IMG/VR virus record: IMGVR_UViG_3300045988_115849
Origin: a virus
DNA: 64,000 nucleotides
Strand: one strand, 5' to 3'
Below, one piece after another: positions 1 through 64,000 of the stretch. The notes beneath the pieces were generated by a model. That model did not search any database and was not told the DNA's origin. It was given only the letters and a program-made list of their open reading frames with translations. Every line of letters starts with the position of its first letter. Positions within the stretch are counted from its first letter, which is position 1. The position numbers and the translations under genes are program-made.

Positions 1-331
1 CTTTTTTTTGTGCGACTTTTTAAACGTCACGACGTTTTTTTAGTCGTAAAATTATAAAGATTTTATAAATTTTTATTGACGATCTAAAGCCGAAACATAA
101 CGGTTCCGGCGGTGATTTGGCGGTGTCTGTTCCTCGTATTTTGGTCAACAAAGATGTTTTACATGTCTGTATAAGCAACGGAAACGCTGTATATTAGTCT
201 TTAAATTTACGCTTGCAATAAAATTATCTTTAGTTCAGGATATTAATTACAGGGTATTATATAAAGCCCTTATGAATATTTAAGATTATTATTTAATGCT
301 TTAGAGTGATAAAGTAAAAGGTGGTGAGAAC

Positions 332-913
332 ATGAAGGATTTAGAAGTTTATGAGAATGAGATTGAAATATACGCAGATGATTATATTAAATCTTTAGCT
401 AACGAAGATGATATATATAAAGTGTCTACGTTTAAGGGTATGCTTAAGCATATATTCAAGCATGTATTTAAAGCTAAAAAGAATGAGAAAACACGGTATC
501 AATTAAAGACTAACATTGATACTAGCGACATAGATACGATCAATGAGATATGGGATATATATACAACACTCTGTTATAAATATAATCATAATCCTTCATT
601 ACTGGGGTTCTCTTTACTTACTGGGATTAATGATGACACGTTCAACAGTTGGCGTACTGGCGAGGTTCGGGCAAGCTCTGGACATTCCGCCGCTGTCAAA
701 AGATGGAAAAAAGAATGTGAGTTAGCTCTGGCAGATCGCACAAGCGAACAAAACTCTGTAGGTTCGATGTTCTTGCTAAAGAGTTGCTACGGGTACAGCG
801 AACAGCAAACAGTTAACATCATTGATCAGACAGGGTTGCCAAAAGAGAGCAGAGCAGAGATCGCAAAGAAGTATGCAGAACATCAACAACTACCACAAAA
901 ACCAAATCTATAA
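332..913 (+). CDS. terS: Terminase small subunit (Terminase_2-like, tentative)
   Basis: 193 aa with RBS AAAGGTGGTGAG upstream. The segments PSLLGFSLLTGINDDTFNSW and GSMFLLKSCYGY resemble the HTH and C-terminal motifs of small terminases. This is from memory and needs an HMM search. Confidence 0.55.
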   Translation: MKDLEVYENEIEIYADDYIKSLANEDDIYKVSTFKGMLKHIFKHVFKAKKNEKTRYQLKTNIDTSDIDTINEIWDIYTTLCYKYNHNPSLLGFSLLTGINDDTFNSWRTGEVRASSGHSAAVKRWKKECELALADRTSEQNSVGSMFLLKSCYGYSEQQTVNIIDQTGLPKESRAEIAKKYAEHQQLPQKPNL

Positions 914-1263
914 GCATAATATATATATCATAAAAGCATTATGCACAATAAGTCAATAATAATAATATATATAGTTGTGCAGTATCACAATAGATATATG
1001 GTGATCTATAACTTAAACCATTATTTAACGTATAGATTGATCGTGTGGTGTAAAGATATATGCAGACTACACAATAAAGCTTGTTTGTTTTGTGCATGTT
1101 GTACAAAACAAAGGGAACGGCAGAAAAGACGGGGTACCCCTCACAGGAGACCGCCCACGCCGCCGGAGTTAGTGCCAAAAATTCCCCAAAAAACAAAAGA
1201 GCCTTTTTAGGCATACAAAGAAATTAATATATAACTCATAACACACAGAGAGGATATACAAGA

Positions 1264-1485
1264 ATGATTGAACATCAAAACTATTACAATCCCGGAAAGT
1301 ATGAAGCAAAAGATGTGATTAGAGACTGGGATTTAAATTTCAACTTAGGCAATGCAGTAAAGTATATATGCAGAGCAGGTAAGAAAGACCCAAACAAACT
1401 TGTTGAGGACTTAGAGAAAGCAGCAACGTATATCAACTTTGAACTTGAGTATTTAAAAAATAAGTCAGGAGCAGTGAAACGATGA
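1264..1485 (+). CDS. DUF3310-like phage protein
   Basis: 73 aa. The motif GNAVKYICRAGKK...DLEKAATYI matches my memory of DUF3310. RBS GAGAGGA upstream. Confidence 0.65.
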   Translation: MIEHQNYYNPGKYEAKDVIRDWDLNFNLGNAVKYICRAGKKDPNKLVEDLEKAATYINFELEYLKNKSGAVKR

Positions 1486-1592
1486 GATATTTATATAACA
1501 TGTTTGTAGTTGGTGTTTCAGTGTATGCAGCAGTAACATTTGGAACTGGTTGGTTGTTTTTGTTAATGTTATTAATTTTAGGAGTTGAGTAG
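1482..1592 (+). CDS. Small hydrophobic peptide (36 aa), below the ORF-track cutoff
   Basis: ATGA start-stop overlap with the upstream ORF. One TM-like segment (FVVGVSVYAAVTFGTGWLFLLMLLILG). Its stop TAG abuts the next ATG. Confidence 0.4.
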   Translation: MRYLYNMFVVGVSVYAAVTFGTGWLFLLMLLILGVE

Positions 1593-1754
1593 ATGATCAC
1601 AAAAGCTATTGTTACACTCTGCAATGTTGTATATGCATTGATCATCAGATGGTTTATGAAAACAGCAAAAACAAATGATAAAGCAACGATCGTAGGTTTT
1701 TCATCCATGATTCTCTTATATGCGTTAAACATTGTTGTGATATGGTGGTGCTAA
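1593..1754 (+). CDS. Small membrane protein (53 aa), below the ORF-track cutoff
   Basis: Starts directly after the preceding stop, and its own stop TAA abuts the ATG at 1755. Two hydrophobic segments. Confidence 0.45.
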   Translation: MITKAIVTLCNVVYALIIRWFMKTAKTNDKATIVGFSSMILLYALNIVVIWWC

Positions 1755-1943
1755 ATGAGTAAAGTTAAAGTCAGTTTCGTTGATGGAAGAGAAGAATATT
1801 TTGATATAGATCGTGATACACATTATTCAGACGATATGTTCTGGTATTCCAAAGATGATGATATGTTTTGTATAAAACGTTCAGCAAGGGATAAGGTCTT
1901 ACTTCCTAGAGAATTTGTAAGATACATATGTATTGCAGATTAA
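1755..1943 (+). CDS. Hypothetical protein
   Basis: 62-aa ORF in a tightly coupled + strand array. Confidence 0.5.
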   Translation: MSKVKVSFVDGREEYFDIDRDTHYSDDMFWYSKDDDMFCIKRSARDKVLLPREFVRYICIAD

Positions 1944-1974
1944 TTATAAACTGTCGAGAAAATCTCGGTAGTTG

Positions 1975-2048
1975 GGACCGTTAACTCAGCGGGTGAGAGT
2001 ATCCGGCTCATAACCGGAAGGCCACAGGTTCGAATCCTGTACGGTCCA
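1975..2048 (+). tRNA. tRNA with CAT anticodon (Met, or Ile2 if lysidine-modified)
   Basis: Hand-folded cloverleaf. Acceptor GGACCGT/ACGGTCC, D stem ACTC/GAGT, anticodon stem TCCGG/CCGGA with loop CTCATAA, T arm ACAGG-TTCGAAT-CCTGT, discriminator A. No CCA is encoded. Confidence 0.85.
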
Positions 2049-2221
2049 TTGAGTGATGCTAACAGCAAATTTTAATGTATTATAAAATGTTTTTGAAGGT
2101 TAATGCACAAGCATCATGTTCTTAGGGACTCATACAGCAAATAAAAAGTACAATGCAACAAAAAAACAAGCCATGACGTATAGCATACTTCACGAGTCCT
2201 GATTATGAAAGAGAGGGAAAT

Positions 2222-3682
2222 ATGAATTTTGCACAAGCAGTGGAAAGAGAAACAAAGTTCACAAAGACAGAGAATGGAGCAGTTGCTTTGAATACTACAG
2301 GCAATGCATGTCTTGATTTGTATTCAACAATTGGAAGTCTTAGAGATGCAGAACTATCAAGAGTTCTATCCTTGTTTGACGAAGCGTACAAAGAAAATCC
2401 GTTACTTGCTACAAAAATCGTATTTTACGCAAGAGATGTAAGAGGTGGATTAGGAGAAAGAAAAGTTTTCCGCGATCTGATTCATCATATGGCTTGCGTA
2501 TACCCTGAAAGTATTAAAAATAACATTTATTGGATTCCTGAATATGGGCGTTACGATGATTGGTACGCATTGGTCGATACGCCTTTAGAACAGGATATGT
2601 GGAACCATATGAAATCACTGATGGTTGAAGATTTCAAAGACTACAACAATGGAAAACCAATATCATTATTGGCTAAATGGTTAAAGACCGCGGATGCAAG
2701 CTCTAAGAAAACAAGGGAGCTTGGAATTAAGACAGCACTTGGTTTTGGTATATCTGTTCGAAATTATAAAAGGATTGTCCGTAATCTTAGAAAATACTTA
2801 AAGATTACGGAAACATATATGTCTGCGAACAAATGGAACGAGATATCTTATCCATCAGTTCCTAGTAGATGTATGTTGAACAACCAATATGCTTTTTATC
2901 GTCATGATGCAGAAAGATTCCAACAGTACAAGGAAGATGTGTCAAACGGAAGGCAAAAGATCAATTCAAGTACACTGTATCCATATGATTTGATCAATGA
3001 AATTGATTCACCATACGAGAGCGATCATGCCATTGCAGAAGCACAGTGGAAGAATCTCCCGAACTATGTAGAACCGGGAAGAAACGTATTAGTTATGGCT
3101 GATGTATCAGGTTCCATGAATGGAAGACCTATGCAAACTTCTATAGGACTTGCAATATATTTTGCAGAAAGAAATATTGGTCCATATCATAATATGTTTA
3201 TGACATTTAGCGCTGACCCTAAATTTGTATCACTAAAAGGGGATACACTATACGAAAAATATAGAAATGTAATGTTTTCGGAATGGGGATTTAATACAGA
3301 CCTGAAAAAAGCATTTGATAAGATTTTGAAGATTGCGATTGATAATCATATAGATCAGGAAGAAATGCCAGAAGCACTTGTTGTCATTTCTGATATGGAA
3401 ATTGATCAGTGCACAAATGATAGTTGGACGTTTTATGATCAGATGGCTGATGAATTTAAAAAACATGGTTATAACATTCCTAACATTGTGTTCTGGAATG
3501 TTCAAAGTAGAAATAATGTTTTTCATGCTGACAGCAACCGAAAAGGTGTTCAGTTATGTTCTGGGCAGTCAGCATCAACATTTCAAAATGTCATTTCCGC
3601 AATTGGTCTTACGCCAATAGAAGCAATGGAAATGGTAATAAATTCAGAAAGATACGATAACATTTCGATTACCTCCAAATAA
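2222..3682 (+). CDS. DUF2828/TROVE-like + vWA protein (Ro60-related architecture)
   Basis: 486 aa. The N-terminus TENGAVALNTTGNACLDLYS...DVRGGLGERK matches the DUF2828 signature as I recall it. The C-terminal half has a vWA MIDAS-like DxSxS motif (MADVSGSM) and VVISDME. Confidence 0.75.
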   Translation: MNFAQAVERETKFTKTENGAVALNTTGNACLDLYSTIGSLRDAELSRVLSLFDEAYKENPLLATKIVFYARDVRGGLGERKVFRDLIHHMACVYPESIKNNIYWIPEYGRYDDWYALVDTPLEQDMWNHMKSLMVEDFKDYNNGKPISLLAKWLKTADASSKKTRELGIKTALGFGISVRNYKRIVRNLRKYLKITETYMSANKWNEISYPSVPSRCMLNNQYAFYRHDAERFQQYKEDVSNGRQKINSSTLYPYDLINEIDSPYESDHAIAEAQWKNLPNYVEPGRNVLVMADVSGSMNGRPMQTSIGLAIYFAERNIGPYHNMFMTFSADPKFVSLKGDTLYEKYRNVMFSEWGFNTDLKKAFDKILKIAIDNHIDQEEMPEALVVISDMEIDQCTNDSWTFYDQMADEFKKHGYNIPNIVFWNVQSRNNVFHADSNRKGVQLCSGQSASTFQNVISAIGLTPIEAMEMVINSERYDNISITSK

Positions 3683-3686
3683 GTTG

Positions 3687-3760
3687 TGGTATATAGCTCA
3701 ATTGGATAGAGCGCAACACTACGAATGTTGAGGATGCCAGTTCAAGTCTGGCTATACCAT
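3687..3760 (+). tRNA. tRNA-Arg (ACG)
   Basis: Hand-folded cloverleaf. Acceptor TGGTATA/TATACCA, D stem GCTC/GAGC, anticodon stem CAACA/TGTTG with loop CTACGAA, T arm GCCAG-TTCAAGT-CTGGC. Confidence 0.85.
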
Positions 3761-3966
3761 TTGTTCGCAATAGCGAACATAAAGTCCTTACTTTCTTAAA
3801 ATTATTTTAGTACGTATGTGAAATTCAAGCCAATGTTGCTGTTGACCGTTATAGCCGGGATGGATTTCTTTTTTTCATGGCAGATTTTTTCACCCTAACT
3901 GGTGAAAAGAAATGTTCGCCTTTAAGTAGGCAAAGATTTCACTCCTTACAATGTTTTTATTTTGTT

Positions 3967-4025
3967 TGCGTATCTGAATATGGTCAGTTTAGCCGGCTAA
4001 ACTCCGGCATACGCATTGTTTTTTT
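3967..4025 (+). terminator. Intrinsic terminator closing the tRNA/TROVE unit
   Basis: Stem TGCGTAT/ATACGCA enclosing the inner palindrome GTTTAGCCGGCTAAAC, followed by TTGTTTTTTT. Confidence 0.55.
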
Positions 4026-4048
4026 AGAATTGACAGGGGATTATAACA

Positions 4049-4267
4049 TTGAGTATGACAGAAATTATCAAAGAAATGAAAAATTATATGACAGAACCGA
4101 TTGAGGGAATGTCGTATGCAGAAAAGGATAAAGAAGGCAATGTTTGGATTCATTGCCCGTGGTGTGGAAAGAAGCAATTTCCTGTTAACCATGATACGAA
4201 AATTAGTCATTTGCAGTATAAATGCAAATCGTCAAACTGCAAAAAAATGTTTGAAATAAATTATTAA
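4049..4267 (+). CDS. Small Cys-rich zinc-ribbon protein (Cys_rich_KTR/Com-like, tentative)
   Basis: CPWCG...(18 aa)...CKSSNC motif pair. The start is uncertain (TTG 4049 or ATG 4055). Confidence 0.5.
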   Translation: MSMTEIIKEMKNYMTEPIEGMSYAEKDKEGNVWIHCPWCGKKQFPVNHDTKISHLQYKCKSSNCKKMFEINY

Positions 4268-4284
4268 TAGTCGCAAGAGCCAAA

Positions 4285-4324
4285 GAGCCGGACGCTTTCA
4301 AGGGAAGGAGTCGGTTCTTTTTTT
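4285..4324 (+). terminator. Possible weak terminator or structured leader directly before terL
   Basis: An 8-bp bulged stem (GAGCCGGAC / GTCGGTTC) followed by six T residues that run into the terL ATG. Confidence 0.3.
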
Positions 4325-6034
4325 ATGCAAGAAGGAAGTTTTGAATGGTATCAATCGGTCTTTAAGTCAATATTGGACGGACAGATGGATTTGTATGAAA
4401 ACCAGAATGATACATACCAATTGTTGCTCAACATGAAGCAAGAATTAACATTTAACAATAAAGAGGTCATGGACTATGCAATCAAGATAAGCAAGTATGC
4501 CCATGAAATGGCTGCATATATGGCAGCAACGACAGGAATGGCGGAATATGACGATCTATACTGGAAGTTTCTGCTTCTGGAAGGTCAGCATTATCAGGTA
4601 GATAGTGGTTTGCTATATCTTGAAAAGAACAGAGTACCTTCTGAGAGGTTCTACGAACCACGTAGATCGGTTTTTATGCAACACGGGATAATTCAATCAT
4701 TGCAAGATTTAATGGACGATAAATTGGACATATTTGCGTTAAGTGTTCCACCCGGTTGTGGAAAGTCAACACTGGAAGACTTTTTCTTATCTCTTGTTGG
4801 TGGTTGGTTTCCAAATTGTTTTAACTTATCTTCTGCCCATAGTAGCATTTTGACACGATCACTGTATGATGGAGTTCTTGAAATTATAAATGATCCAGTA
4901 GAATACACATGGCATGAGATTTTTCCGAATGTGCAGATGCAAGGAACAAACGCAAAAGAAACAACAGTAAACCTTGAAAGAAATGGCCGTTTCAAAACGT
5001 GGACGTTTCGTTCGATTGACGGATCGTTAACAGGTGCGACACGTTGTAATAAATTTCTTACCGCGGACGACTTGGTATCAGGAATTGAAGAAGCATTGAA
5101 TAAAAACCGACTGAAAACACTCTGGACGAAAGTTGCAAACGATTTACGATCAAGACGATTGGACGGTTGCAAAGAGTTCTATATTGCGACACGATGGAGT
5201 GTTCATGATCCGATTGGAAAGCTACAGACACTATATGCAGGTGATCCGAGAGCAAGATTTATTGCAGTACCGGCACTAAATGAAAAAGGCGAAAGCAATT
5301 TCATGTTTACTGTAAATGGATTCTCTAAAGAGTATTTTGAAGATGCAAGAAAAGCTATGGATGATATTTCGTTTAACTGTTTATACCAACAAAAACCAGT
5401 AGAGCGTGAAGGACTATTATTACCGGCGGATGAATTAAGAAGATTTTATCTTGAAAAACATCATGTTCCTGAGGGGGTATCCGGTTATACAGTATTTCCT
5501 AAAAAAGACCCAGATGCTATCTGGGGTGTCTGCGATACAAAAGATAAGGGAACCGACTTTGAATCCCTTCCGATTGCATATCAGTTTGGAGAAGATTTTT
5601 ATATACCGGATGTTGTATTTGACGATGAAACGAATTATGAAATTCTTGATAACAAGACAGCTGCAATTCTTATCAGACATCAACCACATAAGGTGCGCTT
5701 TGAATCAAACCAAGCCGGAGGAAGAATTGCAGATAATATAAGCAAAATGATCAAAGGCAAAGCAAGGACAATTATTGAACCAAAATACACAACAGCAAAT
5801 AAAGAAACCAAAATTTTGGTCAATTCAGATTGGATAAAGAAGCATTGCTTATTTTTAGAACCATCAGAATACCAAGTAAAGTCTGATTATGGAAGATTCA
5901 TGGAAAATGTAACTTCTTACACAACAAAGGCGAAGGTTCTGCATGATGATGGTCCTGACTCATTAGCTATGTTAGCAGAATTTGTATCAAAGCCAGAAGC
6001 ACGACAAAGTTATATCAGACAAAGTCCAGTTTAG
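4325..6034 (+). CDS. terL: Terminase large subunit
   Basis: 569 aa. Walker A-like PPGCGKST and Walker B-like FLTADDLVSG, with a C-terminal nuclease-like half. Lies upstream of the portal gene. Confidence 0.9.
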   Translation: MQEGSFEWYQSVFKSILDGQMDLYENQNDTYQLLLNMKQELTFNNKEVMDYAIKISKYAHEMAAYMAATTGMAEYDDLYWKFLLLEGQHYQVDSGLLYLEKNRVPSERFYEPRRSVFMQHGIIQSLQDLMDDKLDIFALSVPPGCGKSTLEDFFLSLVGGWFPNCFNLSSAHSSILTRSLYDGVLEIINDPVEYTWHEIFPNVQMQGTNAKETTVNLERNGRFKTWTFRSIDGSLTGATRCNKFLTADDLVSGIEEALNKNRLKTLWTKVANDLRSRRLDGCKEFYIATRWSVHDPIGKLQTLYAGDPRARFIAVPALNEKGESNFMFTVNGFSKEYFEDARKAMDDISFNCLYQQKPVEREGLLLPADELRRFYLEKHHVPEGVSGYTVFPKKDPDAIWGVCDTKDKGTDFESLPIAYQFGEDFYIPDVVFDDETNYEILDNKTAAILIRHQPHKVRFESNQAGGRIADNISKMIKGKARTIIEPKYTTANKETKILVNSDWIKKHCLFLEPSEYQVKSDYGRFMENVTSYTTKAKVLHDDGPDSLAMLAEFVSKPEARQSYIRQSPV

Positions 6035-6043
6035 AGGTAAAAA

Positions 6044-6463
6044 ATGACAGCGAAAGAATATTTAATGCAATTACAGTTCCTTGATAAAAAAATACATAAT
6101 AAATTGTCAGAAGTATATCAGTTGAGAGCGTTAGCGACTAGTGCATCCGTAGCAATCGGTTCTGATAAAGTACAAACTTCAAAACAAAAAGATCGTATGG
6201 GAGATGCAATAGCCAATATTGTAGATAAAGAAAGAGAAGCTAATAGAGAAATCAAAAGATTTCTGATCAAGAAAAAAGAAATTATATCAGTGATCGAAAC
6301 AACAGAAAATCCAAATCATTATGATCTTCTTTTTAAGAGATATGTTGAGTACAAAACATTAAGAATGATACAAAATGAAATGGGTTATTCCTTGCAACAT
6401 GTAAAAAGAATGCATAAAGAAGCATTAGATGAAATTAAGAAAATCAAAGGATTTGAAGAATAA
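6044..6463 (+). CDS. DUF1492 / sigma-70 region-4-like phage regulator
   Basis: 139 aa. The N-terminal MTAKEYLMQLQFLDKKI pattern and the C-terminal HTH (YKTLRMIQNEMGYSLQHVKRMHKEAL) resemble DUF1492-type late regulators of Clostridia phages. Confidence 0.55.
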   Translation: MTAKEYLMQLQFLDKKIHNKLSEVYQLRALATSASVAIGSDKVQTSKQKDRMGDAIANIVDKEREANREIKRFLIKKKEIISVIETTENPNHYDLLFKRYVEYKTLRMIQNEMGYSLQHVKRMHKEALDEIKKIKGFEE

Positions 6464-6487
6464 GACTCTATGATACACAATAAGACC
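6461..6487 (+). promoter_or_regulatory. 27-nt box TAAGACTCTATGATACACAATAAGACC (copy 1)
   Basis: Near-identical to 22763-22789. TAAGAC occurs as direct repeats 20 nt apart, and the first TAA is the stop codon of the upstream gene. TATAAT lies 18 nt downstream at 6506-6511. Confidence 0.5.
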
Positions 6488-6524
6488 TTTTAGTTTAGTA
6501 TACTATATAATAGATTTTAAGTAA

Positions 6525-6558
6525 GCATTTGTGGATGTATTTCCGCAGATGCTTTTTT
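6525..6558 (+). terminator. Intrinsic terminator between the 27-nt box and the portal gene
   Basis: 10-bp stem GCATTTGTGG/CCGCAGATGC (2 G.U pairs), 8-nt loop, then TTTTTT. Confidence 0.7.
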
Positions 6559-6584
6559 ATTGCGAAGAAAGAGGTGAAACGACA

Positions 6585-8147
6585 ATGGGTTTAGAAGCAA
6601 GACTGCTTGGAAGAACAAAAATCTATACAGATGAGACAATCATTGATGAAGATAACATATTATCAGTCTTGCGAAAAGCTTATGCAAAACACTTATTTAA
6701 TCGCAGACAGATGCAGTTTCTGATTGACTATGAAGGCGGACAGCAGCCATTAAAACGACAAAAAATAGTAAGACCAGACATTGACATAAAGGTTAATGGA
6801 AGTGTTGCAAACTACGTCAAAGAATTTAAGATTGGCTACAATTGGAGCAGCCCTATCATGTTGGTTCAACGTGGCGACAAGGAAATGCATGACTCTGATT
6901 CAAAAACGGATGATGCAGGAATCACTTCATTAAATGAGATTCTAACAAATGGAGAAAACATCGGTTATAAAGATCAGTGTATGGCAGAGTTTATTGAAAT
7001 CTGCGGTATCGGTCATAGAATGATCGACATTAAGACAGATTTTGACGATATGGAAGATGGTGAACCTGAATCTCTGGTAGATGTGTATACACTTGACTCC
7101 AGATATGCTTTTTGCGTATATAACAACGGGACAGGTCAGAAAAAAGTTTTAGGTGTTACATACAGGAAAGTTTCAGGAAAGCTGTATTTTACATGTTTTA
7201 CTAAAGAATACCGCTATGAGATTCAATCAGGTGAGGTCGTTTCAGTAGAAAAGAATCCACTGAAAGATATTCCGATTATTGAGTATGAAAGAAGTTTTGA
7301 CAGAACGGGATGCTTCGAAAGAAAGATTCCAGAAATTGATGCACTCAATATTTTAATGTCAGACTTTACGAATGATGTGTCACAGAGAACACAGGAAATA
7401 TGGTGGGGGAACGACATTAAGTTCCCAGTAGATGACGAAGGAAATGAGATTCAACCTAAAAGTGGTCAGTGGTTAGTAACATATTCAAATGAAAATGGAA
7501 AACCAAGTGTTCAACCACTTTCAAGCACATTTGATTCTGGCAGTACATTATCTGCTATTTCTGATTACCGCAGTAGAATCTTTCAGGATTGTAAAGTCCC
7601 TATTCAGTACGAAAGTTCTGGCAGCGGATCAACGGGGACAGCAACCGACATGAGTTCTGGATGGAGTGCAGCAGAATTGGATGCCATGAGAGAACAGCAA
7701 ATGACTGAGAAGGGCAAGAGAGAAGAAATTAAATTGATCCTAAGAGCGATTCAGTTAGTTCCTTCAAAAATTCTTCCTGAAGACAGCCCGATCAGAAAAA
7801 TACACAGTTCTGATATAGACTTTCATTTTAACAGAAGAAAGAATTATGACATGTCTGTTAAGGCAAACACTTTTGCTACATATGTGAGTCACGGAATCCA
7901 CGGAAGACACGCATTAAAGGTAGTTGACGCGTTTGGTGATGTGGAACAAGTTTGGAACGATAGTCAGGAAATGATTGAAAAATATCAGGAATCTTTGTGG
8001 AAAACATCTGATAGTAGCAGCACTTCAACCATAGGAGATACTGGTAGCAATACATCAGAAAAGATTCAAGGCGATACATCTGATCAGACAGGAAACTCGC
8101 CGATATTAGATGGATTGAATACAGACTCAAATAAGATTCAGGCATAA
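6585..8147 (+). CDS. Portal protein (SPP1 gp6-like)
   Basis: Large ORF after terL with portal-like central motifs. I moved the start from GTG 6531 to ATG 6585, because the upstream codons span the terminator and RBS AGAGGTGA precedes 6585. Confidence 0.85.
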   Translation: MGLEARLLGRTKIYTDETIIDEDNILSVLRKAYAKHLFNRRQMQFLIDYEGGQQPLKRQKIVRPDIDIKVNGSVANYVKEFKIGYNWSSPIMLVQRGDKEMHDSDSKTDDAGITSLNEILTNGENIGYKDQCMAEFIEICGIGHRMIDIKTDFDDMEDGEPESLVDVYTLDSRYAFCVYNNGTGQKKVLGVTYRKVSGKLYFTCFTKEYRYEIQSGEVVSVEKNPLKDIPIIEYERSFDRTGCFERKIPEIDALNILMSDFTNDVSQRTQEIWWGNDIKFPVDDEGNEIQPKSGQWLVTYSNENGKPSVQPLSSTFDSGSTLSAISDYRSRIFQDCKVPIQYESSGSGSTGTATDMSSGWSAAELDAMREQQMTEKGKREEIKLILRAIQLVPSKILPEDSPIRKIHSSDIDFHFNRRKNYDMSVKANTFATYVSHGIHGRHALKVVDAFGDVEQVWNDSQEMIEKYQESLWKTSDSSSTSTIGDTGSNTSEKIQGDTSDQTGNSPILDGLNTDSNKIQA

Positions 8148-8159
8148 CAGGAGAGAGAA

Positions 8160-8795
8160 ATGTACTCAGCATTAAGTTTTGATGAATTGAATCAAATGGA
8201 TATGAATACAAGGTCTATTCCGTATGAAAAGTATTTTGGAGAGATGGAACTTCCGAAAGAAGAAAAAGAGACAAGAATCAAACTGGCCGAGAATATGGAA
8301 GATGAATTTCTCTATGTCATGAGTCTTATGTTTACGTTGCAGAAATACCCAACACCAAATTGGGAAACTGCAAGGCAAGAGTTTTTTGACAGATACAAGA
8401 AATCTTTGAATGGGTATGTTACACCAAATGAAAATTTTTTGGCGTACATGACAGCATTATCATATGAAGTTATAGATGCTACGAAAAGGAATATTGATGA
8501 TCCTTATTACTTTTCACAGGATAGAGCAAAATTTATTTCTGAGAATGAAAGTAATGTATCAAGAAGTTTTCAATACGACTTAGAAGCAATAGCACAAGGA
8601 AAAACAAAAAAACAGTGGGTTGCAATTATGGACAAGAAAACAAGGTCCACACATAGGTCCGCTGATGGAGAGATTATAGGAATAACAGAACCATTCATTG
8701 TGGGTGGTTCTTTATTAATGTACCCAAGGGATGTGTCTTTGGGCGCAAGCTCATCTGAAATCGTAGGATGCAGATGCAGTGTTAAATACATATAG
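8160..8795 (+). CDS. Head morphogenesis protein (SPP1 gp7 / Mu F-like)
   Basis: C-terminal TRSTHRSADGEI...GCRCSV is typical of the gp7 family. Lies directly after the portal gene. Confidence 0.8.
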   Translation: MYSALSFDELNQMDMNTRSIPYEKYFGEMELPKEEKETRIKLAENMEDEFLYVMSLMFTLQKYPTPNWETARQEFFDRYKKSLNGYVTPNENFLAYMTALSYEVIDATKRNIDDPYYFSQDRAKFISENESNVSRSFQYDLEAIAQGKTKKQWVAIMDKKTRSTHRSADGEIIGITEPFIVGGSLLMYPRDVSLGASSSEIVGCRCSVKYI

Positions 8796-8902
8796 TCACA
8801 GAGAAGTGACGTTAATAAAACACGGTTGCTTAGAGAAAAGCAGAAAATAAAACACAAATTTGATTGAGAGAGAACTCATAAAAACACAGGAAGGAATTTT
8901 AT

Positions 8903-9547
8903 ATGTTTTTTTATTATTTAAAAGGTAAACGTACTGGCAGCAGAGTTAGATTTGCAGATGCACCAGATGGTGGAGAAGGAGCGCAGGTCGGAAATCTTTC
9001 AGGCAATAATGGCGGTGGTTCTGGATCAACAGAAGATGAACCTAGCACAGATGAATTACTTGCTAAAATCGCACGATTAGAAGCTGAGGGATCAAAAAAT
9101 AAAGCTGCATTAGATAAAGCCTTAAAGGAAAAAGGCGAGATCACAAAACAGTACAGATCAACATTAACAGCGCAGGAACAGGCGGCGTTAGAAAAGAAAG
9201 AGGCTGACGAAGCTAAAGATGCAAGAATCGCTGAGTTAGAAACGAAAATGCTGATTGGAGAATATACAGAAAGATGTATGGACCCTGAAATTGGCATGAG
9301 TAAAGATGCAGCGAAAAAATTTGCAGAGTCACTTGCAGGAAATGATATTGAATCAGCTTTTAAATGTCTTGCAGAACATATAAAAGTCACTAAATCCGAT
9401 ATGGAACAGGAATTTTACAAAAACAGAAAAAATATTAACGCCGGAAATGGAAATGCAAAAGAATCACTTGCAGTTGAAAAAGCAAAGGAATTTGCGAAGA
9501 ACAAAAAAGCCGGAGTTAATGCAGATATATTAAAACATTACATGTAA
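8903..9547 (+). CDS. Scaffolding protein
   Basis: Gly/Ser-rich N-terminus followed by a charged coiled coil (LLAKIARLEAEGSKNKAALDKALKEK). Lies before the capsid gene. Confidence 0.6.
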   Translation: MFFYYLKGKRTGSRVRFADAPDGGEGAQVGNLSGNNGGGSGSTEDEPSTDELLAKIARLEAEGSKNKAALDKALKEKGEITKQYRSTLTAQEQAALEKKEADEAKDARIAELETKMLIGEYTERCMDPEIGMSKDAAKKFAESLAGNDIESAFKCLAEHIKVTKSDMEQEFYKNRKNINAGNGNAKESLAVEKAKEFAKNKKAGVNADILKHYM

Positions 9548-9562
9548 GAAAGGAGACGTATC

Positions 9563-9952
9563 ATGGCAAGAGGAGATATGAAAGTAGATGTTCTTTCAGT
9601 TTCTAATGAAGTTGAAATTTTAAACAGAAAAGAATTTGAAGCAATTCCAAATACAGTAGACTTTGATGGTGTAGAAACCAAAGACGATTTAGGTAGAAAA
9701 GTTGTAAAAGCCGGTACTCCAATTGGAAAAGATGGAGCACCAATTAAAGCTACACCTTGGACTGGCGCTGTTGGAATTTTACTTCATGATGCTTATGAAA
9801 CAAGACCGCAGCAGGCAGTTTTAAAGAAAGCATATGTAAATACGACAAGAGCACAGAAAAATTCTGGATTAACATATGATCTTGCATTAGTTACAGAGTT
9901 AGAAAAGTCTGGATGCAGAATCGTATTAGAAGAACCAGAAGTCTTAGCATAA
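9563..9952 (+). CDS. Putative head decoration or accessory head protein
   Basis: 129-aa ORF between the scaffold and major capsid genes. No firm family. Confidence 0.35.
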   Translation: MARGDMKVDVLSVSNEVEILNRKEFEAIPNTVDFDGVETKDDLGRKVVKAGTPIGKDGAPIKATPWTGAVGILLHDAYETRPQQAVLKKAYVNTTRAQKNSGLTYDLALVTELEKSGCRIVLEEPEVLA

Positions 9953-9958
9953 GACAAA

Positions 9959-10019
9959 TACCGGTTATTAGAAAAGATAGATAATCGCTAACCCTCAATA
10001 GTTACAGGGTAGAAAGGAG
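9959..10019 (+). promoter_or_regulatory. Conserved two-hairpin structural-gene leader, copy 1 (capsid)
   Basis: TACC, then P1 (GGTTATT/GATAATC), then GCTAACCCTCAATAGTTACAGGGTAGAAAGGAG. The 36-nt 3' part is identical to 13851-13886. Confidence 0.6.
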
Positions 10020-10025
10020 AACAAT

Positions 10026-11096
10026 ATGTTATTAACAGACGTTTTTTCAGCGGAAGCAGTAGCACTCGCTAGAACTTCTGATGTAAGTAATTCCATGGCA
10101 TATGCCGGACTTGCTTTTTTCCCAAATAAAAAGAAAACTGGAATTGACCTGAAATGGATCAAAACACATAAAGGTCTTGGAGTTGCATTAAAACCATCTG
10201 CATTTGATGGTATGGCAACAATCCGTGCAAGAAAAGGATTCAAAGTGACAAATGAAGAAATGCCACTTTTTCGTGAATCTATGGTTGTAAAAGAACAGGA
10301 TTTAGCAGAGATCACAAGAGCTCAGGAATCCAATGATCCATACCTTAATGAAGTTTTATCTCATATCTATGATGATACAAACGAGTTAATTGATGGTGCT
10401 GATATTGCAGCCGAACGCATGAGAATGCAGTTACTTGCACCAGTAGGCGGAGATATGAAAATTGTAATCGGTACAGCTGACAATGTAGCTTACAATTACA
10501 GTTATGATCCGAACGGCGATTGGAAAGCAAAACATTATGCATCTTTAGAAGGGACAAGCACATGGGATAAAGCGGATACATCCAAACCATTAAACGATAT
10601 TCAGAAGGGTATTGATTACCTGACAAGTATCGGTGTCTCACCTATGTATGCAATGATGACTTCAAAAACATTTAACTATCTGATTGAAAACTCTCAGATC
10701 AAAAATGCTATTATTACAATTTCTGGAAGAACAATTGATTTTGTATCTAAACAAGTTGTAAAAGAAGTGTTCCAGTCTCAGACAGGACTTATCCCAATTT
10801 TATACGATAAGAAGTTTGAGGACTATGACGGTAAAGATAAGAGCTTCTATCCTGATGATTATGTAACAATCATCGGTGAAGGACAGCTTGGTAATACATG
10901 GTATGGAGTGACACCAGAGGAAAGAACATTACTTGGTGATCCTAGTGTAGATGTAAGTGTCCTTGATGATACAGGAGTTGCAATTGCTGTTAAATCTGAA
11001 TACGGACCACCAGTATCTTATTCAACTACTGCTTCTCAGATTGTTCTCCCATCTTTTGAAGGCATGGACAGCATTTATGTTATGAAAGTAAAATAG
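10026..11096 (+). CDS. Major capsid protein (lambda E / Phage_cap_E-like, tentative)
   Basis: 356 aa after the scaffold gene, with a strong RBS and the conserved leader upstream. Sequence resembles E-type capsid proteins. Confidence 0.75.
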   Translation: MLLTDVFSAEAVALARTSDVSNSMAYAGLAFFPNKKKTGIDLKWIKTHKGLGVALKPSAFDGMATIRARKGFKVTNEEMPLFRESMVVKEQDLAEITRAQESNDPYLNEVLSHIYDDTNELIDGADIAAERMRMQLLAPVGGDMKIVIGTADNVAYNYSYDPNGDWKAKHYASLEGTSTWDKADTSKPLNDIQKGIDYLTSIGVSPMYAMMTSKTFNYLIENSQIKNAIITISGRTIDFVSKQVVKEVFQSQTGLIPILYDKKFEDYDGKDKSFYPDDYVTIIGEGQLGNTWYGVTPEERTLLGDPSVDVSVLDDTGVAIAVKSEYGPPVSYSTTASQIVLPSFEGMDSIYVMKVK

Positions 11097-11109
11097 GAGA
11101 AGTTGTATT

Positions 11110-11298
11110 ATGATTTATGATCATGTAGTAAATAAAAATGGTGTGTATTATGCAGCTGGTGATGAGGTTCCGGAGGATAATGTTTCCACGGAACCTTCTG
11201 TAGAAGAATCTGTAAAAGAACAGGAAGTTCCTGTAAAAAGTGAAGAATCTACAGAAGAACCAGAAAAACCAAAAAGAGGAAGATCGCCGAAGAAATAA
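11110..11298 (+). CDS. Small acidic protein
   Basis: 62 aa, Glu/Pro/Lys-rich tail, directly after the capsid gene. Confidence 0.4.
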   Translation: MIYDHVVNKNGVYYAAGDEVPEDNVSTEPSVEESVKEQEVPVKSEESTEEPEKPKRGRSPKK

Positions 11299-11313
11299 AA
11301 TGAGGTAAAAGAA

Positions 11314-11658
11314 ATGACAGAGGAAATATTGAATGAATTAATTGAATATGCCGGAGATGATTATGAAGCAAATCAACAGTCATTTCTAAACTCATTGATT
11401 GAAGATGCAATAGAAGAAGTATGCTGTGCAATGTATCCCGGTGGATATGCTTCTGATAAAGAGTTTGAAAAACAGAAACAATCAGCTGTGAAACGATACA
11501 AAGGAAAAATAAAAAGGATAGCACAGTATCATTATGATAAACAAGGAAAAGAAGGCGTAGTCAGTTATTCAGAAAGCAGTACATCAGCTTCTTATGAAAA
11601 TTCTGGAACACCTTCTAGTTATTTGAGAGGTATTATACCTGAATCAAAAATTATCTAA
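11314..11658 (+). CDS. Head-tail connector (gp6-like)
   Basis: The N-terminal EEILNELIEYAGDDYE...LIEDAIEEV pattern is typical of gp6-like adaptors. Confidence 0.6.
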   Translation: MTEEILNELIEYAGDDYEANQQSFLNSLIEDAIEEVCCAMYPGGYASDKEFEKQKQSAVKRYKGKIKRIAQYHYDKQGKEGVVSYSESSTSASYENSGTPSSYLRGIIPESKII

Positions 11659-11765
11659 GACGGTGCGTGATGTTTGAAAAGACCTCCTATTATACATCGC
11701 AGGGAGTGCTTAAGAAGGTGGTGGGGAAAGCACATTTTATGGAGGTTATATTAAATTGGAAATAA

Positions 11766-11801
11766 ACAGGACTTTTCTATTTTGCGAAGTCCTGTTTTTT
11801 A
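11766..11801 (+). terminator. Intrinsic terminator
   Basis: 9-bp stem ACAGGACTT/AAGTCCTGT, 12-nt loop, then TTTTT. Confidence 0.7.
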
Positions 11802-11820
11802 TGCCAGAAGGGAGTCTTCA

Positions 11821-12135
11821 TTGGATAGCGAACACTTTGTTGAAACAAATACATTCGATGAGTTCAAAAGAAGAATTGAAGATGAAGATCATCGACAAAA
11901 CAGACGAATAGAAGAGCTAGAAAAATTGGCAGAAGAAATACACACGCTTGCTAAAACATCGGCAGTTATGTGTGAAAAATTAATAAACATGAATGATAAG
12001 CTTGATACAGTAAACAAAGATGTTGAATCACTGAAATCAAAAGATGGTGAAACGTGGCGAAGAGTTGTATGGACAGTTATTGCTGCAATCTTAGGTATCG
12101 TTGTTGGATTCATATTTAAAGAAATAGGAATGTAG
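11821..12135 (+). CDS. XhlA-like coiled-coil membrane protein
   Basis: TTG start 6 nt after AAGGGAG. Coiled-coil N-terminus (NRRIEELEKLAEEI) plus one C-terminal TM (VVWTVIAAILGIVVGFIF). Confidence 0.45.
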   Translation: MDSEHFVETNTFDEFKRRIEDEDHRQNRRIEELEKLAEEIHTLAKTSAVMCEKLINMNDKLDTVNKDVESLKSKDGETWRRVVWTVIAAILGIVVGFIFKEIGM

Positions 12136-12146
12136 GTGATTGTAAT

Positions 12147-12548
12147 ATGCGATCAAGGCAAAGAGACAAGCAAAATATATGGTTTTCGAAAATTTCAGAA
12201 AATCATGATGATATAGATACTGTCATTACTTATGAAAAGCCGATCATGAAAAAAATGACCGTATCATCTACAAGTGGTACTGCGGAAGAAATATCAGCGG
12301 GTATTGTTCCGAACTATGATCGCTATATTACAAGTTATGACAGATCGTTTTGCGATTATGCAGAAGAAGGTGTCGTATGTTGGGTGGATTCAGAACCAGA
12401 ATTTAATCAAGATGGGTCATTGAGAATGGAAGATGATGAAATAACGCCAGTGACAATGCCAGATTATAAGATTTTGAAAATAATTGACACAAAAAAAGGA
12501 AATATCGCAAGGTATGGAATTAGCAAAATCAAAGGAGTGTATCAATGA
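12147..12548 (+). CDS. Head-tail joining protein (putative head closure)
   Basis: 133 aa. Assigned from its position in the connector module. Stop overlaps the next start. Confidence 0.4.
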   Translation: MRSRQRDKQNIWFSKISENHDDIDTVITYEKPIMKKMTVSSTSGTAEEISAGIVPNYDRYITSYDRSFCDYAEEGVVCWVDSEPEFNQDGSLRMEDDEITPVTMPDYKILKIIDTKKGNIARYGISKIKGVYQ

Positions 12549-13054
12549 GAATCAATATTGAGCTGAGTCAAAAAAGTATTCAATCAGCAATAAAGCAAAT
12601 TGAAAATTGCAGAGATAAGCTTATTAGAAAAAACAGAGAATTTGTAAAGCGACTCGGAGAAGTTGGTATTCCTGTTATAGATTCTAATATAGCTGTTGCG
12701 GCGGGCGATTCAGACAAAACACATGATGCTTATATCAAAATCAATTCTTTTGGAGATTATGCACAAGCAACTTTGATCGTAAGTGGTAAGGATTTACTAT
12801 TTATAGAGTTTGGTGCCGGTGTGCATTACAACGGAGCTGTTGGTAGCAGCCCTCATCCGTTGGGAGCATCAAAAGGATACACGATCGGTTCTTATGGAAA
12901 AGGCAATGGAAGTAAAGATGCTTGGTATTATTACGCTGATACAGGAGAAATTGTAAAGTCGCAAGGTACACAAGCAACAATGCCAGTGTATAAAGCCGGC
13001 GTAGAAATGCGACAGCAGATGTTAAAGATAGCAAAGGAAGTATTTTCTTCTTAG
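12545..13054 (+). CDS. HK97 gp10-like neck/tail protein
   Basis: 169 aa. N-terminal pattern INIELSQKSIQSAIKQIE...FVKRLGE resembles the gp10 family. ATGA-coupled to the upstream gene. Confidence 0.5.
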   Translation: MRINIELSQKSIQSAIKQIENCRDKLIRKNREFVKRLGEVGIPVIDSNIAVAAGDSDKTHDAYIKINSFGDYAQATLIVSGKDLLFIEFGAGVHYNGAVGSSPHPLGASKGYTIGSYGKGNGSKDAWYYYADTGEIVKSQGTQATMPVYKAGVEMRQQMLKIAKEVFSS

Positions 13055-13069
13055 AAAGGAAAGATTCAT

Positions 13070-13474
13070 ATGCCTGATACAGTAAAAAATCCAGTGTCCG
13101 ATGTATATAAGCGTTGGAGTGCAGAAGTTAAAAAGGTTGTGGGTGATGGAAATTATTCATTCGAAAGAAGTCAAACTCTTGCAGCTAACAAAAAGATGTA
13201 TGCGCAAATGTTTCTTATGGGTAATCCTGGGACACGTTGGGATATAGAAGGTGACGAAGTAGCTACAATCCCAAGTTTTCAAATTGATTGTTTTGCAACA
13301 GGAACAAAAAGTGTTGAAAAGGTATATCAGATTGACGATGCAAGTCACAGAGCAATGGTATCTATGGGATTTCAACGAACATATGGACCAGAACAGCAAG
13401 ATAACACAGACAATAGTATAAAGCGTGTTGTAAGTCGTTATAGCAGAATCTACACAGGTAATTTGTTGGAGTAA
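13070..13474 (+). CDS. Putative tail terminator / tail completion protein
   Basis: 134-aa ORF upstream of the major tail gene. Assigned from position only. Confidence 0.4.
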   Translation: MPDTVKNPVSDVYKRWSAEVKKVVGDGNYSFERSQTLAANKKMYAQMFLMGNPGTRWDIEGDEVATIPSFQIDCFATGTKSVEKVYQIDDASHRAMVSMGFQRTYGPEQQDNTDNSIKRVVSRYSRIYTGNLLE

Positions 13475-13476
13475 AC

Positions 13477-13803
13477 ATGAATCTTATCTATTCAAAGAAT
13501 GAATTTAACATATATAAATCAAATGATGATGGGTACATAGTGCATAACACAAAAAAGAAATTTGCTGATGGTCATTCACACATCAGAACTTTTAATCAAT
13601 CAAGATATATCGTTGAAATGGTTACACATAAAAGAGTACCTAACCATTTATCAATATATTTGCTCACAAGCCTGATAAGAATTTCTAATGATGAGATTTA
13701 TCAGGAAAAGATACAGGGATTAATTGATTCAAAGAAAAATAGAGGTCAACGATTTTATACGAACAATATGAAAAATAAATATAAGTTTCAGAGAAATAGT
13801 TAA
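13477..13803 (+). CDS. Basic hypothetical protein (moron-like)
   Basis: 108 aa, Lys/Asn/His-rich, inserted between the tail completion and major tail genes. No family recognised. Confidence 0.45.
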   Translation: MNLIYSKNEFNIYKSNDDGYIVHNTKKKFADGHSHIRTFNQSRYIVEMVTHKRVPNHLSIYLLTSLIRISNDEIYQEKIQGLIDSKKNRGQRFYTNNMKNKYKFQRNS

Positions 13804-13829
13804 TAACAGATATTTCTGTTTAGATATTA

Positions 13830-13886
13830 AACCGGTCATGAAAAATCATGATCGCTAACCCTCAATAGTTACAGGGTAGAAAGGAG
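13830..13886 (+). promoter_or_regulatory. Conserved two-hairpin structural-gene leader, copy 2 (major tail)
   Basis: AACC, then P1 (GGTCATGA/TCATGATC, loop AAAA), then the identical 36-nt box ending in AGGAG, 7 nt before ATG 13894. Confidence 0.6.
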
Positions 13887-13893
13887 TTTGATT

Positions 13894-14379
13894 ATGAGTG
13901 GTGTAGCCGGAATAAGTACAGTCGGTGTAAAAGTTGGATATGCAGTAGAAACTACAGCAGGAACAAAACCGGCAAAATTTAAACAGCTTCATCGTATCAA
14001 TGCCACGGATGATATTGGAATTGATACAGAGACAATCGATGCATCAGCATTAGAAGATGAAGTTGATAAAGAGATTGCAGGTAGAGGGTCAACAGGTGGA
14101 ACATTTAATGTCACTGTCAACTTAACGAACGAGACAGTTAAAGAATGGGAAACTTTGATCAGTGAATACAAAACAGGAAAAGCAGCAGGAAAAGCCGTAT
14201 GGTATGAAGAATATTACCCGGCACTTGATAAGGCATATTTCACAAAGATTGAGCCACCAGCACAGTTACCTAAGCCGGGGCTTGATCAGAATGGATTAGC
14301 AACCGTTGAAATGACATTGACAATCAACGAGTATGTCGGTCTTGATACCGCAGTAGAACCAGACGATACAGAAGTGTAA
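13894..14379 (+). CDS. Major tail protein
   Basis: 161 aa, with a strong RBS and the conserved leader upstream. Sequence is typical of siphophage major tail proteins. I prefer ATG 13894 to TTG 13888. Confidence 0.75.
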   Translation: MSGVAGISTVGVKVGYAVETTAGTKPAKFKQLHRINATDDIGIDTETIDASALEDEVDKEIAGRGSTGGTFNVTVNLTNETVKEWETLISEYKTGKAAGKAVWYEEYYPALDKAYFTKIEPPAQLPKPGLDQNGLATVEMTLTINEYVGLDTAVEPDDTEV

Positions 14380-14401
14380 TTTGAATGAATAGGAGGCAAA
14401 C

Positions 14402-14881
14402 ATGTATAAAGTATTAAAAATTGGTGGAAAAGATTATAAGCTTGAATACACAGTTGAAGCATCATTATATGACGATTGTGTATCAAGCGTAACTTCATTG
14501 ATGGTAGGAATCAGTGAATCAGAAGATAAAAATGATATTAAGAAGCTCGTAAAAGAAATTTCCAATATTCCAAAGACAACATTAATAATCTTTTATGCAG
14601 GGCTTCTTGAAGCACATGGACCAGAGGGAGATGGAACAGTTTCTGATCTTAAAGATGCAAAATCTCTTATTAGAACATATCTTGAAGAACATAAAGATGA
14701 TGAAGATGGAAATTTCTATGGGATCATGACTCTTTGTATTGAAAAGATGGGCGAAGATAATTTTTTCGATCTAATCGGTCTGAACAAGATGTTAGGGATC
14801 GAACCAGAACAGAAGAAAGAACCAAAGAAACCTCAGGATCACAAAAAGAAAACAGCGAAAGCAGAAGTTACAGAGAAATAA
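14402..14881 (+). CDS. Tail assembly chaperone (G-like)
   Basis: 159 aa between the major tail and tape-measure genes, with an acidic C-terminus. Contains the slippery heptamer. Confidence 0.6.
   Translation: MYKVLKIGGKDYKLEYTVEASLYDDCVSSVTSLMVGISESEDKNDIKKLVKEISNIPKTTLIIFYAGLLEAHGPEGDGTVSDLKDAKSLIRTYLEEHKDDEDGNFYGIMTLCIEKMGEDNFFDLIGLNKMLGIEPEQKKEPKKPQDHKKKTAKAEVTEK
14761..14767 (+). promoter_or_regulatory. -1 programmed frameshift slippery heptamer T_TTT_TTC
   Basis: In the zero frame it reads AAT TTT TTC. The -1 frame opens exactly here, after TAA at 14758-14760, and stays open to 15246. Confidence 0.6.
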
Positions 14882-15246
14882 TACTTGATACATTGTTTCC
14901 TCAGGCTGTAAAAGCCGGAATGACAAAAGATGAATTTTTTCACTCCACTCCAAAAGAAATTGGTGTATACATAAATGCATACAAAGAACAGAAAGAATAT
15001 GAATTGAAAAGTACAAATTATCAATCATGGTTAACAGGTTCTTATGTGTTGCAAGCGATTAATTGTGCTTTTTCTAAAAATGGGAATTATCCAGAAAACC
15101 CATTGCTAAAAGAAGAAAAAAGTATTGAATCAATTGAAAAGAGAAGTGGAAGAAGTAAAGAAGAAATGCAACAAGAATTAAGACTTATGGAACTCAGAGT
15201 TATGCAAGCAAATGCAAATATAGAAAAGATAGGGGCAGACGAATGA
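14761..15246 (+). CDS. Tail chaperone -1 frame extension (GT-like fusion part)
   Basis: The -1 frame is open from the slip site. The track ORF 14893-15246 has only a TTG start and no RBS, consistent with expression by frameshifting. Confidence 0.55.
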   Translation, partial: FFRSNRSEQDVRDRTRTEERTKETSGSQKENSESRSYREIILDTLFPQAVKAGMTKDEFFHSTPKEIGVYINAYKEQKEYELKSTNYQSWLTGSYVLQAINCAFSKNGNYPENPLLKEEKSIESIEKRSGRSKEEMQQELRLMELRVMQANANIEKIGADE

Positions 15247-15266
15247 TTCTGCCCTTTATTTTTTTA
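15233..15266 (+). terminator. Intrinsic terminator overlapping the chaperone stop codon
   Basis: Stem GGGCAGA/TCTGCCC, 8-nt loop, then TTTATTTTTTT. Confidence 0.7.
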
Positions 15267-15317
15267 TACCGGCTGACCGTATGAGATCAGCCGCTGACCT
15301 TATTAGTTGGAGGTGAA
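15267..15317 (+). promoter_or_regulatory. Structural-gene leader, copy 3 (tape measure; variant)
   Basis: TACC, then P1 (GGCTGA/TCAGCC), then GCTGACCTTATTAGTTGGAGGTGAA, 5 nt before ATG 15323. Confidence 0.55.
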
Positions 15318-15322
15318 TTAAA

Positions 15323-18300
15323 ATGCCAGATAGTACAATAGAAACACTCGATATACAAGTGAAAAGTTCGACTGCCAGAGCTGTTACAGCACTTGATAAT
15401 TTGGCAAACAAATTATATGACGTGAGCAAAGCATTTAAGTCCGTAGATACTGGAAGTATGAGAAACTATTCTCGTGAGATAGGCAGGGTTTCTTCGTCTT
15501 TAAAATCAATGAGTGGTATCAAAATCAATGTACCTAAATTATCTGGTCTTAGTAAACAGTTACAGTCATTAACAAATGTTAATTTTACCGCCTTAAATGC
15601 AAGTTCAAAACCATTAAAAGAATTGGCTTCTGGACTGAATGCTTTAAAAGGCGTTTCAGGTGTTACGATACCAAAGCTAGATTATAAAAATATCAATTCA
15701 GTTTCCAAAGCAATTGAAAAGATAGGAAAATTAGATACTGGAAATATTCAAAATTCTGTGAATGGAATATCAAAAGTATCTCATGCAATGTCAGTTTTAA
15801 ATAACGTTGATTTTAGCGACAGCAAAATATCTTCTGTTATTAACTCTATCAGAAAATTAATGGCAGTTGATACAAAAGGTTTTGATACGCAGATTTTTGA
15901 CAGTATTTATAAGTCTGTGTCTAAACTTGGAAATCTTCCGGATGTTTCATCAAGTATCAATAGACTTGTTGCATCATTAGCTAGATTAATCAGTTCTGGA
16001 AATAATACTGGTATAGTTGCAAGTAAGCTTCCGGCGGTAGGAAATGCAATAAAGCAAACTGCAAATAAATTAGCATCTGTTAAAGGTGTTGAAGAATCAA
16101 TAAATCAATTCATATCAGCGTTAGCGAGTCTATCTTCTGCCGGCAAAAAAGTAGAATTAAGTGCTAACGGACTACAAATAATGGCAAAAGAACTTTTGTC
16201 ATTTTTCAATACCATGTCTAAAGCACCGGCTGTTAGTAAGAATACAGTAGAAATGACAAAGGCGTTGGCACAATTAGCAGCATCAGGCGGTAGAGTTAGT
16301 AGTGCTGTCAATACAATGAATACTTCTTTCGGAAAATTAAAGAACGGATTTTCTGAATTAGCAAGCTTAGCATCCAGAGCTGGGTCTGCTGTAAGTAGTG
16401 GTATTGGTAAAATGGTAAATGCTATTCGAAATATTGGGTCAGCAAGTGGAAGTATTTCAACCGTAAATTTCAGCTTAAAAAATCTTATTCAAACAGCTAT
16501 TGGATTTAAGGCGGTACAAGCATTTGGACAATTTACAAAGGATGCAATAACGTTAGGATCGGATATAACAGAAGCAGAAAACGTAATTGATGTTTCTTTT
16601 GGTAAATTAAAATACAAAGCGTATGATTTTGCTTCAACAGCTTCAAAGCAGTTTGGAGTATCTGAGTTGGCAGCTAAAAGATACACAGGAACCATAATGG
16701 CAATGTTGAAGTCATCAGGTGTCGCCCAAAATGCAGCATCCGACATGTCAGTAGCATTAGCCGGATTAGCGGGTGATATTGCATCTTTTTATAATATAGA
16801 TACTGATACAGCATTTTATAAAATCAGGGCAGGTATTTCTGGTGAGATTGAACCATTAAAGCAATTAGGTATTAACATGTCTGTTGCAAATATGAGTGCT
16901 TATGCTTTGGCAAACGGAATTACAAAGTCGTGGACTTCTATGACTCAGGCAGAACAGGCTACATTGAGATATAACTATTTAATGTCTGTAACAAAAGATG
17001 CACAGGGCGATTTTGCTCGTACTGCCGGTACTTGGGCAAACCAAGTACGTTTATTAAAATTAAACATTCAGTCATTATCAGCTGTTATGGGTCAAGGAAT
17101 TATTGCAGCTGTACTTCCGGCAATTAAAGCATTAAACGCTTTAATGAGCAGGCTTATGCAAGCAGCTAATATGTTCAGAAACTTTATGTATGTTCTGATG
17201 GGAAAAAAGATAAAAGGAGCAACAAAAGGTGTTGTAAATGATCTTGGTGGAGTTGGCGATTCTGCTACTGATCTTTCAGGACTTGGAAGTGCCGGAAACG
17301 ATGCATCTAAAGGGATGAACAAAGCATCTAAGGCAGCGAAAGAATTAAAGAAGACCTTATCCGTTCTGCCGTTTGATGAATTGAATCAGTTGAATGACAA
17401 TAAGCAATCAAGCGATACTGGATCTGGAGGAGGTGCAGGTGGTTCTGGAAGTGGCGGTGGAGTCGGCGGTGGAATTGGCGGACTCGGTGATTTGAGTGGT
17501 CTTGAAGATGAAGATTATGAAACACCAATTAGTCATTGGGCTTCAAGAATCAGAAAAGCATTTCTTGATAATAATTGGTATGGTGTTGGCCGTGAGATCG
17601 CAAATATGTTAAATGCCGGTCTGCAATTAGCCTATGATGCACTTGATTGGAAGAATGTTGGCCCTAAAATCACATCATTTACAACAAAATTTACTCAGGC
17701 AATCAATGGATTCCTTGATAATTTCGATTTTAAGTTATTAGGTAAAGTAGTTGGTGCAGGGATTACGGATGTAGTGAGAGCATTTAATCAAATTGCATCT
17801 CCTGATGGTGGTATAAACTTCAAAACTCTAGGTACTGGCATTGCAGAAAGTTTAAAAGGAATGATTCAGGAAATTCCATGGACAGAGTTAGGAAATGCAC
17901 TCGGAAACTATTTTATGATCTCATGGAGAATCTTAAACGGATTCTTGAATCAATTAGCAGCAACAGATAATACAGGCTTAACAGGATTTCAGCAAATCGG
18001 CGTTGCTCTTGGAAAAGCTGTAAATGGTATGTTCCAATCCATCGACTTCGCAACTATCGCAGATACATTTGCAGTAGGAATCAATGGAGTTTTTTCTATA
18101 CTTGGAAAAATCAATGAAACTGTACATTGGTCTGATATTGCAGCAAATATTTCTCACGGGATTAATACTTTTATCACCGGAGTTAACTGGGAAGAAAATG
18201 GACAAATATTAAGCACTTTTGTAAAAAATCTTCTTGGAGTATTTTCACAGGTAGCGCAAAATACAGACTGGGCAGGACTTGGAAAAGGCATTGGAACATT

Positions 18301-19936
18301 CCTAAGTAGTATTGATTGGAGTGGAATATTCGGAGAAGTATTTACAACAATCAAAACAATATTAGGTGGACTTATCTCAGGATTAGGAACCACAATCGAA
18401 GGAAAGTTTATTATAGCTTTTGGTGCTATTAAACTTGTTACAGCAGTGGATAAAATTGTAAGCCCTATACTTTCGGCGTTTGGTTTAATACCTAAAGAAG
18501 TAGATGGATCGTCTTCTTTATTAATCATAGCATTAAAGAAAATGGCAGGAGCTTTTTCAAAATCTACATTAGGTACTGCGATTGGAACGTATGTTTTGGA
18601 TGCGATTAGCCTTTTAAAAGGCATTCCGGGGAAGATTACAACAGATGTTGCACCGAAGATCGCGGAAGTTATTTCAACAAAATTATTTCCAAAAGCGGTT
18701 TCATTTGCAGGTGGAATTGTATCATGGGTAACAGGTACGTTTGCACCAGCTGTATCAGCTGCATTTAGCAGTGTTCTTGGCGTGCTGTTCTCACCGATTG
18801 GATTAGCTATAGTTGGAGTAATCGTTGGTGGATTTTTAATATACAAAAACTGGGGTGCAATATCTAAGTTTATCGGAAACGTAAAAGAGAATATTGTGAA
18901 TGGATTTAACAGCGCCGGAGAATGGTTAAAGGAAAAAGGGAAAAACCTTATTGAAGGCTTGCGCAATGGATGGGAAAGTGCAAAATCTGGTTTCGGAACA
19001 GCTGTTAGCACAATCGGCAAATTTATTAAAGAGAAAGTTGGAAACGCCGGTGAATGGTTGAAAGAAAAAGGGCAGGATGCAGTCGAAGGTATCCGTAGTG
19101 GATGGGAGTCTGTAAAAGAAAGCAAAGTCGGTCAGGCAGCCGCAGGTATCGGAAATTACATCAAAGGTAAAGTCACTGGTGCTGAGAATTGGTTGGTTGA
19201 AAAAGGTAAGCAAGCTGTCAATGGGATGAAAAACGGTTGGGAGAACGTGAAGAACGGAAACTTCCAATCAACCGTAAAAGGATTAAAGAGTTTTACGGTA
19301 AATACATTAGCAAACACATCTCCGGCAGCATGGTTGGTTGCCAAAGGAGCAGAAGCTATGAAAGGTATGCTTTCTGGATTAAAAGGAGATAAATGGACAG
19401 ATGCTAGAAACTGGTTGAAAAAGTTACCGAGCAATGTAAAAAATGCCGTTGGAGATATGTATAAAGTTGGGCAAAATATCATTAAGCAGTTTATTAATGG
19501 TTTTAAATCTTTACGTATTCCAACACCTCATATTTCTTGGGGAACAAAAGACTTTAATTTTGGTGGAATGAGCTTAAGCATACCAACTAAATTTAAAGTA
19601 GATTGGTATAAAAAAGGTGGATTATTTGATTCTGCATCCGTGATCGGTGTCGGTGAAGCCGGATCAGAAGCTGTATTACCACTTGAAAATCCAAAAACTA
19701 TGAAGATGATCGCAGATAGTATCGTTGGTAATTCCGGCGGTATGGTTGATGAAAGTATCATTGCTGATGCTGTAGAACGTGGAGTAGTTGTTGCTATGAT
19801 GAACAATAGCGGAAATCAACCAGATATAAACTTATACGCAACATTATATACAGAAGATAACGAAGTTCTTGCAAGGTCTGTTGCAAAAGGACAAGCAAGA
19901 AATAATTACAGATTAAAACCATCAAGTGCATATTGA
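15323..19936 (+). CDS. Tape measure protein
   Basis: 1537 aa, helical and repetitive, with a Gly-rich tract and C-terminal approx 40-aa repeats (AGEWLKEKG..AVEG.R.GWE). Confidence 0.9.
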   Translation: MPDSTIETLDIQVKSSTARAVTALDNLANKLYDVSKAFKSVDTGSMRNYSREIGRVSSSLKSMSGIKINVPKLSGLSKQLQSLTNVNFTALNASSKPLKELASGLNALKGVSGVTIPKLDYKNINSVSKAIEKIGKLDTGNIQNSVNGISKVSHAMSVLNNVDFSDSKISSVINSIRKLMAVDTKGFDTQIFDSIYKSVSKLGNLPDVSSSINRLVASLARLISSGNNTGIVASKLPAVGNAIKQTANKLASVKGVEESINQFISALASLSSAGKKVELSANGLQIMAKELLSFFNTMSKAPAVSKNTVEMTKALAQLAASGGRVSSAVNTMNTSFGKLKNGFSELASLASRAGSAVSSGIGKMVNAIRNIGSASGSISTVNFSLKNLIQTAIGFKAVQAFGQFTKDAITLGSDITEAENVIDVSFGKLKYKAYDFASTASKQFGVSELAAKRYTGTIMAMLKSSGVAQNAASDMSVALAGLAGDIASFYNIDTDTAFYKIRAGISGEIEPLKQLGINMSVANMSAYALANGITKSWTSMTQAEQATLRYNYLMSVTKDAQGDFARTAGTWANQVRLLKLNIQSLSAVMGQGIIAAVLPAIKALNALMSRLMQAANMFRNFMYVLMGKKIKGATKGVVNDLGGVGDSATDLSGLGSAGNDASKGMNKASKAAKELKKTLSVLPFDELNQLNDNKQSSDTGSGGGAGGSGSGGGVGGGIGGLGDLSGLEDEDYETPISHWASRIRKAFLDNNWYGVGREIANMLNAGLQLAYDALDWKNVGPKITSFTTKFTQAINGFLDNFDFKLLGKVVGAGITDVVRAFNQIASPDGGINFKTLGTGIAESLKGMIQEIPWTELGNALGNYFMISWRILNGFLNQLAATDNTGLTGFQQIGVALGKAVNGMFQSIDFATIADTFAVGINGVFSILGKINETVHWSDIAANISHGINTFITGVNWEENGQILSTFVKNLLGVFSQVAQNTDWAGLGKGIGTFLSSIDWSGIFGEVFTTIKTILGGLISGLGTTIEGKFIIAFGAIKLVTAVDKIVSPILSAFGLIPKEVDGSSSLLIIALKKMAGAFSKSTLGTAIGTYVLDAISLLKGIPGKITTDVAPKIAEVISTKLFPKAVSFAGGIVSWVTGTFAPAVSAAFSSVLGVLFSPIGLAIVGVIVGGFLIYKNWGAISKFIGNVKENIVNGFNSAGEWLKEKGKNLIEGLRNGWESAKSGFGTAVSTIGKFIKEKVGNAGEWLKEKGQDAVEGIRSGWESVKESKVGQAAAGIGNYIKGKVTGAENWLVEKGKQAVNGMKNGWENVKNGNFQSTVKGLKSFTVNTLANTSPAAWLVAKGAEAMKGMLSGLKGDKWTDARNWLKKLPSNVKNAVGDMYKVGQNIIKQFINGFKSLRIPTPHISWGTKDFNFGGMSLSIPTKFKVDWYKKGGLFDSASVIGVGEAGSEAVLPLENPKTMKMIADSIVGNSGGMVDESIIADAVERGVVVAMMNNSGNQPDINLYATLYTEDNEVLARSVAKGQARNNYRLKPSSAY

Positions 19937-19975
19937 TTTGTGTAAAACTTTATGCTATGATGAATTTAAGTTAAG

Positions 19976-20035
19976 AGACATACACAGGATGCAAAGGTCA
20001 TGAAGACCACACAATCCTGTGTATGTCTTTTTTTA
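19976..20035 (+). terminator. Strong intrinsic terminator after the tape-measure gene
   Basis: 15-bp stem AGACATACACAGGAT/ATCCTGTGTATGTCT with an inner GGTC/GACC stem, then TTTTTTT. Confidence 0.85.
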
Positions 20036-20046
20036 TTTTAATAATT

Positions 20047-20118
20047 ACAGCAAACTAGCCATCGTGTGCCGGCGAAAAGAACGTCTTTCCTCGTGTACGT
20101 TCCGTTTGCTGTTTTTAT
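20047..20118 (+). terminator. Second terminator-like long-range hairpin
   Basis: ACAGCAAAC/GTTTGCTGT closes a 48-nt loop and is followed by TTTTTAT. Confidence 0.4.
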
Positions 20119-20171
20119 ATTTTAACATGAGGGTGCACACGTTAATGTTCAAATAACCACGAGGTGATAAT

Positions 20172-21200
20172 ATGAGTAAGAAATTAGATTTATTTTTCAA
20201 AAGTAACGTATTAGTAATCAATCCTGATCTTGCAAAAATGATTGGCTTAAATGAAGCAATCGTTCTGAATCAAATCTATTATTGGATTTCCGTAAATAAA
20301 AAACAGAACAGAAATTTCCACGATGGTAAATATTGGTGCTATAACTCTATCAGAGAGTGGCAGGAAGAAAATTTTCCGTTTTGGTCACATAAGACCGTTG
20401 AGCGTATTTTTTATAGTTTACGCAACAAGGGTCTTGTTTTAGTGGGAAATTATAACAATCGTCGTAATGGTTCTACATCTACAAAGTGGTATACAGTAAA
20501 CGATGAGGTTTTAGAAGAAATCATTGATCAGATTTTAGACGAACCAGAATCAGACCATACAGTTAGACAGAATAACTTTGAAAGCGACAACTTGACCGAA
20601 GCATTACCAGAGACTAACACAGATATTAACAATGCTTTATCTAACGATAAAGATTATGCTTTTTTATCAACAGAAGATAAAGATAATAATGATGTGTGTA
20701 GAGATAAAAAAGACTTCATGCCTATTTCTGGGAGAAATAAGGTCAAAATCATAAAGAGAAAGGGAAATAAAACTACTCTTAGTCAGACAATTGAAGATAA
20801 AATCCATTTAGGTTTTAGAGTCAATCAAGAGTTTGACGATGATTTGTATAACAATTCAAAAGATGAATGTGTAATCGGAGATATTGTTAAATACTTTTTC
20901 AAAAAATATCAGTTGGAGAAAGGAACAGACCATCCAATGATCTCTGACGAAAAATGCGTAGAGTTGGTTGAGAAGTTTTATTTTGTTCCTGAGAATATGC
21001 AAGACACAGAACTGGATTTTGATTTATACAAACTTATGATTGATAAATACTTTGCAACAGAATATGGCAAAAATAGCGGATTCACAATTAATTACCAGAT
21101 CATGCACTTTATGAATTATAAAATCCGTGAAAATCTATTCTACAAAGTTCAGGATGAATACTATGACAATGTTAAGAGTGATTATCCTGTTGAGATATAG
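20172..21200 (+). CDS. Winged-helix (DnaD / RepA_N / replisome-organiser-N-like) protein with unknown C-terminal domain
   Basis: 342 aa. N-terminal LAKMIGLNEAIVLNQIYYW...KTVERIFYSLRNKGLV...KWYTV resembles a winged-helix domain. This is followed by an acidic linker. RBS GAGGTGA upstream. Confidence 0.5.
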   Translation: MSKKLDLFFKSNVLVINPDLAKMIGLNEAIVLNQIYYWISVNKKQNRNFHDGKYWCYNSIREWQEENFPFWSHKTVERIFYSLRNKGLVLVGNYNNRRNGSTSTKWYTVNDEVLEEIIDQILDEPESDHTVRQNNFESDNLTEALPETNTDINNALSNDKDYAFLSTEDKDNNDVCRDKKDFMPISGRNKVKIIKRKGNKTTLSQTIEDKIHLGFRVNQEFDDDLYNNSKDECVIGDIVKYFFKKYQLEKGTDHPMISDEKCVELVEKFYFVPENMQDTELDFDLYKLMIDKYFATEYGKNSGFTINYQIMHFMNYKIRENLFYKVQDEYYDNVKSDYPVEI

Positions 21201-21227
21201 AATCATCAAAGAAAAGGAGAAGAAAAG

Positions 21228-21782
21228 ATGAAAAATACAACATGGAAAATACCATTGATTGTTCTAGCTGCGATTGTAGCAATAGCGTTAGTTGGCATAT
21301 TTATGATTCACATACCACAGAATCATGCAAATTCGATGGAAGAACAGATAATGGAATCAAAGGCGGCAATTAACGTTCAGGAAAAGAGAAGACAGGATTT
21401 AGTGTATAATCTGGCAGACAGTGTGAAATCTTACAACAAACATGAAGCCGAAACACTGAAAAATATTGTTAAAGAGAGAAGTTCAAATACCGGGAAAATT
21501 GAAAGTACAGGTACAGCGATTGCAGCAATAAAAGAATCTTATCCAGAATTAAAAGCTGACAAGAATTATCAACGGCTTATGAAAGAATTAGCAGTTACAG
21601 AGAATAAGATTTCTGACGTAAGAGACAATTACAATCAGCAGATCAAAGAATACAACAGATATGTCGTGAACTTTCCAGTGAACTTTTTCTTGAAACTGTT
21701 AGGATACAAACAGAAAACATATCAATATTTAAAATTTGAGGATGCAACAGAGACAGCACCGCAGAATTTATTTAGTGAGTAG
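21228..21782 (+). CDS. lemA: LemA family membrane protein
   Basis: N-terminal TM, then VQEKRRQDLVYNL...ESYPELKADKNYQRLMKEL..TENKIS..R..YN...KEYN, which are typical LemA motifs. Confidence 0.85.
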   Translation: MKNTTWKIPLIVLAAIVAIALVGIFMIHIPQNHANSMEEQIMESKAAINVQEKRRQDLVYNLADSVKSYNKHEAETLKNIVKERSSNTGKIESTGTAIAAIKESYPELKADKNYQRLMKELAVTENKISDVRDNYNQQIKEYNRYVVNFPVNFFLKLLGYKQKTYQYLKFEDATETAPQNLFSE

Positions 21783-21785
21783 CCT

Positions 21786-22538
21786 ATGAGAAAATTCAAA
21801 GGATTTCAGTTTGATACTTTTGAAATAACTCCACGAGAGATTATAGCAAGCGTTGTTATTGTTGGATTAATGTTTCTGATTGGCTTTACTATCAGTGGGA
21901 AAATTGATAATTACATCATGGATCAGAACGAAGAATATAATCGTGCTGCAAAAATTGAAAGCAATGATCTTTTTCAGTATGGGATGGAAACAGACTTGGG
22001 CAATGCATTTGTTTATGGGAAGATAGAGCCGGTTGATACAGTTACATACAAAGAAATTGGTGGTAAGTATTATTATATCAGGAAGATCAGAGAAGAATAT
22101 CGCAGACATGAAAAAACCGAAAGAGTTAAAGACAGCAAAGGAAAAGTTCATTACAAAAAGAAAGTCTGGTATTCATGGGATGATGTATGGAGAGAAAGTA
22201 GGACTTGTAAAAAGATTAAATTTGCAGGCAAGAAATTCAAGGAAGATAAGATTAACTTCATGGGAGGTCATTATCTAAAAAGAATTTATCATACTTCTCG
22301 TGTCAGGTATGAATACTATGGTATGGAAGCAAAGCCCGTTAAGGGAACTGTTTACACAAAGCTAAAAAATAATACTATGACAAGCTGTGATTTGAATAAG
22401 TCAAATCTAAAAGACACAGTTGAATCATACAAAACAAGTGGTGGAGTTTGTAAAATTCTGTTTTGGGTATTCTGGATCACTGGGACAGGGTTAGCGGTGT
22501 TCGGATTTTATTATTTGGATAATCATTGGTTAGAGTAG
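21786..22538 (+). CDS. Two-TM membrane protein (LemA partner; GIDE-like architecture, tentative)
   Basis: 250 aa. N-terminal TM (IIASVVIVGLMFLIGFTISG) and C-terminal TM (ILFWVFWITGTGLAVFGFYYL) flank a Lys-rich domain. Confidence 0.5.
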   Translation: MRKFKGFQFDTFEITPREIIASVVIVGLMFLIGFTISGKIDNYIMDQNEEYNRAAKIESNDLFQYGMETDLGNAFVYGKIEPVDTVTYKEIGGKYYYIRKIREEYRRHEKTERVKDSKGKVHYKKKVWYSWDDVWRESRTCKKIKFAGKKFKEDKINFMGGHYLKRIYHTSRVRYEYYGMEAKPVKGTVYTKLKNNTMTSCDLNKSNLKDTVESYKTSGGVCKILFWVFWITGTGLAVFGFYYLDNHWLE

Positions 22539-22549
22539 GAGGATATGAT

Positions 22550-22765
22550 ATGATCAAAAAAATTAGAAAAAATAAATTAGCTGTATCAATTATTGCAGTA
22601 ATCTTGGGAATGATCATAGTTTTTGCGGTCAATTTTGGAATTGTCAATTTTGTTTTGTGGTTGCTACAGTTTATTGTTGCAAAGCCTTTGGTTGTGACAT
22701 TAAAAGGAAAAGCAGCAGCTACTGTATTGTTAACACTTGTTGTACATATTTTTAGCCGCAAATAA
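22550..22765 (+). CDS. Small two-TM membrane protein
   Basis: 71 aa. I chose ATG 22550, which lies 7 nt after GGAGG. Confidence 0.5.
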   Translation: MIKKIRKNKLAVSIIAVILGMIIVFAVNFGIVNFVLWLLQFIVAKPLVVTLKGKAAATVLLTLVVHIFSRK

Positions 22766-22789
22766 GACCACATGATACACAATAAGACC
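22763..22789 (+). promoter_or_regulatory. 27-nt box TAAGACCACATGATACACAATAAGACC (copy 2)
   Basis: 24 of 27 positions identical to 6461-6487. The first TAA is again a stop codon. TAAAAT lies 18 nt downstream (22808-22813) and TATAAT is at 22801-22806. Confidence 0.5.
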
Positions 22790-22819
22790 AAAGAGTATTG
22801 TATAATATAAAATTATAAA

Positions 22820-22847
22820 ACGTCTATCGAGAACGATAGGCGTTTTT
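22820..22847 (+). terminator. Intrinsic terminator after 27-nt box copy 2
   Basis: 10-bp stem ACGTCTATCG/CGATAGGCGT (1 G.U pair), loop AGAA, then a T-run. Confidence 0.7.
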
Positions 22848-22855
22848 GCAGTTTA

Positions 22856-22908
22856 TACGGTCAATAAAAGCGAAAATTGATCGCTAACCTTAAATAGTTG
22901 GAGGTGGA
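22856..22908 (+). promoter_or_regulatory. Structural-gene leader, copy 4 (Dit-like gene; variant)
   Basis: TAC, then P1 (GGTCAAT/ATTGATC), then GCTAACCTTAAATAGTTGGAGGTGGA, 6 nt before ATG 22915. Confidence 0.55.
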
Positions 22909-22914
22909 TTTTTT

Positions 22915-23277
22915 ATGGCAGAACACATGATAGAAGTTAATGGTAAAGTAATGCCATGTCCAGCTTCTTATGAATGGTCATTGCAAGATGTATCAGCATC
23001 GGATTCAGGAAGAACAGATGATGCATTGATGCATAAAAATAGAAAAGCACAGAAAAGAAAGTTGGCATTGAAATGGAATGCTAAAACACCAGATGTTACT
23101 TCTGAAATATTGAAAGCCTTTAATCCAGAATATGTAAAAGTAAGATATTGGGACATGATGGCAAATAAATATCAGACAAGAACATTTTACACAGGGGACA
23201 GAAAAGCACCTGTGAAATGGTGGATAAAAAATAAAAAAATTATAGAGAGTGTTTCTTTTGACATAATAGAGAGGTAA
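22915..23277 (+). CDS. Small tail component (possible minimal distal tail protein)
   Basis: 120-aa ORF immediately upstream of Tal. Assigned from position only. Confidence 0.35.
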   Translation: MAEHMIEVNGKVMPCPASYEWSLQDVSASDSGRTDDALMHKNRKAQKRKLALKWNAKTPDVTSEILKAFNPEYVKVRYWDMMANKYQTRTFYTGDRKAPVKWWIKNKKIIESVSFDIIER

Positions 23278-23280
23278 ATT

Positions 23281-26200
23281 ATGATCAACGTATCAAGTGA
23301 ATTTAGAGATAAATTAAATAACGGAAATTGTAATTATCTTAGTTACGCAGATATTACGTTGAAAGACGGGACAACTCTAAATTTGACCAATGATGATATA
23401 TGGAATGGCGGAGTTACGATTGAAGATGCAGTTTCAAGTGGAACTTTTGAAGTTGGATCAGTTGTTATCAATCAATGTACGATTGTGATAAATAATATCT
23501 ATGATAAGTTTACAAAATATGACTTTAAAGAAGCTGTAGTGAGGGCGCAGTTAGGCACTGATTTGAACGAAACGGAATTTGATATAGATGCAGACGATGA
23601 AACGGAATCTTCGTATACACCACGAATTGAGAAAATAAAAAAAGGCGTATATACAGTAGATGATACAAAATATAATGGATCAATTATAACACTTACATGC
23701 ATAGATAATATGGGTAAGTTTGACAGGGCATATTCTGAAAGTAAGTTGGAGTATCCGGCAACATTAAAGACGATCGTTATGGATGCATGTGATATATGCG
23801 GAGTGACATTAAATACACCAGATTTTTCACATGGTGACTATATTATCAATACAAGACCGACTGATGCTGCGGTAACATTTCGTGAAGTGATTGCTTGGTG
23901 CGGTCAAATCTCAGGAAATTACTGTAGGTGCAATGTCAATGGGCAGTTGGAATTAAAATGGTTCAATCAGAGTCTTTTAGAAAAAACACTTATAAATTTG
24001 ATTCCTGACAGTTTGTTTGATGGTGGTATAACAAGTTGGAAAGCTGTAGATGCAAAAATAGGAACGGACACAATTGAATATAAAGAAATGCTTTCAATCA
24101 TCCCAAATGCAGGAAAAACAGGCTATGCAGTAGAAGCAGTTCCGAATCTTAAGTTGGCTACTAATTATACAATTGGTGGTCAATTTTTTATGCAGTATCC
24201 AGAAGATAACGATGTAGCAATCTTGAAGATTTTAAATGGAACAAAAGAAATTGCAAGCAAAGAAATAGAATTAAATGACGGTTGGACTGGGTTCAAATTT
24301 GATTTTGTTTCAACATCACAGAATGTTTCTATCAACATTGGATTCAAAGGGGACAACACATTATATGTGTATAAACCTTATTTAGAAGAAAAAATACCAG
24401 ATGAAATCTACCAATTTAATGGAGTATATAACTCTGATGTAGCTACAGATGATGTAGTCATTACTGGCGTAAGAGTGATGGAAAAGAAAGATACTGAAAA
24501 TAGCAGTGATGATTCTGATACTTCTGAGGGATCAGAAAACACGGCTTCTAGTGATGATGGATATATAAATTATCAGACTGGATCAGATGGATACCTTATT
24601 TCTATTGAAAATAATGAACTGATTAAAGATGGTGCCGGTCAAACGGTATCTGGATTTTTGGGAGAACAGTTAATAGGATTTGCATTTCGGAAAGCTACGA
24701 TCACACATATTAGTGATCCGACACTAGAAGCCGGAGATGTTGCAATTCTTACTGATTCAAAATTCGATCGTTACAAAATATTAGTATCATCAACAAAATT
24801 TAATACAAATAATTCTCAGACAACAAGTTCTAATGCTGAGAGTACAGAAAAAAATAGTGCTGTAAGATATTCCGCAGCGACCAAAAATTATGTGGAATAC
24901 AGGAAGCAGATTGTACAAGAAAAAACAGACAGGCAAAAAGCATTAGATGAATTGAAAAACAGATTGAATAATTCTTCCGGAATTTATACAACAATCGAAA
25001 AAGATTCGGCAGGCGGACAGATTTTTTATCTGCACAATAAACCACAGCTAAAAGATTCCAATATGATCTGGAAAATGACAGCGGAAGCATGGGGCGTTTC
25101 TACAGATGGTGGGAAAACATACAATGCAGGAATGACGGTTGATGGAGATACAATTGTTAGATATTTAAAGGCTACAGGTCTTACAGCGGATGTGATCACG
25201 TCTGGAAGAATACAAGTAAAAGATTCTTTTGGAAATACGATTTTTTTGGTTGATATGGATACCGGCAAGGTTGTTATCAGTGGAGACAACATTTCTATTG
25301 GCGGAAAGATATTAACCGAAGAAATTGAGGATATAAAAAAGGCAGGAAATCTAATCCTTAAGATGGATAACGAATACCAAGGTGTTAGTGTAGATCACGA
25401 GGGAAATTATGTGAAATTTCCAAAAGTGACGTTTACAGTACAGACGTTTTGGGGGCAGACAGATGTAACAAAAGATACTATCTTTTCATTTGCAAAATCT
25501 GACGGCGTAAACGGTACGTTTGACTCAAAGCAAAATATTTATACCGTCACATCACTTGCAACAGACACTGGATGGATAGACGTTACAGCAAAGTATGTTA
25601 CATACACCGCAAAGAAACGATTTAATATTGCTAAAGTTCGCGATGGTAGTCCGGGGAGAGTATATCTGTTGGAAACATCATCTTCTATATTGAAAAAATC
25701 ACAGAATGGAGATGTAATACCGGACGAAATCACATTCAAAGCGTCATATCGTGACGGTACAGAGTCAGCGAAAACAGAATATCAAGGAATCTTTGTGATA
25801 GAAGAGTCGAAAGATGGCAAGATATGGACCAAAACGTATGAAAGTTCGGAGAATGAAAGCACAATTACATTTCCGTTTTATAACTGTTTAGAAGTGACAA
25901 CAGGGAATTATTTAAAAACAAATGCAGGGAGCATGATAGTTGTCAGTAAGAGGAACATGAAAGACATCATCTATGTACGATGCAGACTTTACACACCAGA
26001 CAAAAAGATAATACTTGACGAAGAATCAATACCGTTGGTTATGGATGTAGAAGCATTGACTCATGAACAGATATTTAATCTGTTGACAAACGATGGAGCA
26101 ATTAAAGGTATCTACAAAGAGGGAGACCAGTTGTATATATCCTTTACATACGCAAAAGGTGGAGAACTTGCACTTGGTGGAAAGAATAACGGCAATGGTG

Positions 26201-26727
26201 TCTTTAAGATGTATGACGAAAACAATAACGTTATCGGCACATGGGACAAGGACGGTATTAATGCCACAAAAGGTACATTTAGTGGAGAACTTAAGGCTGC
26301 GACTGGTACGTTTACAGGAGAACTAAACGGAGTCACTGGAACATTTAGTGGAGAGCTTAAAGCCGCATCTGGAACATTCAGTGGAATATGCTCGAATGTG
26401 GATAATGTATATACATCTAGTTTAAATCACGGTTGGGTCGAAATACTGAGGAATGGAGAAAGGACGGCATTTATGTCTGGTCGTGCAGTATACCAAAACA
26501 AATATGGGATGGCACTGCATGGGAAAAGCATTATCGTTCTTGGTTCTCCGGTTCTTGGAGTAACAGACTACAACGAAGATGGTGGAACAAATGAAGTTAG
26601 TATTGGTCAAACAGTTGAGATACCAATTGTTAAAAGCATATCAGCTACTTCAAACGGAATAATAAAATCAATGGTAAGTGGAAAGCTTATCTTTACAAAA
26701 GGGCTACTGACAAATTATTCAAAGTAA
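23281..26727 (+). CDS. Tail-associated (Tal) / prophage-tail endopeptidase-family baseplate protein
   Basis: 1148 aa. The N-terminus resembles the siphophage Tal family. There is a central CBM-like segment and a C-terminal GTF(S/T)GEL(K/N) x4 repeat. Confidence 0.7.
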   Translation: MINVSSEFRDKLNNGNCNYLSYADITLKDGTTLNLTNDDIWNGGVTIEDAVSSGTFEVGSVVINQCTIVINNIYDKFTKYDFKEAVVRAQLGTDLNETEFDIDADDETESSYTPRIEKIKKGVYTVDDTKYNGSIITLTCIDNMGKFDRAYSESKLEYPATLKTIVMDACDICGVTLNTPDFSHGDYIINTRPTDAAVTFREVIAWCGQISGNYCRCNVNGQLELKWFNQSLLEKTLINLIPDSLFDGGITSWKAVDAKIGTDTIEYKEMLSIIPNAGKTGYAVEAVPNLKLATNYTIGGQFFMQYPEDNDVAILKILNGTKEIASKEIELNDGWTGFKFDFVSTSQNVSINIGFKGDNTLYVYKPYLEEKIPDEIYQFNGVYNSDVATDDVVITGVRVMEKKDTENSSDDSDTSEGSENTASSDDGYINYQTGSDGYLISIENNELIKDGAGQTVSGFLGEQLIGFAFRKATITHISDPTLEAGDVAILTDSKFDRYKILVSSTKFNTNNSQTTSSNAESTEKNSAVRYSAATKNYVEYRKQIVQEKTDRQKALDELKNRLNNSSGIYTTIEKDSAGGQIFYLHNKPQLKDSNMIWKMTAEAWGVSTDGGKTYNAGMTVDGDTIVRYLKATGLTADVITSGRIQVKDSFGNTIFLVDMDTGKVVISGDNISIGGKILTEEIEDIKKAGNLILKMDNEYQGVSVDHEGNYVKFPKVTFTVQTFWGQTDVTKDTIFSFAKSDGVNGTFDSKQNIYTVTSLATDTGWIDVTAKYVTYTAKKRFNIAKVRDGSPGRVYLLETSSSILKKSQNGDVIPDEITFKASYRDGTESAKTEYQGIFVIEESKDGKIWTKTYESSENESTITFPFYNCLEVTTGNYLKTNAGSMIVVSKRNMKDIIYVRCRLYTPDKKIILDEESIPLVMDVEALTHEQIFNLLTNDGAIKGIYKEGDQLYISFTYAKGGELALGGKNNGNGVFKMYDENNNVIGTWDKDGINATKGTFSGELKAATGTFTGELNGVTGTFSGELKAASGTFSGICSNVDNVYTSSLNHGWVEILRNGERTAFMSGRAVYQNKYGMALHGKSIIVLGSPVLGVTDYNEDGGTNEVSIGQTVEIPIVKSISATSNGIIKSMVSGKLIFTKGLLTNYSK

Positions 26728-26740
26728 TGTAGGGGGATAT

Positions 26741-27028
26741 ATGAACATAGATATGACATTTTCCGTACTGTCGGAAAATCTTAGCACAAAAATAAATACA
26801 ATCATCACAGAAGCAATGCAGAATGGTGCCACACTGGACGTTGTGGAAATGTCCTTGATTAAGGTACATAACGATGTGCTGATGCAGAAAAACAGGCTGT
26901 ATGCAGGGATGATAGAGCAACCTACTGAAAAAGAAATTGAGTTTAAAGACCAGAAAGCATTGAAAGAGTTTTTGGAGAAATCTGGTGTAGAAGTAAAAGA
27001 GGTGGATGCAAATGGCAAAGATAAATGA
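26741..27028 (+). CDS. Hypothetical tail-module protein
   Basis: 95-aa ORF between the Tal and fibre genes. Confidence 0.45.
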   Translation: MNIDMTFSVLSENLSTKINTIITEAMQNGATLDVVEMSLIKVHNDVLMQKNRLYAGMIEQPTEKEIEFKDQKALKEFLEKSGVEVKEVDANGKDK

Positions 27029-30000
27029 TTTACCGATATTGCCTAATCCGACAGAAGATATGTATTGTCTGGTTGGGAAAGATGATCTAAAGAAAGTACC
27101 ATGGTCTGCGATTATGGGGCAGATTGGTTCCCCTTATGTTGCAACATCAATATCACAAATGACAGATAAGACAAGGGTGTATGTCTATTATGGAGAAGAA
27201 AGTGGCTATATAAAAGGTAACTGGTACTATTGGAACGCCAATACATCAGCTTGGACTTCTGGGAAAAAGTATAACAGCGAGGGTATAGTTACAGATGAAA
27301 CGCTTGCAGTACCTGGAAAGGCTGCGGATGCCAAAGCTACAGGCGATAAGATTAAAAAAACAAAAGAAGATTTAGAAAATGCATTAAAAGACATTGATGT
27401 TACAACAGACACAACCTTGACCAAAACTGGAAAAGCTGCGGATGCCAAAGCCACAGGAGATGCCATAAAAAAAGTAAAGGAAGATGTGGCGAACATTGAT
27501 GTTGCTACAGATACAACACTTGCAGTATCTGGAAAGGCTGCGGATGCCAAAGCTACAGGCGATAAGATTAAAAAAATATCAGACGATTTAAAAAATACCA
27601 TGCCATATTATCCAATCGCAACAGAAGAACAGGCAAGGGCAGGAGTAGACGATACCGTTATGATGACTCCATTAAAAGTTGCTATGGCTTGCGAAGAATT
27701 TGGTGGCTCTGGTGGTGGCGGTGGAAACGTTAATGTCGCAACATTAAAAAGTAGCTTTACTGGTGGAAATTATGCGTATGGTTCGCCAATAGATATCCGC
27801 TATCGTTTTGCATCCCCAGTATCCGGAGATGGAACATTACATGTTATGGTGGATTCTGTCGAGACAGTTACAGAAACAGTACCGCAGGGAACAAACAGAG
27901 TCACACTAAACGATTTAAATAAAGGTAACCACACGATCACAATGTATGTTGTAGATGCGTCAGAAACATTTACAGATACACTTAGCTTTAGTGTCAGAGT
28001 TGGAACACTGGATATTACATCTACATTTGATGATAGTACAGACTTTAACATCGTAAATGTTATAAAAGTACCAATCACGATCGACACGATTTCTATTGAC
28101 CCGATATATCTGGTACAGACGATTGATGGAGTAGAAACAAGACTTTCTGCACAAAACGGATACAACGTTATAACTCTGCCTACAATGAGTGCAGGGGCAC
28201 ATAAAGTATTGTTCCATGCGGAATCTGGTTCCTATAAATCACAGACATTAACATATAACATCATTATTGAAGATGCCGATAATCTGACGTTAATAACTGA
28301 TTTTGACACAAAAACAATACAGTATAAAGATATGTTAGAAATCCCATATCGAGTATCCATGAAAGGGCAGACAAAATTTACAGCTCAGTATTTTGTTGAC
28401 GATACAGTTGTAAAAGAGGTTGAAATTCCATCTGGTACTAATGTTTGGGCCACAAGCACATTAGATATTGGTGCACATACTTTGAAAATCTTAGTCACAA
28501 CAAAAGATGGAAGTAAATCTGCATACATTGAAGAAAACGTGATTGTGCAGGCAAGAGATTATACGCCAATGGAACCAGTAAAAGATGCTTCTTTGCTTTG
28601 TTGGTTTGATGCAACAGGAAGAACAAATCAAGATGTGGGTAAAGAAACATGGACCGATAAATCTGGAAAAGGCGTTGTCGCAACACTGCACAACTTCAAC
28701 TACAACACAAACGGTTGGGAAAACAATGCTCTGAAATGTAACGGACAGGCTTATGTAGAGATTGACTTAGAAGCGTTAGCTGATAATGCCCCATACGGAA
28801 TGACAGTAGATATCCGATATAACACAAGAGATGTAGGTAACCAAGACGCGTGTGTATTAGAGATGAGAGGTAATGATACTTATAGTAAAGGTTTTGCAAT
28901 AGATACTGAGTATATGTATATGAACTCTGCATCATCTCAGTTAAAGAGTACGGTAGAACAAGATAGTATCTCAAAAGCAACTTTTGTTATTGATCGTGAC
29001 AATAAGATTGCAAAAATCTATAACAACGGTGTTCTGACAGAAACATTCTTGATGCAGGACAGCGAAAATTTCACAAACAACACAAAGATATTCTTAGGAG
29101 CAAAACTTGAAACAGTCGATTCAAAATGGGTTCCTAATGTGTTCGGAAACTGTGAGATTTATAGTTTTCGTGTGTATGCAAGAGCATTGGACAGTGAAGA
29201 AATTGTTAAAAACTTTGTAGCTGATATTCCAGATATGGACGAACAGCAAGCGAAATATCTTCTTAACTACGAAAACGCTATGCCTACGATGTATTTCTAC
29301 GGAGATACATCAGCAATGACAAAAGAAAATAAAGTACCGCTTAGGATTAAATATATATCTGGTAATGCAGATGAATATGGAGCTTCTTTTGATTTAGAGA
29401 ATTGTCAAGTTGGATGGCAGGGAACATCTTCCTTGCAGTACGCTGTAAAGAATTACAAAATCAAGTTAAAGAATCCAGATGGAAGTAAATATAAGTATAG
29501 TCCGTTCAAGAATGGGATCTTGGAAGATACATTCTGTCTGAAAGCGGATTATATGGAAAGCTCGCACGCAAACAATACAGGTATGGCTAAATTTATCAAT
29601 GACGAGTTATACGATACAAAAGTACCACCTCAGCAAACAAATAGTAAGGTCCGTACAGCGATCAACGGATTTCCAATCCAGTTATATATTGCAAAGGATT
29701 CTGCATCAACACCCGTGTATATGGGCGTATTTAATTTCAATCTTGATAAAGGATGTAACAAGTCATTTGGATTGGATAACGAGGTTACTGGACAGGAAAA
29801 CTGTATGTCTTTTGAGGTATCATCAAACTCTGACACATCAGCAGGTGCCTTTAAAAATGATACAGATGAATCTTTACGTACAGACTTTGAATTGAGATAT
29901 CCAGACGAAGATGATTGCACATCTGAACAGATTACTGAGAAGTACAACGTATTGAAAAGACTTGTTACTTGGGTAAAAAATGCAGATGAAACAACATTCA

Positions 30001-33000
30001 AAAACGAGTTAGAACAGTATTTCAACAAAGAATATCTACTCAAATATTTCTTGCAGGTACATCTATTCGGAATGGTTGACAACTTAGGTAAGAACATGAT
30101 GTTAACCACATGGGACGGAAACATCTGGTATCCGCAGTTCTATGACCTCGATACACAGCTAGGTCTGGATAATACAGGATATTTGAAATTTTACAGTGAC
30201 ATTGATATCACAGAGGGTGTTTACAACACGTCTGGTTCTAAATTATGGACGATGGTTGAAAATGTGTTTGTGGACGAATTATCTGCAATGTATAAGAAGC
30301 TTAGAACTTCTAAATATAGATTAGATAATATCTTGAAATACTGGTATGACGGACAGGTAGCTCAAATCGGGGAACTTCAATATAACAAAGATATGGAAGC
30401 AAAATATATCAAGTTTAAGAACGATTACCTATTCATGCTACACGGCAGAAGAAGCGAGCATATGAAGAAATGGGTAAAAGAAAGACTGTTATATCTTGAT
30501 ACTATATACGGTTATGAAGAAGACACGAAAGAATCCATCACAATTCGTGCAAATACTACTGCAAACATCAATCTTGATATTCTTACATATTCCCCACAGT
30601 ATCTGACAGTAAGGTGGAGAAATGGAGTAGAACAGAGGTTAAAAATCGGTCGTGATACTAACGGTATGATGAAAGCTACAAGATTTAACGGAACTCTTGC
30701 AACGGCAACGGACCAAGAAATCATCGTTTACAACGCAAAGCAGATTAAAAAGATTGACGGACTGACAAAAGCAAATCCATCAACATTAAACCTTGTAGAA
30801 GCAAGCCGATTGGTAGAGGTAGATTGTCAAAATGCGAAAGTGCTGAATGATATTCGTCTGAACGAAAACAATAAGTTTATTTCAAAGATAAAACTGAACG
30901 GCTGTACAAAATTAGGAGATACATCCACAGGAAAATCGTCTGTATTGGACTTATCAATGTTCGCAATGTTAAGCGAAGTTAATCTAAACGATACGTTACT
31001 TACGAATATCTTGTTCCCTACAAATGGATGTAACTTAAAGACACTACAGATAAGATCAAGTAAATTACAATCATTGTCTTTGAAAAATATGCCATTGTTA
31101 GGGCAGTTATCTGTTAATAAAGATGCGATACTATCCGAGTTTACAGTTGAGAACTGCCCAGAAGCATATATGCGGTACGATGTGCAAAATGGAAGAAAAA
31201 CGGTTCTTATAAGGTCAGAAACAATATCAATCAGTGGTTCTCCTAAATTGTTTGTGGATGATGATGTTGTATCAATAAATGTTCCTTCTACTGCTGGCGG
31301 TAATAATAATAATAATACACCATTGTTAAGAAATCTTAAGTTATGTGATATTGATAATATTCCTATATTGTTAATAAATGGTACAGGGGCACAAGGTAGT
31401 TATAAAGAAACGCACATTGAAACTTTCAAAATAGATTGTGGTATTGGATTCTTGAGATTGTTAGGTATGGGATTCAAAACAATGCAAGAGCAGATGGATA
31501 TTAACATGGAACGAGTTAAAGGTCTCATATTAAAAAGATTTACAAATATCAGAAGTGTTCATTTAACATCAAAAATGAATGGCGTTTATATTGCTAGTCA
31601 AAATATTTGTGGAGAATCTTTTTTAAATGGATATTTTTATAATAATGTATTTGGTGCTGGAACTTCCAGAGATGATGGAAATTATACTAATATGACGAAA
31701 CTTGAGTCTATTTACATGGATGATGTGGAAGTGACCGATACTATAGATTTTTCAAATAATCCCAAAATGGGTATGTTAGCATTAGACGAAACTGTGATAC
31801 CAGAATCAATCGGAAAAGTAATTGCGAACTGTGATTTTACAGCATATAAAACTCCAGAATGGATGTATAACGGATATAATGCCCGTTTCTACTTACCACC
31901 AATATTTGAGGTTGAGGGATGTATCAAGACTACGAGTGCTGATAAATTATGGGCAAAAACAGTCTCAGATACGGCATATCCGCCACTTCGTAATTTTGAG
32001 AAATTGACGTTAGAGTTAGATGAGGATTTCAATAACTTAGAAAAGTTTTTCTATAAGTTCAAAGCCTTAGAGAAATTACCAGATTGCATCACGCCAGAGG
32101 TGATTGGTAAATGTACTCAAATAAATAACGCATTTGACGGATGTATATGTCTGTCTAATATCAATCGTTTAGAAGGTGCTGATATCGAAATTACCTCGGA
32201 TGCAAATAAGTCAGTCGCAATGCGTGCGTTTTGCGATGTTAAAGGACCTTTCGCTCTTGGAAATATTTCCATTACCGGTAATACGATGAACGATGTGCAA
32301 AGTATGTTTCAAAATAGTGGCGTGACAAGCATTAGAAACATGGTTGTTAAATCGAAAACGAAAGATTATGCAGGTTACACATACGTATTTAATGGAGCGA
32401 CAAAATTGCAACATATAGGTAACTTGCAAATTGATACAAGCGAGAACGCCAGAGCAAGTGTCGGCTGTATGTTTATGAATTGCGGGTTAACAGATTATTC
32501 GAATGTTCATCTACCATTGAATGTTGATATGGATCAGACTTTTGAAGGCAGTTCATTAGCGTCTATAGAATCCATTCCAGATTATAAAGAAGTAATAAGA
32601 ACTGCAACATTGTTACAATCTACGTTTAGAAACACGCAAATAGAAAATGTACCGGACCTTGTGATAGATAACGCTACAACCATTAGATCTATGTTCAATG
32701 GTTGTAAAAAATTAAGAGAAGTTGCTAGTATTACAGGAAATGCTAACATAACGAACATTACAGAGATATTTAGGGACTGTTATAAATTGGAACACATATC
32801 AAAAGTATCGTTCCCTAATATGCAAAAGTCAACAGATATGGCCAGTCATTGTAATATACTTTATACGTCTGGAAAATCAAATTCAACTGGCCAGATTATC
32901 ATTGATTATTTGAATTTGGGGAAAGCGTTAGCTATCAGTAAAAACGAAATTACTAATAATGCATACGATGGTATGTTCCAATTCTTCCAATGTCCAACAC

Positions 33001-33230
33001 CTGTTAAAATCAATTTCCAATGCGATATTGGAACGATTATTGAAAAAACAGTTTGGTTAGGCAACATCAATGGTCTACCAGACGTAGAAACACTAAATAG
33101 CTTTGCAGACCACGCACTTACACTAGACAGTGCTTATACGTTAAAGGTTTCTAAAAATATCTATAGCTTATTTACATCGGAAATATTAGCTAAGTTATCA
33201 GCTAAAAACTGGACGATTGCATCAATGTAG
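27012..33230 (+). CDS. Giant tail fibre / receptor-binding protein (fibre repeats + LamG-like + CotH-like + BspA-type LRR)
   Basis: N-terminal fibre anchor (DLPILPNPTEDMYCLVGK) and three copies of GKAADAKATGD. A LamG-like segment follows. CotH-like motifs are present (KNYKIKL, CLKADYMESSHANN, INGFPIQLY, WYPQFYDLDTQLG). The long C-terminal region is LRR-like. I prefer ATG 27012, 6 nt after AGAGGTGG. Confidence 0.7.
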   Translation: MAKINDLPILPNPTEDMYCLVGKDDLKKVPWSAIMGQIGSPYVATSISQMTDKTRVYVYYGEESGYIKGNWYYWNANTSAWTSGKKYNSEGIVTDETLAVPGKAADAKATGDKIKKTKEDLENALKDIDVTTDTTLTKTGKAADAKATGDAIKKVKEDVANIDVATDTTLAVSGKAADAKATGDKIKKISDDLKNTMPYYPIATEEQARAGVDDTVMMTPLKVAMACEEFGGSGGGGGNVNVATLKSSFTGGNYAYGSPIDIRYRFASPVSGDGTLHVMVDSVETVTETVPQGTNRVTLNDLNKGNHTITMYVVDASETFTDTLSFSVRVGTLDITSTFDDSTDFNIVNVIKVPITIDTISIDPIYLVQTIDGVETRLSAQNGYNVITLPTMSAGAHKVLFHAESGSYKSQTLTYNIIIEDADNLTLITDFDTKTIQYKDMLEIPYRVSMKGQTKFTAQYFVDDTVVKEVEIPSGTNVWATSTLDIGAHTLKILVTTKDGSKSAYIEENVIVQARDYTPMEPVKDASLLCWFDATGRTNQDVGKETWTDKSGKGVVATLHNFNYNTNGWENNALKCNGQAYVEIDLEALADNAPYGMTVDIRYNTRDVGNQDACVLEMRGNDTYSKGFAIDTEYMYMNSASSQLKSTVEQDSISKATFVIDRDNKIAKIYNNGVLTETFLMQDSENFTNNTKIFLGAKLETVDSKWVPNVFGNCEIYSFRVYARALDSEEIVKNFVADIPDMDEQQAKYLLNYENAMPTMYFYGDTSAMTKENKVPLRIKYISGNADEYGASFDLENCQVGWQGTSSLQYAVKNYKIKLKNPDGSKYKYSPFKNGILEDTFCLKADYMESSHANNTGMAKFINDELYDTKVPPQQTNSKVRTAINGFPIQLYIAKDSASTPVYMGVFNFNLDKGCNKSFGLDNEVTGQENCMSFEVSSNSDTSAGAFKNDTDESLRTDFELRYPDEDDCTSEQITEKYNVLKRLVTWVKNADETTFKNELEQYFNKEYLLKYFLQVHLFGMVDNLGKNMMLTTWDGNIWYPQFYDLDTQLGLDNTGYLKFYSDIDITEGVYNTSGSKLWTMVENVFVDELSAMYKKLRTSKYRLDNILKYWYDGQVAQIGELQYNKDMEAKYIKFKNDYLFMLHGRRSEHMKKWVKERLLYLDTIYGYEEDTKESITIRANTTANINLDILTYSPQYLTVRWRNGVEQRLKIGRDTNGMMKATRFNGTLATATDQEIIVYNAKQIKKIDGLTKANPSTLNLVEASRLVEVDCQNAKVLNDIRLNENNKFISKIKLNGCTKLGDTSTGKSSVLDLSMFAMLSEVNLNDTLLTNILFPTNGCNLKTLQIRSSKLQSLSLKNMPLLGQLSVNKDAILSEFTVENCPEAYMRYDVQNGRKTVLIRSETISISGSPKLFVDDDVVSINVPSTAGGNNNNNTPLLRNLKLCDIDNIPILLINGTGAQGSYKETHIETFKIDCGIGFLRLLGMGFKTMQEQMDINMERVKGLILKRFTNIRSVHLTSKMNGVYIASQNICGESFLNGYFYNNVFGAGTSRDDGNYTNMTKLESIYMDDVEVTDTIDFSNNPKMGMLALDETVIPESIGKVIANCDFTAYKTPEWMYNGYNARFYLPPIFEVEGCIKTTSADKLWAKTVSDTAYPPLRNFEKLTLELDEDFNNLEKFFYKFKALEKLPDCITPEVIGKCTQINNAFDGCICLSNINRLEGADIEITSDANKSVAMRAFCDVKGPFALGNISITGNTMNDVQSMFQNSGVTSIRNMVVKSKTKDYAGYTYVFNGATKLQHIGNLQIDTSENARASVGCMFMNCGLTDYSNVHLPLNVDMDQTFEGSSLASIESIPDYKEVIRTATLLQSTFRNTQIENVPDLVIDNATTIRSMFNGCKKLREVASITGNANITNITEIFRDCYKLEHISKVSFPNMQKSTDMASHCNILYTSGKSNSTGQIIIDYLNLGKALAISKNEITNNAYDGMFQFFQCPTPVKINFQCDIGTIIEKTVWLGNINGLPDVETLNSFADHALTLDSAYTLKVSKNIYSLFTSEILAKLSAKNWTIASM
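27303..27576 (+). repeat. Near-identical 58-nt direct repeats (27303-27360 and 27519-27576) plus a diverged copy (27426-27473)
   Basis: Copies 1 and 3 differ at one base. They encode the L(A)V(P/S)GKAADAKATGDKIKK units of the fibre. Confidence 0.85.
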
Positions 33231-33242
33231 GAGGTGGTAGAA

Positions 33243-33596
33243 GTGAGAACCGAAGTGAAAAACAATATCACGTATCTCTATCCAGACAGCGGAAAACGGT
33301 TGAAATTGTTAAATGGTACAGATACCTATAGTGTTTTGATTCTTGCAAAGGACGATACGCAAGACAATTACGAAGAGGTGGATTCTTTGTGGGAACCAGA
33401 TTTACCAGAAACTGAAACAGTACCAGAAGTACCAGAAATAACACCGGATGAAAACGGTAAGATAACCTACGAAGATGCACAAAAACTGGTAGATACAATA
33501 AAAGAAATGCAGTCACGAATGGTGGACATGCAGGAATCAAATACCATGCTGACAGAATGTATATTAGAAATGTCGGAAGTGGTGTATGATGCATAG
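33243..33596 (+). CDS. Acidic hypothetical protein (fibre-associated?)
   Basis: ORF after the fibre gene. I prefer GTG 33243, 5 nt after GGAGGTGG. Contains a PE-rich linker. Confidence 0.45.
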   Translation: MRTEVKNNITYLYPDSGKRLKLLNGTDTYSVLILAKDDTQDNYEEVDSLWEPDLPETETVPEVPEITPDENGKITYEDAQKLVDTIKEMQSRMVDMQESNTMLTECILEMSEVVYDA

Positions 33597-33636
33597 ATTA
33601 ATACTTAAATTATTATACGGAAAGGAGGGCGAAACG

Positions 33637-33768
33637 ATGATGGCTATGTTATGGGCACAGCAGATTATGATTGGCAAAAAGACATATGCACAGGTACCAA
33701 AACTGTTAAAAGAGAAAGTAAAAGAAATATTAGTTGACAGTGGGTGCGAAGAACTAGCAACGGAATAA
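33637..33768 (+). CDS. XkdX-like small protein
   Basis: 43 aa. LWAQQIMIGKKTYAQVPKLLKEKVKEIL resembles small proteins found between fibre and holin genes. RBS AAAGGAGGG upstream. Confidence 0.45.
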   Translation: MMAMLWAQQIMIGKKTYAQVPKLLKEKVKEILVDSGCEELATE

Positions 33769-33773
33769 AAAAA

Positions 33774-33794
33774 CCCCCTACAGTTTGTAGGGGG
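33774..33794. terminator. GC-rich hairpin CCCCCTAC/GTAGGGGG
   Basis: 8-bp stem. The A-run is upstream and there is no T-run downstream on the + strand, so orientation and function are ambiguous. Confidence 0.4.
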
Positions 33795-33877
33795 AAAGTA
33801 TAAAATTTGAAGATTAAGTATGAAAAAATCTTCAAATACATATTAACATAAATTTCCACAAAAAGAAAGGAGAAACT

Positions 33878-34144
33878 ATGAATCTCAAATTACGTTTCAA
33901 AAATAAAGCAACATTAGTAGCATTGGCTTCTGCCTTAATCGCATTTATCTATCAGATTCTAGGCATCTTAGGTATCACAGCACCAATCGCACAGGATGCA
34001 GTATCACAGCTTGTAGGTATCATCCTTAATATCTTAGTGACTGTCGGGGTATTGGTGGACCCAACGACAAAGGGAATCGGGGATAGCGAGCTTGCAAAGA
34101 ACAAGACGGATATTGCTGAGGTAATCGAATATAAGGAGGACTAA
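33878..34144 (+). CDS. Holin (phi-LC3 / Phage_holin_1-like)
   Basis: 88 aa with TM segments and the characteristic LVDPTTKGIGDSELA motif. Lies directly upstream of the endolysin. Confidence 0.8.
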   Translation: MNLKLRFKNKATLVALASALIAFIYQILGILGITAPIAQDAVSQLVGIILNILVTVGVLVDPTTKGIGDSELAKNKTDIAEVIEYKED

Positions 34145-34145
34145 T

Positions 34146-34901
34146 ATGGCAAATACGGTAGACAAGCTTCTTACAGTAGCTAAAAGAGAAGTCGGATACT
34201 TAGAGAAGAAAAGCAACAAGAATCTAAACAGCAAGACAAAAAACGCAGGTAGCAACAACTACACTAAGTATGGAGCATACTTTGGCATTAACGGTACCGA
34301 TGCCTACTGGTGTGACATGTTCGTGGATTGGTGTATGGTGCAGGCATACGGCAGGGATGTAGCAAAAAAACTCTTACATGGCTTTAGTGCATACACTCCA
34401 ACATCAGCACAAAAATTTAAAGACAATGACCAGTGGCATAAAACACCGCGGATTGGAGACCAGATTTTCTTCAAGAACTCTCAGAGAATCTGCCACACTG
34501 GGATTGTGTATGCAGTAACTGATGAGATGGTGTTCACGATCGAGGGTAACACAAGTAACGGAGAAGCAGTTATTCCAAACGGTGGTGCTGTATGCAAGAA
34601 ATCCTACGCAAAGAGTAACAGCCGTATCGCAGGATATGGACGACCTAAATATGATAACGTAAAAGTATCATACAGCATTGTAAAAAAGAACTCTTCTAAA
34701 TCTGCGATCAAGTGGTTACAGAAAAAGCTGAACGCAAATTGTACATACGCAAACGAACATCCATTAGCTATTGATGGAATCTGGGGAGCAAAGACAACGC
34801 AAGCCTTGAAGAAATACTGGAAACAGTTAGGATGGAACACGTCTGGAACATATGCAGGAAAGAAAACTTGCACAGCTTTGAAAAAAAATCGAAAAAAGTA
34901 G
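34146..34901 (+). CDS. Endolysin: CHAP domain + PG_binding_1-like domain
   Basis: CHAP-like Cys and His motifs (YWCDMFV, ICHTGIVYAV, IEGNTS). The C-terminal AIKWLQKKLN...IDGIWGAKTTQALKKYW resembles a peptidoglycan-binding repeat. Confidence 0.85.
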   Translation: MANTVDKLLTVAKREVGYLEKKSNKNLNSKTKNAGSNNYTKYGAYFGINGTDAYWCDMFVDWCMVQAYGRDVAKKLLHGFSAYTPTSAQKFKDNDQWHKTPRIGDQIFFKNSQRICHTGIVYAVTDEMVFTIEGNTSNGEAVIPNGGAVCKKSYAKSNSRIAGYGRPKYDNVKVSYSIVKKNSSKSAIKWLQKKLNANCTYANEHPLAIDGIWGAKTTQALKKYWKQLGWNTSGTYAGKKTCTALKKNRKK

Positions 34902-34951
34902 TTGCAATGTCGAAAATGATATGATATTATAAACAACGTTGAAGCGAGAAT

Positions 34952-34968
34952 GTTCCATTTTCGTTCCA
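34952..34968 (+). repeat. Two TGTTCCA/CGTTCCA arm-type repeats (left arm of attP)
   Basis: GTTCCA at 34952 and 34963, the same word as the arrays to the right of the core. Confidence 0.55.
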
Positions 34969-35015
34969 ACCAAAATTGAGAACAATAGAGTTTATGCGGT
35001 TTAACATAGATTTGA

Positions 35016-35065
35016 TTCCTTGACTTTTAATCAAGTTGTCCGGGGTTCGAATCCCCGCACGCTCA
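35016..35065 (+). other. attP core: 3' portion of a tRNA-Lys(UUU) gene
   Basis: Anticodon arm CTTGA-CTTTTAA-TCAAG, variable TTGTC, T arm CGGGG-TTCGAAT-CCCCG, 3' acceptor CACGCTC plus A. No matching 5' acceptor or D arm lies upstream. Confidence 0.75.
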
Positions 35066-35067
35066 CT

Positions 35068-35114
35068 AAAAAAGCACGGATGCCAGAAATGGCTTAAATC
35101 CGTGCTTTTCTTTT
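35068..35114. terminator. Bidirectional intrinsic terminator
   Basis: AAAAAA, stem GCACGGAT/ATCCGTGC, then TTTTCTTTT. Positioned to serve both the lysis operon (+) and the integrase (-). Confidence 0.75.
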
Positions 35115-35164
35115 ATTTATGCGGTTTGCAGCGATTCCATCTATAAAAAATATGGAACGCAAAA

Positions 35165-35197
35165 GTAACTGATTGTAACCGATTGTAACTGGTTGTA
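35165..35197 (+). repeat. Three tandem 10-bp repeats: GTAACTGATT, GTAACCGATT, GTAACTGGTT
   Basis: Read directly from the sequence. The period matches the DNA helical repeat. Lies in the right arm of attP. Confidence 0.8.
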
Positions 35198-35200
35198 TTT

Positions 35201-35317
35201 GTTCCATCGGTGTTCCAATGTTCCATTTGCGTTCCATGATTTCAAAAAAATATTAAGATACCATCTCACTACCTTGTTCCATTTTTTGTTCCATGCTTTG
35301 TTCCACTTTTTGTTCCA
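35201..35317 (+). repeat. Eight direct GTTCCA arm-type repeats
   Basis: GTTCCA at 35201, 35212, 35220 and 35231 (intergenic). Four more at 35276, 35288, 35300 and 35312, exactly 12 nt apart, lie inside the integrase 3' end. One inverted copy is at 35153-35158. Confidence 0.75.
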
Positions 35318-36431
35318 ACGATAAGGCGTTATTGACAGCAGCAACACTATCTTCTTTTTCAAGCATGATGTGGCTATAAACTTCTGCAACAACCTTTTCA
35401 GAGTCACCGACAAGCTCTGCAACTCTTTTAAAGCTGATAAGCGGAACTTGATAGCATAAGTTTGTACAGTAGTTGTGTCGGAAGATATGACTTGTTAGAT
35501 CGACAATAGGAGCTTCACTGACTTCTTGCAGCGCTTTTAAAATTCTGCCCCACATTCTGCGATATCCACTCTTTGACATAGGTTTATAGTTTTGGTTGAT
35601 AAATAAGTATTCCCTTTTTTCTTCTCTGAGTAGTTTGACATAATCTGCGATCACGTCAAATACATTTGCAGGAATTGGAAGAACTCGTTCTCCATTTTCG
35701 ATGTTTTTAACTGATTTTCGTTTTGGGATATTGTCTGAAATGTCGTGAGATTTAAGTATTGATACCGTGTGGAATCGTAAGTCTATATCTGATTCTGTTA
35801 ACGCCAGAGCTTCACCACAGCGTAATCCACAGCCATAAATGAGGTAAGTGTATACCATGTCCATCTGATACTTGTAGGATGCCTTAAAAACGGCGTTACG
35901 TTCGCTATGGGTCAATGGGCGTTTTTCTTTTGCTTTGTATTTTATCTTTTCTAATTTGTTAAATATGTCCTGATAACCTTGTGCCGGATAGATGTGATCA
36001 CACACTGCGGATTCCATTACTTGACGGAAGGTCATAACAATCTGTTGTTGGGTCCTTAATTTGCCATCAGCATTGTTTAAAATCAATTGTAAATGGCTAC
36101 GTTGTATATCTTGTAGCTTAACGTCTGTTAGTGGCTTAAAATGAACGTTAATAACATTGTCGTACATTTTAAGAGTATTGTTTGCCCTGTTGGACTTATA
36201 TAAATTTTTCCATTGTTCACAGTATGCCATAAAAGACATATCTGTATTCATAACAGCTTTTCGTTGATCACGGAGCTGTTCAAATTCTTTTACTTTTTTC
36301 TCTAAGTCACGGCTGCTTTGACGTGATCTTAAATGTTTATAATGTTTTTTGCCATTATCTTTGTATGTTCCATCCCATACATTTGTTGAATAGTAACCAT
36401 CGGTGTCTTTTTTGTATTTTGCTTTAGCCAT
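35253..36431 (-). CDS. int: Tyrosine integrase
   Basis: MAKAKYKKDTDGYY N-terminal arm-binding-like domain. Catalytic-type motifs GLRCGEAL, HIFRHNY and VYSHI. I chose ATG 36431, which has an AAGGAG RBS. Confidence 0.9.
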   Translation of the reverse strand: MAKAKYKKDTDGYYSTNVWDGTYKDNGKKHYKHLRSRQSSRDLEKKVKEFEQLRDQRKAVMNTDMSFMAYCEQWKNLYKSNRANNTLKMYDNVINVHFKPLTDVKLQDIQRSHLQLILNNADGKLRTQQQIVMTFRQVMESAVCDHIYPAQGYQDIFNKLEKIKYKAKEKRPLTHSERNAVFKASYKYQMDMVYTYLIYGCGLRCGEALALTESDIDLRFHTVSILKSHDISDNIPKRKSVKNIENGERVLPIPANVFDVIADYVKLLREEKREYLFINQNYKPMSKSGYRRMWGRILKALQEVSEAPIVDLTSHIFRHNYCTNLCYQVPLISFKRVAELVGDSEKVVAEVYSHIMLEKEDSVAAVNNALSLEQKVEQSMEQKMEQGSEMVS

Positions 36432-36533
36432 TGTATCACTCCTTAATTCTAAAAAATAGGTATAAAAATAACAGCTACGCAATTCCTAAAATTGGAATTT
36501 GCATAAAACGCAAAATGGTTAAAATTTTACGAC

Positions 36534-36641
36534 TTGCATAGCTGACTTGATAATGATACAATAAGTATGGCTGTACAAAAGTATCAAAATCAAGACTTTT
36601 GGGAGATCGCACGCTTTGGCTGAGCTGTGCGGTCTTTTTTT
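36534..36641 (+). ncRNA. Candidate small transcript: promoter + approx 70 nt + terminator (contains an 18-codon leaderless-type micro-ORF)
   Basis: TTGCAT (36534), 17 nt, then an extended -10 TGATACAAT (TACAAT at 36557). ATG at 36567. Terminator GATCGCAC/GTGCGGTC followed by TTTTTTT (36605-36641). Confidence 0.3.
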
Positions 36642-36643
36642 GT

Positions 36644-37327
36644 TTATTTTATTGTAACTTTGTATTTAGCTAATCTATAAAAGCTAATATTTCCGTTTTT
36701 GTATTGCACAGCTTCAACATAATGAGTTCCAGATTTTATCTGATTACCGGTAACCATAAGAGAAGCTTGAGCACCATAATTTACGTATGTTTCGTCTACC
36801 TTTTTACCGTCAATGTAAATTTTTACAGGAGTTTCTTCTGTCAAGTCAGTTATATAGTAATCAACATATCCAAAAGGAGTACCTTTATTAATTAACAAGA
36901 CTGGGATTTTACCGTTTTCAGATGTTCCAGATGCTAAGTAAATATAAAAATTACCAGTTCCGAAATCTCCTTGATTTTTTAAATATGGACTTCTGTTGGT
37001 TGAATTAACGTTGTTTTTTCGACTAACTTTAACTTTACATTTATATTTTTTCTTTCCAATCTTAGCTGTGATAGTCGCACTTCCTGCTTTCTTAGCAACA
37101 ACTTTTCCATTCTTAGATACTGTTGCTACAGATTTTTTGCTACTAGACCATTTAGGCTTTTTCTTTGTTCCTTTTACCTTTAATGTTTTAGACTGTCCAA
37201 CAGTCAGTGTGATTTTTGAGTTGGAAATTTTAATCTTTGACTTTGCGTTAACTGATTCTAAATTTCCAAAAACACCAAGTGTGACAGCAAGTAAAAACAC
37301 AGTTAATAATTTGCAGGCTTTTTTCAT
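36644..37327 (-). CDS. Secreted Big_2 (bacterial Ig-like) domain protein
   Basis: Signal peptide MKKACKLLTVFLLAVTLGVFG. Big_2-like ITLTVGQSKTLKV...SSSKKSVATVSKNGKVVAKKAGSATITA. I chose ATG 37327, which has a GGAGGGG RBS. Confidence 0.7.
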   Translation of the reverse strand: MKKACKLLTVFLLAVTLGVFGNLESVNAKSKIKISNSKITLTVGQSKTLKVKGTKKKPKWSSSKKSVATVSKNGKVVAKKAGSATITAKIGKKKYKCKVKVSRKNNVNSTNRSPYLKNQGDFGTGNFYIYLASGTSENGKIPVLLINKGTPFGYVDYYITDLTEETPVKIYIDGKKVDETYVNYGAQASLMVTGNQIKSGTHYVEAVQYKNGNISFYRLAKYKVTIK

Positions 37328-37377
37328 AATACCCCTCCTTTTTACGGTGTATAACAAACAAATGACAAATAAAAAAA

Positions 37378-37809
37378 TTAAAGTCTCTTGAAGCTGACTA
37401 ATCTTTCACCATATCCGGTTAATGACGATAGCTGTTCGAGAGTGTATCCCGGATGTTCGATAATCGTTTCATCTGGTATCAAAAGCTCCGCTGCAAAAGT
37501 ATGAGCTTCAATTTCAACCTTGTTGCTGTAGAATTGTTCGCCATAGGAGAAGAAATAATAATCTCCGTCATGCAGTACGCAATGAGCTAATTCATGAGCA
37601 ACTACAGCTTCTCGCATTTTTTCATCATCAATCCTATCATTTAAGTATATAAATTTCTTGTCGCATATCTTCATGTGACATCCAGATAGTTCTCCTAAAT
37701 CTCCGATTTGGATAATAACACCTAAGCTGTCTGCAAGCTGATATGGATTTCTTGTTTCGTATTTTTTAACCAAATCATGTACTAAATTTTTGATTTGATT
37801 CGGTCTCAT
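37378..37809 (-). CDS. ImmA/IrrE-family metallopeptidase
   Basis: HEXXH motif (VAHELAHCVLH). Lies directly downstream of the XRE repressor. Confidence 0.8.
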   Translation of the reverse strand: MRPNQIKNLVHDLVKKYETRNPYQLADSLGVIIQIGDLGELSGCHMKICDKKFIYLNDRIDDEKMREAVVAHELAHCVLHDGDYYFFSYGEQFYSNKVEIEAHTFAAELLIPDETIIEHPGYTLEQLSSLTGYGERLVSFKRL

Positions 37810-37824
37810 ACATAACCCTCCTGT

Positions 37825-38196
37825 TTATTTTCTCATCATAGCCATGGAAATCTCAACCTGTTTAAGCAAAAGCTCTTTTGTGTTATCGTCAATCGGTTGC
37901 CCGTCATAACGTAACGGTTGCATCTTTCCACTTTCTAGCAATTCTTTTAGTTCCTCAAATTTTTCTTTGAGATCGTCCGTGTTATCTTTCTCTTTTTGTC
38001 CATCCTCCTTTCCTGTCATCAAGTACTCAACAGACACACCGAAGAAGTCAGCGAGCTTTTGTAATCTCTCGACTTTTGGAGTACTGTTTTTCCATTTTGA
38101 AATTGAACCATTAGAAAAACCTAGTTGTTTTTCAAGCTTTCCTTGTGATAATCCTTGTGACTTCCTAAGGCTTTCAATTCGCTCATAAATAGTCAT
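37825..38196 (-). CDS. XRE-family repressor (CI/ImmR-like)
   Basis: N-terminal HTH (LRKSQGLSQGKLEKQLGFSNGSISKWKN). Divergent from a cro-like gene. Confidence 0.85.
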   Translation of the reverse strand: MTIYERIESLRKSQGLSQGKLEKQLGFSNGSISKWKNSTPKVERLQKLADFFGVSVEYLMTGKEDGQKEKDNTDDLKEKFEELKELLESGKMQPLRYDGQPIDDNTKELLLKQVEISMAMMRK

Positions 38197-38243
38197 AGAA
38201 TCTCCTTTCTAAGAAATTACAGAAACTTTTCTGTAAAAAACGC

Positions 38244-38272
38244 TTGACAAACTAGAAAGTTTTCTATATAGT
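38244..38272 (+). promoter_or_regulatory. Candidate rightward early promoter
   Basis: TTGACA, 17 nt, then TATAGT, with an operator in the spacer. Confidence 0.5.
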
Positions 38273-38349
38273 AAAAGCATAGCACAGAAAACTTTCAGTA
38301 AAACAGAAAGCGGTCACAGAAAAAAATCTATATTTTATGTGGTAATTTA

Positions 38350-38378
38350 ATATTAGAATATTTTCTGCAAAAAGTCAA
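38350..38378 (-). promoter_or_regulatory. Candidate leftward (repressor) promoter
   Basis: On the - strand: TTGACT, 17 nt, then TAATAT, with an operator-like site in the spacer. Combined with the rightward promoter this implies a face-to-face arrangement. Confidence 0.35.
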
Positions 38379-38426
38379 TGGAAATACTGAATATTTTCTA
38401 ATAAATAAAGAAAGGAGAGTAAGAAA

Positions 38427-38621
38427 TTGTATATTTATGACAAAATTAAAAAGATTTGCAAAGAAAAAGGTCTGTCAGTTACCTATGTTGAGAAAAAAGC
38501 AGAACTTGGAAATGGGCTGATTTCTAAATGGAATGACAGTGTACCAAGCGTTGCAAATTTGAAAAAAGTAGCGAGCATCTTAGAGGTCACTGTTGATGAA
38601 CTAATAGGAGATGAGGAGTAA
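38427..38621 (+). CDS. Cro-like XRE HTH protein
   Basis: 64 aa with an HTH (KEKGLSVTYVEKKAELGNGLISKWN). TTG start after AAAGGAGAG. Confidence 0.75.
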   Translation: MYIYDKIKKICKEKGLSVTYVEKKAELGNGLISKWNDSVPSVANLKKVASILEVTVDELIGDEE

Positions 38622-38654
38622 CGGTTGATTATTTCTTATCTTAAAGGAAGAATA

Positions 38655-38879
38655 ATGAAATATGCAAAAAAGGTTATGAGAAAATCAGAACTCTGTGAGA
38701 TGGGATTTCCTGAGGAATTTTTAGATTCAGCATACAGAGAATCAAATCAGAGTTTTGCACAAAAGATAAATCCATATAAAAAGAACTCTCCGATCATATT
38801 CGATACAGAAGAATTTGATAAATGGAGATTAAGGAAACTAAGAGATGAAAATAAAGCAATCCGAAGAGATTACTTTTAG
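38655..38879 (+). CDS. Small HTH protein, excisionase-like (tentative)
   Basis: 74 aa. ELCEMGFPEEFLDSAYRES..SFAQKINPYKKNSPIIFDTEEF resembles Xis/AlpA-like proteins of Firmicutes mobile elements. Confidence 0.45.
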   Translation: MKYAKKVMRKSELCEMGFPEEFLDSAYRESNQSFAQKINPYKKNSPIIFDTEEFDKWRLRKLRDENKAIRRDYF

Positions 38880-38903
38880 AAATCTTAAGTTGGAGGTGAT
38901 CAA

Positions 38904-39650
38904 TTGGAAAAGTTAGAACAAACAATCAGTAGTGTTGAAGTAGCTGAAATGATTGGGAAAGATCATAACAAATTATTAAGAGATATACGAAGCTACATTG
39001 ATCAATTTTCACTGTCCAAAATTGGACAGTCAGATTTTTTCACTGATTCTACATATAAAAATGGAAGAGGTAAAGAATATCCCTGTTACCAAGTAACTAA
39101 AAAGGGATGTGAATTTATTGCTCATAAACTGACAGGGATTAAAGGTACTGAGTTTACAGCAAAGTATATCAATAAATTCCACGAAATGGAACGGATTATT
39201 ACAGAACACGTTCCTCATGGGAAAGAACTGTTAGCACTGGCGGTTTTAGAAGCACAAAAGACAATAGAAGATTTACAGGCAAGCAATACAGTCTTATTAG
39301 AAGATAATGAACGTATGAAGCCAAAAGAGATTTTCGCTGATGCAGTAACATCAAGCAGAACATCTATATTAATTGGTGATCTAGCTAAATTGTTGAAACA
39401 AAATGGCATTGATACTGGGCAGAATCGACTCTTTGAGTGGATGAGAAACAATGGATACTTGATAAAAGCACAAGGAAGCAACAGAAATATGCCGACACAG
39501 AGAAGCATGGAGATGGGATTGTTCCAAGTGAAAGAGAGTACCAGAATTGACGGTAACGGATGCAATGTGGTAGTGAAAACTCCGAAAGTTACTGGCAAAG
39601 GTCAAATGTATTTCTTAAATAAGTTCTTAGAAAAGAAACCGGAGGAATAG
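38904..39650 (+). CDS. Antirepressor: Rha N-terminal + KilAC C-terminal domains
   Basis: Rha-like SSVEVAEMIGKDHNKLLRDIRSY. KilAC-like IFADAVTSSRTSILIGDLAKLLKQNGIDTGQNRLFEWMR. Confidence 0.75.
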   Translation: MEKLEQTISSVEVAEMIGKDHNKLLRDIRSYIDQFSLSKIGQSDFFTDSTYKNGRGKEYPCYQVTKKGCEFIAHKLTGIKGTEFTAKYINKFHEMERIITEHVPHGKELLALAVLEAQKTIEDLQASNTVLLEDNERMKPKEIFADAVTSSRTSILIGDLAKLLKQNGIDTGQNRLFEWMRNNGYLIKAQGSNRNMPTQRSMEMGLFQVKESTRIDGNGCNVVVKTPKVTGKGQMYFLNKFLEKKPEE

Positions 39651-39651
39651 C

Positions 39652-40320
39652 ATGGAAGTTTTTGAAAGTCCGTTTGGAACAGAACTTAGGGCAGAGAAGC
39701 AGGATGGAGAATGGTTCTTTTGCTTACAAGATATTGGATATGGCATTGGAGTTATAAACTCCGGACAGATTAATAGCAGATTAAATCAGTCTGGCGTTAG
39801 AAAAATCAGTGCCAAAGACAGAAAAGGAACAATGCATAAATTATTGTTCGTAAATGAGTTCAATATGATGAAAGCAATCTTGAAAACCAAAGATAAAGAT
39901 CATGATGATTTTTATTTTTGGATCGTGAGAGAAGTTCTTCCAGTATTGAAAAATGAAGATCAAGTTAAATTGCCAGACAATATTGAACAAAAGATAAAGC
40001 TTTTAGCACAGGGAGATGTGTTGTTAAGTGAGAGAGTCGGAAAGATTGAGACAAAGGTTGAAATTTTAGAAGACGAACTGCCACTCTTTGCATATGACAT
40101 AGAAGAAATTCAGGAACATGCAGCAAGACACATCAAACAACTTCTTGGAGAAAAATATAAAGATAACAGCCTGAGGGCCAAAACATACATAAATCTTTAT
40201 AAGAAGATCGAGGAAGAATTTAATGTTTACTGCTATAAAGGGTTAGCAAGAAAAAAATTGGCAGATGTTCACGAGTTTATAGATTGTTATAAAGGTGTGG
40301 AATATGAAGAAAGAAAATGA
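39652..40320 (+). CDS. BRO-N-like / ORF6C-like antirepressor-type protein
   Basis: N-terminal FESPFGTELRAEKQDGEWFFCLQDIGYGIG...LFVNEFNMMKAILKT. C-terminal helical ORF6C-like region. Confidence 0.55.
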   Translation: MEVFESPFGTELRAEKQDGEWFFCLQDIGYGIGVINSGQINSRLNQSGVRKISAKDRKGTMHKLLFVNEFNMMKAILKTKDKDHDDFYFWIVREVLPVLKNEDQVKLPDNIEQKIKLLAQGDVLLSERVGKIETKVEILEDELPLFAYDIEEIQEHAARHIKQLLGEKYKDNSLRAKTYINLYKKIEEEFNVYCYKGLARKKLADVHEFIDCYKGVEYEERK

Positions 40321-40465
40321 AGCAGAAATCACATGGGATGAAATTTTGAAAAGGCACGCGGAATATATGAATAGCAAGAATAAGTTGGAAAAGATAATGT
40401 TCGTAACAATACTTATAAGATTCATAATATTTTGCCGGAAAAAGATAAAAGAGGTGAAACGATGA
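40304..40465 (+). CDS. Small protein with C-terminal TM (53 aa), below the track cutoff
   Basis: Overlaps the upstream stop. Its own stop overlaps the next ATG in an ATGA arrangement. Confidence 0.35.
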   Translation: MKKENEAEITWDEILKRHAEYMNSKNKLEKIMFVTILIRFIIFCRKKIKEVKR

Positions 40466-40620
40466 AATTCAAAATGGCGTGCATAGTAATTGGAACATTA
40501 TATATGTTTGGTACGGTTGGCAGTTTTGTTGATGGGGAATCGTTAAGCCTTCCTGTTGCATGTTTGCTTGGAGTGGCGGGTGCAATGTTACTGTTTGCCG
40601 GAATAAGAAAGGATAAATGA
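40462..40620 (+). CDS. Small two-TM membrane protein (52 aa)
   Basis: ATG 40462 after RBS AGAGGTGA. Sequence MKFKMACIVIGTLYMFGTVGSF...LLGVAGAMLLFAGI. Confidence 0.5.
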   Translation: MKFKMACIVIGTLYMFGTVGSFVDGESLSLPVACLLGVAGAMLLFAGIRKDK

Positions 40621-40623
40621 AGG

Positions 40624-41232
40624 ATGAAAAATGATAAAAATTTTGTGAACCTGAAAGGCACATTAGAAAAAGTGGATTATAGCCACCAATCAGGCGGAAG
40701 GATGTACTACAAAACGTACATTGATACGAGAAGAAAAAGCGGAACTGTTGACAGAGTTCCAGTTATTGTTTCAGAAGACCGTATGAACAATGCGGTAAGA
40801 CAGGGAGCATACGTTGAAATTACCGGTGTATTTGCTTCAAGAAACAGACCAGATGAAAATTCAGAAAAAAAACATTTGGATTTATTTGTAAATGCCAATG
40901 TTGTTGAAGAGGTAGAAGAGACAGAAGATTTAAACAAACTAGTTGTTGAAGGAACAGTTTGTAAGCCAACAGTAGGAAGGGTAACACCAGCAGGAAGAAA
41001 AGTTGCAGATATGTTTATCGCAGTAAACAGAAATAAGAGTTCTTATTATTTCCCTTGCATCTTATGGGGAGATACTGCTGAGATTGCAAAAAAACTTGAA
41101 GTTGGAGAAAAAGTAAAACTTATCGGCAGGATTCAGAGTAGAAAGTATACAAAAAAGATTTCTAAGAATGAATCAATTGAAAAAGAAGCTTACGAAATTT
41201 CTAGCAGTTGCTTAGAGGTAGTCAAATGTTGA
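40624..41232 (+). CDS. SSB-like protein with two OB-fold-like halves
   Basis: VEITGVFASRNR and KLIGRIQSRKY resemble SSB beta-strand motifs. Lies in the recombination module. Confidence 0.55.
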   Translation: MKNDKNFVNLKGTLEKVDYSHQSGGRMYYKTYIDTRRKSGTVDRVPVIVSEDRMNNAVRQGAYVEITGVFASRNRPDENSEKKHLDLFVNANVVEEVEETEDLNKLVVEGTVCKPTVGRVTPAGRKVADMFIAVNRNKSSYYFPCILWGDTAEIAKKLEVGEKVKLIGRIQSRKYTKKISKNESIEKEAYEISSSCLEVVKC

Positions 41233-41705
41233 AACGAAGAGATGTTGAACAAAAAATGATAGACCTTAATTTCAATACAAGACTACTTGGATTTAAGTAT
41301 TCAGTAGAAACAGTATTGATTTTTGACAAAAAAGGTACAGCTATTCCAATGATGAAAGTTTATAAAGAGATCGCTGAAAAATACAACACAGATGCAAGAA
41401 GTGTTGAACGTGCAATGAGATTTTCTTATGACGATGTTATCAAACGATCAACGAACTGTGAGGAAGTGGAAAGATACATAGGTTATGACTCTATAGGAAG
41501 CGCAGCAACGCTTTCAAGAATGTATTACCGTTTGAAAGATGATCTTGAAAATAGGCAGAAGGACAAGCGGAAAGAATTGGAAAGTCTGGTAAGAAATGTT
41601 GTAAGAGAAGAGTTAAGAATACAATTAGGAGGTCAAAATGAAGCAGGTAGAATTGAAGACAATGTCGTTGGAAAACTTCAAGTGTTTTCAGGACAAAGAA
41701 ATTAA
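41226..41705 (+). CDS. Spo0A C-terminal (DNA-binding) domain-like protein
   Basis: LGFKYSVETVLI...VYKEIAEKYNTDARSVERAMRFSY aligns by eye with the Spo0A effector domain (IKGYLYLREAI...[24 protein letters not shown]). Confidence 0.7.
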   Translation: MLKRRDVEQKMIDLNFNTRLLGFKYSVETVLIFDKKGTAIPMMKVYKEIAEKYNTDARSVERAMRFSYDDVIKRSTNCEEVERYIGYDSIGSAATLSRMYYRLKDDLENRQKDKRKELESLVRNVVREELRIQLGGQNEAGRIEDNVVGKLQVFSGQRN

Positions 41706-43668
41706 GTTTGACGGAGATACAAAAGTCTCTGGAAGAAATCAGGAAGGCAAGACCACAATCATGGATGCCTACTTTGACGTACTGACAGGAAAACTTTCAG
41801 ACGGAACGATGCCGGACGGAGTTAGAAGAAAAGAGGACGGCAAAGAAGTAGATAAGGTAGACGTTATCCGACAGATAAGAGTTTCTATCAACGGTAAAGA
41901 ATACGATCTGAAAAAGATCACAAAGCAGAAGTGGAAAAGACCACGAGGAACGAAAGAAGAAGTCTTCACAGGCAATGAAACAACTTATGAGATTGACGAA
42001 GTACCTAAGAAGAAGAAAGAGTTTGATGAGTTTATCTCAGATAACTTTGATCCTGAGACGTTACTTGTTTGTAGTAATCCAATTGTATTTTTAAATGCCT
42101 TGAGGAAGAATACGACAAATGCGAGAAAGATTCTTGAAAAAATGTCAGGTTTCGATCTAAGACAGTTCATCGAAGAAAATCCGCAGTATGAAAATGTATA
42201 CAAAATGATTGAGAATCATACAGCGGATGAAATCTTGAAGAAGCTTAGAAAAGAGCTAAACATGAACGAAAAGAAGATTGATGAACAGAACACAAAGATT
42301 TCGTATGAAAGAAATCGCGAGGTTGATTTTGGAAACAAAACAGAGATCGAAAAGAAATTAAACGAAGCAAGAAGCAAACTTAATAAAGTAGAAGAACAGG
42401 AAGAAACACTTGCAAACTCATTTGCAGCATATGAAACAACATCGGATGAATTGACTAAACTAAAACGTCAGAAAGATGAAATCTACAATGAAGCAAACAA
42501 AGAACTGACGGAAAAACGTTTTAAATTACGGTTTGATGAAGATAAATTGGAATGTAATCTTCAACATAAACGTGGTCTTTTAGAACAGGATGAATTTAAA
42601 CTTTCTAACGATAAAAAGAAGATAAAACAGTGGGAAGAATATCTGAACAATGCTAGAGAGAACTATAAAAAAACATTCAAAGAAGAATATCAAGATAATC
42701 AATCATCAGAAATTGAAAAAGAGGTATTCGATGATGATACAGCAATCTGCCCAACGTGCGGTCAGCGGCTTCCAGAAGATAAGATTGATCAGTTAAAAGC
42801 AGAATTTGAGGAAAATAAAAAAATAAGACTCTTGAAAGAGAAAGAAAAAGAAGATCTGTGGAAATCTGGAAAAGCCAAAAAGCTTAAAAGAATTACGGAA
42901 GATGGTAATATGTGCAAACAAAAAGTTGATTATTTTAAAGAAGATAAGAAGCTGATTGAAGAAGAAATTTCAAAAAATAAGCAAGCAATTTGTGATTACG
43001 AAAAAGAAATTGAGTCAATCAATGCAAAATTAGCTGATCTGCCAGAAGAAGTTGACATGTCCTCAAACGAAGAATACATCAAAGTTTTAAAAAGCATTGA
43101 AAATCTTGAAAATAAGATTGGATTGCTGAACAGCGGCAAAGAAAAAAGAAAACAGCTTTCAGAAGAAAAACAAAAATATTTTTCTGAAATTGCGAAACTT
43201 GAAGCTGAGTTACATAGTCTGGAAAATGCGAAAAAAGATAAAGAAAAGAGAATTGACAGTCTGGAAGAAGATTTAAAGGCGTTTTCACAGATTGGAGCTG
43301 ATCTTGAAAGACAGATTGATGAATTATTAGAGTTTTCACTCAGGAAGAATGAGTGTATCGCAGGAAAAATCAATCCATACTTCAAGCATCTTAATTTCCA
43401 GTTCTTAGATTATACCATTGAAGGAAATCCAGTGGAAACGTGTAAGATCATGTGTCATGGGATTAATTATATGGACGGGCTGAATCATGGAGACAAGATT
43501 CTATGTGAAGCTGATATGGTAAGCGGATTCCAGAAGATGAACGATGTGAGACTGCCAATCTTTATTGATGATGCAGAAAGCCTTGATTCTGACAGGATTC
43601 CAGAGTTTGAACAGCAATTAATATTACTGATCAGAAGTGACAACGATTTAGAGGTGTCAAAACTATGA
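41638..43668 (+). CDS. SMC/Rad50/SbcC-like AAA ATPase with zinc hook
   Basis: N-terminal P-loop (GRNQEGKTTIMDA), a long coiled coil with CPTCGQ in the middle, and a C-terminal D-loop-like IFIDDAESLD. Confidence 0.75.
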   Translation: MKQVELKTMSLENFKCFQDKEIKFDGDTKVSGRNQEGKTTIMDAYFDVLTGKLSDGTMPDGVRRKEDGKEVDKVDVIRQIRVSINGKEYDLKKITKQKWKRPRGTKEEVFTGNETTYEIDEVPKKKKEFDEFISDNFDPETLLVCSNPIVFLNALRKNTTNARKILEKMSGFDLRQFIEENPQYENVYKMIENHTADEILKKLRKELNMNEKKIDEQNTKISYERNREVDFGNKTEIEKKLNEARSKLNKVEEQEETLANSFAAYETTSDELTKLKRQKDEIYNEANKELTEKRFKLRFDEDKLECNLQHKRGLLEQDEFKLSNDKKKIKQWEEYLNNARENYKKTFKEEYQDNQSSEIEKEVFDDDTAICPTCGQRLPEDKIDQLKAEFEENKKIRLLKEKEKEDLWKSGKAKKLKRITEDGNMCKQKVDYFKEDKKLIEEEISKNKQAICDYEKEIESINAKLADLPEEVDMSSNEEYIKVLKSIENLENKIGLLNSGKEKRKQLSEEKQKYFSEIAKLEAELHSLENAKKDKEKRIDSLEEDLKAFSQIGADLERQIDELLEFSLRKNECIAGKINPYFKHLNFQFLDYTIEGNPVETCKIMCHGINYMDGLNHGDKILCEADMVSGFQKMNDVRLPIFIDDAESLDSDRIPEFEQQLILLIRSDNDLEVSKL

Positions 43669-44210
43669 TGTGATAATTGACTTCCTAAGCAAAGCAAAGG
43701 AAAAGTTAAGATGCGAAGAGAAAAGGAATAGCACGGAATTGTCAGGCACCGAATTGGAATGGCGAGGAGTAGAAAAGTTTTGTTATGCAATGTGAAGGAA
43801 AAGCAATGATGAGTTTAGAGAAGCTTTGGAATAGCATGGTTCTGAACTGAATAGATACGACATGGAATAGAAATGTTTTGTTACGGAGCTGAATAGTGAA
43901 GGAATTGCATAGAGACGCATGGATTTGAGAAGAAAAGGCAAAGTAAAGAAATGACTGGATAATTATTTAGCTGAAATGTAGTGGCGTGGAGAGGAATAGA
44001 GTTGACATGATAAGGAATGGTAAAGAATGGAGATGTAAAGAATGGAGATATTGCGAAAAGGAAGGGAATAGAATTGATGCAATGTGCTTCGTTTGGCAAA
44101 GGACAAGCTCAGCGATCAGCAGAGTTGTGATGGAATAGCTACGTTCAGAGTGTTTAGAACATAAGAGCATAGCACCGAAAATGAAAACGTATTAAAAAGG
44201 AGAAAAAATA
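43669..44210 (+). repeat. Purine-rich non-coding repeat region 1 (GGAATAG iterons)
   Basis: GGAATAG at 43725, 43828, 43864, 43993, 44065 and 44132, with TGAATAG twice. A tandem 15-mer TAAAGAATGGAGATG x2 starts at about 44021. A repeated approx 35-nt block lies at 43770 and 43869. There is no + strand ORF. Confidence 0.7.
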
Positions 44211-44831
44211 ATGAAAGAAATGAAAGTAAGATTAACATTTATTGAGGAAATTTTAGGAACAGCAAGTAATGATAAGGAATTACATGCAGAGTACATTGCA
44301 AGCAAGGCACCTGATGCGATCAGTAAAAAAGAAGAGATTGAAGCAATTGGTGTTGAAGGCGTTATAGAAAAAGGAAAGACTGTATTTCCTAAAGATGAAA
44401 ATGATAATCCATTTATCTATGATTACCAGATCAAAGGATTTTTCAAGAACGCAGCAAAAGCATTCAACTATGTCAAGAAACTTGCAGCATACAAAACAAA
44501 GATTGACAATCTGATCTTCGTCAATGAACGAAAGATTCTGTTACAGATTCCAGAAGGAAAAGAAATGGGAAACTGCCAGAGACCATTAAGAGCGCAGACA
44601 CCACAAGGAGAAAGAGTTGCACTTGCAAATAGTGATAGCTGTCCAGAAGGTACAGTTATTGAATTTACAGTAATGTCAATGGTTGATGATCTCATGGACA
44701 ACGTGGAAATGTGGCTTGATTACGGAAAATTAAACGGAATTGGTCAGTGGCACAATAGCGGAAAAGGTCGCTTTGTGTGGGAGAAGCTTGACAAAAAAGG
44801 AAAAGTGATTGGCGGTAACAAGGAAGATTAA
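44211..44831 (+). CDS. Conserved-looking hypothetical protein of the recombination module
   Basis: 206 aa with a strong RBS (AAAGGAGAAAA). No family recognised. Confidence 0.55.
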   Translation: MKEMKVRLTFIEEILGTASNDKELHAEYIASKAPDAISKKEEIEAIGVEGVIEKGKTVFPKDENDNPFIYDYQIKGFFKNAAKAFNYVKKLAAYKTKIDNLIFVNERKILLQIPEGKEMGNCQRPLRAQTPQGERVALANSDSCPEGTVIEFTVMSMVDDLMDNVEMWLDYGKLNGIGQWHNSGKGRFVWEKLDKKGKVIGGNKED

Positions 44832-44891
44832 TTGATGTATTGAAAATTAGTTGAAGTAACAATTAAATTTTACATAGAAAGGTTGGTAAAA

Positions 44892-45812
44892 ATGGCAACA
44901 AAAACAGAGATTCAGGAACAGGGAAAAACTCAGGCAGCGGCAGTTATTAACAATGCGTTCATTGATGGGTTAACAACACAACTTAATGAAAAGTGTAAAT
45001 ATGGAATGTCTTTTCCAAAAGACTACAATTTAGCAAATGCACTGACAGGTGCATATCTGGTATTAAAAGAAACTACAGACAGAAATAATAAGCCAATTTT
45101 AGAATCTTGCACACAGGCAAGTGTCGCAAACTCCTTAATGGATATGGCAACTCTTGGTTTATCTGTACAGAAGAAACAGGGATACTTTATTGCTTATGGT
45201 AAGAAATGTTTATTCCAGAGATCATATTTTGGAAACGTGACAATTGCAAGAAGATATGGACTAGAAAAAATCAGTTCAGAAGTCATTTACGAAGGAGATC
45301 ATTTCGAGTACGCAATTGTAGATGGAGAAAAAGTTCTCAAAGAACATACTCAGGACTTTAACAACATTAACAACGACAAGATTGTTGGTGCTTACGCAGT
45401 TCTTACGATGAATGACGGACAAAAAATCTTAGAAGTAATGAACATTAACCAGATTAAGCAGGCTTGGAAACAGGGATATGGATATCAAGAAGGTAAAGGA
45501 GTTCATGCTAAGTTTACAGACCAGATGGCCAAGAAAACAGTCATGAATCGTGCATTAAAGCAGATCATCAATACTCATGGAGATGCATTCGTTCAGGAAG
45601 CTGATGAAAGAACAGAGAAAATTCCAGAAGAGTCAGTAATTGAAGCTGACGTAAGAGAAGATGTAGAGACAGGTTCTAATCAGGAAGAGTTTATTGTTGA
45701 TGATGTTCAGGATACAGAAGAAGCTGTAGAAGAAGTCAAAAGTGCAGATGATATTGCAGAAGAAGTAACAGAAGCTGATCTGCCGGACTTTATGGTTCAG
45801 GAAGATGAATAA
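44892..45812 (+). CDS. recT: RecT-family single-strand annealing recombinase
   Basis: SVANSLMDMATLGLSVQKKQGYFIAYGKKCLFQRSYFG is RecT-like. Acidic C-terminal tail. Confidence 0.7.
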   Translation: MATKTEIQEQGKTQAAAVINNAFIDGLTTQLNEKCKYGMSFPKDYNLANALTGAYLVLKETTDRNNKPILESCTQASVANSLMDMATLGLSVQKKQGYFIAYGKKCLFQRSYFGNVTIARRYGLEKISSEVIYEGDHFEYAIVDGEKVLKEHTQDFNNINNDKIVGAYAVLTMNDGQKILEVMNINQIKQAWKQGYGYQEGKGVHAKFTDQMAKKTVMNRALKQIINTHGDAFVQEADERTEKIPEESVIEADVREDVETGSNQEEFIVDDVQDTEEAVEEVKSADDIAEEVTEADLPDFMVQEDE

Positions 45813-45886
45813 AATATTATTCTTCTGGTAGCAGTAACTTTAACTGATAGAATAAAAGCATTTGCAGATAAGAGAGTGGTGAGAAC

Positions 45887-46210
45887 ATGAAAATTTCAGA
45901 ACTGCAATTAAATTGCAAATATGATGACAGCGTTATGGAAGAATTTAAAACTTGTCACCCAAAGCAGATTATGAGCGAAGATATTCCAATTCCAATTTGG
46001 AAAATTATATATCGTTATAAAACTACTCGTGGTAACGACAGAACAGCAACAAAATATATAATTTTAGAGGAATGTTCGTGGGATATGATTGACGATGAAT
46101 TTCAACATTATATTGCTGAGTTCAATGAGAAACATCCAGAAAGAAAGCTATCAAACGTAGAAATCCTTGATAGTGTATTTCTTGGAAAAGTATATATTCC
46201 ACTTGAATAA
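45887..46210 (+). CDS. Hypothetical protein
   Basis: 107-aa ORF with RBS GAGAGTGGTGAG. Confidence 0.5.
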   Translation: MKISELQLNCKYDDSVMEEFKTCHPKQIMSEDIPIPIWKIIYRYKTTRGNDRTATKYIILEECSWDMIDDEFQHYIAEFNEKHPERKLSNVEILDSVFLGKVYIPLE

Positions 46211-46362
46211 ATTTAAAAAATCAATTGTGATCAATTCCCTGTAAACAGGGTTGTATAGTGAGATGTCATGCATTACCCATGAAACATAGCGACAATGATG
46301 GCTAAAACGTAAAATCTTACGCCATGACCTAAGATAATTGGTTTCTAAGTATAAGATAAATA

Positions 46363-46397
46363 CCTTTAACGGATGGGTAAAATCCAAAAGTTAAAGG
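46363..46397 (+). promoter_or_regulatory. RBS-sequestering hairpin in a structured 200-nt leader
   Basis: CCTTTAAC-GGAT-gggtaaa-ATCC-aaaa-GTTAAAGG. The 3' arm overlaps the SD (AAAGGAAG) of the TTG-initiated gene at 46408. Confidence 0.45.
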
Positions 46398-46407
46398 AAG
46401 ATTACAA

Positions 46408-47688
46408 TTGAATCCAATCTATGATGGATATATTAATTTTTTAAGAGAAATGTCTGGTGAAAAATTACCAGATTTAAAAGAAGGATATTTTTGGCTTAAC
46501 AGACAGATTATTAAAGGATTTGACAAGCAAGGAAATATACATAAATTTTACAAAGTTGTTGTTTCTAATGATTTAGAAGCTGTTGAAATTAAAAAACTAA
46601 AAACATATGAAAACGTACAGGATATAGATTTAATCAGTTGGAAAGAACTAATCGACTTAAATAAAGAACATTTAATTCAAATTGAATCTGAGTTATTGAA
46701 TCTAATCAAAGAAAAGATGCAGAAATACGAGAACTATACTTCGATTATTCCTGTGTCAATGGGAAAAGATTCTATGGTTACATGTCATCTTGTGAGAAGT
46801 TTATATCCTGATACAAAAGCAATATTTAACAATACATCCTTAGATTGTGCAGACACATATCAAATGGTAAAAGAGTTTACGAATTGTGAAATCATGAATC
46901 CAGATAAAGGATTCTATCAATATGTAGCATCTAATCATATGATTCCAACTAGATTTTCAAGATTCTGTTGCAGGATTTTCAAAACAGGCGTAATGATATC
47001 ACAACTTGACCATAATCATCCGTATTTATTGTGGATGGGAATGAGAAATGAAGAATCAAATACAAGAAGCTCTTATGAAGATGAATGGGTTAACAAATCT
47101 GAATGGGGTAAGACTTGTTGGAAAGGAATTTTACCTATTAGAAAATGGACAGAGTTTGATGTCTGGTTGTATACGATATGGAAAGACATTACTGTTAATC
47201 CTAAATACAAGAAGGGCTATGCAAGAGTTGGCTGCCATTGTGCTTGTCCATTTTATACAAAATCTACATGGATTCTTGATAAATACTGGTATCCAAAATC
47301 GTACAAAAGATGGAGAGAGATTCTTAGAGAAGATTTCATAAGCAATAAGAAATGGATTATTATGAATTGCACATTGGATGAATATTTAACGCAAGCTTGG
47401 AACGGTGGAACATTTAGGAATGAGCCAACAGAAGAAGTTATAAATGAGTTTGCTGAATATTTTGGTATTGATCAGAATGTGGCAATTAAATATTTTAACA
47501 AAGCATGTGATTGCTGCGGTAAAAGAATTAAACACAAAGAAGTTTTGAGTATGAATCTCAAATTACATGGTAGAAACATTGATAAATTCTATTGTAAGAA
47601 ATGTCTTATGAAAGAATATAGTTGGGATTCTTGTGATTGGGACAAACAAATTACAATGTTTAAACAATCAGGATGTGAGCTATTTTGA
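46408..47688 (+). CDS. PAPS-reductase / PP-loop family protein (IbrA/DndC-like) with Cys-rich C-terminus
   Basis: PP-loop-like SMGKDS. VGCHCACPF and C-terminal CDCCGK...CKKC clusters. The only in-frame start is TTG. Confidence 0.65.
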   Translation: MNPIYDGYINFLREMSGEKLPDLKEGYFWLNRQIIKGFDKQGNIHKFYKVVVSNDLEAVEIKKLKTYENVQDIDLISWKELIDLNKEHLIQIESELLNLIKEKMQKYENYTSIIPVSMGKDSMVTCHLVRSLYPDTKAIFNNTSLDCADTYQMVKEFTNCEIMNPDKGFYQYVASNHMIPTRFSRFCCRIFKTGVMISQLDHNHPYLLWMGMRNEESNTRSSYEDEWVNKSEWGKTCWKGILPIRKWTEFDVWLYTIWKDITVNPKYKKGYARVGCHCACPFYTKSTWILDKYWYPKSYKRWREILREDFISNKKWIIMNCTLDEYLTQAWNGGTFRNEPTEEVINEFAEYFGIDQNVAIKYFNKACDCCGKRIKHKEVLSMNLKLHGRNIDKFYCKKCLMKEYSWDSCDWDKQITMFKQSGCELF

Positions 47689-47704
47689 AAGGAGAATAAC
47701 AAAC

Positions 47705-48370
47705 ATGGTAATTAATGGTAAAAAATTTAAAGAAGTAAATATTACAAAAGATGGAGAGCTGATCGTATCTATCGCAGATGGAGAACATGGAATCGTGCAT
47801 AAAGATGATTACACAGTACAGCTTGTTGTAGAAGAAATTGGCATGACGTTTTCAGAAGCATTTAAAGCAATGAAAGCAGGAGCAAAAGTCAAACTTCCAT
47901 CTTGGGGCGGATATTGGTACTGGGATACAGAAAAAGAAACTATCATGATGCAGTGCAGACCGAAAGATACCGATAAGGGGCAAGGAGACTTATTAGACGT
48001 TAGGGAGACACAGAGAGTCGAATATACACTTTCTAACATTTTGTCTGATGAATGGCTAATCGCAGATGAAACGAATTGTCCAGTTTTAGGCGGAGAAGCC
48101 ACATTTGGATTTGGAGATGCTATCAAGTACGTGAAACGTGGACTTAAAGTTAAGAGAAAAGGATGGAACGGAAAGAATCAGTATATCCAGTTAGCAACAG
48201 GAATTTTATATAATACAGCAGACAAAACAATTGTTAATTGCGATCATGAAGCCATCGGAAATAAAGCAGTGGCATTTGCAGTGGCATTTGTGGGAACATC
48301 TGGTGTACAGATGGGGTGGTTAGCATCACAGGCTGATATGTTAGCAGAAGATTGGATGTTTGTAGATTAG
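47705..48370 (+). CDS. Tandem DUF2829 (Tad2-like) protein
   Basis: Two DUF2829-like units: MTFSEAFKAMKAGAKVKLPSWGGYWYW...SDEWLIAD and FGFGDAIKYVKRGLKVKRKGWNGKNQYIQL...SQADMLAEDWMFV. Confidence 0.65.
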   Translation: MVINGKKFKEVNITKDGELIVSIADGEHGIVHKDDYTVQLVVEEIGMTFSEAFKAMKAGAKVKLPSWGGYWYWDTEKETIMMQCRPKDTDKGQGDLLDVRETQRVEYTLSNILSDEWLIADETNCPVLGGEATFGFGDAIKYVKRGLKVKRKGWNGKNQYIQLATGILYNTADKTIVNCDHEAIGNKAVAFAVAFVGTSGVQMGWLASQADMLAEDWMFVD

Positions 48371-48380
48371 GAGTTGATAT

Positions 48381-48677
48381 ATGAGTAAATATGTAAAGAA
48401 ACCTGTTGTGGTAGAAGCTGTTAAATGGAATGGAAATAACATCGAAGAAGTAAAAGAATTTATGAAAGAACAACTTGATAAATTGCATTTTGAAAGCATG
48501 GATGCAAGTAATTTAGAAGAAGGAAAACTTTCAATGGTTGACTTTCTTGCGATTCAAACTCTTGAAGGTGTTATGACTGTATCAGACGGAGACTACATAA
48601 TTAAGGGTGTTAATGGTGAGTTCTATCCATGTAAACCTGATATTTTCAAAAAAACATATGAACCATATAACGAATAA
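48381..48677 (+). CDS. PGDYG-like small phage protein
   Basis: DGDYIIKGVNGEFYPCKPDIFKKTYE motif. Confidence 0.5.
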   Translation: MSKYVKKPVVVEAVKWNGNNIEEVKEFMKEQLDKLHFESMDASNLEEGKLSMVDFLAIQTLEGVMTVSDGDYIIKGVNGEFYPCKPDIFKKTYEPYNE

Positions 48678-48688
48678 AGGAGAAGAAA

Positions 48689-48952
48689 ATGGAAAGCAGA
48701 GAATTTTTAGCGGTATGCAAAGCCAAGATTGCAGATTATGTGAATGATCATATTGATAAGACAGATCAGAAACATCTTACGATCAACGATGTATACGTTG
48801 TCTTGTATGCTAAGACATTACAGAATCATAAAGCGTTACTGAGTACAACGTTATTAGACGGAATGTACTATGAAATGACATTCAACGGAGACAAGAGAGA
48901 GTTGTACATGGATGCTTACAAAAAGTGGGAAAACATCAAATTTGATATGTAG
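48689..48952 (+). CDS. Hypothetical phage protein
   Basis: 87-aa ORF with RBS AAAGGAGAAG. Confidence 0.5.
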   Translation: MESREFLAVCKAKIADYVNDHIDKTDQKHLTINDVYVVLYAKTLQNHKALLSTTLLDGMYYEMTFNGDKRELYMDAYKKWENIKFDM

Positions 48953-48961
48953 AGGTGGAAA

Positions 48962-49366
48962 ATGGTTGGTACTCTTGAAGAAATGAAAGACGATTTAGCA
49001 ACAGTAACAGATTACACAAAAAACGGAGAGTGTTCGCAGTGCGGTAAGTGCTGCGCCAACCTTCTTCCGTTATCACTTGGAGAAGTTAACAGGATCAAAA
49101 GATATGTGAAAGAACACAATATCAAAGAAAATGTGCATAAACCACCAATCGTAGGTAAATTTGTGGATATGACATGTCCATTTAGAGACGATGTCAGAAA
49201 GATTTGTACAATTTACGAAGTTAGACCGATGATCTGTAAAGATTTTAGATGCGACAAGGCAGCAAAGGATATTCAGGCTTCTAAGAGATTGTATTATGCA
49301 AGAAGAAATCCAGTGGACTTAAGAAAGGAAATATTCAGAAATGTCAATGTGGCTAAAAGTAATTAA
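48962..49366 (+). CDS. YkgJ-type CxxCxxCC cysteine-cluster protein
   Basis: CSQCGKCC...CPF...C...C..FRC pattern. Confidence 0.6.
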   Translation: MVGTLEEMKDDLATVTDYTKNGECSQCGKCCANLLPLSLGEVNRIKRYVKEHNIKENVHKPPIVGKFVDMTCPFRDDVRKICTIYEVRPMICKDFRCDKAAKDIQASKRLYYARRNPVDLRKEIFRNVNVAKSN

Positions 49367-50141
49367 CACAGGAAGTCAGTATGGTAATTGCTATGCATTA
49401 ATGAGTGGAGATGGAGAAATCTTATTGCTTGACTGCGGATGTAAATTTAAAGACATTCTAAGGGGAATTAATTATAGGATAGCAGATGTGGCAGGGTGTT
49501 TATTGACTCATATCCACGGAGATCATGCAAAATCATATAAAAATCTTACTAAGAATGGAATAGCAATATACAGCAATAATGAGACAGTAGAACATTTTGG
49601 AGCATATGATCCAATAGAATATTTTGATCTTGGAATTGGTGGAATGATAGGAAAAAAAGAAAGAAAGCCGTTTGAGTGTGGAAGTTTCAATGTGATTCCG
49701 TTCTATCTGCCACACACAACAAAAGACAAAGATACTGGGGAAATCATACCGTGTCCAAACTTTGGATATTTTATACAACACAAGGACATGGGAAGTCTAG
49801 TATACATGACGGATTTTGAATACCCTACACTATCTTTTAGATCGGCGAAAATCAATCATCTTCTATGTGAAGTTAATTACTGTGAGGAATTTGTTGATAA
49901 ATCGGCAGCAAACTTTGAACATCGACTCAAAGGACATTTATCTTTTGAGACATTCAAAGAAAAGGTTTTGAAACAGAATATGACAGATGCATTAAAAACA
50001 GTAACGATTTGTCACTTAAGTGATGCAGCAGCCGATGAACAAATGATTCTAAATCAAACAAAAGAGATTACAGGAAATGACATTGAAGTTAACATTGCTA
50101 AAAGATCATTATGTGTAAATCTAAATTACATACCGTTTTGA
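49341..50141 (+). CDS. MBL-fold metallo-hydrolase
   Basis: LLLDCG...THIHGDH motif. Confidence 0.75.
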   Translation: MSMWLKVINTGSQYGNCYALMSGDGEILLLDCGCKFKDILRGINYRIADVAGCLLTHIHGDHAKSYKNLTKNGIAIYSNNETVEHFGAYDPIEYFDLGIGGMIGKKERKPFECGSFNVIPFYLPHTTKDKDTGEIIPCPNFGYFIQHKDMGSLVYMTDFEYPTLSFRSAKINHLLCEVNYCEEFVDKSAANFEHRLKGHLSFETFKEKVLKQNMTDALKTVTICHLSDAAADEQMILNQTKEITGNDIEVNIAKRSLCVNLNYIPF

Positions 50142-50376
50142 TTAGTGTTGAAAAAGAAAAGATATGACATGAAACGGAATAGCGAGGAAAGGTTTTGCTT
50201 GGAAATGGCATGGCGTGGATAAGTGACGATATGAGCAGAGATGTGATGACAAGGAAAGGTATAGAGCAGTTAGGGAATAGCAATGCGTAGATAAGTGTTA
50301 TGATGCAATGGATATGAGAAGAATAGAGTTGAGATGGAATTGCATAGAGTAGAATAGTTCAGAGAAAGGAAATAAT
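50142..50376 (+). repeat. Purine-rich non-coding repeat region 2 (related to 43669-44210)
   Basis: GGAATAG at 50176 and 50274. Three words are shared with region 1. GGAATTGCATAGAG: 50336 vs 43901. GAATAGAGTTGA: 50321 vs 43994. TGGCGTGGA: 50211 vs 43982. Confidence 0.7.
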
Positions 50377-50535
50377 ATGTTTTGGTTAGTTTGGTTAGGA
50401 ATTGGATTGTATGGAATGATTCCTATAGTGATTTTTGTTTTAACACTTAAGATTTATATTAAAAATGTTGAGACAGAAAAAAGAATTAAAAAGATAATGA
50501 ATGGAATCTGTATTTTATCTAATAAAAAGTGGTGA
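50377..50535 (+). CDS. Small membrane protein (52 aa), below the track cutoff
   Basis: RBS AAAGGAAA, 6 nt upstream. MFWLVWLGIGLYGMIPIVIFVLTL followed by a basic tail. Confidence 0.45.
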   Translation: MFWLVWLGIGLYGMIPIVIFVLTLKIYIKNVETEKRIKKIMNGICILSNKKW

Positions 50536-50605
50536 TGCATCACAGTATCACAAAAGATTCGATGATGGATGATGGTAAAATATAGGTAGAAAGGACGAAT
50601 GATAC

Positions 50606-51172
50606 ATGATTATTGGAGTAGACAAAGCGCAAAAAGCAGGAAAACATAATCTTAAACACAACATGTTAAAAAATCGCGGCCATAAGCTTGTTGATATTCC
50701 ATGTCCAGTAGGAGATTACATAGAGATAACACCAGAAATTCAGGAAGTTATCGAAAGACGTGGGGACAAGCTAAAAAAAATGGACTTGATCGGCTGCATT
50801 GATAAATCTGTTGATACAAAAAAAGATTGTCAAGAATTGTACCAGTGTTTAGTGAAGTCACATAAGAGATTTTCAGATTCTTGCTTTTTGGCAAGCAATA
50901 ATGGTATTAAGCTGTATATTCTCGTTGAGAATAAAGACGGTGTTACTAGTATTGATACGTTTGGAAGATGGAAGAATGAGAGTTGTTGGAAACGTTATTT
51001 CGTAAACAAGAGACGTTGCGAGAATAAAGGAGAAAAGCCACCAAAGGAACCATGCAAGCCGTCTCAATTAAAGCAGATCATGAACACAATGAATAAAAAA
51101 TATGGAGTAGAGTTTTTGTTTTGCAGACCAGAAAAGGCAGCAGAAAAAATCGAAGAACTACTTTCTGAATAG
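50606..51172 (+). CDS. PD-(D/E)XK / ERCC4-like nuclease (putative resolvase), tentative
   Basis: VGDY...SVDTKKDCQEL...LYILVEN resembles the GDY...ERK..DL nuclease core. Confidence 0.4.
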   Translation: MIIGVDKAQKAGKHNLKHNMLKNRGHKLVDIPCPVGDYIEITPEIQEVIERRGDKLKKMDLIGCIDKSVDTKKDCQELYQCLVKSHKRFSDSCFLASNNGIKLYILVENKDGVTSIDTFGRWKNESCWKRYFVNKRRCENKGEKPPKEPCKPSQLKQIMNTMNKKYGVEFLFCRPEKAAEKIEELLSE

Positions 51173-51243
51173 CATTTCTACAAATGATACACGGGCACGT
51201 CAGCCCACCTAAAATCAAATGAAAATTAAATAGAGGTAATCTT

Positions 51244-52017
51244 ATGTCTGATAAAAAATATTATTATCTGAGATTGAAAGATTTTTTAGACACAGAAGAA
51301 TTTAAAATCTTAGAATCTCAGGAAGACGGATATTTGTATTCTAATATTCTTATGAAAATGTATCTTATCAGCTTAAAGAAGAGTGAAAGATTGGCATTAA
51401 ATGGCATGATTCCATACGATGTAGACATGATTGCGACTTTAACAGAGCATTGTGTTGAAGTTGTAAAAGAAGCACTGAAACATCTTGTGAAGTTAGGGCT
51501 GATTGAAATGTTAAGCGCAGGAGCTGTCTATATGATGGATGTTCAAAACTATGTGTGTCAATCATCAAATACGGAATACAAATCAAAAGAAGAAAAAGCA
51601 GATGTTGAAGAATATAAGCCAAAGAAAGAAACGGCAAGAGAACGAATTGATTACGCAAGAATCGTTGATAAATACAATGAAATTTGTAAATCGTATTCAA
51701 GGGTTACTAGATTGTCCAAGAGAAGAAAAGACACGATCAGAGCAAGATTTAACGCCGGTTATACATATGAAGATTTTGAAAAGGCATTTGAAATAGTGGA
51801 AGAATCTGATTTTCTTAAAGGAAAAAACAATAGAAATTGGTGTGCAAACTTTGATTGGATATGCAACGACACAAATTTAGCGAAAATCTTAGACGGAAAT
51901 TACGCAAACAGGAAGGATGATAAATATGGAAGGAATGGAGAAGATCATAGAAAATCTTCATTCGCTGAAAAAGCAATCGAACTTGGGGCAGCCGACACAG
52001 ATTTCAAAGGATTCTGA
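51244..52017 (+). CDS. Phage replisome organiser (N-terminal wHTH + DnaD/Phg_2220_C-like C-terminus)
   Basis: YYYLRLKDFLDTEEFKILESQEDGYLYSNILMKMYL at the N-terminus. C-terminal RLSKRRKDTIRARF...FLKGKNNRNWCANFDWI. Confidence 0.7.
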   Translation: MSDKKYYYLRLKDFLDTEEFKILESQEDGYLYSNILMKMYLISLKKSERLALNGMIPYDVDMIATLTEHCVEVVKEALKHLVKLGLIEMLSAGAVYMMDVQNYVCQSSNTEYKSKEEKADVEEYKPKKETARERIDYARIVDKYNEICKSYSRVTRLSKRRKDTIRARFNAGYTYEDFEKAFEIVEESDFLKGKNNRNWCANFDWICNDTNLAKILDGNYANRKDDKYGRNGEDHRKSSFAEKAIELGAADTDFKGF

Positions 52018-52756
52018 TGTATGTCCGCTATGCAATGGTACTGGTTGGATTCCTGTTGAAAAAGACGGAGAAACAGTGTTTAGAGAGTGCAAATGCAGGC
52101 AAGAACAGATTAATCACAATAGATTGAAATTTGCAAATGTACCTGAACCATTTAGAAACTTAAAATTAGCTGATTTTAATATTGCTTATTATAAGGAAGA
52201 AAAAAATAAGAAATTGGTCAGGATTGCTTGTAAGATTATCAAAAATTACATTGATAACTTCCAGACGTTTCAAGGAAAGGGAGTTGGATTGTACATCTAT
52301 TCAAAAACAAAAGGTTCTGGAAAAACAAGAATGGCTGCAAGTATGGCAAATCAGTTTTTGGCTGATGGCCACAGAGTAAAATTTGCAACTTCAAGTGAAA
52401 TCATAGAACAGATCAAAAAAACATGGGACCAAGACAGCAAAATAAGTGAAAGAGATTTGTTGGCTGATCTGAAAGATGTAGAAATTCTAATCATAGATGA
52501 TTTCGGAGCAGAAAAAAACAGCACTTGGATTAATGATAAATTTTACCAGATCGTTAATTACAGATACATAAACAAACTGGTAACGATTTATACAAGCAAT
52601 TATACAGAGAATGAAGTTCAGTACAATGAACGAATTTCAAGTCGAATAAAAGAATGTTCGTATAGTGTGCAGTTTCCTGAGGAAAGCGTCAGGGACCATA
52701 TATACGAACAGAGAAACAATGAGATGATCAAAAAAATATTGGAAGGTGAGGTGTAA
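51926..52756 (+). CDS. DnaC/IstB-like helicase loader ATPase with N-terminal zinc ribbon
   Basis: CPLCNGTG...CKC zinc ribbon. Walker A SKTKGSGKT and Walker B ILIIDDFG. Overlaps the upstream gene by about 90 nt, so the start is uncertain (51917, 51926 or 51935). Confidence 0.7.
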   Translation: MEGMEKIIENLHSLKKQSNLGQPTQISKDSDVCPLCNGTGWIPVEKDGETVFRECKCRQEQINHNRLKFANVPEPFRNLKLADFNIAYYKEEKNKKLVRIACKIIKNYIDNFQTFQGKGVGLYIYSKTKGSGKTRMAASMANQFLADGHRVKFATSSEIIEQIKKTWDQDSKISERDLLADLKDVEILIIDDFGAEKNSTWINDKFYQIVNYRYINKLVTIYTSNYTENEVQYNERISSRIKECSYSVQFPEESVRDHIYEQRNNEMIKKILEGEV

Positions 52757-52758
52757 AA

Positions 52759-53193
52759 GTGGGGAAAAGGTTTACAAACGAGCAACGCCAAGAAGCTGTG
52801 AACAAATTTTCTAGCGGAGAATTAACTTTAAAAGAGACTGCTAAAAAATACGGCGTAACAGAAACGACAATCCTTAACTGGAAAAAGAAACTTCCGGTAA
52901 GAAACAGGATTTCAAGGTTTGATGTTTCTGACAAGGTTGAAATCATCACATACAGAATGTCAGGCCATACGCTTGCAGAAACATCAGCGAAATACAATGT
53001 ATCAGAATGTAGCATCAGGTTATTTGAAAAAGAATACGGTGTATCCGAGTCAGCTAAAGATGCAAGGAAAAATATGAGAGCAAAAAAGGAATTAGCTGAT
53101 ATGTCAGCAAGGAAAGCTAGGAAGAAACAAAAAAGAACAGTATGGATCAGATGTACAGCTTCTTCCGGATACTGGAAAACAAAATACATTTAA
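52759..53193 (+). CDS. Double-HTH DNA-binding protein (IS3 OrfA/HTH_23-like)
   Basis: Two units: FTNEQRQEAVNKFSSGELTLKETAKKYGVTETTILNWKKK and ITYRMSGHTLAETSAKYNVSECSIRLFEKE. Confidence 0.55.
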   Translation: MGKRFTNEQRQEAVNKFSSGELTLKETAKKYGVTETTILNWKKKLPVRNRISRFDVSDKVEIITYRMSGHTLAETSAKYNVSECSIRLFEKEYGVSESAKDARKNMRAKKELADMSARKARKKQKRTVWIRCTASSGYWKTKYI

Positions 53194-53200
53194 AAAAGAA

Positions 53201-53325
53201 TCGTCAGACAGTTTGCAGCTGCACCTATAAAAATAAATATAAGAAACCTAAAAATCAAAGATTGTTGTTAAGTAAATAAATAAAAGCCGTAGTTCATAAA
53301 TGGGTGCAGCTTCAAGCTGTTTGGC
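53201..53325 (+). other. Long hairpin: 24-position stem (1 mismatch, 3 G.U pairs) around a 77-nt AT-rich loop
   Basis: CGTCAGACAGTTTGCAGCTGCACC pairs with GGTGCAGCTTCAAGCTGTTTGGCG. The wobble pairs are tolerated only in + strand RNA. Confidence 0.55.
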
Positions 53326-53356
53326 GTAGAAATAATTTTAAGAAGGAGATAATAAA

Positions 53357-53980
53357 ATGGCAAAATTTAATATTGAAGTAGAACTTGATTGGATGGAAGA
53401 GGATTCCTATTCAATTGACGAGGAATTAAAAGAGAGAATTGTTGAAGGCTTGGAAGATGCACTTCTTCAGAAAGCAACGCATGAAGCATTGAAAATGGTT
53501 GATGCAAAGATTGCAGAGAAAGTTAAAGAATCAGAAGAGACAATCAATAAAGCAATCAATAAATTTATCGAAAATGTATGCTCTGAAAAGATTAATAATA
53601 TTCAGATTCCTGAAAAATCAAGTGATTGGAGTGATAAAATCACATATTATTCATTATCCGAATATGTAGGAATGCAATTTGAAAGTTTCATTACACAGAA
53701 AAGATATGATAAAGATGGAAATTATCAAGACTGGGGAAGTAATCGGTATTCAGCAGCAGATCTACTTACAACAAAATATCTAAAAAGAGAGCTTGACGAT
53801 AAGATCGGTAACATGATTCAGAGAGCAAAACACGAAGTAGAAGTTGATATTGTTAAATCATTAGAACAGAAACTAAAAGAGAATCTTGCAAAAGACACTA
53901 TTGAAAAGATGAATATTCCAGAGGTTTTGAAAAAGTTACAGTCAGATAATCTAGGAACGATTGAAGAAAAGGAGCGATAG
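53357..53980 (+). CDS. Acidic coiled-coil hypothetical protein
   Basis: 207-aa ORF with RBS AAGGAGA. Confidence 0.55.
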   Translation: MAKFNIEVELDWMEEDSYSIDEELKERIVEGLEDALLQKATHEALKMVDAKIAEKVKESEETINKAINKFIENVCSEKINNIQIPEKSSDWSDKITYYSLSEYVGMQFESFITQKRYDKDGNYQDWGSNRYSAADLLTTKYLKRELDDKIGNMIQRAKHEVEVDIVKSLEQKLKENLAKDTIEKMNIPEVLKKLQSDNLGTIEEKER

Positions 53981-54229
53981 ATGGGTGCTATTTTGACGTA
54001 CGAAGAAGTTGAGAAGCTTGAATTAGCTAAAGGATATTCTTGGAGAATAGAAGGTGTGTGTCCTGATCTAGTCGTTGTTAAAAATGACAATGGAAATCTT
54101 ATTTTTTTTGATATAGACAAAAATGAAATTCGAAGCGAACTTATAAAAGCAAGAATGAGTTTTGACCAGTCGGTGGCTATAGCTCACATTATTGTCAGAA
54201 AAAATCAATCAAAGATCGAGAATAAATAA
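53981..54229 (+). CDS. Hypothetical protein
   Basis: 82 aa. The ATG abuts the upstream stop. Confidence 0.5.
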   Translation: MGAILTYEEVEKLELAKGYSWRIEGVCPDLVVVKNDNGNLIFFDIDKNEIRSELIKARMSFDQSVAIAHIIVRKNQSKIENK

Positions 54230-54238
54230 TTAAAAATA

Positions 54239-54343
54239 CTTTTCTGGTTTGATTCTCTACCCAAAGCAACAATTAATCCATATGTTTTTGAATTTGCATA
54301 CTATTTTTCATTCACATTTGGGTAGGGAGTCAAGCCAGAAAAG
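54239..54343 (+). other. Long hairpin: perfect 27-bp stem (3 G.U pairs) around a 51-nt loop
   Basis: CTTTTCTGGTTTGATTCTCTACCCAAA pairs with TTTGGGTAGGGAGTCAAGCCAGAAAAG. All three non-Watson-Crick positions are U.G in the + strand RNA. Confidence 0.6.
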
Positions 54344-54488
54344 GCTTGTTGCATCGGGATTATATACCACGACAAAGTAGCAGTAAACATATTTTTTTAA
54401 TCATGCATCCTGAGCAACGCATAAGAAACAAATTAATTTCCGATTATTTAACGCCCGGCTTTATGTCGGGCAGAAAGGAGACTATTAA

Positions 54489-54716
54489 ATGAAATTTAAA
54501 TTTAAGAAAGAATTAGATTATGTCGTTGGGCATTTAAGATATGGACATATTGAAGGAATTGTTGAAGCAGACAACTTAGAAGAAGCAAAAAAGAAGTTAG
54601 AGGAATACGAGAAAGAAGATTTACTTTGTGATTTTGGAAAAGTAGTTATTGATGATTATAGCTGTGAAGGCTTTGAAAAGAGCAGCACACCAGCAAGAAT
54701 TATAGAGGATGAATAA
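54489..54716 (+). CDS. Hypothetical acidic protein
   Basis: 75 aa, RBS AAAGGAGA. Confidence 0.5.
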   Translation: MKFKFKKELDYVVGHLRYGHIEGIVEADNLEEAKKKLEEYEKEDLLCDFGKVVIDDYSCEGFEKSSTPARIIEDE

Positions 54717-54732
54717 AAGGATGTGATTTTTC

Positions 54733-55317
54733 ATGGATTTAGAGAAAATGAAGCAGAAATTCAAAGATCATAAAGCTACATTTACTGATTACGGAAACAT
54801 AAAAATATTAGACTTCAAGAAACCAAACAGTACAGAGTATAGAATCCGCTTTCTTTTTGAAGAAGACTATTGCAGATTACACATTTCAGGCGATTTAGGT
54901 CAGTTGGTTGCAACTAATTATCGCAATATGTGTTGGAATGGATTTAATGATTTTGTAGAAGATGTTGGATATTTTGAGGAAAAGATAGATTGTCATGACA
55001 GACATATTTACTTATATGATGAAGAACAAACTCGAAAAGACGTTGCACAGTATGTAGAAGAAAATGACCTTTATTTTGAAATTGATGACCAATATCCATT
55101 TAAATCAAAAGAAGAAATAATGGAAGAGTTTTTATCAGATGTACTATATGATTTTTCAGAAGAAACAGGGATTGGAAACGAAGGTCAAGAAAAGTTATTG
55201 GAATTAGATACAGATATTTATTTGGAGACTTCAAATCTTGGAATTAAACCAACAGGAATACTTGATCTATACATGTTGGCTTTCAAGTTAGCAAAAGAAC
55301 AGTTGGATAGCAAATAA
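54733..55317 (+). CDS. Hypothetical protein
   Basis: 194-aa ORF in the co-directional early array. Confidence 0.55.
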   Translation: MDLEKMKQKFKDHKATFTDYGNIKILDFKKPNSTEYRIRFLFEEDYCRLHISGDLGQLVATNYRNMCWNGFNDFVEDVGYFEEKIDCHDRHIYLYDEEQTRKDVAQYVEENDLYFEIDDQYPFKSKEEIMEEFLSDVLYDFSEETGIGNEGQEKLLELDTDIYLETSNLGIKPTGILDLYMLAFKLAKEQLDSK

Positions 55318-55336
55318 AAATGTAGGAGGAAGAGAA

Positions 55337-55579
55337 ATGGAGATACAGTATATATCAGAAGTTCACGGAGAAGCAACGATTACATTAACAGAAAAAGAAT
55401 TATTCATGATTGCAGCGGCATTAGAAAGCAAAGAAAAAATATATGGAGGAAAGGAAATGTATCATAAACTTTGCGCACAATTAATTACCGCTAAGTCCAT
55501 ATGCAAATATGGTCGTATAGATGCTTCTTATTTTCAAGAGATTACAGAACATATGGAATCGTCAAAACAAAATTGTTAA
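55337..55579 (+). CDS. Hypothetical protein
   Basis: 80 aa, RBS TAGGAGGAAG. Confidence 0.5.
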   Translation: MEIQYISEVHGEATITLTEKELFMIAAALESKEKIYGGKEMYHKLCAQLITAKSICKYGRIDASYFQEITEHMESSKQNC

Positions 55580-55594
55580 TGGGGGTATTCACTA

Positions 55595-55987
55595 ATGAAA
55601 ATTTATAACATAATCACAGAACAAGTCGTAAATTCAGAAAAAATAGAAGAACTAGATGATCGTTTTGAACTAACAGATGTTAGATCGTACGAAAAAACAA
55701 TCAAATGTTATTTTAAGCCGACTTGGAGAGAAGCTGATAGCAAAGAAAAGCTTTTGAAAAATATCGCAGAGTGTCTCAACAACATTACAGTAAACAATGT
55801 TTTGAGGATTGTTGAAATTGCGCGTCCAGGCGACATTCTGTTTGGAGTTAAATTAGAACATTTTGAAAACAGAAGGGTTTTAAGATACAGCAAGTTAACT
55901 AATAAAATATTAATTGATGGATGGTACATAAAAGATAATGACCTTGAAGCAGCATTAAAAAGATATTTGGCATATAAGGAGAACTAA
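55595..55987 (+). CDS. Hypothetical protein
   Basis: 130-aa ORF in the early array. Confidence 0.5.
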   Translation: MKIYNIITEQVVNSEKIEELDDRFELTDVRSYEKTIKCYFKPTWREADSKEKLLKNIAECLNNITVNNVLRIVEIARPGDILFGVKLEHFENRRVLRYSKLTNKILIDGWYIKDNDLEAALKRYLAYKEN

Positions 55988-55989
55988 CT

Positions 55990-56268
55990 ATGAAAAAGAA
56001 ATTATTAGCGATCACATTAAGCACATTGGTTTTAACAGGAATGACAGGTTGTGCATCCTTTAGTCGTGGATGGGTAGACCTTAAATCTGACATGAACAAC
56101 GGATTAGAAAGAACCATTGTAGTATATACAGCAGACGGGCAGAAGATTGCAAGCTACAAGGGAAAGATTGACATTCAAGATAGTGATGGATTCATCAAGT
56201 TTGACTATAAAGGTAAGAGATACATCTACTACAACTGTTTTGTAGAGAGTATCGCAGATATTGATTAG
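55990..56268 (+). CDS. Small lipoprotein
   Basis: Signal peptide with a lipobox (LVLTGMTGC). Confidence 0.6.
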   Translation: MKKKLLAITLSTLVLTGMTGCASFSRGWVDLKSDMNNGLERTIVVYTADGQKIASYKGKIDIQDSDGFIKFDYKGKRYIYYNCFVESIADID

Positions 56269-56285
56269 AAGTACAGGAAAAGGAA

Positions 56286-56804
56286 GTGGAGAAAATGGGA
56301 ATTAAAAATCTAACAGAAGCAGAAGAAAAAGAGTTTTACAGGCTTGTTGGGAAGATAAATGGAGAAGAACCAGACAAGAAACAGGATGCAAAGGTAAAGA
56401 AACCAGAGTATGGGGATACGGTTTATTACATTAATTATATTGGAAGAATCAGAAAAAGGACATGGATTAATGATGAAGACGATCTTGATATGTGGGAATT
56501 AGGAAACATCTTTTTCACAAAAAAAGAAGCGGAATTTGCCAGAGAGAAAAGAAAAGTAGAAGTTGAGCTTGAACGGTATGCAAAGGAGCATAATGGTCCG
56601 ATACGCAGTGATAGTTTTTACCTTTTATATAACAATGAAGATGGTGGAAAACTTGATTATGATGTGTGGAGCGTTTGTAAACCACAGGGAGGGGTGCAGT
56701 TTGCATCAAAACAACTTGTATTTGATGCAATTGAAGCAGTAGGAAAAGAAAGAATCTTGAAATATTTGTTCGATGTAGATTGCGAGGAGGAAACAAATGA
56801 TTAA
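56286..56804 (+). CDS. Hypothetical protein
   Basis: 172-aa ORF. Start is GTG 56286 or ATG 56295. Confidence 0.5.
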   Translation: MEKMGIKNLTEAEEKEFYRLVGKINGEEPDKKQDAKVKKPEYGDTVYYINYIGRIRKRTWINDEDDLDMWELGNIFFTKKEAEFAREKRKVEVELERYAKEHNGPIRSDSFYLLYNNEDGGKLDYDVWSVCKPQGGVQFASKQLVFDAIEAVGKERILKYLFDVDCEEETND

Positions 56805-57051
56805 CAGTAATATCTTAAAAACTTGGAACGAAGAAAGAATTAAATATCAGATACGATATGCAAAAAGTTGTGCTAAATATCACAAATACCCTGAGAATTT
56901 AGATAACAAAGGACATATGCATGAACAGAGTTGGGTGTTGATTAATGTTTTTGGGCTATCAGCAAAACAAGTCGAAGAAGTAGAACGAGAGGATGGTTTT
57001 ACAACAGAGGATATCCTTAGCCCTGAATTTGAAAGGTGGTGTCGCTTATGA
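56797..57051 (+). CDS. Hypothetical protein
   Basis: 84 aa. Overlaps both neighbours. Confidence 0.5.
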   Translation: MINSNILKTWNEERIKYQIRYAKSCAKYHKYPENLDNKGHMHEQSWVLINVFGLSAKQVEEVEREDGFTTEDILSPEFERWCRL

Positions 57052-57494
57052 ATTTAGAAGAAGCTATCATATTTGCAAATAATATGACAAAAACAAAGTA
57101 TCATCATGGAATGGTTCAAATGGGAAACCTTAATGACGATGAAGCAAATTTCTATTTTGAAGAAGCAAAAAGTTATAAACAGCTTGCGAAGTGGTTGGAA
57201 GAACTGAAAGAGTTGAGGAAATACAAAGAAAAATACCGATGGCATGATCTAAGAAAGAATCCTGACGATCTGCCAGACGTAGAACATCGAAGAAAGGCAT
57301 ATTTCCATGTAGTACAAGCAGGCAAAGAAGCAAGACCAGCAATATTACAGTATAAAAAGGAGTTTGGATTTGGAATTTACAACGAATTTGGCAATGGTCC
57401 AAAATTTACAGGTATAGATACAGACCTTGTAGCACCAGTCGTAGCATGGAAAGAAATTGAAGAATTTGAAAGCGAGGAAGAAAATGAAGATTAA
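57048..57494 (+). CDS. Hypothetical protein (DUF551-like C-terminus, weak)
   Basis: ATGA coupling at 57048. RWHDLRKNPDDLP...VVAWKEIEEFE. Confidence 0.45.
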   Translation: MNLEEAIIFANNMTKTKYHHGMVQMGNLNDDEANFYFEEAKSYKQLAKWLEELKELRKYKEKYRWHDLRKNPDDLPDVEHRRKAYFHVVQAGKEARPAILQYKKEFGFGIYNEFGNGPKFTGIDTDLVAPVVAWKEIEEFESEEENED

Positions 57495-57711
57495 TGCAAA
57501 ACAACCAAGTATTAAAACATACACATTAAGTCACTTCAAAATTGGAGAGGTGTGTATGGGTGTGAGAGATGAACATTATTATCTTGTAGTTAAATCAGAA
57601 AAAGAAAAGAAACAGCTTGTTGATTTGACAGAAAACGAGATTATAAGAGATGCAGGATACATGAGATTTATACCGGCGACAGCAGAACTTAATATCAAGG
57701 ATGTGGGGTAA
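57484..57711 (+). CDS. Hypothetical protein
   Basis: 75 aa starting at ATG 57484, overlapping the upstream gene end. Confidence 0.45.
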   Translation: MKINAKQPSIKTYTLSHFKIGEVCMGVRDEHYYLVVKSEKEKKQLVDLTENEIIRDAGYMRFIPATAELNIKDVG

Positions 57712-57895
57712 AAGAAAAATGCCAGTAGCAAGATGTAAATGTTGCAATAGCTTGTTATTCAATGAAGATGTTGGAAGAGAGTATATACAAATAAATTCCG
57801 ACATGAAAATACAAAGCAAATTCATTTGTCTTAAATGTGAAATGGAGTTAAGAAAAGAAGATTTCTTTGAGCCATACAGAAGCATGATGAAGTAA
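57701..57895 (+). CDS. Zinc-ribbon small protein
   Basis: CKCC...CLKC. Start is 57701 or 57719. Confidence 0.45.
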   Translation: MWGKRKMPVARCKCCNSLLFNEDVGREYIQINSDMKIQSKFICLKCEMELRKEDFFEPYRSMMK

Positions 57896-57907
57896 AGGAG
57901 AAAAGCA

Positions 57908-58129
57908 ATGAAAATAGTTGATATCAACACATTAAAAGGTTCAGACAGGCACGGCAGTTGTGTAGAGTGTGAAAAAGATTTTACAGAAGATAAAGGAATG
58001 AAAAGAATCGTTTTCGGCACAGATCAGAAGCGTACAATCTTCTTGTGTGACAAATGCTACCACGATTTTTTGCAAGAAATGATCAGGAGAGAATTAAAGG
58101 GAATGAGGGTTGAGATATGCAGAAAATAA
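57908..58129 (+). CDS. Zinc-ribbon small protein (paralog of 59789-60016)
   Basis: KGSDRHGSCVECEKDFTEDKGMKRIVF...CDKC, compared with KGVDKWKCVKCGKDSTEDKYMRKIVF...CQDC in the paralog. Confidence 0.55.
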   Translation: MKIVDINTLKGSDRHGSCVECEKDFTEDKGMKRIVFGTDQKRTIFLCDKCYHDFLQEMIRRELKGMRVEICRK

Positions 58130-58335
58130 CAAAATGCCCATACTGTGGAAGTGATCTTGGAATGTTTGCAAAGTTTAAAGCAAATGGAACTGACATATAT
58201 AGCTTTGATGGAAAAATGGAAAGCAGTGAAGTCATGGATTACTTTAGTTATAACAAAACAATGAGATGTATGGACTGCAGCAAACGTATTATGAGCTACG
58301 AAGAATTTAAACGTGATTATTATGTTGAAGATTAG
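58117..58335 (+). CDS. Zinc-ribbon small protein
   Basis: CPYCG...CMDC. Confidence 0.5.
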   Translation: MQKITKCPYCGSDLGMFAKFKANGTDIYSFDGKMESSEVMDYFSYNKTMRCMDCSKRIMSYEEFKRDYYVED

Positions 58336-58364
58336 AAACATGATGAAGTAAAGGAGAAAAAACA

Positions 58365-58619
58365 ATGAAAATATATTCACATCGTTCAGACAAAGATGTA
58401 GATCATCTTAGATTTGATATGAAAATGGGTGGCGTAGTTTTAAGTTTTAGAAGAAGCGGAGAAGAACAAACAATGAATCCGCAAAACATGGCTCGTATAA
58501 TTTTTGATGATACATGCGAAATAGACACCTTCATTATGGCATTGACTAAACTAAAGAAAATTGCAGCGGATCACTACGGGGATTGGATGGCTAGTAACGC
58601 GATAGGAGAATACTTATGA
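58365..58619 (+). CDS. Hypothetical protein
   Basis: 84 aa, RBS AAAGGAGAAAA. Confidence 0.5.
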   Translation: MKIYSHRSDKDVDHLRFDMKMGGVVLSFRRSGEEQTMNPQNMARIIFDDTCEIDTFIMALTKLKKIAADHYGDWMASNAIGEYL

Positions 58620-58993
58620 CAATTAATGAAATAATAACTCAGAGATTTCAATGCAACTTATATGAACGTATTAAAGAGTCAAACATTCCTATTGAACAAT
58701 TAGACGTAAGTTTCAAAGGAGAAAAGGCATTTATAAGAGATAAAATAGCAGGACGTATCGTTGGAGAAGTTGATGTGAAGATTACTATGGAACGATATGA
58801 ACCTAAAAAAATGACAAGAAGTGAAGTGGAAAAAGCTATACTTGCTTACTGCGACCCTGTTGCCACACCATGCAAAGAATGCAAATGTTATAAAAAATGT
58901 GTAAAAAGGATGCCGTTTGAATGGTTAAGTAACGAGGGGTTACAAGAATATTATGAATTTTTGTATGGAATCAAAGTGGAGGTAAAGGAATGA
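58616..58993 (+). CDS. Cys-motif paralog A1 (C-terminal YC-x6-C-x2-C-x4-C)
   Basis: AILAYCDPVATPCKECKCYKKC. ATGA-coupled at both ends. Confidence 0.55.
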   Translation: MTINEIITQRFQCNLYERIKESNIPIEQLDVSFKGEKAFIRDKIAGRIVGEVDVKITMERYEPKKMTRSEVEKAILAYCDPVATPCKECKCYKKCVKRMPFEWLSNEGLQEYYEFLYGIKVEVKE

Positions 58994-59358
58994 CAATAGC
59001 ACAGCAGGTAGCACACGATTTTTTAGAAAGCATAGAAAAGATGATCACGGCAAATAAATTAGATGTTGGAGTATTGGATACGAAAGTTTCTTATCAATCT
59101 TGCGAAGAAGCAATGATGAGCGTGACTGATACAAAAACAGGTTCTATTATTGCAACAATGAGATTGAATGTAAATACAAGCAAATTAAAAAGAGAAATGC
59201 AGGAAAAAGAATTAGAAAACTATTGTCGTAAAAGAATCTGCCCTATTTGCATTTTTAAAGGGCAAGAACCGTGCATAATGAGAAAAATTAAATATGGAAC
59301 AGCTACGAACGAAGAAGTAGAGGAAAGCTATAGAAAGGCGTTATGTGATAAAAAATGA
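58990..59358 (+). CDS. Cys-motif paralog A2
   Basis: LENYCRKRICPICIFKGQEPC. Same length and architecture as A1. Confidence 0.55.
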   Translation: MTIAQQVAHDFLESIEKMITANKLDVGVLDTKVSYQSCEEAMMSVTDTKTGSIIATMRLNVNTSKLKREMQEKELENYCRKRICPICIFKGQEPCIMRKIKYGTATNEEVEESYRKALCDKK

Positions 59359-59750
59359 CAAGAGAACAGATGATAGATGTGTTAGAAGATTACTGCAACA
59401 AAAATATATGTGTTTCATGTAAACTTCGTCATGCATGTGAAAGTAAAAAGGATTTTCCTGATATGATTGACGAAGAAATGGAAGATTATGTGAGTTACAT
59501 TAAAGAAAAAAACACAGATGTAGAATCACAAAATGAGTGTGAATTGGAGGAAAAGAAAATGGAGCAGGTAAAAGTTTTGAAAGAAGTAACAAGAATTATT
59601 TATCCTAACAGGATGGATGAAGTGATCCCGATAAAAGAATTTGTGAAAAATATTACAGATAAAGGATATAAAGTAATGATTAAAAGAGAAAATGTTATCA
59701 GTGGAAAGTATGACGTTGTTATTTATGAAGAAGAGGAGCTGAAAGAATAG
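59355..59750 (+). CDS. Cys-motif paralog B1 (N-terminal Cys motif)
   Basis: LEDYCNKNICVSCKLRHAC. C-terminal DKGYKVMIKRE..GKYDVVIYEE resembles B2. Confidence 0.55.
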   Translation: MTREQMIDVLEDYCNKNICVSCKLRHACESKKDFPDMIDEEMEDYVSYIKEKNTDVESQNECELEEKKMEQVKVLKEVTRIIYPNRMDEVIPIKEFVKNITDKGYKVMIKRENVISGKYDVVIYEEEELKE

Positions 59751-59788
59751 CTAGTCAGTCTATGGTTGAATAAAGGAGATTCAAATAA

Positions 59789-60016
59789 ATGAAAACAGCT
59801 AAACTTTTAGAATTTAAGGGAGTCGATAAATGGAAATGTGTAAAATGCGGAAAGGATTCTACAGAAGATAAATATATGCGTAAAATCGTTTTTGAAAATA
59901 ACGACGATAAAAGCCGTATAGTTCAGTTAAGCACAACAGTATGTCAAGACTGTCTAAACAATATGCTTGATCTTATTGGAAACTACTTAAATTCTGGTGG
60001 AAGGATACCATGGTGA
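59789..60016 (+). CDS. Zinc-ribbon small protein (paralog of 57908-58129)
   Basis: See 57908-58129. Confidence 0.55.
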   Translation: MKTAKLLEFKGVDKWKCVKCGKDSTEDKYMRKIVFENNDDKSRIVQLSTTVCQDCLNNMLDLIGNYLNSGGRIPW

Positions 60017-60020
60017 GATT

Positions 60021-60296
60021 ATGAACAAACGTCAGGCGAAAAAGAAGAGGGACAAGCTAATAATAGCAGGAGGAACGCATAAAGGAGCAAGACTTAAGAA
60101 AAGGAACGACAAGAAAATTTGGGGGATATTAAAGAAAAATTTCGGCAACTGCGAAAAATTAAGATCACTAACTATTTATAATCAACGTAAAAAAACAGAA
60201 GCTATTACACTGAAAAATGGGAGGAAGAAAATTTGTACGAGGAGTGTAGAAATTGCAGACATAAATATTCTGCACTCGAATGTGAATTATGTGTAG
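60021..60296 (+). CDS. Highly basic small protein
   Basis: MNKRQAKKKRDK start. The 3' third overlaps an alternative Cys-rich micro-ORF (60233-60334). Confidence 0.4.
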   Translation: MNKRQAKKKRDKLIIAGGTHKGARLKKRNDKKIWGILKKNFGNCEKLRSLTIYNQRKKTEAITLKNGRKKICTRSVEIADINILHSNVNYV

Positions 60297-60350
60297 ATTT
60301 TGATATGTATGAAGGAACTATTTACGGAAAGTAAAAGGAAGGAGGTTTAT

Positions 60351-60731
60351 ATGGCTAAAAAATATTACTCATGGGCGACAGAAAAATACAGCGATAATTA
60401 CAGCGAGGCTTTTGAAACAATAGAGGAATGCATTAAAGAAGCGAAAAATATGGGATGTGAAGTAGATACAGTTATCTGGATTGGAAGAGTAGAAGAAGTG
60501 GATATAAGACAGGTATGCCTAACAATCATACTAGAAGATTTACACAATACTCTATGTGATGATGTAGGAGAAGTTGCCGAAGATTGGTACATAGAAGATA
60601 TAGATAATAAAGAAGCCTATGAAAAGTGCGAAAATGCTATAAATGATCTAGTTGTTAAGTTCATCGAAGAAAACGGCATGAAACCGACTTTTTCAAAAGT
60701 TACAGATATAAAGCCGTACTTTATCAAGTAG
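60351..60731 (+). CDS. Hypothetical acidic protein
   Basis: ATG 60351 after AAGGAAGGAGG. Confidence 0.55.
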   Translation: MAKKYYSWATEKYSDNYSEAFETIEECIKEAKNMGCEVDTVIWIGRVEEVDIRQVCLTIILEDLHNTLCDDVGEVAEDWYIEDIDNKEAYEKCENAINDLVVKFIEENGMKPTFSKVTDIKPYFIK

Positions 60732-60743
60732 GGGGTGCATTTA

Positions 60744-60950
60744 GTGAAAGAGAAAATATTCTATGTATGTGAAGAGTGCGGACTAAAATACGAAGATAAA
60801 GAAAGAGCATTAAAGTGTGAAAATGGACACCCGAAGAAATTAGAAATTGTTAAAAAGATGTATTGGCCGAGTGAATCGGTGCCAATGCATCTTAAAATTC
60901 GAACGGAAACAGGTGAAACGTTTATGTATTGCAGAGAGACTAGGAGGTAA
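60744..60950 (+). CDS. Zinc-finger small protein
   Basis: CEEC...C..GH. I prefer GTG 60744, 8 nt after GGGGG. Confidence 0.45.
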   Translation: MKEKIFYVCEECGLKYEDKERALKCENGHPKKLEIVKKMYWPSESVPMHLKIRTETGETFMYCRETRR

Positions 60951-60958
60951 ATCAACAC

Positions 60959-61198
60959 ATGACAACAGTAGAAAAGATTAATTATATGATCGCATGTTTA
61001 CAGATAGCTAAAGAAGAAGCTGAATATCTGGAACATTATAAAGAACGAGAGCAAAAAGTTTCAGAAGATCACGACAAATGGTGGTCTTGGTACTGTAAAA
61101 ACAGAGTGCCAAACAAAGCATTGATCAAAGACAACCTAAGAAACGCAGCACGAACAGGATTTGTTGTTGCAAAAATGGTAGAAAAGAATGGTAACTAA
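60959..61198 (+). CDS. Hypothetical protein
   Basis: 79-aa ORF in the early array. Confidence 0.5.
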   Translation: MTTVEKINYMIACLQIAKEEAEYLEHYKEREQKVSEDHDKWWSWYCKNRVPNKALIKDNLRNAARTGFVVAKMVEKNGN

Positions 61199-61565
61199 GG
61201 AAGAAAAGATAAAAGCATTAAGAGAATATTGTCATTACTATAACTATGGTAAATGCTGTGAAACGTGCAGATGTCATTCTGTATGTGATGGACCATTAGG
61301 GAATTTTGAATTTATGGATAATGGCGTGTTGAACAAATGTTACGAAGTAATTATTAAAGAAAAAAAGAAAGGGAACAAAATGATGATCAGAAGAAAAGTT
61401 GGAACAAACTTCTTACATACAGACACAGGCAGTGATTTTAATATTATCGAACATCTTTCAAAAGATGGATACGACGTTGATTATGAAGTGATTGACTGTG
61501 AAGGTGGTAAGAAAAAGATTTGCGCTACAATTTATGAGAAAATCGAGGTGGAAGATGAACGATAA
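61188..61565 (+). CDS. Cys-motif paralog B2
   Basis: LREYCHYYNYGKCCETCRCHSVC. C-terminal KDGYDVDYEVIDCEGGKKKICATIYEK. Confidence 0.55.
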   Translation: MVTKEEKIKALREYCHYYNYGKCCETCRCHSVCDGPLGNFEFMDNGVLNKCYEVIIKEKKKGNKMMIRRKVGTNFLHTDTGSDFNIIEHLSKDGYDVDYEVIDCEGGKKKICATIYEKIEVEDER

Positions 61566-62190
61566 ATCAAGTGTAACGAATTACAAAGTAAGTAAAATAA
61601 AAGTTCTTTATGCAAAAATTAACGAAAGAACTATACATAATCAAAGATATTTTGAAATTTTGTATAAAGAAGTTGGCAAAGATTACGAATGTGTAGGGCA
61701 TGGATCATTTTATTTAAGCACGGTACAGGAATGGCTTGAAATGTATTTTGAAATTGTAGGCGAAGAACAGGATAGGAGAACAAAAATGACAGGTAATGAA
61801 TATCAGAACTTAGCAATGCGAACTAATGACGGATTAGGAATAGAAAGAATAATGAATATGGCTGATAATTTAGAACAGGGAGTAGAGGACAACGTACCAG
61901 ACACAGGGATTGACTTGGGTGGAATTATTAACGGCTTATTCGGATTATCTGGAGAAGTTGGAGAACTTACTGACATGGTTAAAAAATGGATATTCCATGA
62001 AAGTAATTTTGACGAGGAACACGCAAAAAAAGAACTAGGAGACGTTATGTGGTATGTAGCTATGATCTGTGAATCGTTCGGATGGAGTCTGGATGAGATC
62101 ATGCAGATGAACATTGACAAGCTAAAGAAAAGATACCCTGATGGATTTGACACAGAGAGAGCCAACAACAGAAGTCCTGAGGATGTGTAG
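61555..62190 (+). CDS. MazG-like nucleotide pyrophosphohydrolase with N-terminal extension
   Basis: EYQNLAMRT...GEVGELTDMVKKWIFH...KELGDVMWYVAMICESFGWSLDEIMQMNIDKLKKRYP. Confidence 0.75.
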   Translation: MNDKSSVTNYKVSKIKVLYAKINERTIHNQRYFEILYKEVGKDYECVGHGSFYLSTVQEWLEMYFEIVGEEQDRRTKMTGNEYQNLAMRTNDGLGIERIMNMADNLEQGVEDNVPDTGIDLGGIINGLFGLSGEVGELTDMVKKWIFHESNFDEEHAKKELGDVMWYVAMICESFGWSLDEIMQMNIDKLKKRYPDGFDTERANNRSPEDV

Positions 62191-62191
62191 A

Positions 62192-62629
62192 ATGTATCTG
62201 TATAGTGGTATGGAAGTTGCTTCTTGTGTGTTGGAATTTAGCAACAAATACAAATGCGAAATCACTAATTTGATGCTGCAAAATATTCTGTATTACATCC
62301 AACTTAATTTCCTTAAGAAATATCATGAACCGATTTTCTCTGATGATATTCTTGCATTAAGATTCGGACCGTGTGTTCAAGATGTATACGATAGATTCAA
62401 TGTATTTACTAGATTTCCTATATATTGTCCAGATATTGAGTCTTGCATAGATGATATTGAAGTTTGTATATTAATTCATCAGGTCGTGAATGCATGTACG
62501 TTTTTGGAAGGTTGGCAATTGGCAGAAAGAGCGCAGAAAAAAGGCGGACCATGGCATCAAACTTTTTGGAATAGAAGAAAAGTTATTCCTATTGAAGTGA
62601 TGAAAAAATATGTAGAAGAAAAGGAGTGA
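62192..62629 (+). CDS. Panacea (DUF4065 / SocA / GepA-like) domain protein
   Basis: ITNLMLQNILYYIQLNFLKKYHEPIFSDDILALRFGPCVQDVYDRF matches the Panacea pattern (KLQKLLYY...AW..GPV...VY). Confidence 0.65.
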   Translation: MYLYSGMEVASCVLEFSNKYKCEITNLMLQNILYYIQLNFLKKYHEPIFSDDILALRFGPCVQDVYDRFNVFTRFPIYCPDIESCIDDIEVCILIHQVVNACTFLEGWQLAERAQKKGGPWHQTFWNRRKVIPIEVMKKYVEEKE

Positions 62630-62633
62630 TCTT

Positions 62634-62930
62634 ATGTTAGCAGCAGCGTATATTATCGGACTTTTAATCGGATTTATTCTATGCGCGGTAATGTATACAG
62701 CAAAGCACATAAACGATATAGAAGTTCCAATAAAACAACATATGGACATGACAAATCTGCTGTATCATACACCGGTCATGTATCGGTGGTACAGTCTTAA
62801 AGGAAAACCAGAAATGCACTTTTATTGTTCACGGTGTTCAGGAGAAGTTGCGCCGTGGCAAGAAACTTGTAAATGCGGAAATAAATTAGACTGGGGAGAA
62901 AGTGAGGACTTAAGTGTTAATAAAAATTGA
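62634..62930 (+). CDS. Membrane-anchored zinc-ribbon protein
   Basis: N-terminal TM (AAAYIIGLLIGFILCAVMY). C-terminal CSRC...CKCG. Confidence 0.5.
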   Translation: MLAAAYIIGLLIGFILCAVMYTAKHINDIEVPIKQHMDMTNLLYHTPVMYRWYSLKGKPEMHFYCSRCSGEVAPWQETCKCGNKLDWGESEDLSVNKN

Positions 62931-63126
62931 TGATGCAACGGCTATAAATATGCAACATGCCGTTAGGTTATATGTTTCTGAATCAGTAAATGGATATGAG
63001 GTAAGTTGTGTGACATTATATAATGTATACACTATCAAGAAATGTGAAACAAGAGAAGAAGCAATAAAAGTGTTGGAGAAAATACTTAATCAGTACGACA
63101 GAGGACAAAGGGTTATCAAGTTATAA
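62914..63126 (+). CDS. Hypothetical protein
   Basis: 70 aa. GTG start 5 nt after GAGGA. Confidence 0.45.
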   Translation: MLIKIDDATAINMQHAVRLYVSESVNGYEVSCVTLYNVYTIKKCETREEAIKVLEKILNQYDRGQRVIKL

Positions 63127-63139
63127 AGGAGTGCTATAA

Positions 63140-63352
63140 ATGAATAACAAAAAAGAAATAAAGGAAAATGACAGCCAATCTTTAGCACTTGCAAACACCG
63201 TAAGAGTTTGGGAACAACCAGAAGATATTAGTAAGATTGAATCTAAAAAAGAAATAGATGATATTATCAAAGAAATTTTAGATAAAGCACCGAAACATCC
63301 TAAGGCAACAGGTTATCTAAGAATGAAAGAGGAACGTTATCATGAGAAGTAA
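63140..63352 (+). CDS. Hypothetical charged protein
   Basis: 70 aa, RBS AAAGGAG. Confidence 0.5.
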   Translation: MNNKKEIKENDSQSLALANTVRVWEQPEDISKIESKKEIDDIIKEILDKAPKHPKATGYLRMKEERYHEK

Positions 63353-63620
63353 ATACTTTAACAACAGACAAGTACCTGTACAACAACGCAGGGTTAAGAA
63401 TCGCAGGGATGCAGACAAACTAATACATAGCAGTTACACAGCTTTTCTTTTGCTAGGAATCATGGCATTAAGAAATAAATTTGACTTTGGTAGTGCAAGG
63501 ATAGAGCGTTGGATTGATGAAATCAACGATCTAAGAGACAGTTACGAAAAAGGTTATATAAGTGTTCAGGACCTGCAGAAAACTATCAAGGAAGAAACAG
63601 GAATCGAGATAAAATTTTAA
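63342..63620 (+). CDS. Hypothetical basic protein
   Basis: 92 aa. Overlaps the upstream gene by 11 nt. Confidence 0.5.
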   Translation: MRSKYFNNRQVPVQQRRVKNRRDADKLIHSSYTAFLLLGIMALRNKFDFGSARIERWIDEINDLRDSYEKGYISVQDLQKTIKEETGIEIKF

Positions 63621-63679
63621 TACGTTTGTTATTCTATGAAATATATTTGTATGCAATACATAGAAGGAGCAGAAATAAA

Positions 63680-64000
63680 ATGGTTGATATAGGAAATAAC
63701 ATAAAGGAAATTAGAATTAGAAGAGGATTATCGCAAAGAGAGTTAGGAAAACGTCTTGGTGTATCGGCACAAGCAATTTCACTCTACGAAAAAAACGCAA
63801 GAAGATTGACATTAACAAAGATAGATGAGATTGCGGAAGCTTTAAACTGTGGACGATTTGATATATTTAAAAGTGTTATAGATCCATCTAATATAAAACT
63901 TAACGATGAACTTATTAATAATGCATTAGAATCATGTAAAGCGCTTGCAAGCACAGCGACAGATGCAGTTATAATAGCGGCGTTGTTACAACTTATGTCA
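63680..64000 (+). CDS. XRE-family HTH protein (3'-truncated by the window end)
   Basis: ATG 63680 after GAAGGAG. IKEIRIRRGLSQRELGKRLGVSAQAISLYEKN. The frame is open to the last base. Confidence 0.7.
   Translation, partial: MVDIGNNIKEIRIRRGLSQRELGKRLGVSAQAISLYEKNARRLTLTKIDEIAEALNCGRFDIFKSVIDPSNIKLNDELINNALESCKALASTATDAVIIAALLQLMS

What the first reader, a model, noticed from the sequence alone, without database searches (positions are those of the whole stretch)
1975..4025. Ro60-like (DUF2828/TROVE + vWA) gene sandwiched between two tRNA genes as one terminated unit
The 486-aa ORF has the DUF2828 N-terminal signature and a vWA MIDAS motif. That is the Ro60/Rsr architecture, and Ro60/Rsr proteins bind Y RNAs, including tRNA-like YrlA in bacteria. 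A canonical tRNA(CAT) lies 174 nt upstream and a tRNA-Arg(ACG) lies 4 nt downstream. A terminator closes the unit at 3967-4025.

The 173-nt spacer 2049-2221 is non-coding. It contains long-range pairings (TGATGCT 2053 with AGCATCA 2110; GGACTC 2125 with GAGTCC 2194) that could form a Y-RNA-like stem.

A phage-borne Ro-type RNP module linked to tRNAs suggests RNA quality control, tRNA repair, or a counter to host anticodon nucleases.
Basis: partly seen in the sequence, partly recalled or inferred. Interest (0 to 1): 0.72.

Follow-up and report, generated by a model that had tools for sequence, protein, structure and literature searches.

The report
Phage Ro60-like protein with own Y-RNAs
A gut phage carries, between two tRNA genes, a ring-shaped Ro60-like RNA-binding protein gene preceded by two small hairpin RNAs of an apparently undescribed family (closing stem plus invariant ACAGCAA) that sits beside this gene family in phages of many bacterial phyla and resembles the unexplained 'Class I' RNAs of social amoebae.

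Summary
tRNA(CAT) lies at 1975-2048, a 486-aa ORF at 2222-3682, tRNA-Arg(ACG) at 3686-3761, and a hairpin plus U7 at 3967-4026.

The protein is DUF2828+DUF7788 (PHROG 850). It has no Pfam TROVE hit, but its AlphaFold model matches Ro60 structures over the full length, and its MIDAS residues are invariant.

Each is a 7-bp stem, a 2-nt linker, then invariant ACAGCAA opening a variable loop, with G after the 3' arm. These are the only two such elements in the 64 kb.

The same module flanks the homologous gene, always on its strand:
- in 60 of 63 relatives at about 59% identity;
- in 14 of 19 lineages sampled (the window plus 18 phages, hosts in about six phyla), and 16 of 19 counting variant cores.

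Longer forms enclose a YrlA-style permuted tRNA-like domain, or sit inside tRNA genes as a circular permutation. tRNA arrays adjoin the gene in most lineages.

Best reading: a Ro60-paralog RNP with its own Y-like RNA class. Binding and function are inferred. No matching Rfam family or paper was found. The module resembles Dictyostelium Class I RNAs, but only below the Rfam threshold.

The parts
1975..2048 (+). tRNA with anticodon CAT. It is elongator-type: G1-C72 is paired and there is no GGG/CCC anticodon stem. Met versus Ile2 is unresolved.
   Evidence: ARAGORN. Rfam tRNA 73.4 bits. Present in all 16 close relatives, with identical sequence in 13.
2053..2118 (+). Y-like RNA module 1. 5' arm GTGATGC 2053-2059, linker TA, invariant ACAGCAA 2062-2068, 42-nt loop, 3' arm GCATCAT 2111-2117, then G2118.
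   Evidence: Strict scan. The MFE fold keeps the closing stem. The only substitution seen in close relatives (position 2082) falls in the loop.
2125..2201 (+). Y-like RNA module 2. 5' arm GGGACTC 2125-2131, linker AT, ACAGCAA 2134-2140, 53-nt loop, 3' arm GAGTCCT 2194-2200, then G2201. It ends 20 nt before the ATG.
   Evidence: Strict scan. The MFE and centroid folds keep the stem. Sub-threshold Rfam Dicty_Class_I_RNA hit at 2126-2201, 24.8 bits. The same position (-90) and stem recur in relatives at about 59% identity.
2211..2218 (+). Purine-rich ribosome-binding-site-like stretch GAGAGGGA, ahead of the ATG at 2222.
   Evidence: Read from the sequence.
2222..3682 (+). 486-aa Ro60 paralogue. 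An alpha-helical N-terminal part (about residues 26-280) is followed by a vWA/DUF7788 domain (residues 289-455) with a MIDAS site at D294/S296/S298 (nt 3101-3115), T359 and D391.
   Evidence: Pfam DUF2828 and DUF7788. PHROG 850 at 1e-131. AF2 model with pLDDT 77.8 and pTM 0.77. Foldseek PDB hits 9KOP and 9L5Y (phiLo Ro60) and 1YVP. BFVD hits. Invariant MIDAS residues.
3686..3761 (+). tRNA-Arg(ACG), starting 3 nt after the stop codon.
   Evidence: ARAGORN. Rfam tRNA 66.2 bits. Identical in 15 relatives.
3762..3779 (+). Tight 7-bp hairpin directly after tRNA-Arg. Its role is unknown.
   Evidence: Fold of 3762-3800: -9.9 kcal/mol, z -4.1.
3967..4026 (+). Terminator-like branched hairpin (3967-4015) followed by U7 (4020-4026). 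It probably marks the end of the unit.
   Evidence: Fold: -16.9 kcal/mol, z -1.6. Not listed by the simple terminator scan.

Best explanation
Window 1975-4026 is one same-strand unit of a gut phage. In order it holds tRNA(CAT), two small Y-RNA-like hairpin RNAs, a 486-aa Ro60 paralogue (DUF2828+DUF7788, PHROG 850), tRNA-Arg(ACG), and a terminator-like hairpin.

**Shown here**
- The protein model has the Ro60 fold over its full length and an intact MIDAS site.
- The two spacer elements belong to a deeply conserved RNA module: a 7-bp closing helix whose sequence varies while staying complementary, a 2-3-nt linker, invariant single-stranded ACAGCAA, a variable loop, and G after the 3' arm.
- This module lies next to DUF2828 genes, on the gene's strand, in phages of Bacillota, Actinomycetota, Pseudomonadota, Campylobacterota and Fusobacteriota. 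A cyanophage has variant forms.
- The module comes in three forms:
  - short, as in the window;
  - long, enclosing an anticodon-like arm, a T arm, an acceptor-like hairpin and a D arm, which is the YrlA layout;
  - embedded between the D arm and the anticodon arm of tRNA genes, a circular permutation of the long form.

**Inferred**
- tRNA processing (RNase P and RNase Z) cuts the transcript and releases the small RNAs and the mRNA.
- The protein binds these RNAs through the helix plus ACAGCAA. This would mirror Ro60 binding the GGUCCGA/GNCGAA helix of Y RNAs.
- The resulting RNP acts on RNA metabolism during infection. The likeliest roles are modulating host ribonucleases or protecting and surveying the phage's tRNA pool against host defences.
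- Module 2 abuts the ribosome-binding site, so bound protein may also feed back on its own translation.
For: **Protein**
- Pfam and PHROG hits.
- AF2 model with pTM 0.77.
- The top PDB fold hits are all Ro60/TROVE rings over about 500 aligned columns: 9KOP (E 6e-9, TM 0.60), 9L5Y (phiLo Ro60) and 1YVP, 2I91, 9NEP (Xenopus/Ro60), all at probability 1.0. Hits restricted to the vWA domain come only after these.
- MIDAS residues are invariant.

**RNA**
- Exactly two modules in the 64-kb window, against 0.27 in shuffles.
- In the window plus 10 diverse phage loci: 28 hits on the + strand, 0 on the - strand, against 1.85 in shuffles.
- In gut-phage relatives: 132 hits on +, 0 on -, in 451 kb. 60 of 63 loci have a module within 300 nt upstream of the ATG.
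- 14 of 19 lineages have the exact motif beside the gene, and 16 of 19 counting variant cores.
- All 7 stem positions show 3-4 pair types.
- The spacer is invariant in relatives where the ORF differs by about 3%.
- Long forms fold into the YrlA layout. Sub-threshold Rfam YrlA hits lie upstream of the gene in Enterococcus phage EFDG1: 44.9 bits, E 9e-7.

**Precedent**
- Ro60/Rsr genes have adjacent same-strand Y RNAs in 254 bacteria and 22 phages (PMC4201824).
- Thermus phage phiLo Ro60 binds two RNAs encoded upstream of its gene and attenuates PNPase (PMC12135203).
- The Ro60-like Bas63 gp130, directly upstream of that phage's tRNA genes, counters the Ppl defence (preprint 10.1101/2024.10.10.617714).
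- An RNA ligase gene lies next to the homologue in two jumbo phages.
Against: - There is no expression or binding data for this locus or for any DUF2828 protein with these RNAs.
- Single-sequence folding energies for the two window modules are unremarkable (z 0.0 and -1.7). The support is comparative.
- Instances for the pair-count table were selected for perfect pairing, so that table is partly circular.
- No module was seen within 2 kb of the gene in two jumbo phages, and one T4-like vibriophage is ambiguous.
- The Pfam TROVE model does not match, so RNA binding rests on fold similarity.
- The function (anti-defence, tRNA-related) comes from one preprint phenotype in a putative homologue (homology not checked here) and from gene neighbourhoods.
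Confidence: 0.65

Rival explanations
1. The two hairpins are only a cis-acting leader of the mRNA, not free small RNAs. They would act as an autoregulatory operator or a 5' stabiliser. The protein, or a host factor, would bind them to control translation of the ORF.
For: Module 2 ends 20 nt before the ATG and abuts the ribosome-binding site. Modules end 17-40 nt before the start codon in the Campylobacter, Sinorhizobium and Fusobacterium phages.
Against: - Copies lie downstream of the gene in mycobacteriophage Tourach (after a terminator-like hairpin), in Staphylococcus CoN_Ph13, in Klebsiella KP13-16 and in Felixounavirus JH2.
- There are 2-9 copies per locus, some more than 1 kb away and interleaved with tRNAs.
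- Long forms carry a complete tRNA-like domain.
- This rival does not exclude a dual role.
Confidence: 0.15
2. The stem+ACAGCAA elements are processing or stability signals of phage tRNA operons, for example ribonuclease entry sites or punctuation. They would be unrelated to the DUF2828 protein, and the gene would simply sit in the tRNA region, a known hot spot for accessory genes.
For: Modules and the gene both lie in or beside tRNA arrays in most lineages. Some modules are inside tRNA genes.
Against: - Tourach, Fusobacterium Fnu1 and Aeromonas LAh_9 have modules next to the gene but no tRNA gene in the fetched flanks (ARAGORN for the first two; annotation only for LAh_9; modules).
- The motif is the same in phages whose hosts have very different RNase sets.
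- In the whole 64-kb window the only two copies are those abutting the gene.
Confidence: 0.1
3. The protein is a vWA/MIDAS protein-interaction factor that merely shares a helical-repeat-plus-vWA shape with Ro60. It would bind no RNA, and the neighbouring hairpins would serve some other partner.
For: There is no Pfam TROVE hit. Sequence identity to Ro60 structures is only 12-17%. The model is of medium confidence, with pLDDT 77.8.
Against: - The eight best PDB hits are all Ro60/TROVE rings aligned over the full length. Hits restricted to the vWA domain come only after them.
- A conserved RNA is tightly coupled to the gene across phyla. That is the hallmark of Ro60-Y RNA loci (PMC4201824).
Confidence: 0.07

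Closest known systems
Bacterial Ro60 (Rsr) with YrlA/YrlB Y RNAs (RYPER complex with PNPase)
   Same: - Full-length fold match to solved Ro60 structures, which are HEAT-repeat rings capped by a vWA domain with a MIDAS site.
- Small RNAs are encoded next to the gene on the same strand.
- A terminal helix carries the conserved motif on its 5' side.
- One RNA class contains a permuted tRNA-like domain (V, T, acceptor-like and D arms).
   Different: - A different protein family: PF11443/PF25043 rather than PF05731 TROVE.
- A different recognition motif: single-stranded ACAGCAA after the helix, instead of GNCGAA(N0-1)G within it (PMC4201824).
- Rfam Y_RNA and YrlA models do not match the window.
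- No partner nuclease is known.
Thermus phage phiLo Ro60 with Yrl1/Yrl2 (PDB 9KOP, 9L5Y; PMC12135203)
   Same: It is phage-encoded and is the best structural match (TM 0.58-0.63). Two small RNAs are encoded just upstream of the gene.
   Different: Sequence identity is only 17% and a profile search does not detect it. Its RNAs were picked by the CGAA motif. No tRNA context is reported.
Felixounavirus Bas63 gp130 (PhageMaP preprint 10.1101/2024.10.10.617714)
   Same: It is described as Ro60-like by structure and lies directly upstream of the tRNA array, as does the DUF2828 gene of Felixounavirus JH2. The authors speculate that some 'tRNAs' there are Y RNAs.
   Different: It has an experimental phenotype (counter of the Ppl defence), but no partner RNA was defined. 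That gp130 is the DUF2828 homologue is my inference from genus and gene order; I did not check it by sequence.
Dictyostelium Class I RNAs (Rfam RF01414; PMC7919456)
   Same: - A short stem (6-7 bp) joins the 5' and 3' ends.
- A conserved motif lies directly 3' of the 5' arm. Its Rfam consensus CCUUACAGCAA contains the phage heptamer.
- The rest of the loop is variable, and the RNA ends ...CUG(U).
- Length is 42-65 nt, against 35-105 nt for short phage modules.
- RF01414 is the only non-tRNA Rfam family whose hits coincide with the modules.
   Different: - Scores are 23.6-28.6 bits, below the gathering score of 41.5.
- Class I RNAs are eukaryotic, have their own promoter (DUSE), and are reported as unique to Dictyostelia.
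- The only named binding protein is the RRM protein Rnp1A.
- Whether Dictyostelium encodes a DUF2828 protein was not testable here.

Membership tests
DUF2828/DUF7788 'Ro-like RNA-binding protein' family (Pfam PF11443+PF25043; PHROG 850) | Both Pfam domains above the gathering score, in N-to-C order | tested here: met
   144.1 bits (cut-off 29) and 146.8 bits (cut-off 27.1). PHROG 850 at 1e-131, full length.
DUF2828/DUF7788 'Ro-like RNA-binding protein' family (Pfam PF11443+PF25043; PHROG 850) | Full-length homologues in phages | tested here: met
   710 GenBank phage records, 706 of them covering at least 80% of the query. 8087 clusters at 50% identity with E<=1e-3.
Ro60/TROVE (Pfam PF05731) orthologues | Match to the TROVE sequence model, or sequence-detectable similarity to Ro60 | tested here: not met
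   No TROVE hit at E<=1. No Ro60 chain found by phmmer or by profile search of the PDB at E<=10.
Ro60/TROVE (Pfam PF05731) orthologues | Full-length fold match to solved Ro60 (HEAT ring plus vWA) | tested here: met
   Foldseek hits 9KOP, 9L5Y, 1YVP, 2I91, 9NEP and 1YVR at E 6e-9 to 4e-5, probability 1.0, 500-560 aligned columns, TM 0.39-0.63. This rests on a model with pLDDT 77.8. I did not inspect ring closure in the model directly.
Ro60/TROVE (Pfam PF05731) orthologues | MIDAS motif DxSxS...T...D in the vWA domain | tested here: met
   D294, S296, S298, T359 and D391 are invariant in 21 sequences.
Y RNA / YrlA (Rfam RF00019, RF02553) | Match to the covariance models; GNCGAA(N0-1)G or GGUCCGA motif in the terminal helix | tested here: not met
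   No Y_RNA or YrlA hit in 1500-4500 at E<=10. The spacer contains no CGAA. Only sub-threshold YrlA hits occur in a relative (EFDG1, 44.9 bits against a gathering score of 69).
Y RNA / YrlA (Rfam RF00019, RF02553) | Architecture and context: terminal helix plus large loop, encoded within 4 kb of the Ro-type gene on the same strand | tested here: met
Y RNA / YrlA (Rfam RF00019, RF02553) | Physical binding to the Ro-type protein | not testable with these tools
   Needs EMSA, CLIP or RIP-seq.
Dictyostelium Class I RNA (Rfam RF01414) | Score at or above the gathering score (41.5 bits) | tested here: not met
   24.8 bits at window 2126-2201. 28.6, 23.7 and 23.6 bits in relatives.
Dictyostelium Class I RNA (Rfam RF01414) | Short terminal stem, the 11-nt motif next to the 5' arm, and a variable remainder | tested here: inconclusive
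   The stem and the ACAGCAA core are shared, and the linker is pyrimidine-rich in many copies. The DUSE promoter and eukaryotic context are absent.
Intrinsic terminator | GC-rich hairpin directly followed by a U run | tested here: inconclusive
   Branched hairpin of -16.9 kcal/mol plus U7 with a 4-nt gap. The consensus scan did not call it.

The most novel reading that the evidence does not exclude
The stem+ACAGCAA RNAs would be the cognate 'Y RNAs' of the whole DUF2828/DUF7788 branch of Ro60-like proteins. That branch occurs in phages and in giant viruses of protists, and DUF2828 is also reported in eukaryotes, mainly plants (papers). Under this reading the abundant Class I RNAs of dictyostelid amoebae would be the eukaryotic members of the same RNA family. 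Their function has been unknown since 2004, and they are currently held to be unique to Dictyostelia. They would then work as partners of a DUF2828-type Ro60 paralogue. The tRNA genes carrying the permuted module would be tRNAs, or tRNA mimics, built to be held by this protein.
Probability: 0.25. Interest if true: 0.92.

Novelty: new variant of a known kind. Interest (0 to 1): 0.8.

Why it matters
**For the Ro60 field.** Ro60-Y RNA particles are a classic but still poorly understood RNP. Here a large sister family, annotated only as 'Ro-like' or DUF2828, gets a concrete candidate RNA partner with a simple, mutable signature. The family appears in 710 GenBank phage records and thousands of metagenomic clusters. 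Several cultivable phages carry the pair: Felix O1-like phages, Listeria P100/A511-like phages, the Staphylococcus Twort-like phage Alsa_2, Enterococcus Schiekvirus, and mycobacteriophage cluster L. Binding, processing and phenotypes are therefore directly testable.

**For phage-host conflict.** A putative homologue (Bas63 gp130) already has an anti-defence phenotype against Ppl, and the RNAs may be the missing component. The recurrent fusion of the module with tRNA or tRNA-like bodies ties the particle to the phage tRNA pool, a current focus of phage-host conflict research.

**For Dictyostelium.** If the resemblance to Class I RNAs reflects common descent or a shared binding mode, it gives a first mechanistic handle on those RNAs.

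Tried and rejected
- **Rfam Y_RNA and YrlA models on the window.** No hit at E<=10. The RNAs are not canonical Y RNAs.
- **PDB sequence searches, single sequence and profile.** Ro60 was not reached. Only fold comparison shows the relationship.
- **Covariance model R1.** I built it from 31 modules with truncated loops. On real sequence it cannot bridge the 40-110-nt loops: the best window hit is 17.7 bits and takes the wrong 3' arm. I dropped it and used an explicit stem+motif scanner with dinucleotide shuffles instead.
- **ARAGORN in intron mode on the 115-130-nt tRNA genes.** It gave inconsistent intron positions and anticodons. Reading the sequences suggests the insert lies between the D arm and the anticodon arm, not in the anticodon loop.
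- **Other ACAGCAA sites in the window.** The rest are in coding sequence or, at 20047, form a terminator stem, and they lack the module. The + strand excess of the bare heptamer is probably a coding-strand effect.
- **Literature.** No held paper links DUF2828 proteins to an RNA motif. The ACAGCAA text search returned only noise.
- **Dictyostelium DUF2828.** I could not obtain a Dictyostelium or other eukaryotic DUF2828 sequence with the tools. BFVD ids are not retrievable, and homologue lists are filled by phage proteins.
- **Unavailable papers.** Avesson 2011, which lists the four Class I-binding proteins, and the 2020 Ro60 review are not held.
Full report
**1. What is there.** ARAGORN finds two tRNA genes in the 64-kb window: tRNA(CAT) at 1975-2048 and tRNA-Arg(ACG) at 3686-3761, both on the + strand. 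The Rfam tRNA model scores them 73.4 and 66.2 bits. Between them lies a 486-aa ORF, 2222-3682. A 173-nt spacer without a + strand ORF of 50 aa or more precedes it. tRNA-Arg follows 3 nt after the stop codon. After tRNA-Arg come a tight hairpin (3762-3779, z -4.1) and, further on, a branched hairpin at 3967-4015 (-16.9 kcal/mol) followed by U7. The simple terminator scan did not list the branched hairpin, so it is a plausible but unproven terminator. The rest of the window reads as a phage genome: a large + strand ORF block including a 569-aa ORF at 4325-6034 that I read as the terminase large subunit (not tested), and ORFs of 1148-2074 aa that look like tail proteins. Sixteen IMG/VR contigs carry the gene at 95-100% amino-acid identity. 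All 15 full-length ones have the same two tRNAs.

**2. The protein.** Pfam gives DUF2828 (7e-42) and DUF7788 (7e-43). VWA_2 reaches only E 0.089 and TROVE does not hit. PHROG 850, named 'RNA-binding protein', matches end to end at 1e-131. Sequence searches of the PDB do not reach Ro60.

An AlphaFold2 model built from 21 homologues has pLDDT 77.8 and pTM 0.77. Its eight best PDB matches are all Ro60/TROVE structures aligned over 500-560 columns:
- 9KOP, 'Trove domain' (E 6e-9, TM 0.60/0.63);
- 9L5Y, the Ro60 of Thermus phage phiLo;
- 1YVP, 2I91, 9NEP and 1YVR, Xenopus/Ro60.

All have probability 1.0, and matches restricted to the vWA domain come only after them. The MIDAS residues D294, S296, S298, T359 and D391 are invariant. 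The protein is therefore a Ro60 paralogue by fold but not a TROVE-family orthologue by sequence.

The family is large:
- 710 GenBank phage records, including Felixounavirus, Listeria Pecentumvirus, Bacillus Tsamsavirus, Enterococcus Schiekvirus, Staphylococcus, Campylobacter, Vibrio and mycobacteriophage cluster L, where it is annotated 'Ro-like RNA binding protein';
- 8087 clusters at 50% identity;
- giant viruses of protists.

**3. The spacer.**
- Copy 1: GTGATGC (2053-2059), TA, ACAGCAA (2062-2068), a 42-nt loop, GCATCAT (2111-2117), G.
- Copy 2: GGGACTC (2125-2131), AT, ACAGCAA (2134-2140), a 53-nt loop, GAGTCCT (2194-2200), G.

I ran a strict scan: 7 bp with at most one G-U pair, a 2-3-nt linker, ACAGCAA, a 12-170-nt loop, and G after the 3' arm. 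It finds exactly these two sites in the window and none on the minus strand, against 0.27 per dinucleotide shuffle. Single-sequence folding is unremarkable (z 0.0 and -1.7), so the case rests on comparison. In 12 of 15 close relatives the spacer has no substitution, while the ORF differs at 40-52 of 1461 positions in those same relatives and the 500 nt upstream differ at up to 47. The few spacer changes seen fall in loops.

**4. Conservation across phages.** In 63 gut-phage loci whose protein is about 59% identical, 60 have a module ending within 300 nt upstream of the ATG, typically at -90 and -177 or at -70 and -140. There are 132 hits on the gene strand and none on the other strand in 451 kb. 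Stems differ between copies while staying complementary, for example GTGATGC/GCATCAT, GGGACAC/GTGTCCT, GTGACGC/GCGTCAT, GGGACTC/GAGTCCT and GTGACCC/GGGTCAT.

More tellingly, the module lies beside the homologous gene in unrelated phages:

| Phage | Copies and position |
|---|---|
| Listeria AG20 | 3, upstream |
| Bacillus Skywalker | 1 in the gap upstream of the gene, 2 more in the tRNA array further upstream, plus one ACAGCUA variant |
| Mycobacterium Tourach | 3, downstream |
| Enterococcus EFDG1 | 2, upstream |
| Campylobacter F371 | 2, upstream |
| Staphylococcus CoN_Ph13 | 3, downstream |
| Fusobacterium Fnu1 | 1, upstream |
| Sinorhizobium phiM12 | 2, upstream |
| Escherichia JH2 | 2, downstream in the tRNA array |
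| Aeromonas LAh_9 | 3 |
| Klebsiella KP13-16 | 3 |
| Pseudoalteromonas J2-1 | 2 |
| Vibrio MS02 | at least 3 |

Staphylococcus Alsa_2 and Synechococcus B23 have variant cores: ACAGCYAA, and UCAGCAA or ACAGCAU. Two jumbo phages show none within 2 kb, and Vibrio XZ1 is ambiguous. In the window plus the first ten loci there are 28 hits on the gene strand and 0 on the other, against 1.85 +/- 1.3 in shuffles. In an alignment of 31 instances all seven stem positions show 3-4 pair types. Those instances were chosen for pairing, so the table illustrates the pattern rather than proving it. No Rfam 15 family covers the module, and I found no paper describing it.

**5. Three forms of one architecture.** Short forms, 35-105 nt, are a stem plus the motif plus a variable loop, as in the window. 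Long forms, 120-130 nt, occur in JH2, EFDG1, Skywalker and Tourach. They fold as the closing stem with ACAGCAA, enclosing a hairpin, a T arm (GGUUCGAnUCC), a 7-bp acceptor-like hairpin and a D arm. That is the V-T-AS-D layout described for YrlA (PMC4201824). EFDG1 also gives sub-threshold Rfam YrlA hits upstream of the gene (44.9 bits, E 9e-7).

In the gut-phage relatives the Rfam tRNA model finds 115-130-nt tRNA genes, and cyanophage B23 has an annotated 110-nt 'tRNA-OTHER' of the same kind. These carry, after the D arm, a hairpin of the form NNRUCAUG-UUU-GUGAYNN followed by ACAGCAA and then an anticodon arm. L056 2184-2301, for example, has a regular UUUCA-CUGUUAA-UGAAA arm. Read around the circle, the order of elements matches the long form, so these are circular permutations with the ends in the acceptor stem. 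I read this from the sequences; it has not been verified by probing.

**6. tRNA linkage.**
- All 54 gut-phage loci with enough flank have a same-strand tRNA within 2 kb upstream, and 24 also have one within 200 nt downstream. All 303 tRNAs are on the gene strand.
- Arrays of 11, 21, 20, 5 and 3 tRNAs adjoin the gene in AG20, Skywalker, JH2, EFDG1 and F371.
- B23 and KP13-16 have arrays downstream.
- Tourach, Fnu1 and XZ1 have no tRNA gene in the fetched flanks by ARAGORN.
- LAh_9, MS02 and J2-1 have none annotated within 2 kb, but I did not scan them with ARAGORN.

The modules therefore follow the gene more faithfully than the tRNAs do.

**7. Mechanism.**

*Shown:* the Ro60-like fold with an intact MIDAS site; a conserved, strand-specific, structured RNA module coupled to the gene; and its fusion with tRNA-like bodies.

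*Inferred by analogy:*
- Ro60/Rsr binds the 5' strand of the terminal helix of Y RNAs and is tethered to PNPase (PMC4201824).
- phiLo Ro60 binds two upstream-encoded RNAs and attenuates PNPase (PMC12135203).
- By the same logic the protein would bind the helix plus ACAGCAA, and the RNP would act on RNA turnover, or on protection of the phage tRNA pool, during infection.

*Indirect functional hints:*
- The Ro60-like Bas63 gp130, directly upstream of that phage's tRNA genes, is required to overcome the Ppl defence (preprint).
- An RNA ligase gene lies next to the homologue in Serratia BF and Salmonella PHA46.
- LeBron gp53 is toxic when overexpressed, and that phage also encodes an RNA ligase and a polynucleotide kinase (PMC13148394).

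In the window, RNase P and RNase Z processing of the flanking tRNAs would release a piece holding module 1, module 2 and the ORF. Module 2 abuts the ribosome-binding site, so autoregulation is possible as well.

**8. The Dictyostelium resemblance.** The only non-tRNA Rfam family whose hits coincide with the modules is Dicty_Class_I_RNA. It scores 24.8 bits at 2126-2201 and 28.6, 23.7 and 23.6 bits in relatives, all below the gathering score of 41.5. The reason is a shared design: a short stem joining the RNA ends, a motif right after the 5' arm (Rfam consensus CCUUACAGCAA), a variable remainder, and an ending in ...CUG(U). Class I RNAs are described as starting AAG and ending CUGU, as having unknown function, and as unique to Dictyostelia (PMC7919456). 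Homologues of the protein occur in giant viruses of protists, and DUF2828 is also reported in eukaryotes, mainly plants (papers). I could not test whether Dictyostelium has one. I treat this as a lead with a probability of about 0.25.

**9. Verdict.** It needs three corrections. The protein is a paralogous family, not TROVE. The RNAs are a distinct class not described in Rfam or in the papers I could search, rather than YrlA. The function remains inferred. I rate it a new variant of a known kind.

Noticed in passing
L040 1669-1787, 1940-2061, 2117-2234, 2240-2366; L056 2184-2301, 2306-2426, 2508-2626; L107 3869-3978: Relatives carry 110-130-nt tRNA genes with a 45-60-nt insert after the D arm. 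The Rfam tRNA model scores the 115-130-nt gut-phage copies 42-50 bits with a large internal insertion. The insert is the stem+ACAGCAA module in circularly permuted form. ARAGORN misses these genes in default mode and places 'introns' inconsistently. The window itself has none.
   Followed up: partly
L110 289-1548 (Serratia phage BF); L114 480-1688 (Salmonella phage PHA46): In two jumbo phages an annotated RNA ligase gene lies within 450 nt upstream of the DUF2828 homologue. No ACAGCAA module was seen within 2 kb.
   Followed up: no
L033 4513-4584, L034, L035 (tRNA with anticodon tca); L056 2714-2809; L106 6638-6713 (anticodon tta): Suppressor-type tRNAs (anticodons UCA and UUA) lie right next to the homologous gene in several relatives. 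This hints at stop-codon recoding in those phages.
   Followed up: no
window 1975-2048: tRNA(CAT) has G1-C72 paired and no GGG/CCC anticodon stem, so it is not an initiator. It has C4-G69 and C5-G68, which I recall as TilS determinants of E. coli tRNA-Ile2. It may therefore decode AUA rather than AUG.
   Followed up: partly
window 3780-3966: About 190 nt between the post-tRNA hairpin and the terminator-like hairpin has no convincing ORF. Positions 3780-3879 are unchanged in the four relatives compared, while 3880-3911 is a cluster of substitutions. Another small RNA or a regulatory region is possible.
   Followed up: no
window 20040-20140: An intergenic ACAGCAAAC...GUUUGCUGU hairpin followed by a U run lies after the 1537-aa ORF. 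It is an ordinary terminator whose stem happens to contain the heptamer, not a module.
   Followed up: yes
L032 4905-4976: An Rfam int-alpA RNA hit (55 bits, gathering score 35.8) lies directly after two tRNAs downstream of the homologous gene.
   Followed up: no
L108 1896-2001 (Aeromonas phage LAh_9): The annotated CDS start (1896) lies about 100 nt upstream of where similarity begins (2001) and overlaps two predicted modules. The start codon is probably annotated too early.
   Followed up: no
L101 1431-2003 (EFDG1); L103 1970-2371 and 4831-5397; L112 1011-1361: Homing or HNH endonuclease genes are interspersed with the tRNA, module and DUF2828 region in several phages.
   Followed up: no

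Follow-up and report, generated by a model that had tools for sequence, protein, structure and literature searches.

In Bacillus subtilis, mRNAs are stabilised by a 5′ stem-loop together with ribosome binding (PMC5737220 and references listed in PMC3997798). The stabilisers described in Firmicutes, namely the aprE leader, the cryIIIA STAB-SD and the strong Shine-Dalgarno (SD) sequence of hbs, place hairpins 5′ of a very strong SD complementary to the 3′ tail of 16S rRNA, and STAB-SD is itself an SD-like sequence that no start codon follows. In T4-type phages, PeSL cassettes combine an early promoter with a terminator stem-loop and act on transcription (PMC2839356, PMC4122927). They are short repeats at gene boundaries that flank accessory genes and display indels and hybrid junctions. 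In phage T7, RNase III sites form repeated structured signals between cistrons of polycistronic mRNA, before highly expressed genes, and are irregular duplexes of ~20 bp. The put sites of phage HK022 comprise two adjacent stem-loops upstream of terminators, and lambda nut and rrn boxB-boxA each join a hairpin to a conserved single-stranded box; put and nut are repeated in the phage genome and lie just downstream of promoters. Finally, Mu-gpT-DE (RF03012), which is found in enterobacterial Mu-like prophages, is a candidate cis-regulatory hairpin that immediately precedes the major head gene, its 3′ arm running into the SD/start codon.

The element described here is a two-hairpin RNA of ~55-60 nt, set directly against the ribosome-binding sites of four virion/tail-region genes. 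It was found in a 64 kb window (the whole stretch of DNA analysed), which is a temperate siphovirus-like gut phage (Table 1). Two tRNAs are the sole Rfam 15 matches at the gathering threshold in the whole window. A nucleotide search against GenBank phages gave no match, and relatives were found through the capsid protein, with the closest GenBank record being MT835477, an unannotated 84.7 kb human-faecal phage whose capsid is 71% identical.

Table 1. Positions of the four element copies, their parts and other features of the window.
Feature	Position	Strand	Remarks
Large terminase gene	4325-6034		
Portal gene	6531-8147		
Stop codon of gene preceding copy 1	9950-9952		
Copy 1	9960-10019	+	Upstream of major head gene 10026-11096 (PHROG 29); ATG 10026
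Copy 1, AC	9960-9961		
Copy 1, P1	9962-9969/9980-9987		Loop 9970-9979
Copy 1, linker	9988-9990		CUA
Copy 1, P2	9991-9995/10006-10010		Loop 9996-10005
Copy 1, SD	10011-10019		Extended SD, AGAAAGGAG
Copy 2	13831-13886	+	Upstream of probable major tail gene 13894-14379; ATG 13894
Copy 2, P1	13833-13841/13846-13854		
Copy 2, linker	13855-13857		CUA
Copy 2, P2	13858-13862/13873-13877		
Copy 2, SD	13878-13886		
Intrinsic-terminator-like hairpin	15231-15266	+	Followed by U run; immediately upstream of copy 3
Copy 3	15268-15315	+	Upstream of tape-measure gene 15323-19936; ATG 15323
Copy 3, P1	15270-15276/15287-15293		
Copy 3, linker	15294-15296		CUG
Copy 3, P2	15297-15301/15310-15314		
Copy 3, SD	15309-15315		GGAGGUG; contains P2 3′ arm GAGGU
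Inserted cassette (moron)	19933-22816	+	Between tape-measure and DUF6711 genes
Cassette, promoter	19933-19961		Sigma-70-like
Cassette, DnaD-like gene	20172-21200		
Cassette, LemA gene	21228-21782		
Cassette, PHROG 3886 gene	21786-22538		
Terminator-like hairpin	22817-22846	+	13 pairs including A/U tracts, then U run; ends inserted cassette
Copy 4	22856-22906	+	Upstream of DUF6711 gene 22915-23277; ATG 22915
Copy 4, P1	22858-22865/22876-22883		
Copy 4, linker	22884-22886		CUA
Copy 4, P2	22887-22891/22901-22905		3′ arm inside SD
Copy 4, SD	22900-22906		GGAGGUG
Tail protein genes	23281-33230		
Endolysin gene	34146-34901		
Integrase gene	35253-36482	minus	
Further lysogeny/replication genes			Ant, RecT, DnaD/DnaC-like

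Each copy comprises, from 5′ to 3′, an AC dinucleotide, the hairpin P1 (7-9 pairs with a loop of 4-10 nt), a C-U-(A/G) linker, the hairpin P2 with a 5′ arm opening in ACC, and an SD; the start codon stands 5-7 nt 3′ of the SD in all four. The P1 arms are CGGTTATT/GATAATCG, CGGTCATGA/TCATGATCG, CGGCTGA/TCAGCCG and CGGTCAAT/ATTGATCG in copies 1-4, respectively, and copies 1 and 2 are identical over a run of 36 nt. A covariance model (R2), built from 37 variants of related phages and run with filters off on both strands of the window, returned copies 1-4 with E-values of 8e-20, 1.5e-19, 3.1e-12 and 5.6e-14; all four were in its seed, and the informative part of the search is the lack of a fifth match, none being better than E 0.3. 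The window thus has exactly four copies, each on the coding strand. A chance origin of the four window copies is excluded. The window sequence and this model bear out the placing of the four copies 5-7 nt before start codons in the initial annotation, and the identity of copies 1 and 2 that it reported is seen in the sequence. The order of parts that it gave also stands, with P1 one pair longer than listed, because the C of its ACC pairs with the G of its GCT. Its second stem, ACCCT/AGGGT, is found as such in copies 1 and 2, and in copies 3 and 4 is read as ACCTT/GAGGT instead of ACCT/AGGT.

Of the gene labels, capsid and tape-measure are retained. The product of the fourth gene had been called Dit-like; by family matches it is assigned to DUF6711/PHROG 1194, which gives no support to the Dit label. 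The gene behind copy 2 is probably the major tail gene, judging from weak PHROG matches and its place before the tape-measure gene. The upstream gaps of the four element-bearing genes are 73, 90, 76 and 376 nt, and most other late genes in the window overlap their neighbour or follow it at a gap of ≤27 nt.

Both P1 and P2 are present in the minimum-free-energy fold of copies 1-3 (ViennaRNA), and both are kept across related phages. When 37 distinct variants, chosen with a descriptor requiring pairing, are aligned on sequence alone with MAFFT (A2), 94.7% of the cells in the 13 proposed pairs hold standard pairs, compared with 75% when the 3′ partners are shuffled and 26-48% on sliding by 1-3 columns. 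Double-change cells in this alignment number 90, against 22 in the shuffles, and RNAalifold independently predicts the same two helices. An alignment of 54 distinct copies (A3), which includes non-seed copies and was fitted to the model structure, gives 95.2% pairing against 71% shuffled and 28-47% slid, with double changes in 11 of the 13 pairs; the observed values are reached in 0 of 500 shuffles. Worry over selection bias in these two alignments is removed by a pattern that leaves the helix interiors free. P1 has at least seven pairs and P2 at least four in 51 of its 58 distinct matches, and with shuffled interiors the same control yields 3.7 P1 pairs (three of them imposed by the pattern) and 0.27 P2 pairs. 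Near-invariant pairs also change together, the closing pair of P1 from C-G to U-A and the base of P2 from ACC/GGU to ACU/AGU or AUU/GAU. Forty-five of the 54 copies have a G.U wobble as the third pair of P1. This would be an A.C mismatch on the opposite strand, and selection therefore acts on the sense strand, i.e. on RNA. The initial annotation had suggested a selected RNA structure with compensatory changes, to be checked by covariation in homologous regions; that check is positive, with both helices covarying strongly in related phages.

The constant parts of the element are the 5′ AC, the lower P1 pairs C-G, G-C and G.U, the CU(A/G) linker, the ACC...GGU base of P2, an (A/G)UUA as the final bases of the A-rich P2 loop and, often, a GA as the final bases of the P1 loop. 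A 9-bp block, TCGCTAACC, is highly conserved. The upper stems and loop lengths vary, and distances between conserved blocks differ by up to 10 nt.

In the majority of copies, AGAAAGGA(G) starts with no gap (0 nt) after the final base of P2. The extended SD of copy 1, AGAAAGGAG, is also used by element-free window genes at 9563, 13070 and 33878. It is the exact complement of the Bacillota 16S rRNA 3′ end, 3′-UCUUUCCUCC; SD complementarity to 3′-UCUUUCCUCCACUAG likewise refers to Bacillota 16S rRNA in general. One core is joined to at least three SD wirings. In the 'exposed' wiring, found before capsid and tail-tube genes, P2 abuts the SD. In the 'masked' wiring, the P2 3′ arm GAGGU doubles as the core of the SD GGAGGUG, paired to an anti-SD-like ACCUU or ACCUC; the SD of copy 3 is masked because this arm lies within it, and the same wiring is found in copy 4 and in the tape-measure copy of MT835477. 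In the 'switch' wiring of the terminase copies (group III), either an SD-like AGAGG abutting P2 or the true SD can pair with an anti-SD-like CACUUCUGC. The AGAGG/CACUUCUGC pairing forms a hairpin that is followed by a U run in many variants. A rule that the SD is always masked before tape-measure genes holds in the window and in MT835477 and fails for L067-type copies, in which the SD abuts P2, so that wiring correlates only roughly with protein copy number.

The element is widespread among phage contigs from the human gut and among prophages of Lachnospiraceae. In MT835477 there are exactly three, one each for the capsid, tail-tube and tape-measure genes. MT835739, a different type of phage (46 kb), carries two complete copies, ahead of the capsid and tail-tube genes, and a P2-only remnant ahead of the tape-measure gene. 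IMG/VR yields at least 120 matches to each of two sequence patterns, and every match in 82 capsid-anchored loci is on the gene strand. Occurrence among these loci is patchy: a group with 56-57% identical capsids has none, and a group with 50% identical capsids has copies, absent from the R2 seed, before terminase, tail-tube and tape-measure genes. The genes downstream encode major head proteins of unrelated families (PHROGs 29, 247, 544 and 422), major tail proteins (PHROGs 158, 88 and 3099), tape-measure proteins, one large terminase and small inserted or accessory genes. Given these many unrelated families, the element tracks gene function and position, not ancestry. The specificity for the most abundant structural mRNAs that had been proposed does not hold, as the element also precedes low-copy genes, namely the tape-measure and DUF6711 genes and the large terminase gene of relatives, as well as small inserted genes. 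A pattern scan that took one genome per species located the element in metagenome-assembled genomes (MAGs), within prophage-like regions; five of these MAGs are Lachnospiraceae, one is Bacillota and one carries the label Muribaculaceae. On this basis, the phage most likely infects a species of Lachnospiraceae.

Searches with Rfam 15 (4227 models) over the whole window found no family matching the element at gathering thresholds, and scans at E≤10 around copy 1, copies 2-3 and copy 4 gave only sub-threshold noise, in line with the earlier impression that this is not a known motif. Mu-gpT-DE, the sole family with any likeness to copy 1, matches it at 13.9 bits (gathering threshold 49) over P2 and the SD only; it is missing the P1 and CUAACC core and has another host range, and the element is not a member. 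A match to FuFi-1 (18.6 bits, gathering threshold 59.6) lies mostly on a terminator. A literature string search with the core sequence returned only irrelevant primer matches. The motif is not described in the text of a catalogue of structured RNAs from human microbiomes (PMC8040213), although this catalogue and its counterpart for viruses (PMC10690425) may contain it anonymously. Its recurrence, with compensatory changes, before unrelated capsid and tail genes makes the element look like an uncatalogued regulatory RNA.

Several simpler identities were considered and rejected. An intrinsic terminator is not compatible with the absence of a U run, P1 being followed by CUAACC and P2 by AGAAAGG or GAAUU; a terminator scan flags separate hairpins 5′ of copies 3 and 4 and not the element itself. 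No sigma-70 promoter is predicted to end within ~180 nt upstream of any copy, and the distances between blocks vary with loop length. Pairing between the P1 and P2 loops, as a kissing interaction or pseudoknot, gives no signal above permuted partners.

Two of the copies lie close behind terminators. Copy 3 starts 2 nt past the U tract of a strong terminator-like hairpin, and this order of terminator then element before the tape-measure gene recurs in two other lineages (L001, 34120-34236; L067, ~12150-12238). Copy 4 begins 10 nt 3′ of the hairpin that closes an inserted three-gene cassette, and the DUF6711 gene is the first gene 3′ of that cassette. MT835477 has no such cassette; its DUF6711-type gene follows the tape-measure gene directly and without the element. 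At locus L133, the small inserted genes that precede the terminase gene are flanked by four copies within 1.1 kb, one of them a truncated hybrid. Together with copy 4 at an insertion edge, these repeats mark module exchange, which the element repeats probably promote. Such boundary repeats may, on the few cases examined, be akin to PeSL cassettes. Unlike PeSL, the element has neither a promoter nor a U run after its hairpins, and is wired to a ribosome-binding site.

The reading that we favour, at about even odds of being correct, is that the element is a portable, cis-acting, post-transcriptional leader that sets ribosome loading and probably mRNA stability, with the wiring scaling output. 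Lachnospiraceae phages would use it as a self-contained ribosome-entry cassette for late genes that cannot count on being translationally coupled to their upstream neighbour. P1 and P2 would fold a spacer of 55-70 nt into a compact, insulated structure, and the base of P2 (ACC...GGU) would stop exactly at the start of the SD. Before capsid and tail-tube genes, the 9-nt SD AGAAAGGAG would remain single-stranded beside the A-rich P2 loop and support strong loading of 30S subunits. Before tape-measure and DUF6711 genes, pairing of the SD core GAGGU within P2, combined with the upstream terminator, would keep output low. In the terminase copies, the AGAGG abutting P2 would compete with the true SD for the anti-SD segment. 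A 30S subunit bound beside two 5′ hairpins might, in addition, shield the downstream cistron from 5′-to-3′ decay, by analogy with the aprE-leader and STAB-SD stabilisers of Bacillus. The strong SDs AGAAAGGAG and GGAGGUG, read directly from the sequence, are of the stabiliser type, and the group III AGAGG resembles STAB-SD in being SD-like with no start codon behind it. The stabilisers differ in having a mapped transcript 5′ end and no sequence core common to different genes, whereas the element is operon-internal and has an invariant core. Effects on translation and stability, and any partner, are what we infer. Against this leader model, the L067-type tape-measure copies, with an SD that abuts P2, break a rule of masked SDs for low-copy genes. 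Copies 3 and 4 lie directly behind strong terminators, and their mRNA must therefore arise by read-through or antitermination, which the model does not explain.

The conservation of the core, too, counts against a plain spacer. The invariant core (AC, CGG/UCG with its G.U, CUA and ACC/GGU) is probably a recognition or cleavage site for a factor shared among hosts, and the unpaired AC and CUA, the conserved G.U and the semi-conserved GA of the P1 loop exceed the needs of a plain spacer, which suggests a specific partner. It is possible, though we put it forward tentatively, that the core is a dedicated receptor for a trans-acting partner, which would make the element a new class of phage riboregulator whose expression platforms are interchangeable. 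Candidate partners are the 16S rRNA 3′ end, where the SD:anti-SD helix would complete a three-way junction as its third arm, a protein of host or phage, RNA polymerase and the element's own catalytic fold. If true, the element would determine in what ratios, and when, virion proteins are made by unrelated Lachnospiraceae phages.

A rival reading, in which the P1-P2 core binds a trans-acting regulator that switches late genes on or makes RNA polymerase resistant to termination, appears unlikely. Possible partners are a late protein of the phage, an RNA-binding protein of the host and RNA polymerase itself, the last as with HK022 put or lambda N/nut. The invariance of the unpaired nucleotides and of the G.U wobble agrees with this proposal, as does the joining of one core to three expression platforms in the manner of riboswitch aptamers. 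Every window copy has a terminator downstream of it, and copies 3 and 4 lie past terminators that late transcription has to traverse. In group III, a hairpin with a U run begins within 3 nt of the core and precedes the terminase SD; the U run is missing in some variants, e.g. L067. Two hairpins 1-3 nt apart recall the topology of put, and the likeness of the window copies, with their hairpins 3 nt apart, is one of topology only. Put and nut are not fused to an SD, and the near-universal 0-nt contact with the SD is unexpected for an antitermination signal. BoxA has no similarity to the element (CGCUCUUA vs CGCUAACC). No RNA polymerase, sigma factor, antiterminator, N-like or Q-like protein or RNA-binding regulator was recognised among the scanned window ORFs. 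When ORFs of three genomes with the element (the window and two relatives) are compared, those in common encode only tail proteins, a nuclease, an XRE repressor and a small protein (63342-63620 in the window, without a Pfam match), three genomes being too few for this to mean much. As for CsrA, which was rejected as a ligand, a GGA is present in the P1 loop of about one third of variants (~11/37) and in none of the four window copies.

An RNA processing signal, be it a new small self-cleaving ribozyme or an endoribonuclease target cut next to P1, is very unlikely. A cut there would separate cistrons and leave a hairpin-protected 5′ end, and several copies do lie between a 3′ hairpin (terminator) and the next cistron. 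The size of the element, its variable stems, its conserved junction and loop nucleotides, its multiple copies and its phage context recall small ribozymes and T7-type sites. Nevertheless, ribozyme families are unmatched at E≤10 around copies 1-4, and complementarity between the loops is 3.50, against 3.52 in permuted controls. An 11-nt stretch, UUAAAUAGUUG, presumably resembles the pistol ribozyme; this likeness is unsupported by a model match, and the pistol fold was rejected on both of these grounds. A classical RNase III site was likewise rejected, since P1 (7-9 bp) and P2 (4-6 bp) are too short when set against the ~20-bp duplexes of T7.

A role at the DNA level, as a phage-polymerase promoter, as a signal for priming or recombination, or mainly as a mobile regulatory cassette with repeat-driven shuffling for which PeSL gives precedent (PMC2839356, PMC4122927), is in accord with the position of copies 3 and 4 behind terminators, where restart would make sense, with the highly conserved 9-bp block, with the copies at L133 and with copy 4 as the right edge of an insertion absent from MT835477, yet is very unlikely, as no copy has a sigma-70-like site, no polymerase or sigma gene was recognised among the scanned window ORFs, a two-block promoter could not accommodate block spacing that changes with the loops by as much as 10 nt, the P2 5′ arm starts within the conserved block so that a transcript starting 3′ of the block cannot form the covarying P2, the conserved G.U would be mismatched on the other strand, and repeat recombination, a likely by-product, leaves the covariation unexplained.

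Whatever its role, the element has good support as a candidate new Rfam family, and it is a marker of late structural modules in gut viromes. Phages must produce hundreds of capsid and tail-tube subunits but few tape-measure and tail-tip proteins from one long late transcript, and how this ratio is set in Gram-positive phages is poorly understood. Here, one small RNA module is shared horizontally by unrelated phages of a dominant gut family, with wirings that roughly track the downstream gene. If the core binds a partner, it would represent a new riboregulator class. If the element tunes translation or stability, it would offer a compact and testable handle on virion-protein stoichiometry, and also a ready-made expression part for the genetically difficult Lachnospiraceae.

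The leader that precedes the large terminase gene in other element-bearing phages is, as predicted from its sequence, a three-part switch. It contains an anti-SD-like segment (CACUUCUGC) with two alternative predicted partners. Pairing with an SD-like AGAGG adjoining P2, the second hairpin of the two-hairpin leader element, gives a hairpin that is often followed by a U run; the other partner is the true Shine-Dalgarno sequence (SD), GCGGAGGUG. Both pairings are preserved through sequence changes among the variants.

One of these phages, L133, carries four copies of the element inside 1.1 kb (minus strand, 7187-6079), located upstream of the terminase gene and of small accessory genes, one coding for a nucleoside 2-deoxyribosyltransferase-like protein and another for a small membrane protein. 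A truncated copy among the four is joined to another's flank, a configuration suggestive of recombination at the repeats. When three otherwise dissimilar element-bearing genomes were compared, the only shared protein that is not structural, a repressor or a nuclease was a small protein of PHROG 16126/17690, for which no Pfam match was found.

Features of the window, of other element-bearing phages (L numbers) and of the nearest GenBank relative (MT835477). Bare coordinates refer to the window.
Feature	Position	Remarks
Terminase-type leader	L089 9866-9965	Group III relatives (leader before large terminase gene): L067, L133, L134, L170
Small protein, PHROG 16126/17690	63342-63620; L319 17506-17889 (minus strand); MT835477 3689-4147	
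Non-coding stretch, 330 nt	1-331	Upstream of putative small terminase gene
tRNA-Met	1975-2048	One flank of 486-aa protein gene
486-aa protein	2222-3682	DUF2828 + DUF7788 domains; matches PHROG 850 'RNA-binding protein'
tRNA-Arg	3686-3761	Other flank of 486-aa protein gene
Moron, three genes	19933-22850	Between tape-measure and DUF6711 genes
Spo0A C-terminal DNA-binding domain protein	41208-41705	E 1.5e-8; early region
PAPS-reductase-like protein	46408-47688	
Tad2-like Thoeris anti-defence domain	47633-48370	
Metallo-beta-lactamase protein	49341-50141	Weak Apyc1-like match
SocA/Panacea antitoxin domain	62141-62629	

The non-coding left end of the window contains a terminator-like hairpin and T run near its start, together with A/T-rich repeats, and no copy of the element lies within it. 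This stretch could be the site of a late promoter or a packaging site.

The 486-aa protein looks Ro60/TROVE-like. Its gene is closely bracketed by the two tRNA genes, and the region sits after the small terminase gene and before the large one. This tRNA-gene-tRNA arrangement is reminiscent of Ro/Y-RNA modules; an Rfam search of the window returned no Y-RNA-like match.

The three moron genes, which code for DnaD-like, LemA and PHROG 3886 proteins, come with a sigma-70-like promoter of their own and are followed by a strong terminator; the moron is absent from MT835477, an 84.7 kb human-faecal phage. As a regulator, the Spo0A-domain protein is unusual in a phage whose host is spore-forming or of Clostridia type. 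The genes from the PAPS-reductase-like to the metallo-beta-lactamase protein, with the SocA/Panacea gene, are likely a counter-defence or accessory set.

Follow-up and report, generated by a model that had tools for sequence, protein, structure and literature searches.

An accessory island with a LemA-PHROG 3886 gene pair in a phage tail module, a mosaic of three units

Superinfection-exclusion proteins occur in temperate and virulent phages. Examples are Sie2009, Ltp of TP-J34 and the Imm and Sp proteins of T4, accessory proteins of the membrane or surface whose point of action is DNA entry. Bacterial LemA is often paired with a second membrane protein; we know of no established biochemical function for LemA, so membership in the family explains little. 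A link has been drawn between LemA-like domains and membrane remodelling, as in MamQ, as well as membrane-associated scaffolding (bioRxiv 10.64898/2026.07.15.738315), and our literature search found no functional study of a phage LemA. The tail operon of phage HK97 carries the gp15 moron (Juhala et al. 2000; Cumby et al. 2012; PMC3594210), which encodes a small inner-membrane protein for superinfection exclusion that keeps the genomes of superinfecting phages from entering. Morons are recognized as extra DNA between genes that are adjacent elsewhere, with a promoter and a terminator of their own and an atypical base composition (Juhala/Hendrix; PMC3594210).

The window analysed here is a 64,000-nucleotide stretch of virus DNA (IMG/VR record IMGVR_UViG_3300045988_115849) from a temperate siphophage of a gut bacterium, with a host probably among the Lachnospiraceae. 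Genome comparison shows about 2.9 kb of extra DNA (19937-22914) at the junction of the tape measure gene and the gene in the Dit position, which encodes a DUF6711 protein of 120 aa and putative Dit identity (Table 1). In the related phage MT835477 only 15 nt, free of any hairpin, separate the stop codon of the tape measure gene from the start of the DUF6711 gene, and because the flanking genes lie this close together there, we conclude that the island is an insertion, occupying a site in the window that is empty in MT835477. Homologous tape measure genes precede the site in loci L023, L012 and L025, and in L023 a DUF6711 homologue lies directly 3′ of the tape measure gene. A sequence-only reading of this DNA had proposed a 2.9-kb accessory insert inside the tail module, with four co-directional genes, flanking terminators of its own and no obvious virion role. 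All of this held: the four ORFs (342, 184, 250 and 71 aa) are co-directional, and no tail function was found. The protein identities it assigned were also right, namely a RepA_N/DnaD-like winged helix with a C-terminus that has no known relatives, a LemA protein, a protein with transmembrane (TM) helices near both termini and a small protein with several TM segments. The island was present in 10/10 lineage copies examined (L003-L010, L064 and L065), which come from different metagenome samples and vary in their receptor-binding genes.

Table 1. Features at the tape measure/Dit-position junction, in window coordinates
Feature	Position	Strand	Evidence and remarks
Tape measure protein gene, 1537 aa	15323..19936	+	PHROG tape measure families, e.g. 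phrog_1535 3.8e-92; upstream boundary
Sigma-70-like promoter match (candidate)	19933..19961	+	TTGATT-17 nt-TATGAT, TG before -10; overlaps tape measure stop
Hairpin 1 + U-run, strong intrinsic-terminator type	19973..20041 (hairpin to 20031)	+	Folding; inverted repeat I3
Hairpin 2	20047..20124 (hairpin to 20118)	+	9-bp stem, 48-nt interior, then UUUUUAUAUUUU; inverted repeat I11
g1, 342 aa	20172..21200	+	RepA_N/DnaD-like winged helix; PHROG 6493, 11233
g2, LemA-family protein, 184 aa	21228..21782	+	Pfam PF04011, phrog_1383
LemA variable block, soluble domain, codons ~18-178	21281..21760	+	Divergent allele in one otherwise 99%-identical copy
g3, 250 aa	21786..22538	+	phrog_3886; TM, beta-rich domain, TM
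g3 variable block, beta domain between TM helices, codons ~58-228	21960..22470	+	L006, L009, L064
g4, 71 aa	22550..22765	+	ATG 22550, AGGAGG ribosome-binding site upstream
Downstream intrinsic terminator	22817..22851 (hairpin to 22846)	+	13-bp stem, GAGA-type 4-nt loop, UUUUU
DUF6711 protein gene, 120 aa	22915..23277	+	Pfam PF20458 1.1e-10, phrog_1194 7.5e-35; downstream boundary

Like the gp15 moron of HK97, the island is an insert beside the tape measure gene in a tail operon, absent from related phages and with transcription signals at its edges, and like morons in general it is extra DNA between otherwise adjacent genes with its own terminator. It departs from the moron pattern in base composition, since its GC content (0.33-0.336) is not distinct from that of the tail genes in the next 2 kb (0.337); the tape measure gene has a GC content of 0.38. 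Whereas gp15 is a single YebO-like protein of a Gram-negative phage, four genes of three origins are found here, their products are without sequence relation to gp15, the GC is not atypical and the promoter is only a candidate.

The intergenic gaps g1/g2, g2/g3 and g3/g4 measure 27, 3 and 11 nt and contain no hairpin, and the four genes would be read as one unit. The sequence-only reading had taken them for a single cassette. Genome comparison shows instead that the insert combines three units, each with a history of its own: g1, LemA-g3 and g4. In L012 and L013 a g1 homologue (35% identity) is the sole gene separating the tape measure gene from the DUF6711 gene, and in L025 the tape measure gene is followed by a terminator, a perfect TTGACT-17-TATAAT promoter, a small RHH gene and then a g1 homologue. 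Further homologues were found 5′ of the terminase large subunit gene (L014 and L024) and 3′ of an S24 repressor in the lysogeny module (L011), giving post-tape measure sites in three lineages, pre-terminase sites in two and a lysogeny-module site in one. By its distribution, g1 is shown to be a roaming accessory gene, independent of the rest of the island. LemA-g3 occurs elsewhere without g1 or g4; homologues of g4 are restricted to the phage lineage of this window, and no g4 adjoins the other LemA-g3 pairs.

We found that g2 matches the LemA family over profile positions 3-146 of 149 (PF04011, E 1.6e-30, 106.3 bits against a gathering cut-off of 26.2), with a sub-threshold match to the MamQ NCBIfam model (3.3e-17). 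Hydropathy places a TM helix at residues 3-32, and the remainder aligns to the LemA profile as a predicted helical domain. A positive-inside count gave K+R values of 2.8 before and 1.1 after the TM segment (n = 34), and the predicted orientation of LemA is N-in/C-out. The N-terminal TM helix, the helical domain and the membrane-protein partner are shared with the bacterial LemA family and MamQ; unlike in bacterial LemA, the partner is a PHROG 3886 protein, which belongs to no Pfam family, and the pair is phage-borne and mobile.

The partner, g3, matches phrog_3886 with residues 7-250 on profile positions 1-263 of 263 (E 1.7e-67) and belongs to a family of 961 clusters at 50% identity with a conserved tail, GFYYLDNxWLE (alignment A1). 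Hydrophobic segments lie at residues ~14-41 and ~220-242, and the AlphaFold2 model has a helix at 16-47, strands at 74-202 and a second helix at 208-244, in keeping with the proposal of TM helices at both ends around what is modelled as a beta domain. No fold match was found in the PDB, and the structure matches phage and giant-virus ORFans; the K+R comparison (3.0 vs 2.0) gives a weak orientation call. A beta-rich domain held between TM helices is also found in TMEM43 (PF07787) and GIDE/MUL1-type proteins. Searches of Pfam, TMEM43 and GIDE (PF12483) included, returned no match for g3 or for nine further homologues, and weak TMEM43 matches appeared in 2/40 g3-family members (best E 1.8e-6). 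Unlike in GIDE/MUL1-type proteins, there is no RING domain, and no g3-family member matches GIDE. Some depositors have labelled the g3 homologues of Enterococcus phages "transmembrane protein 43" or "RING-type E3 ubiquitin transferase".

LemA lies immediately 5′ of a g3 homologue in 35/35 bacterial genome loci for which upstream sequence was present, and the two are also linked in L001, L002, L015 and L017-L021. By hhalign, the LemA partners in Latilactobacillus phage TMW 1.46 P1 (99.8% probability) and Lactococcus phage PLg-TB25 (99.4% probability) belong to the g3 family as well. These loci show LemA-g3 to be a strictly linked pair in many Firmicutes phages, both temperate and virulent. The pair usually sits in early regions or just 5′ of the terminase gene. 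In the closest genome relative, a Blautia MAG whose large terminase subunit shows 78% identity, and in MT835477, it lies directly 5′ of the terminase gene instead. LemA-g3 is mobile, its position changing from one related genome to another in the manner of accessory genes. The pair is widespread yet unstudied.

Within the lineage, allele swapping in LemA and g3 is confined to blocks that encode the soluble domains. In the divergent LemA copy (L009) the block has 73-88% nucleotide identity compared with ~100% on either side, with 82.6% amino acid identity and a dN/dS of 0.15. The g3 block of L006, L009 and L064 has 48-85% nucleotide identity compared with 98-100% in the TM-coding ends and flanks, a dN/dS of 0.07 and saturated synonymous sites. 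Overall, the swapped alleles share 75-83% amino acid identity in phages that are otherwise ~99% identical, and because dN/dS is 0.07-0.15, both alleles are old and functional. Allele replacement of this kind is evidence of recombination between diverged functional alleles and not of positive selection. That the swapped domains are those predicted to face outward suggests a role in membrane-level conflict, and the swapping lends indirect support to the suggestion of the sequence-only reading that the cassette could act in superinfection exclusion or in defence at the membrane.

Our best reading, held tentatively and at somewhat less than even odds, is that the island is a moron-like insert whose LemA-g3 core forms a membrane complex active in envelope-level conflict, possibly superinfection exclusion. 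LemA, with one TM segment, and g3, with a beta domain between two, would be inserted in the host cytoplasmic membrane with their soluble domains facing outward, and the two proteins would form a complex. The outward-facing domains may be the specificity determinants, because they alone are exchanged blockwise among phages that are otherwise identical. Most likely such a complex would work in an exclusion-like way, hindering other phages in penetrating the membrane or delivering their DNA, and the prophage may express the terminator-bounded unit too. With TM segments predicted for g2, g3 and g4, the island, like exclusion systems, encodes phage membrane proteins. Like Sie2009, Ltp, Imm and Sp, the LemA-g3 proteins are phage-encoded accessory membrane proteins found in temperate and virulent phages; they differ from those proteins in having no sequence or structural relation to them and in forming what looks like an obligate pair, whereas those act singly. 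In a search of PADLOC-DB 2.0, none of the four island proteins matched a defence-system model, the only hit being a chance-level one to Cas5 (E 0.0094).

A possible and only somewhat less probable explanation is that LemA-g3 acts at the membrane in the lytic cycle of the phage itself, for instance by making the membrane more stable or remodelling it, maintaining the proton-motive force, tuning the time of lysis or countering an envelope-stress response, and that its place in the tail operon is a recombination accident. The core may have such a role because the pair is mostly early or pre-terminase and occurs in strictly virulent phages. In strictly virulent Enterococcus myophages it lies among nucleotide and NAD metabolism genes, in large phages it lies within replication regions, and in several temperate phages it closes the early region directly before RinA or terminase genes; the ties of LemA-like domains to membrane remodelling and scaffolding noted above also favour a lytic-cycle role. 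This distribution also bears on the proposal that the cassette is lysogen-expressed, which does not hold in general for LemA-g3, a pair present in strictly virulent phages and often at the early/late boundary of temperate ones. However, virulent phages encode exclusion proteins too, Imm and Sp of the virulent phage T4 being examples, so the presence of the pair in virulent phages is indecisive. Swaps confined to the soluble domains of ~99%-identical phages are more easily explained by a variable partner, and the differing places of LemA-g3 in related genomes are in the style of an accessory gene.

The restriction of allelic diversity to the soluble domains would also be expected if these domains tracked host targets, with LemA-g3 acting as an anti-defence or host-takeover device against a membrane-associated defence or an abortive-infection sensor. 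The same phage carries other genes of anti-defence type, one with a Tad2-like domain (47633-48370) and one for an Apyc1-like MBL (49341-50141), and in L017 and L018 LemA-g3 lies two genes 5′ of a Tad2-like gene. We consider an anti-defence function unlikely, given that LemA and g3 resemble no known anti-defence protein and that their predicted outward orientation would limit the targets to extracytoplasmic ones.

The first gene bears on a proposal of the sequence-only reading that the island could be the remnant of an autonomous element, here a plasmid or satellite that used an initiator of the RepA_N type and became integrated in the prophage. In the AlphaFold2 model of g1, a disordered linker (127-201) joins a winged helix (~18-123) to a helical C-terminal domain (203-335), which is conserved. 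Foldseek placed the RepA_N plasmid initiators 4PQL, 5KBJ and 4PT7 on top (prob 0.99-1.0, with E only 0.015-0.05), which agrees with the earlier DnaD/RepA_N-like assignment. The profile matches are to PHROG 6493 "DnaD-like helicase loader" (3.3e-32) and PHROG 11233 (1.5e-27), and tblastn found annotated phage replication initiators, with up to ~50% identity over ~100 aa to staphylococcal phage proteins. The RepA proteins of pSK41-type plasmids consist of an N-terminal domain, a linker and a helical C-terminal domain, a layout that g1 shares with RepA_N initiators such as those of pSK41 and pTZ2162. No Pfam family matched the whole of g1 at E <= 0.1 (RepA_N, DnaB_2, Phg_2220_C and Phage_rep_org_N included), and its C-terminal domain had no Pfam match across 14 homologues and no PDB match. 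Unlike in phage DnaD-like initiators, that domain is unrelated to Phg_2220_C or DnaB_2, and unlike RepA_N/DnaD-like initiators, g1 lies in the tail operon, outside the replication module. The homology to initiators and the RepA_N-like structure and layout are what a replicon remnant would predict. However, the stretch 19900-22950 contains no iterons and no direct repeats, whether in tandem or in clusters, and the island has no recombinase or partition gene and no flanking direct repeats; g1 homologues roam singly, LemA-g3 has a separate history, and a replisome organiser and a DnaC-like loader are encoded elsewhere in the phage (51244-52756), the former without similarity to g1. An origin as a replicon remnant is thus unsupported and very improbable. 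Most likely g1 would bind DNA, as a regulator of the island unit or to interfere with foreign replication origins.

A role of the island proteins in the tail or virion, or in tail assembly, could be implied by their place between the tape measure gene and the Dit-position gene and by the phrog_1383 label "virion structural protein", but it is hardly credible. A related phage with an empty site builds a tail, other phages carry LemA-g3 at a distance from their structural genes, and all but one of the four proteins are integral to the membrane. The label itself is confined to re-annotations derived from PHROG, whereas the original records name LemA homologues "LemA family protein" or "hypothetical".

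Two terminator hairpins had been proposed upstream of the island. Hairpin 1, with its U-run, is indeed strong (18-bp outer stem, dG -33 kcal/mol, z = -8.4, 0/200 shuffles folding equally well), and in L012 and L025 a similar long hairpin with a U-run comes directly after the tape measure gene; it is absent at the empty site of L023. Hairpin 2 is weaker than had been implied (dG -22.4, z = -3.6), with an unstable, poorly defined centroid structure and no Rfam family match, and is a candidate weak or atypical terminator or leader structure. The proposed downstream terminator was confirmed, with its 13-bp stem and UUUUU (dG -16.4, z = -4.7), and a comparable hairpin followed by TTTTTGCG lies 5′ of the DUF6711 gene in L012. 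Because it is symmetric, the downstream terminator could act in both directions. A scan placed it on the minus strand. Flanking by terminators is not unique to the island, because other late-operon junctions also carry terminator-like hairpins, for example at 15231-15256 just 5′ of the tape measure gene.

The candidate promoter at the tape measure stop is the sole consensus-like site and lies upstream of the strong hairpin 1; a consensus scan found no convincing dedicated promoter between hairpin 2 and g1. The match is only a lead, because sigma-70-like matches are commoner in shuffled sequence (13 found compared with 22.5 expected from shuffles). The same layout, TTGATT-17-TGnTATTAT, occurs at the tape measure stop of L012 (7693-7721).

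The mechanical ORF for g4 begins at a TTG at 22526 and would encode 79 aa. By hydropathy, g4 is hydrophobic with 2-3 membrane segments and a basic N-terminus, and it matched no Pfam or PHROG family, holin families included. A holin was considered, as size and hydrophobicity fit, and was rejected given the missing holin family match and the distance of 11 kb from the CHAP endolysin (34146-34901). The g4 variants show conservative substitutions, with one 5-aa deletion variant and one frameshifted copy.

Four co-directional ORFs (g1 to g4) lie between the tape measure gene and the DUF6711 gene at the Dit position, where the sequence-only reading had placed them. In the related phage MT835477, which is identical to the window at 73% for terminase, 61% for portal, 71% for capsid, 38% for tape measure and 56% for DUF6711, 15 nt, with no hairpin, separate the tape measure stop from the start of DUF6711. 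The island was present in all ten of the other copies of this phage lineage examined, which derive from different metagenomes and are ~99% identical including both intergenic regions, and the receptor-binding genes downstream vary among these ten. A near-identity DNA search of GenBank phages returned no match to the island. The island is a composite insertion, and such moron-like insertion of accessory DNA into a tail operon is a known kind of event.

Features of the window, with coordinates, product lengths and strand where available
Feature	Position (nt)	Length (aa)	Strand	Remark
tRNA-Met	1975-2048
DUF2828/DUF7788 protein	2222-3682	486
tRNA-Arg	3686-3761
Terminase large subunit gene	4325-6034
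Terminator-like hairpin	6523-6554		coding	portal gene start
SPP1-type portal gene	6531-8147
Major capsid gene	10026-11096
Terminator-like hairpin	15231-15256		coding	before tape measure gene
Tape measure gene	15323-19936
Hairpin 1	19973-20031			plus U-run
Hairpin 2	20047-20118
g1	20172-21200	342
g2	21228-21782	184		LemA
g3	21786-22538	250		PHROG 3886
g4	22550-22765	71
Downstream terminator	22817-22846
DUF6711 gene	22915-23277
Further tail protein		1148
CotH-domain receptor-binding candidate		2074
CHAP endolysin gene				present in window
Integrase	35253-36482		minus
Big_2 (bacterial Ig-like) domain protein	36644-37357	237	minus
PAPS-reductase-domain protein	46408-47688			candidate counter-defence cluster
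Protein with Tad2-like (anti-Thoeris) domain	47633-48370			candidate counter-defence cluster
MBL-fold protein, weak Apyc1 (anti-Pycsar) match	49341-50141			candidate counter-defence cluster
SSB, RecT				early region
Replisome organiser and DnaC-like loader	51244-52756			early region

The gaps between the four genes are 27, 3 and 11 nt and contain no hairpins, so that a single transcription unit would be the simplest reading. Two terminators upstream and one downstream had been proposed to insulate the island. The first upstream hairpin is very strong (dG -33, z -8.4) and the downstream terminator is clean (13 bp, z -4.7), but the second upstream hairpin is weaker and atypical, with a 9-bp stem and a 48-nt interior (z -3.6). 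The late operon has terminator-like hairpins at other places too, and in L012, a locus with a g1 homologue, there is no space for a promoter between the DUF6711 gene and the hairpin that precedes it. Because the distal tail genes lie beyond such hairpins and L012 has no room for a promoter, read-through or antitermination by late transcripts appears to be implied. A sigma-70-like promoter match (TTGATT-17 nt-TGnTATnAT) overlaps the tape measure stop and is followed directly by a long hairpin with a U-run (window 19933-20041); the same layout is found at L012 7693-7800, where the tape measure protein is only 33-43% identical. This arrangement could be a regulated leader or a short RNA, or could have arisen by chance in DNA rich in A and T. 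An Rfam gathering scan of the whole window reported only two tRNAs, and a permissive scan of 19850-20250 for known RNA elements in the leader gave chance-level matches only.

The first gene of the island, g1, has no Pfam match. Its N-terminal ~130 residues match PHROGs annotated as DnaD-like helicase loader / replication initiation (3.3e-32 and 1.5e-27), as well as annotated initiators of Staphylococcus, Listeria and Bacillus phages (at most ~50% identity over ~100 aa). In the AlphaFold2 model a winged helix (residues 18-123) and a helical C-terminal domain (203-335), both confident, are joined by a disordered linker (127-201). The fold of the model is matched best by the RepA_N plasmid initiators 4PQL, 5KBJ and 4PT7. 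No similarity was found between g1 and the replisome organiser of this phage. Full-length homologues share a conserved C-terminal domain (alignments A2 and A4). Assignment of this domain to the DnaD/DDBH2 type on the basis of a Y-x3-I-x3-F pattern was rejected, as neither a PDB profile search nor Pfam scans of 14 homologues returned anything, and a crAss tail-hub match (E 0.099) was treated as noise.

Full-length g1 homologues (30-38% identity) sit at varied genome positions: as the sole gene separating the tape measure gene from DUF6711 (L012/L013); downstream of the tape measure gene, preceded by a terminator, a small RHH gene and a perfect sigma-70 promoter (L025); upstream of the terminase gene (L014 and L024); and in the lysogeny module, co-directional with an S24 repressor (L011). 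These varied positions indicate that g1 is an independent, roaming accessory gene, and the same comparison points to the junction after the tape measure gene, before the Dit-position gene, as a recurrent landing site for this RepA_N-like gene. Membrane proteins come after the g1 homologue at two of these loci: in L011 a signal-anchored protein of 238 aa together with bPH_1, and in L024 a protein of 68 aa with two TM helices. Homologous proteins of ~150-166 aa (31% identity; L011 7497-7997 and L024 6417-6863) precede the g1 homologues of these two loci; the window holds no homologue of them, and a GIY-YIG identity was dismissed because they have no Pfam match.

The last gene, g4, encodes a hydrophobic protein with a good ribosome-binding site, and its conservative substitutions argue that it is a real gene. 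Its homologues are confined to this phage lineage and almost every locus has a different gene after g3, and for these reasons we rejected g4 as a conserved third partner of LemA and g3. What looked like a 43%-identical g4 allele in L065, one of the ~99%-identical copies, is a frameshifted copy: at L065 3754-3960 the same DNA is read in another frame after codon 25, which is either an assembly error at a T-run or a sign that g4 is dispensable.

The two remaining genes, g2 and g3, form an obligately linked pair. The g2 product is unambiguously LemA, and g3, which lacks a Pfam family, belongs to PHROG 3886 (1.7e-67), a family of 961 clusters at 50% identity in a profile search of 1.84 billion representatives. 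A LemA gene lies directly upstream of the g3 homologue in 35 of 35 genome loci and in all phage and metagenome loci examined, and the linkage extends to Latilactobacillus phage TMW 1.46 P1 and Lactococcus phage PLg-TB25, whose partner proteins were assigned to the g3 family by hhalign. The pair spans prophages of gut Lachnospiraceae, virulent Enterococcus myophages, and phages of Lactococcus, Latilactobacillus and Lysinibacillus. The g3 model has a beta-rich domain flanked on each side by a TM helix (pLDDT 70, above 85 in the beta core). Against solved structures it gave no sequence match and no significant fold match, and in the viral structure library BFVD it matched a 269-aa phage protein (4.9e-16) and, by Foldseek, giant-virus ORFans of similar length (E 1e-9 to 1e-5). 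The latter come from Satyrvirus, Klosneuvirus, Tupanvirus and Hyperionvirus, and the modeled plan of TM helix, beta domain and TM helix may be common to viruses far beyond phages. One depositor's label, 'RING-type E3', suggested that g3 might be a GIDE/MUL1 protein; this was rejected, as no GIDE match was obtained in 40 + 9 family members. The family's link to TMEM43 is weak: weak matches came from 2 members out of 40.

The soluble domains of the pair vary as cassettes. Identity across the ~99%-identical copies is 98-100% for the tape measure gene, g1, DUF6711 and the intergenic regions, and a second g3 allele with 75% amino acid identity is carried by L006, L009 and L064. LemA is replaced in L009 (83% amino acid identity) and partly so in L064 (93%). 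Sliding identity placed the divergent block of g3 at 21960-22470, codons ~58-228, which is exactly the inter-TM domain, and that of LemA at 21281-21760, its soluble domain; the TM-coding ends are identical between alleles. Within the variable blocks synonymous sites are saturated (pS 0.74) and dN/dS is 0.07-0.15, indicating that old, functional alleles were brought in by recombination; given the low dN/dS, positive selection and rapid adaptive change were rejected as explanations. A count based on the positive-inside rule, made over 34 pairs, locates the soluble domain of LemA outside the membrane and, with weak support, does the same for the g3 domain.

Based on these results, we suggest that LemA and g3 would form a complex in the membrane, its outward-facing domains encountering a partner that varies. 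The sequence-only reading had proposed one moron-like, lysogen-expressed cassette that could act in superinfection exclusion or membrane-level defence, or else be the remnant of an autonomous element; the observation was real, and the interpretation was only partly right. We favor a role in envelope-level conflict, of the kind seen in superinfection exclusion. The analogy is with the gp15 moron of HK97, which resembles the island in lying within a tail operon. Nearly as likely is a membrane role of the pair in the lytic cycle, which rests on where the pair usually sits: outside this lineage it is found directly upstream of the terminase gene or RinA in some loci, inside the replication regions of large phages, and among the NAD and nucleotide genes of virulent Enterococcus myophages. 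At these other loci the pair was never in a tail module and never with g1 or g4, and a virion role is unlikely. Nor is an autonomous element a likely origin, since neither iterons, an origin nor att-like repeats were found in the island.

The island itself is ordinary, and what it exposes, the obligately linked LemA and PHROG 3886 pair, is more useful. As a phage module, the LemA-g3 core is widespread, testable and previously undescribed: the literature searched included no study of phage LemA function or of the function of the pair, and no PADLOC defence-system model matched the island proteins. The LemA family is very common in bacteria, and a phage LemA whose partner is fixed and whose soluble domains can be swapped offers a genetically tractable route to the function of the family, with Enterococcus phages and L. 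sakei TMW 1.46 P1 as candidate systems. Beyond the favored exclusion role, a broader proposal, which we regard as speculative and rather unlikely, is that LemA and PHROG 3886 constitute a widespread two-component membrane system of temperate and virulent Firmicutes phages that excludes competitors at the envelope, with specificity set by outward-facing domains exchanged as cassettes between otherwise identical phages, and with the g3 fold also present in giant-virus ORFans. If true, this would give LemA, a large family, its first testable role.

The window phage is a temperate siphophage. Its nearest relative in the genome collection is a Blautia MAG (terminase large subunit 78% identical), and a scan of the same collection with alignment A1 of the g3 family found Lachnospiraceae genomes to be the main carriers, so that a Lachnospiraceae host is likely. 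Upstream of the terminase gene, the DUF2828/DUF7788 protein is encoded between two tRNAs, and in relatives the LemA-g3 pair occupies the place of this segment (window 1975-3761). The structural module of MT835477 holds another large insertion, ~9 kb of extra genes (L023 527-9898) in the head-tail connector region, between the homologues of window 11314-11658 and 12147-12548. Downstream of the tail-tip protein, the genes (window 27006-33230) vary among the ~99%-identical copies (L003-L010, L064 and L065) and include the CotH-domain protein, beta-helix proteins and collagen-repeat proteins, indicating swapping of receptor-binding modules. Candidate counter-defence genes cluster in the early region (46408-50141). 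The Big_2 domain protein adjoins the integrase on the lysogeny strand and is a candidate for a surface protein that the prophage expresses.
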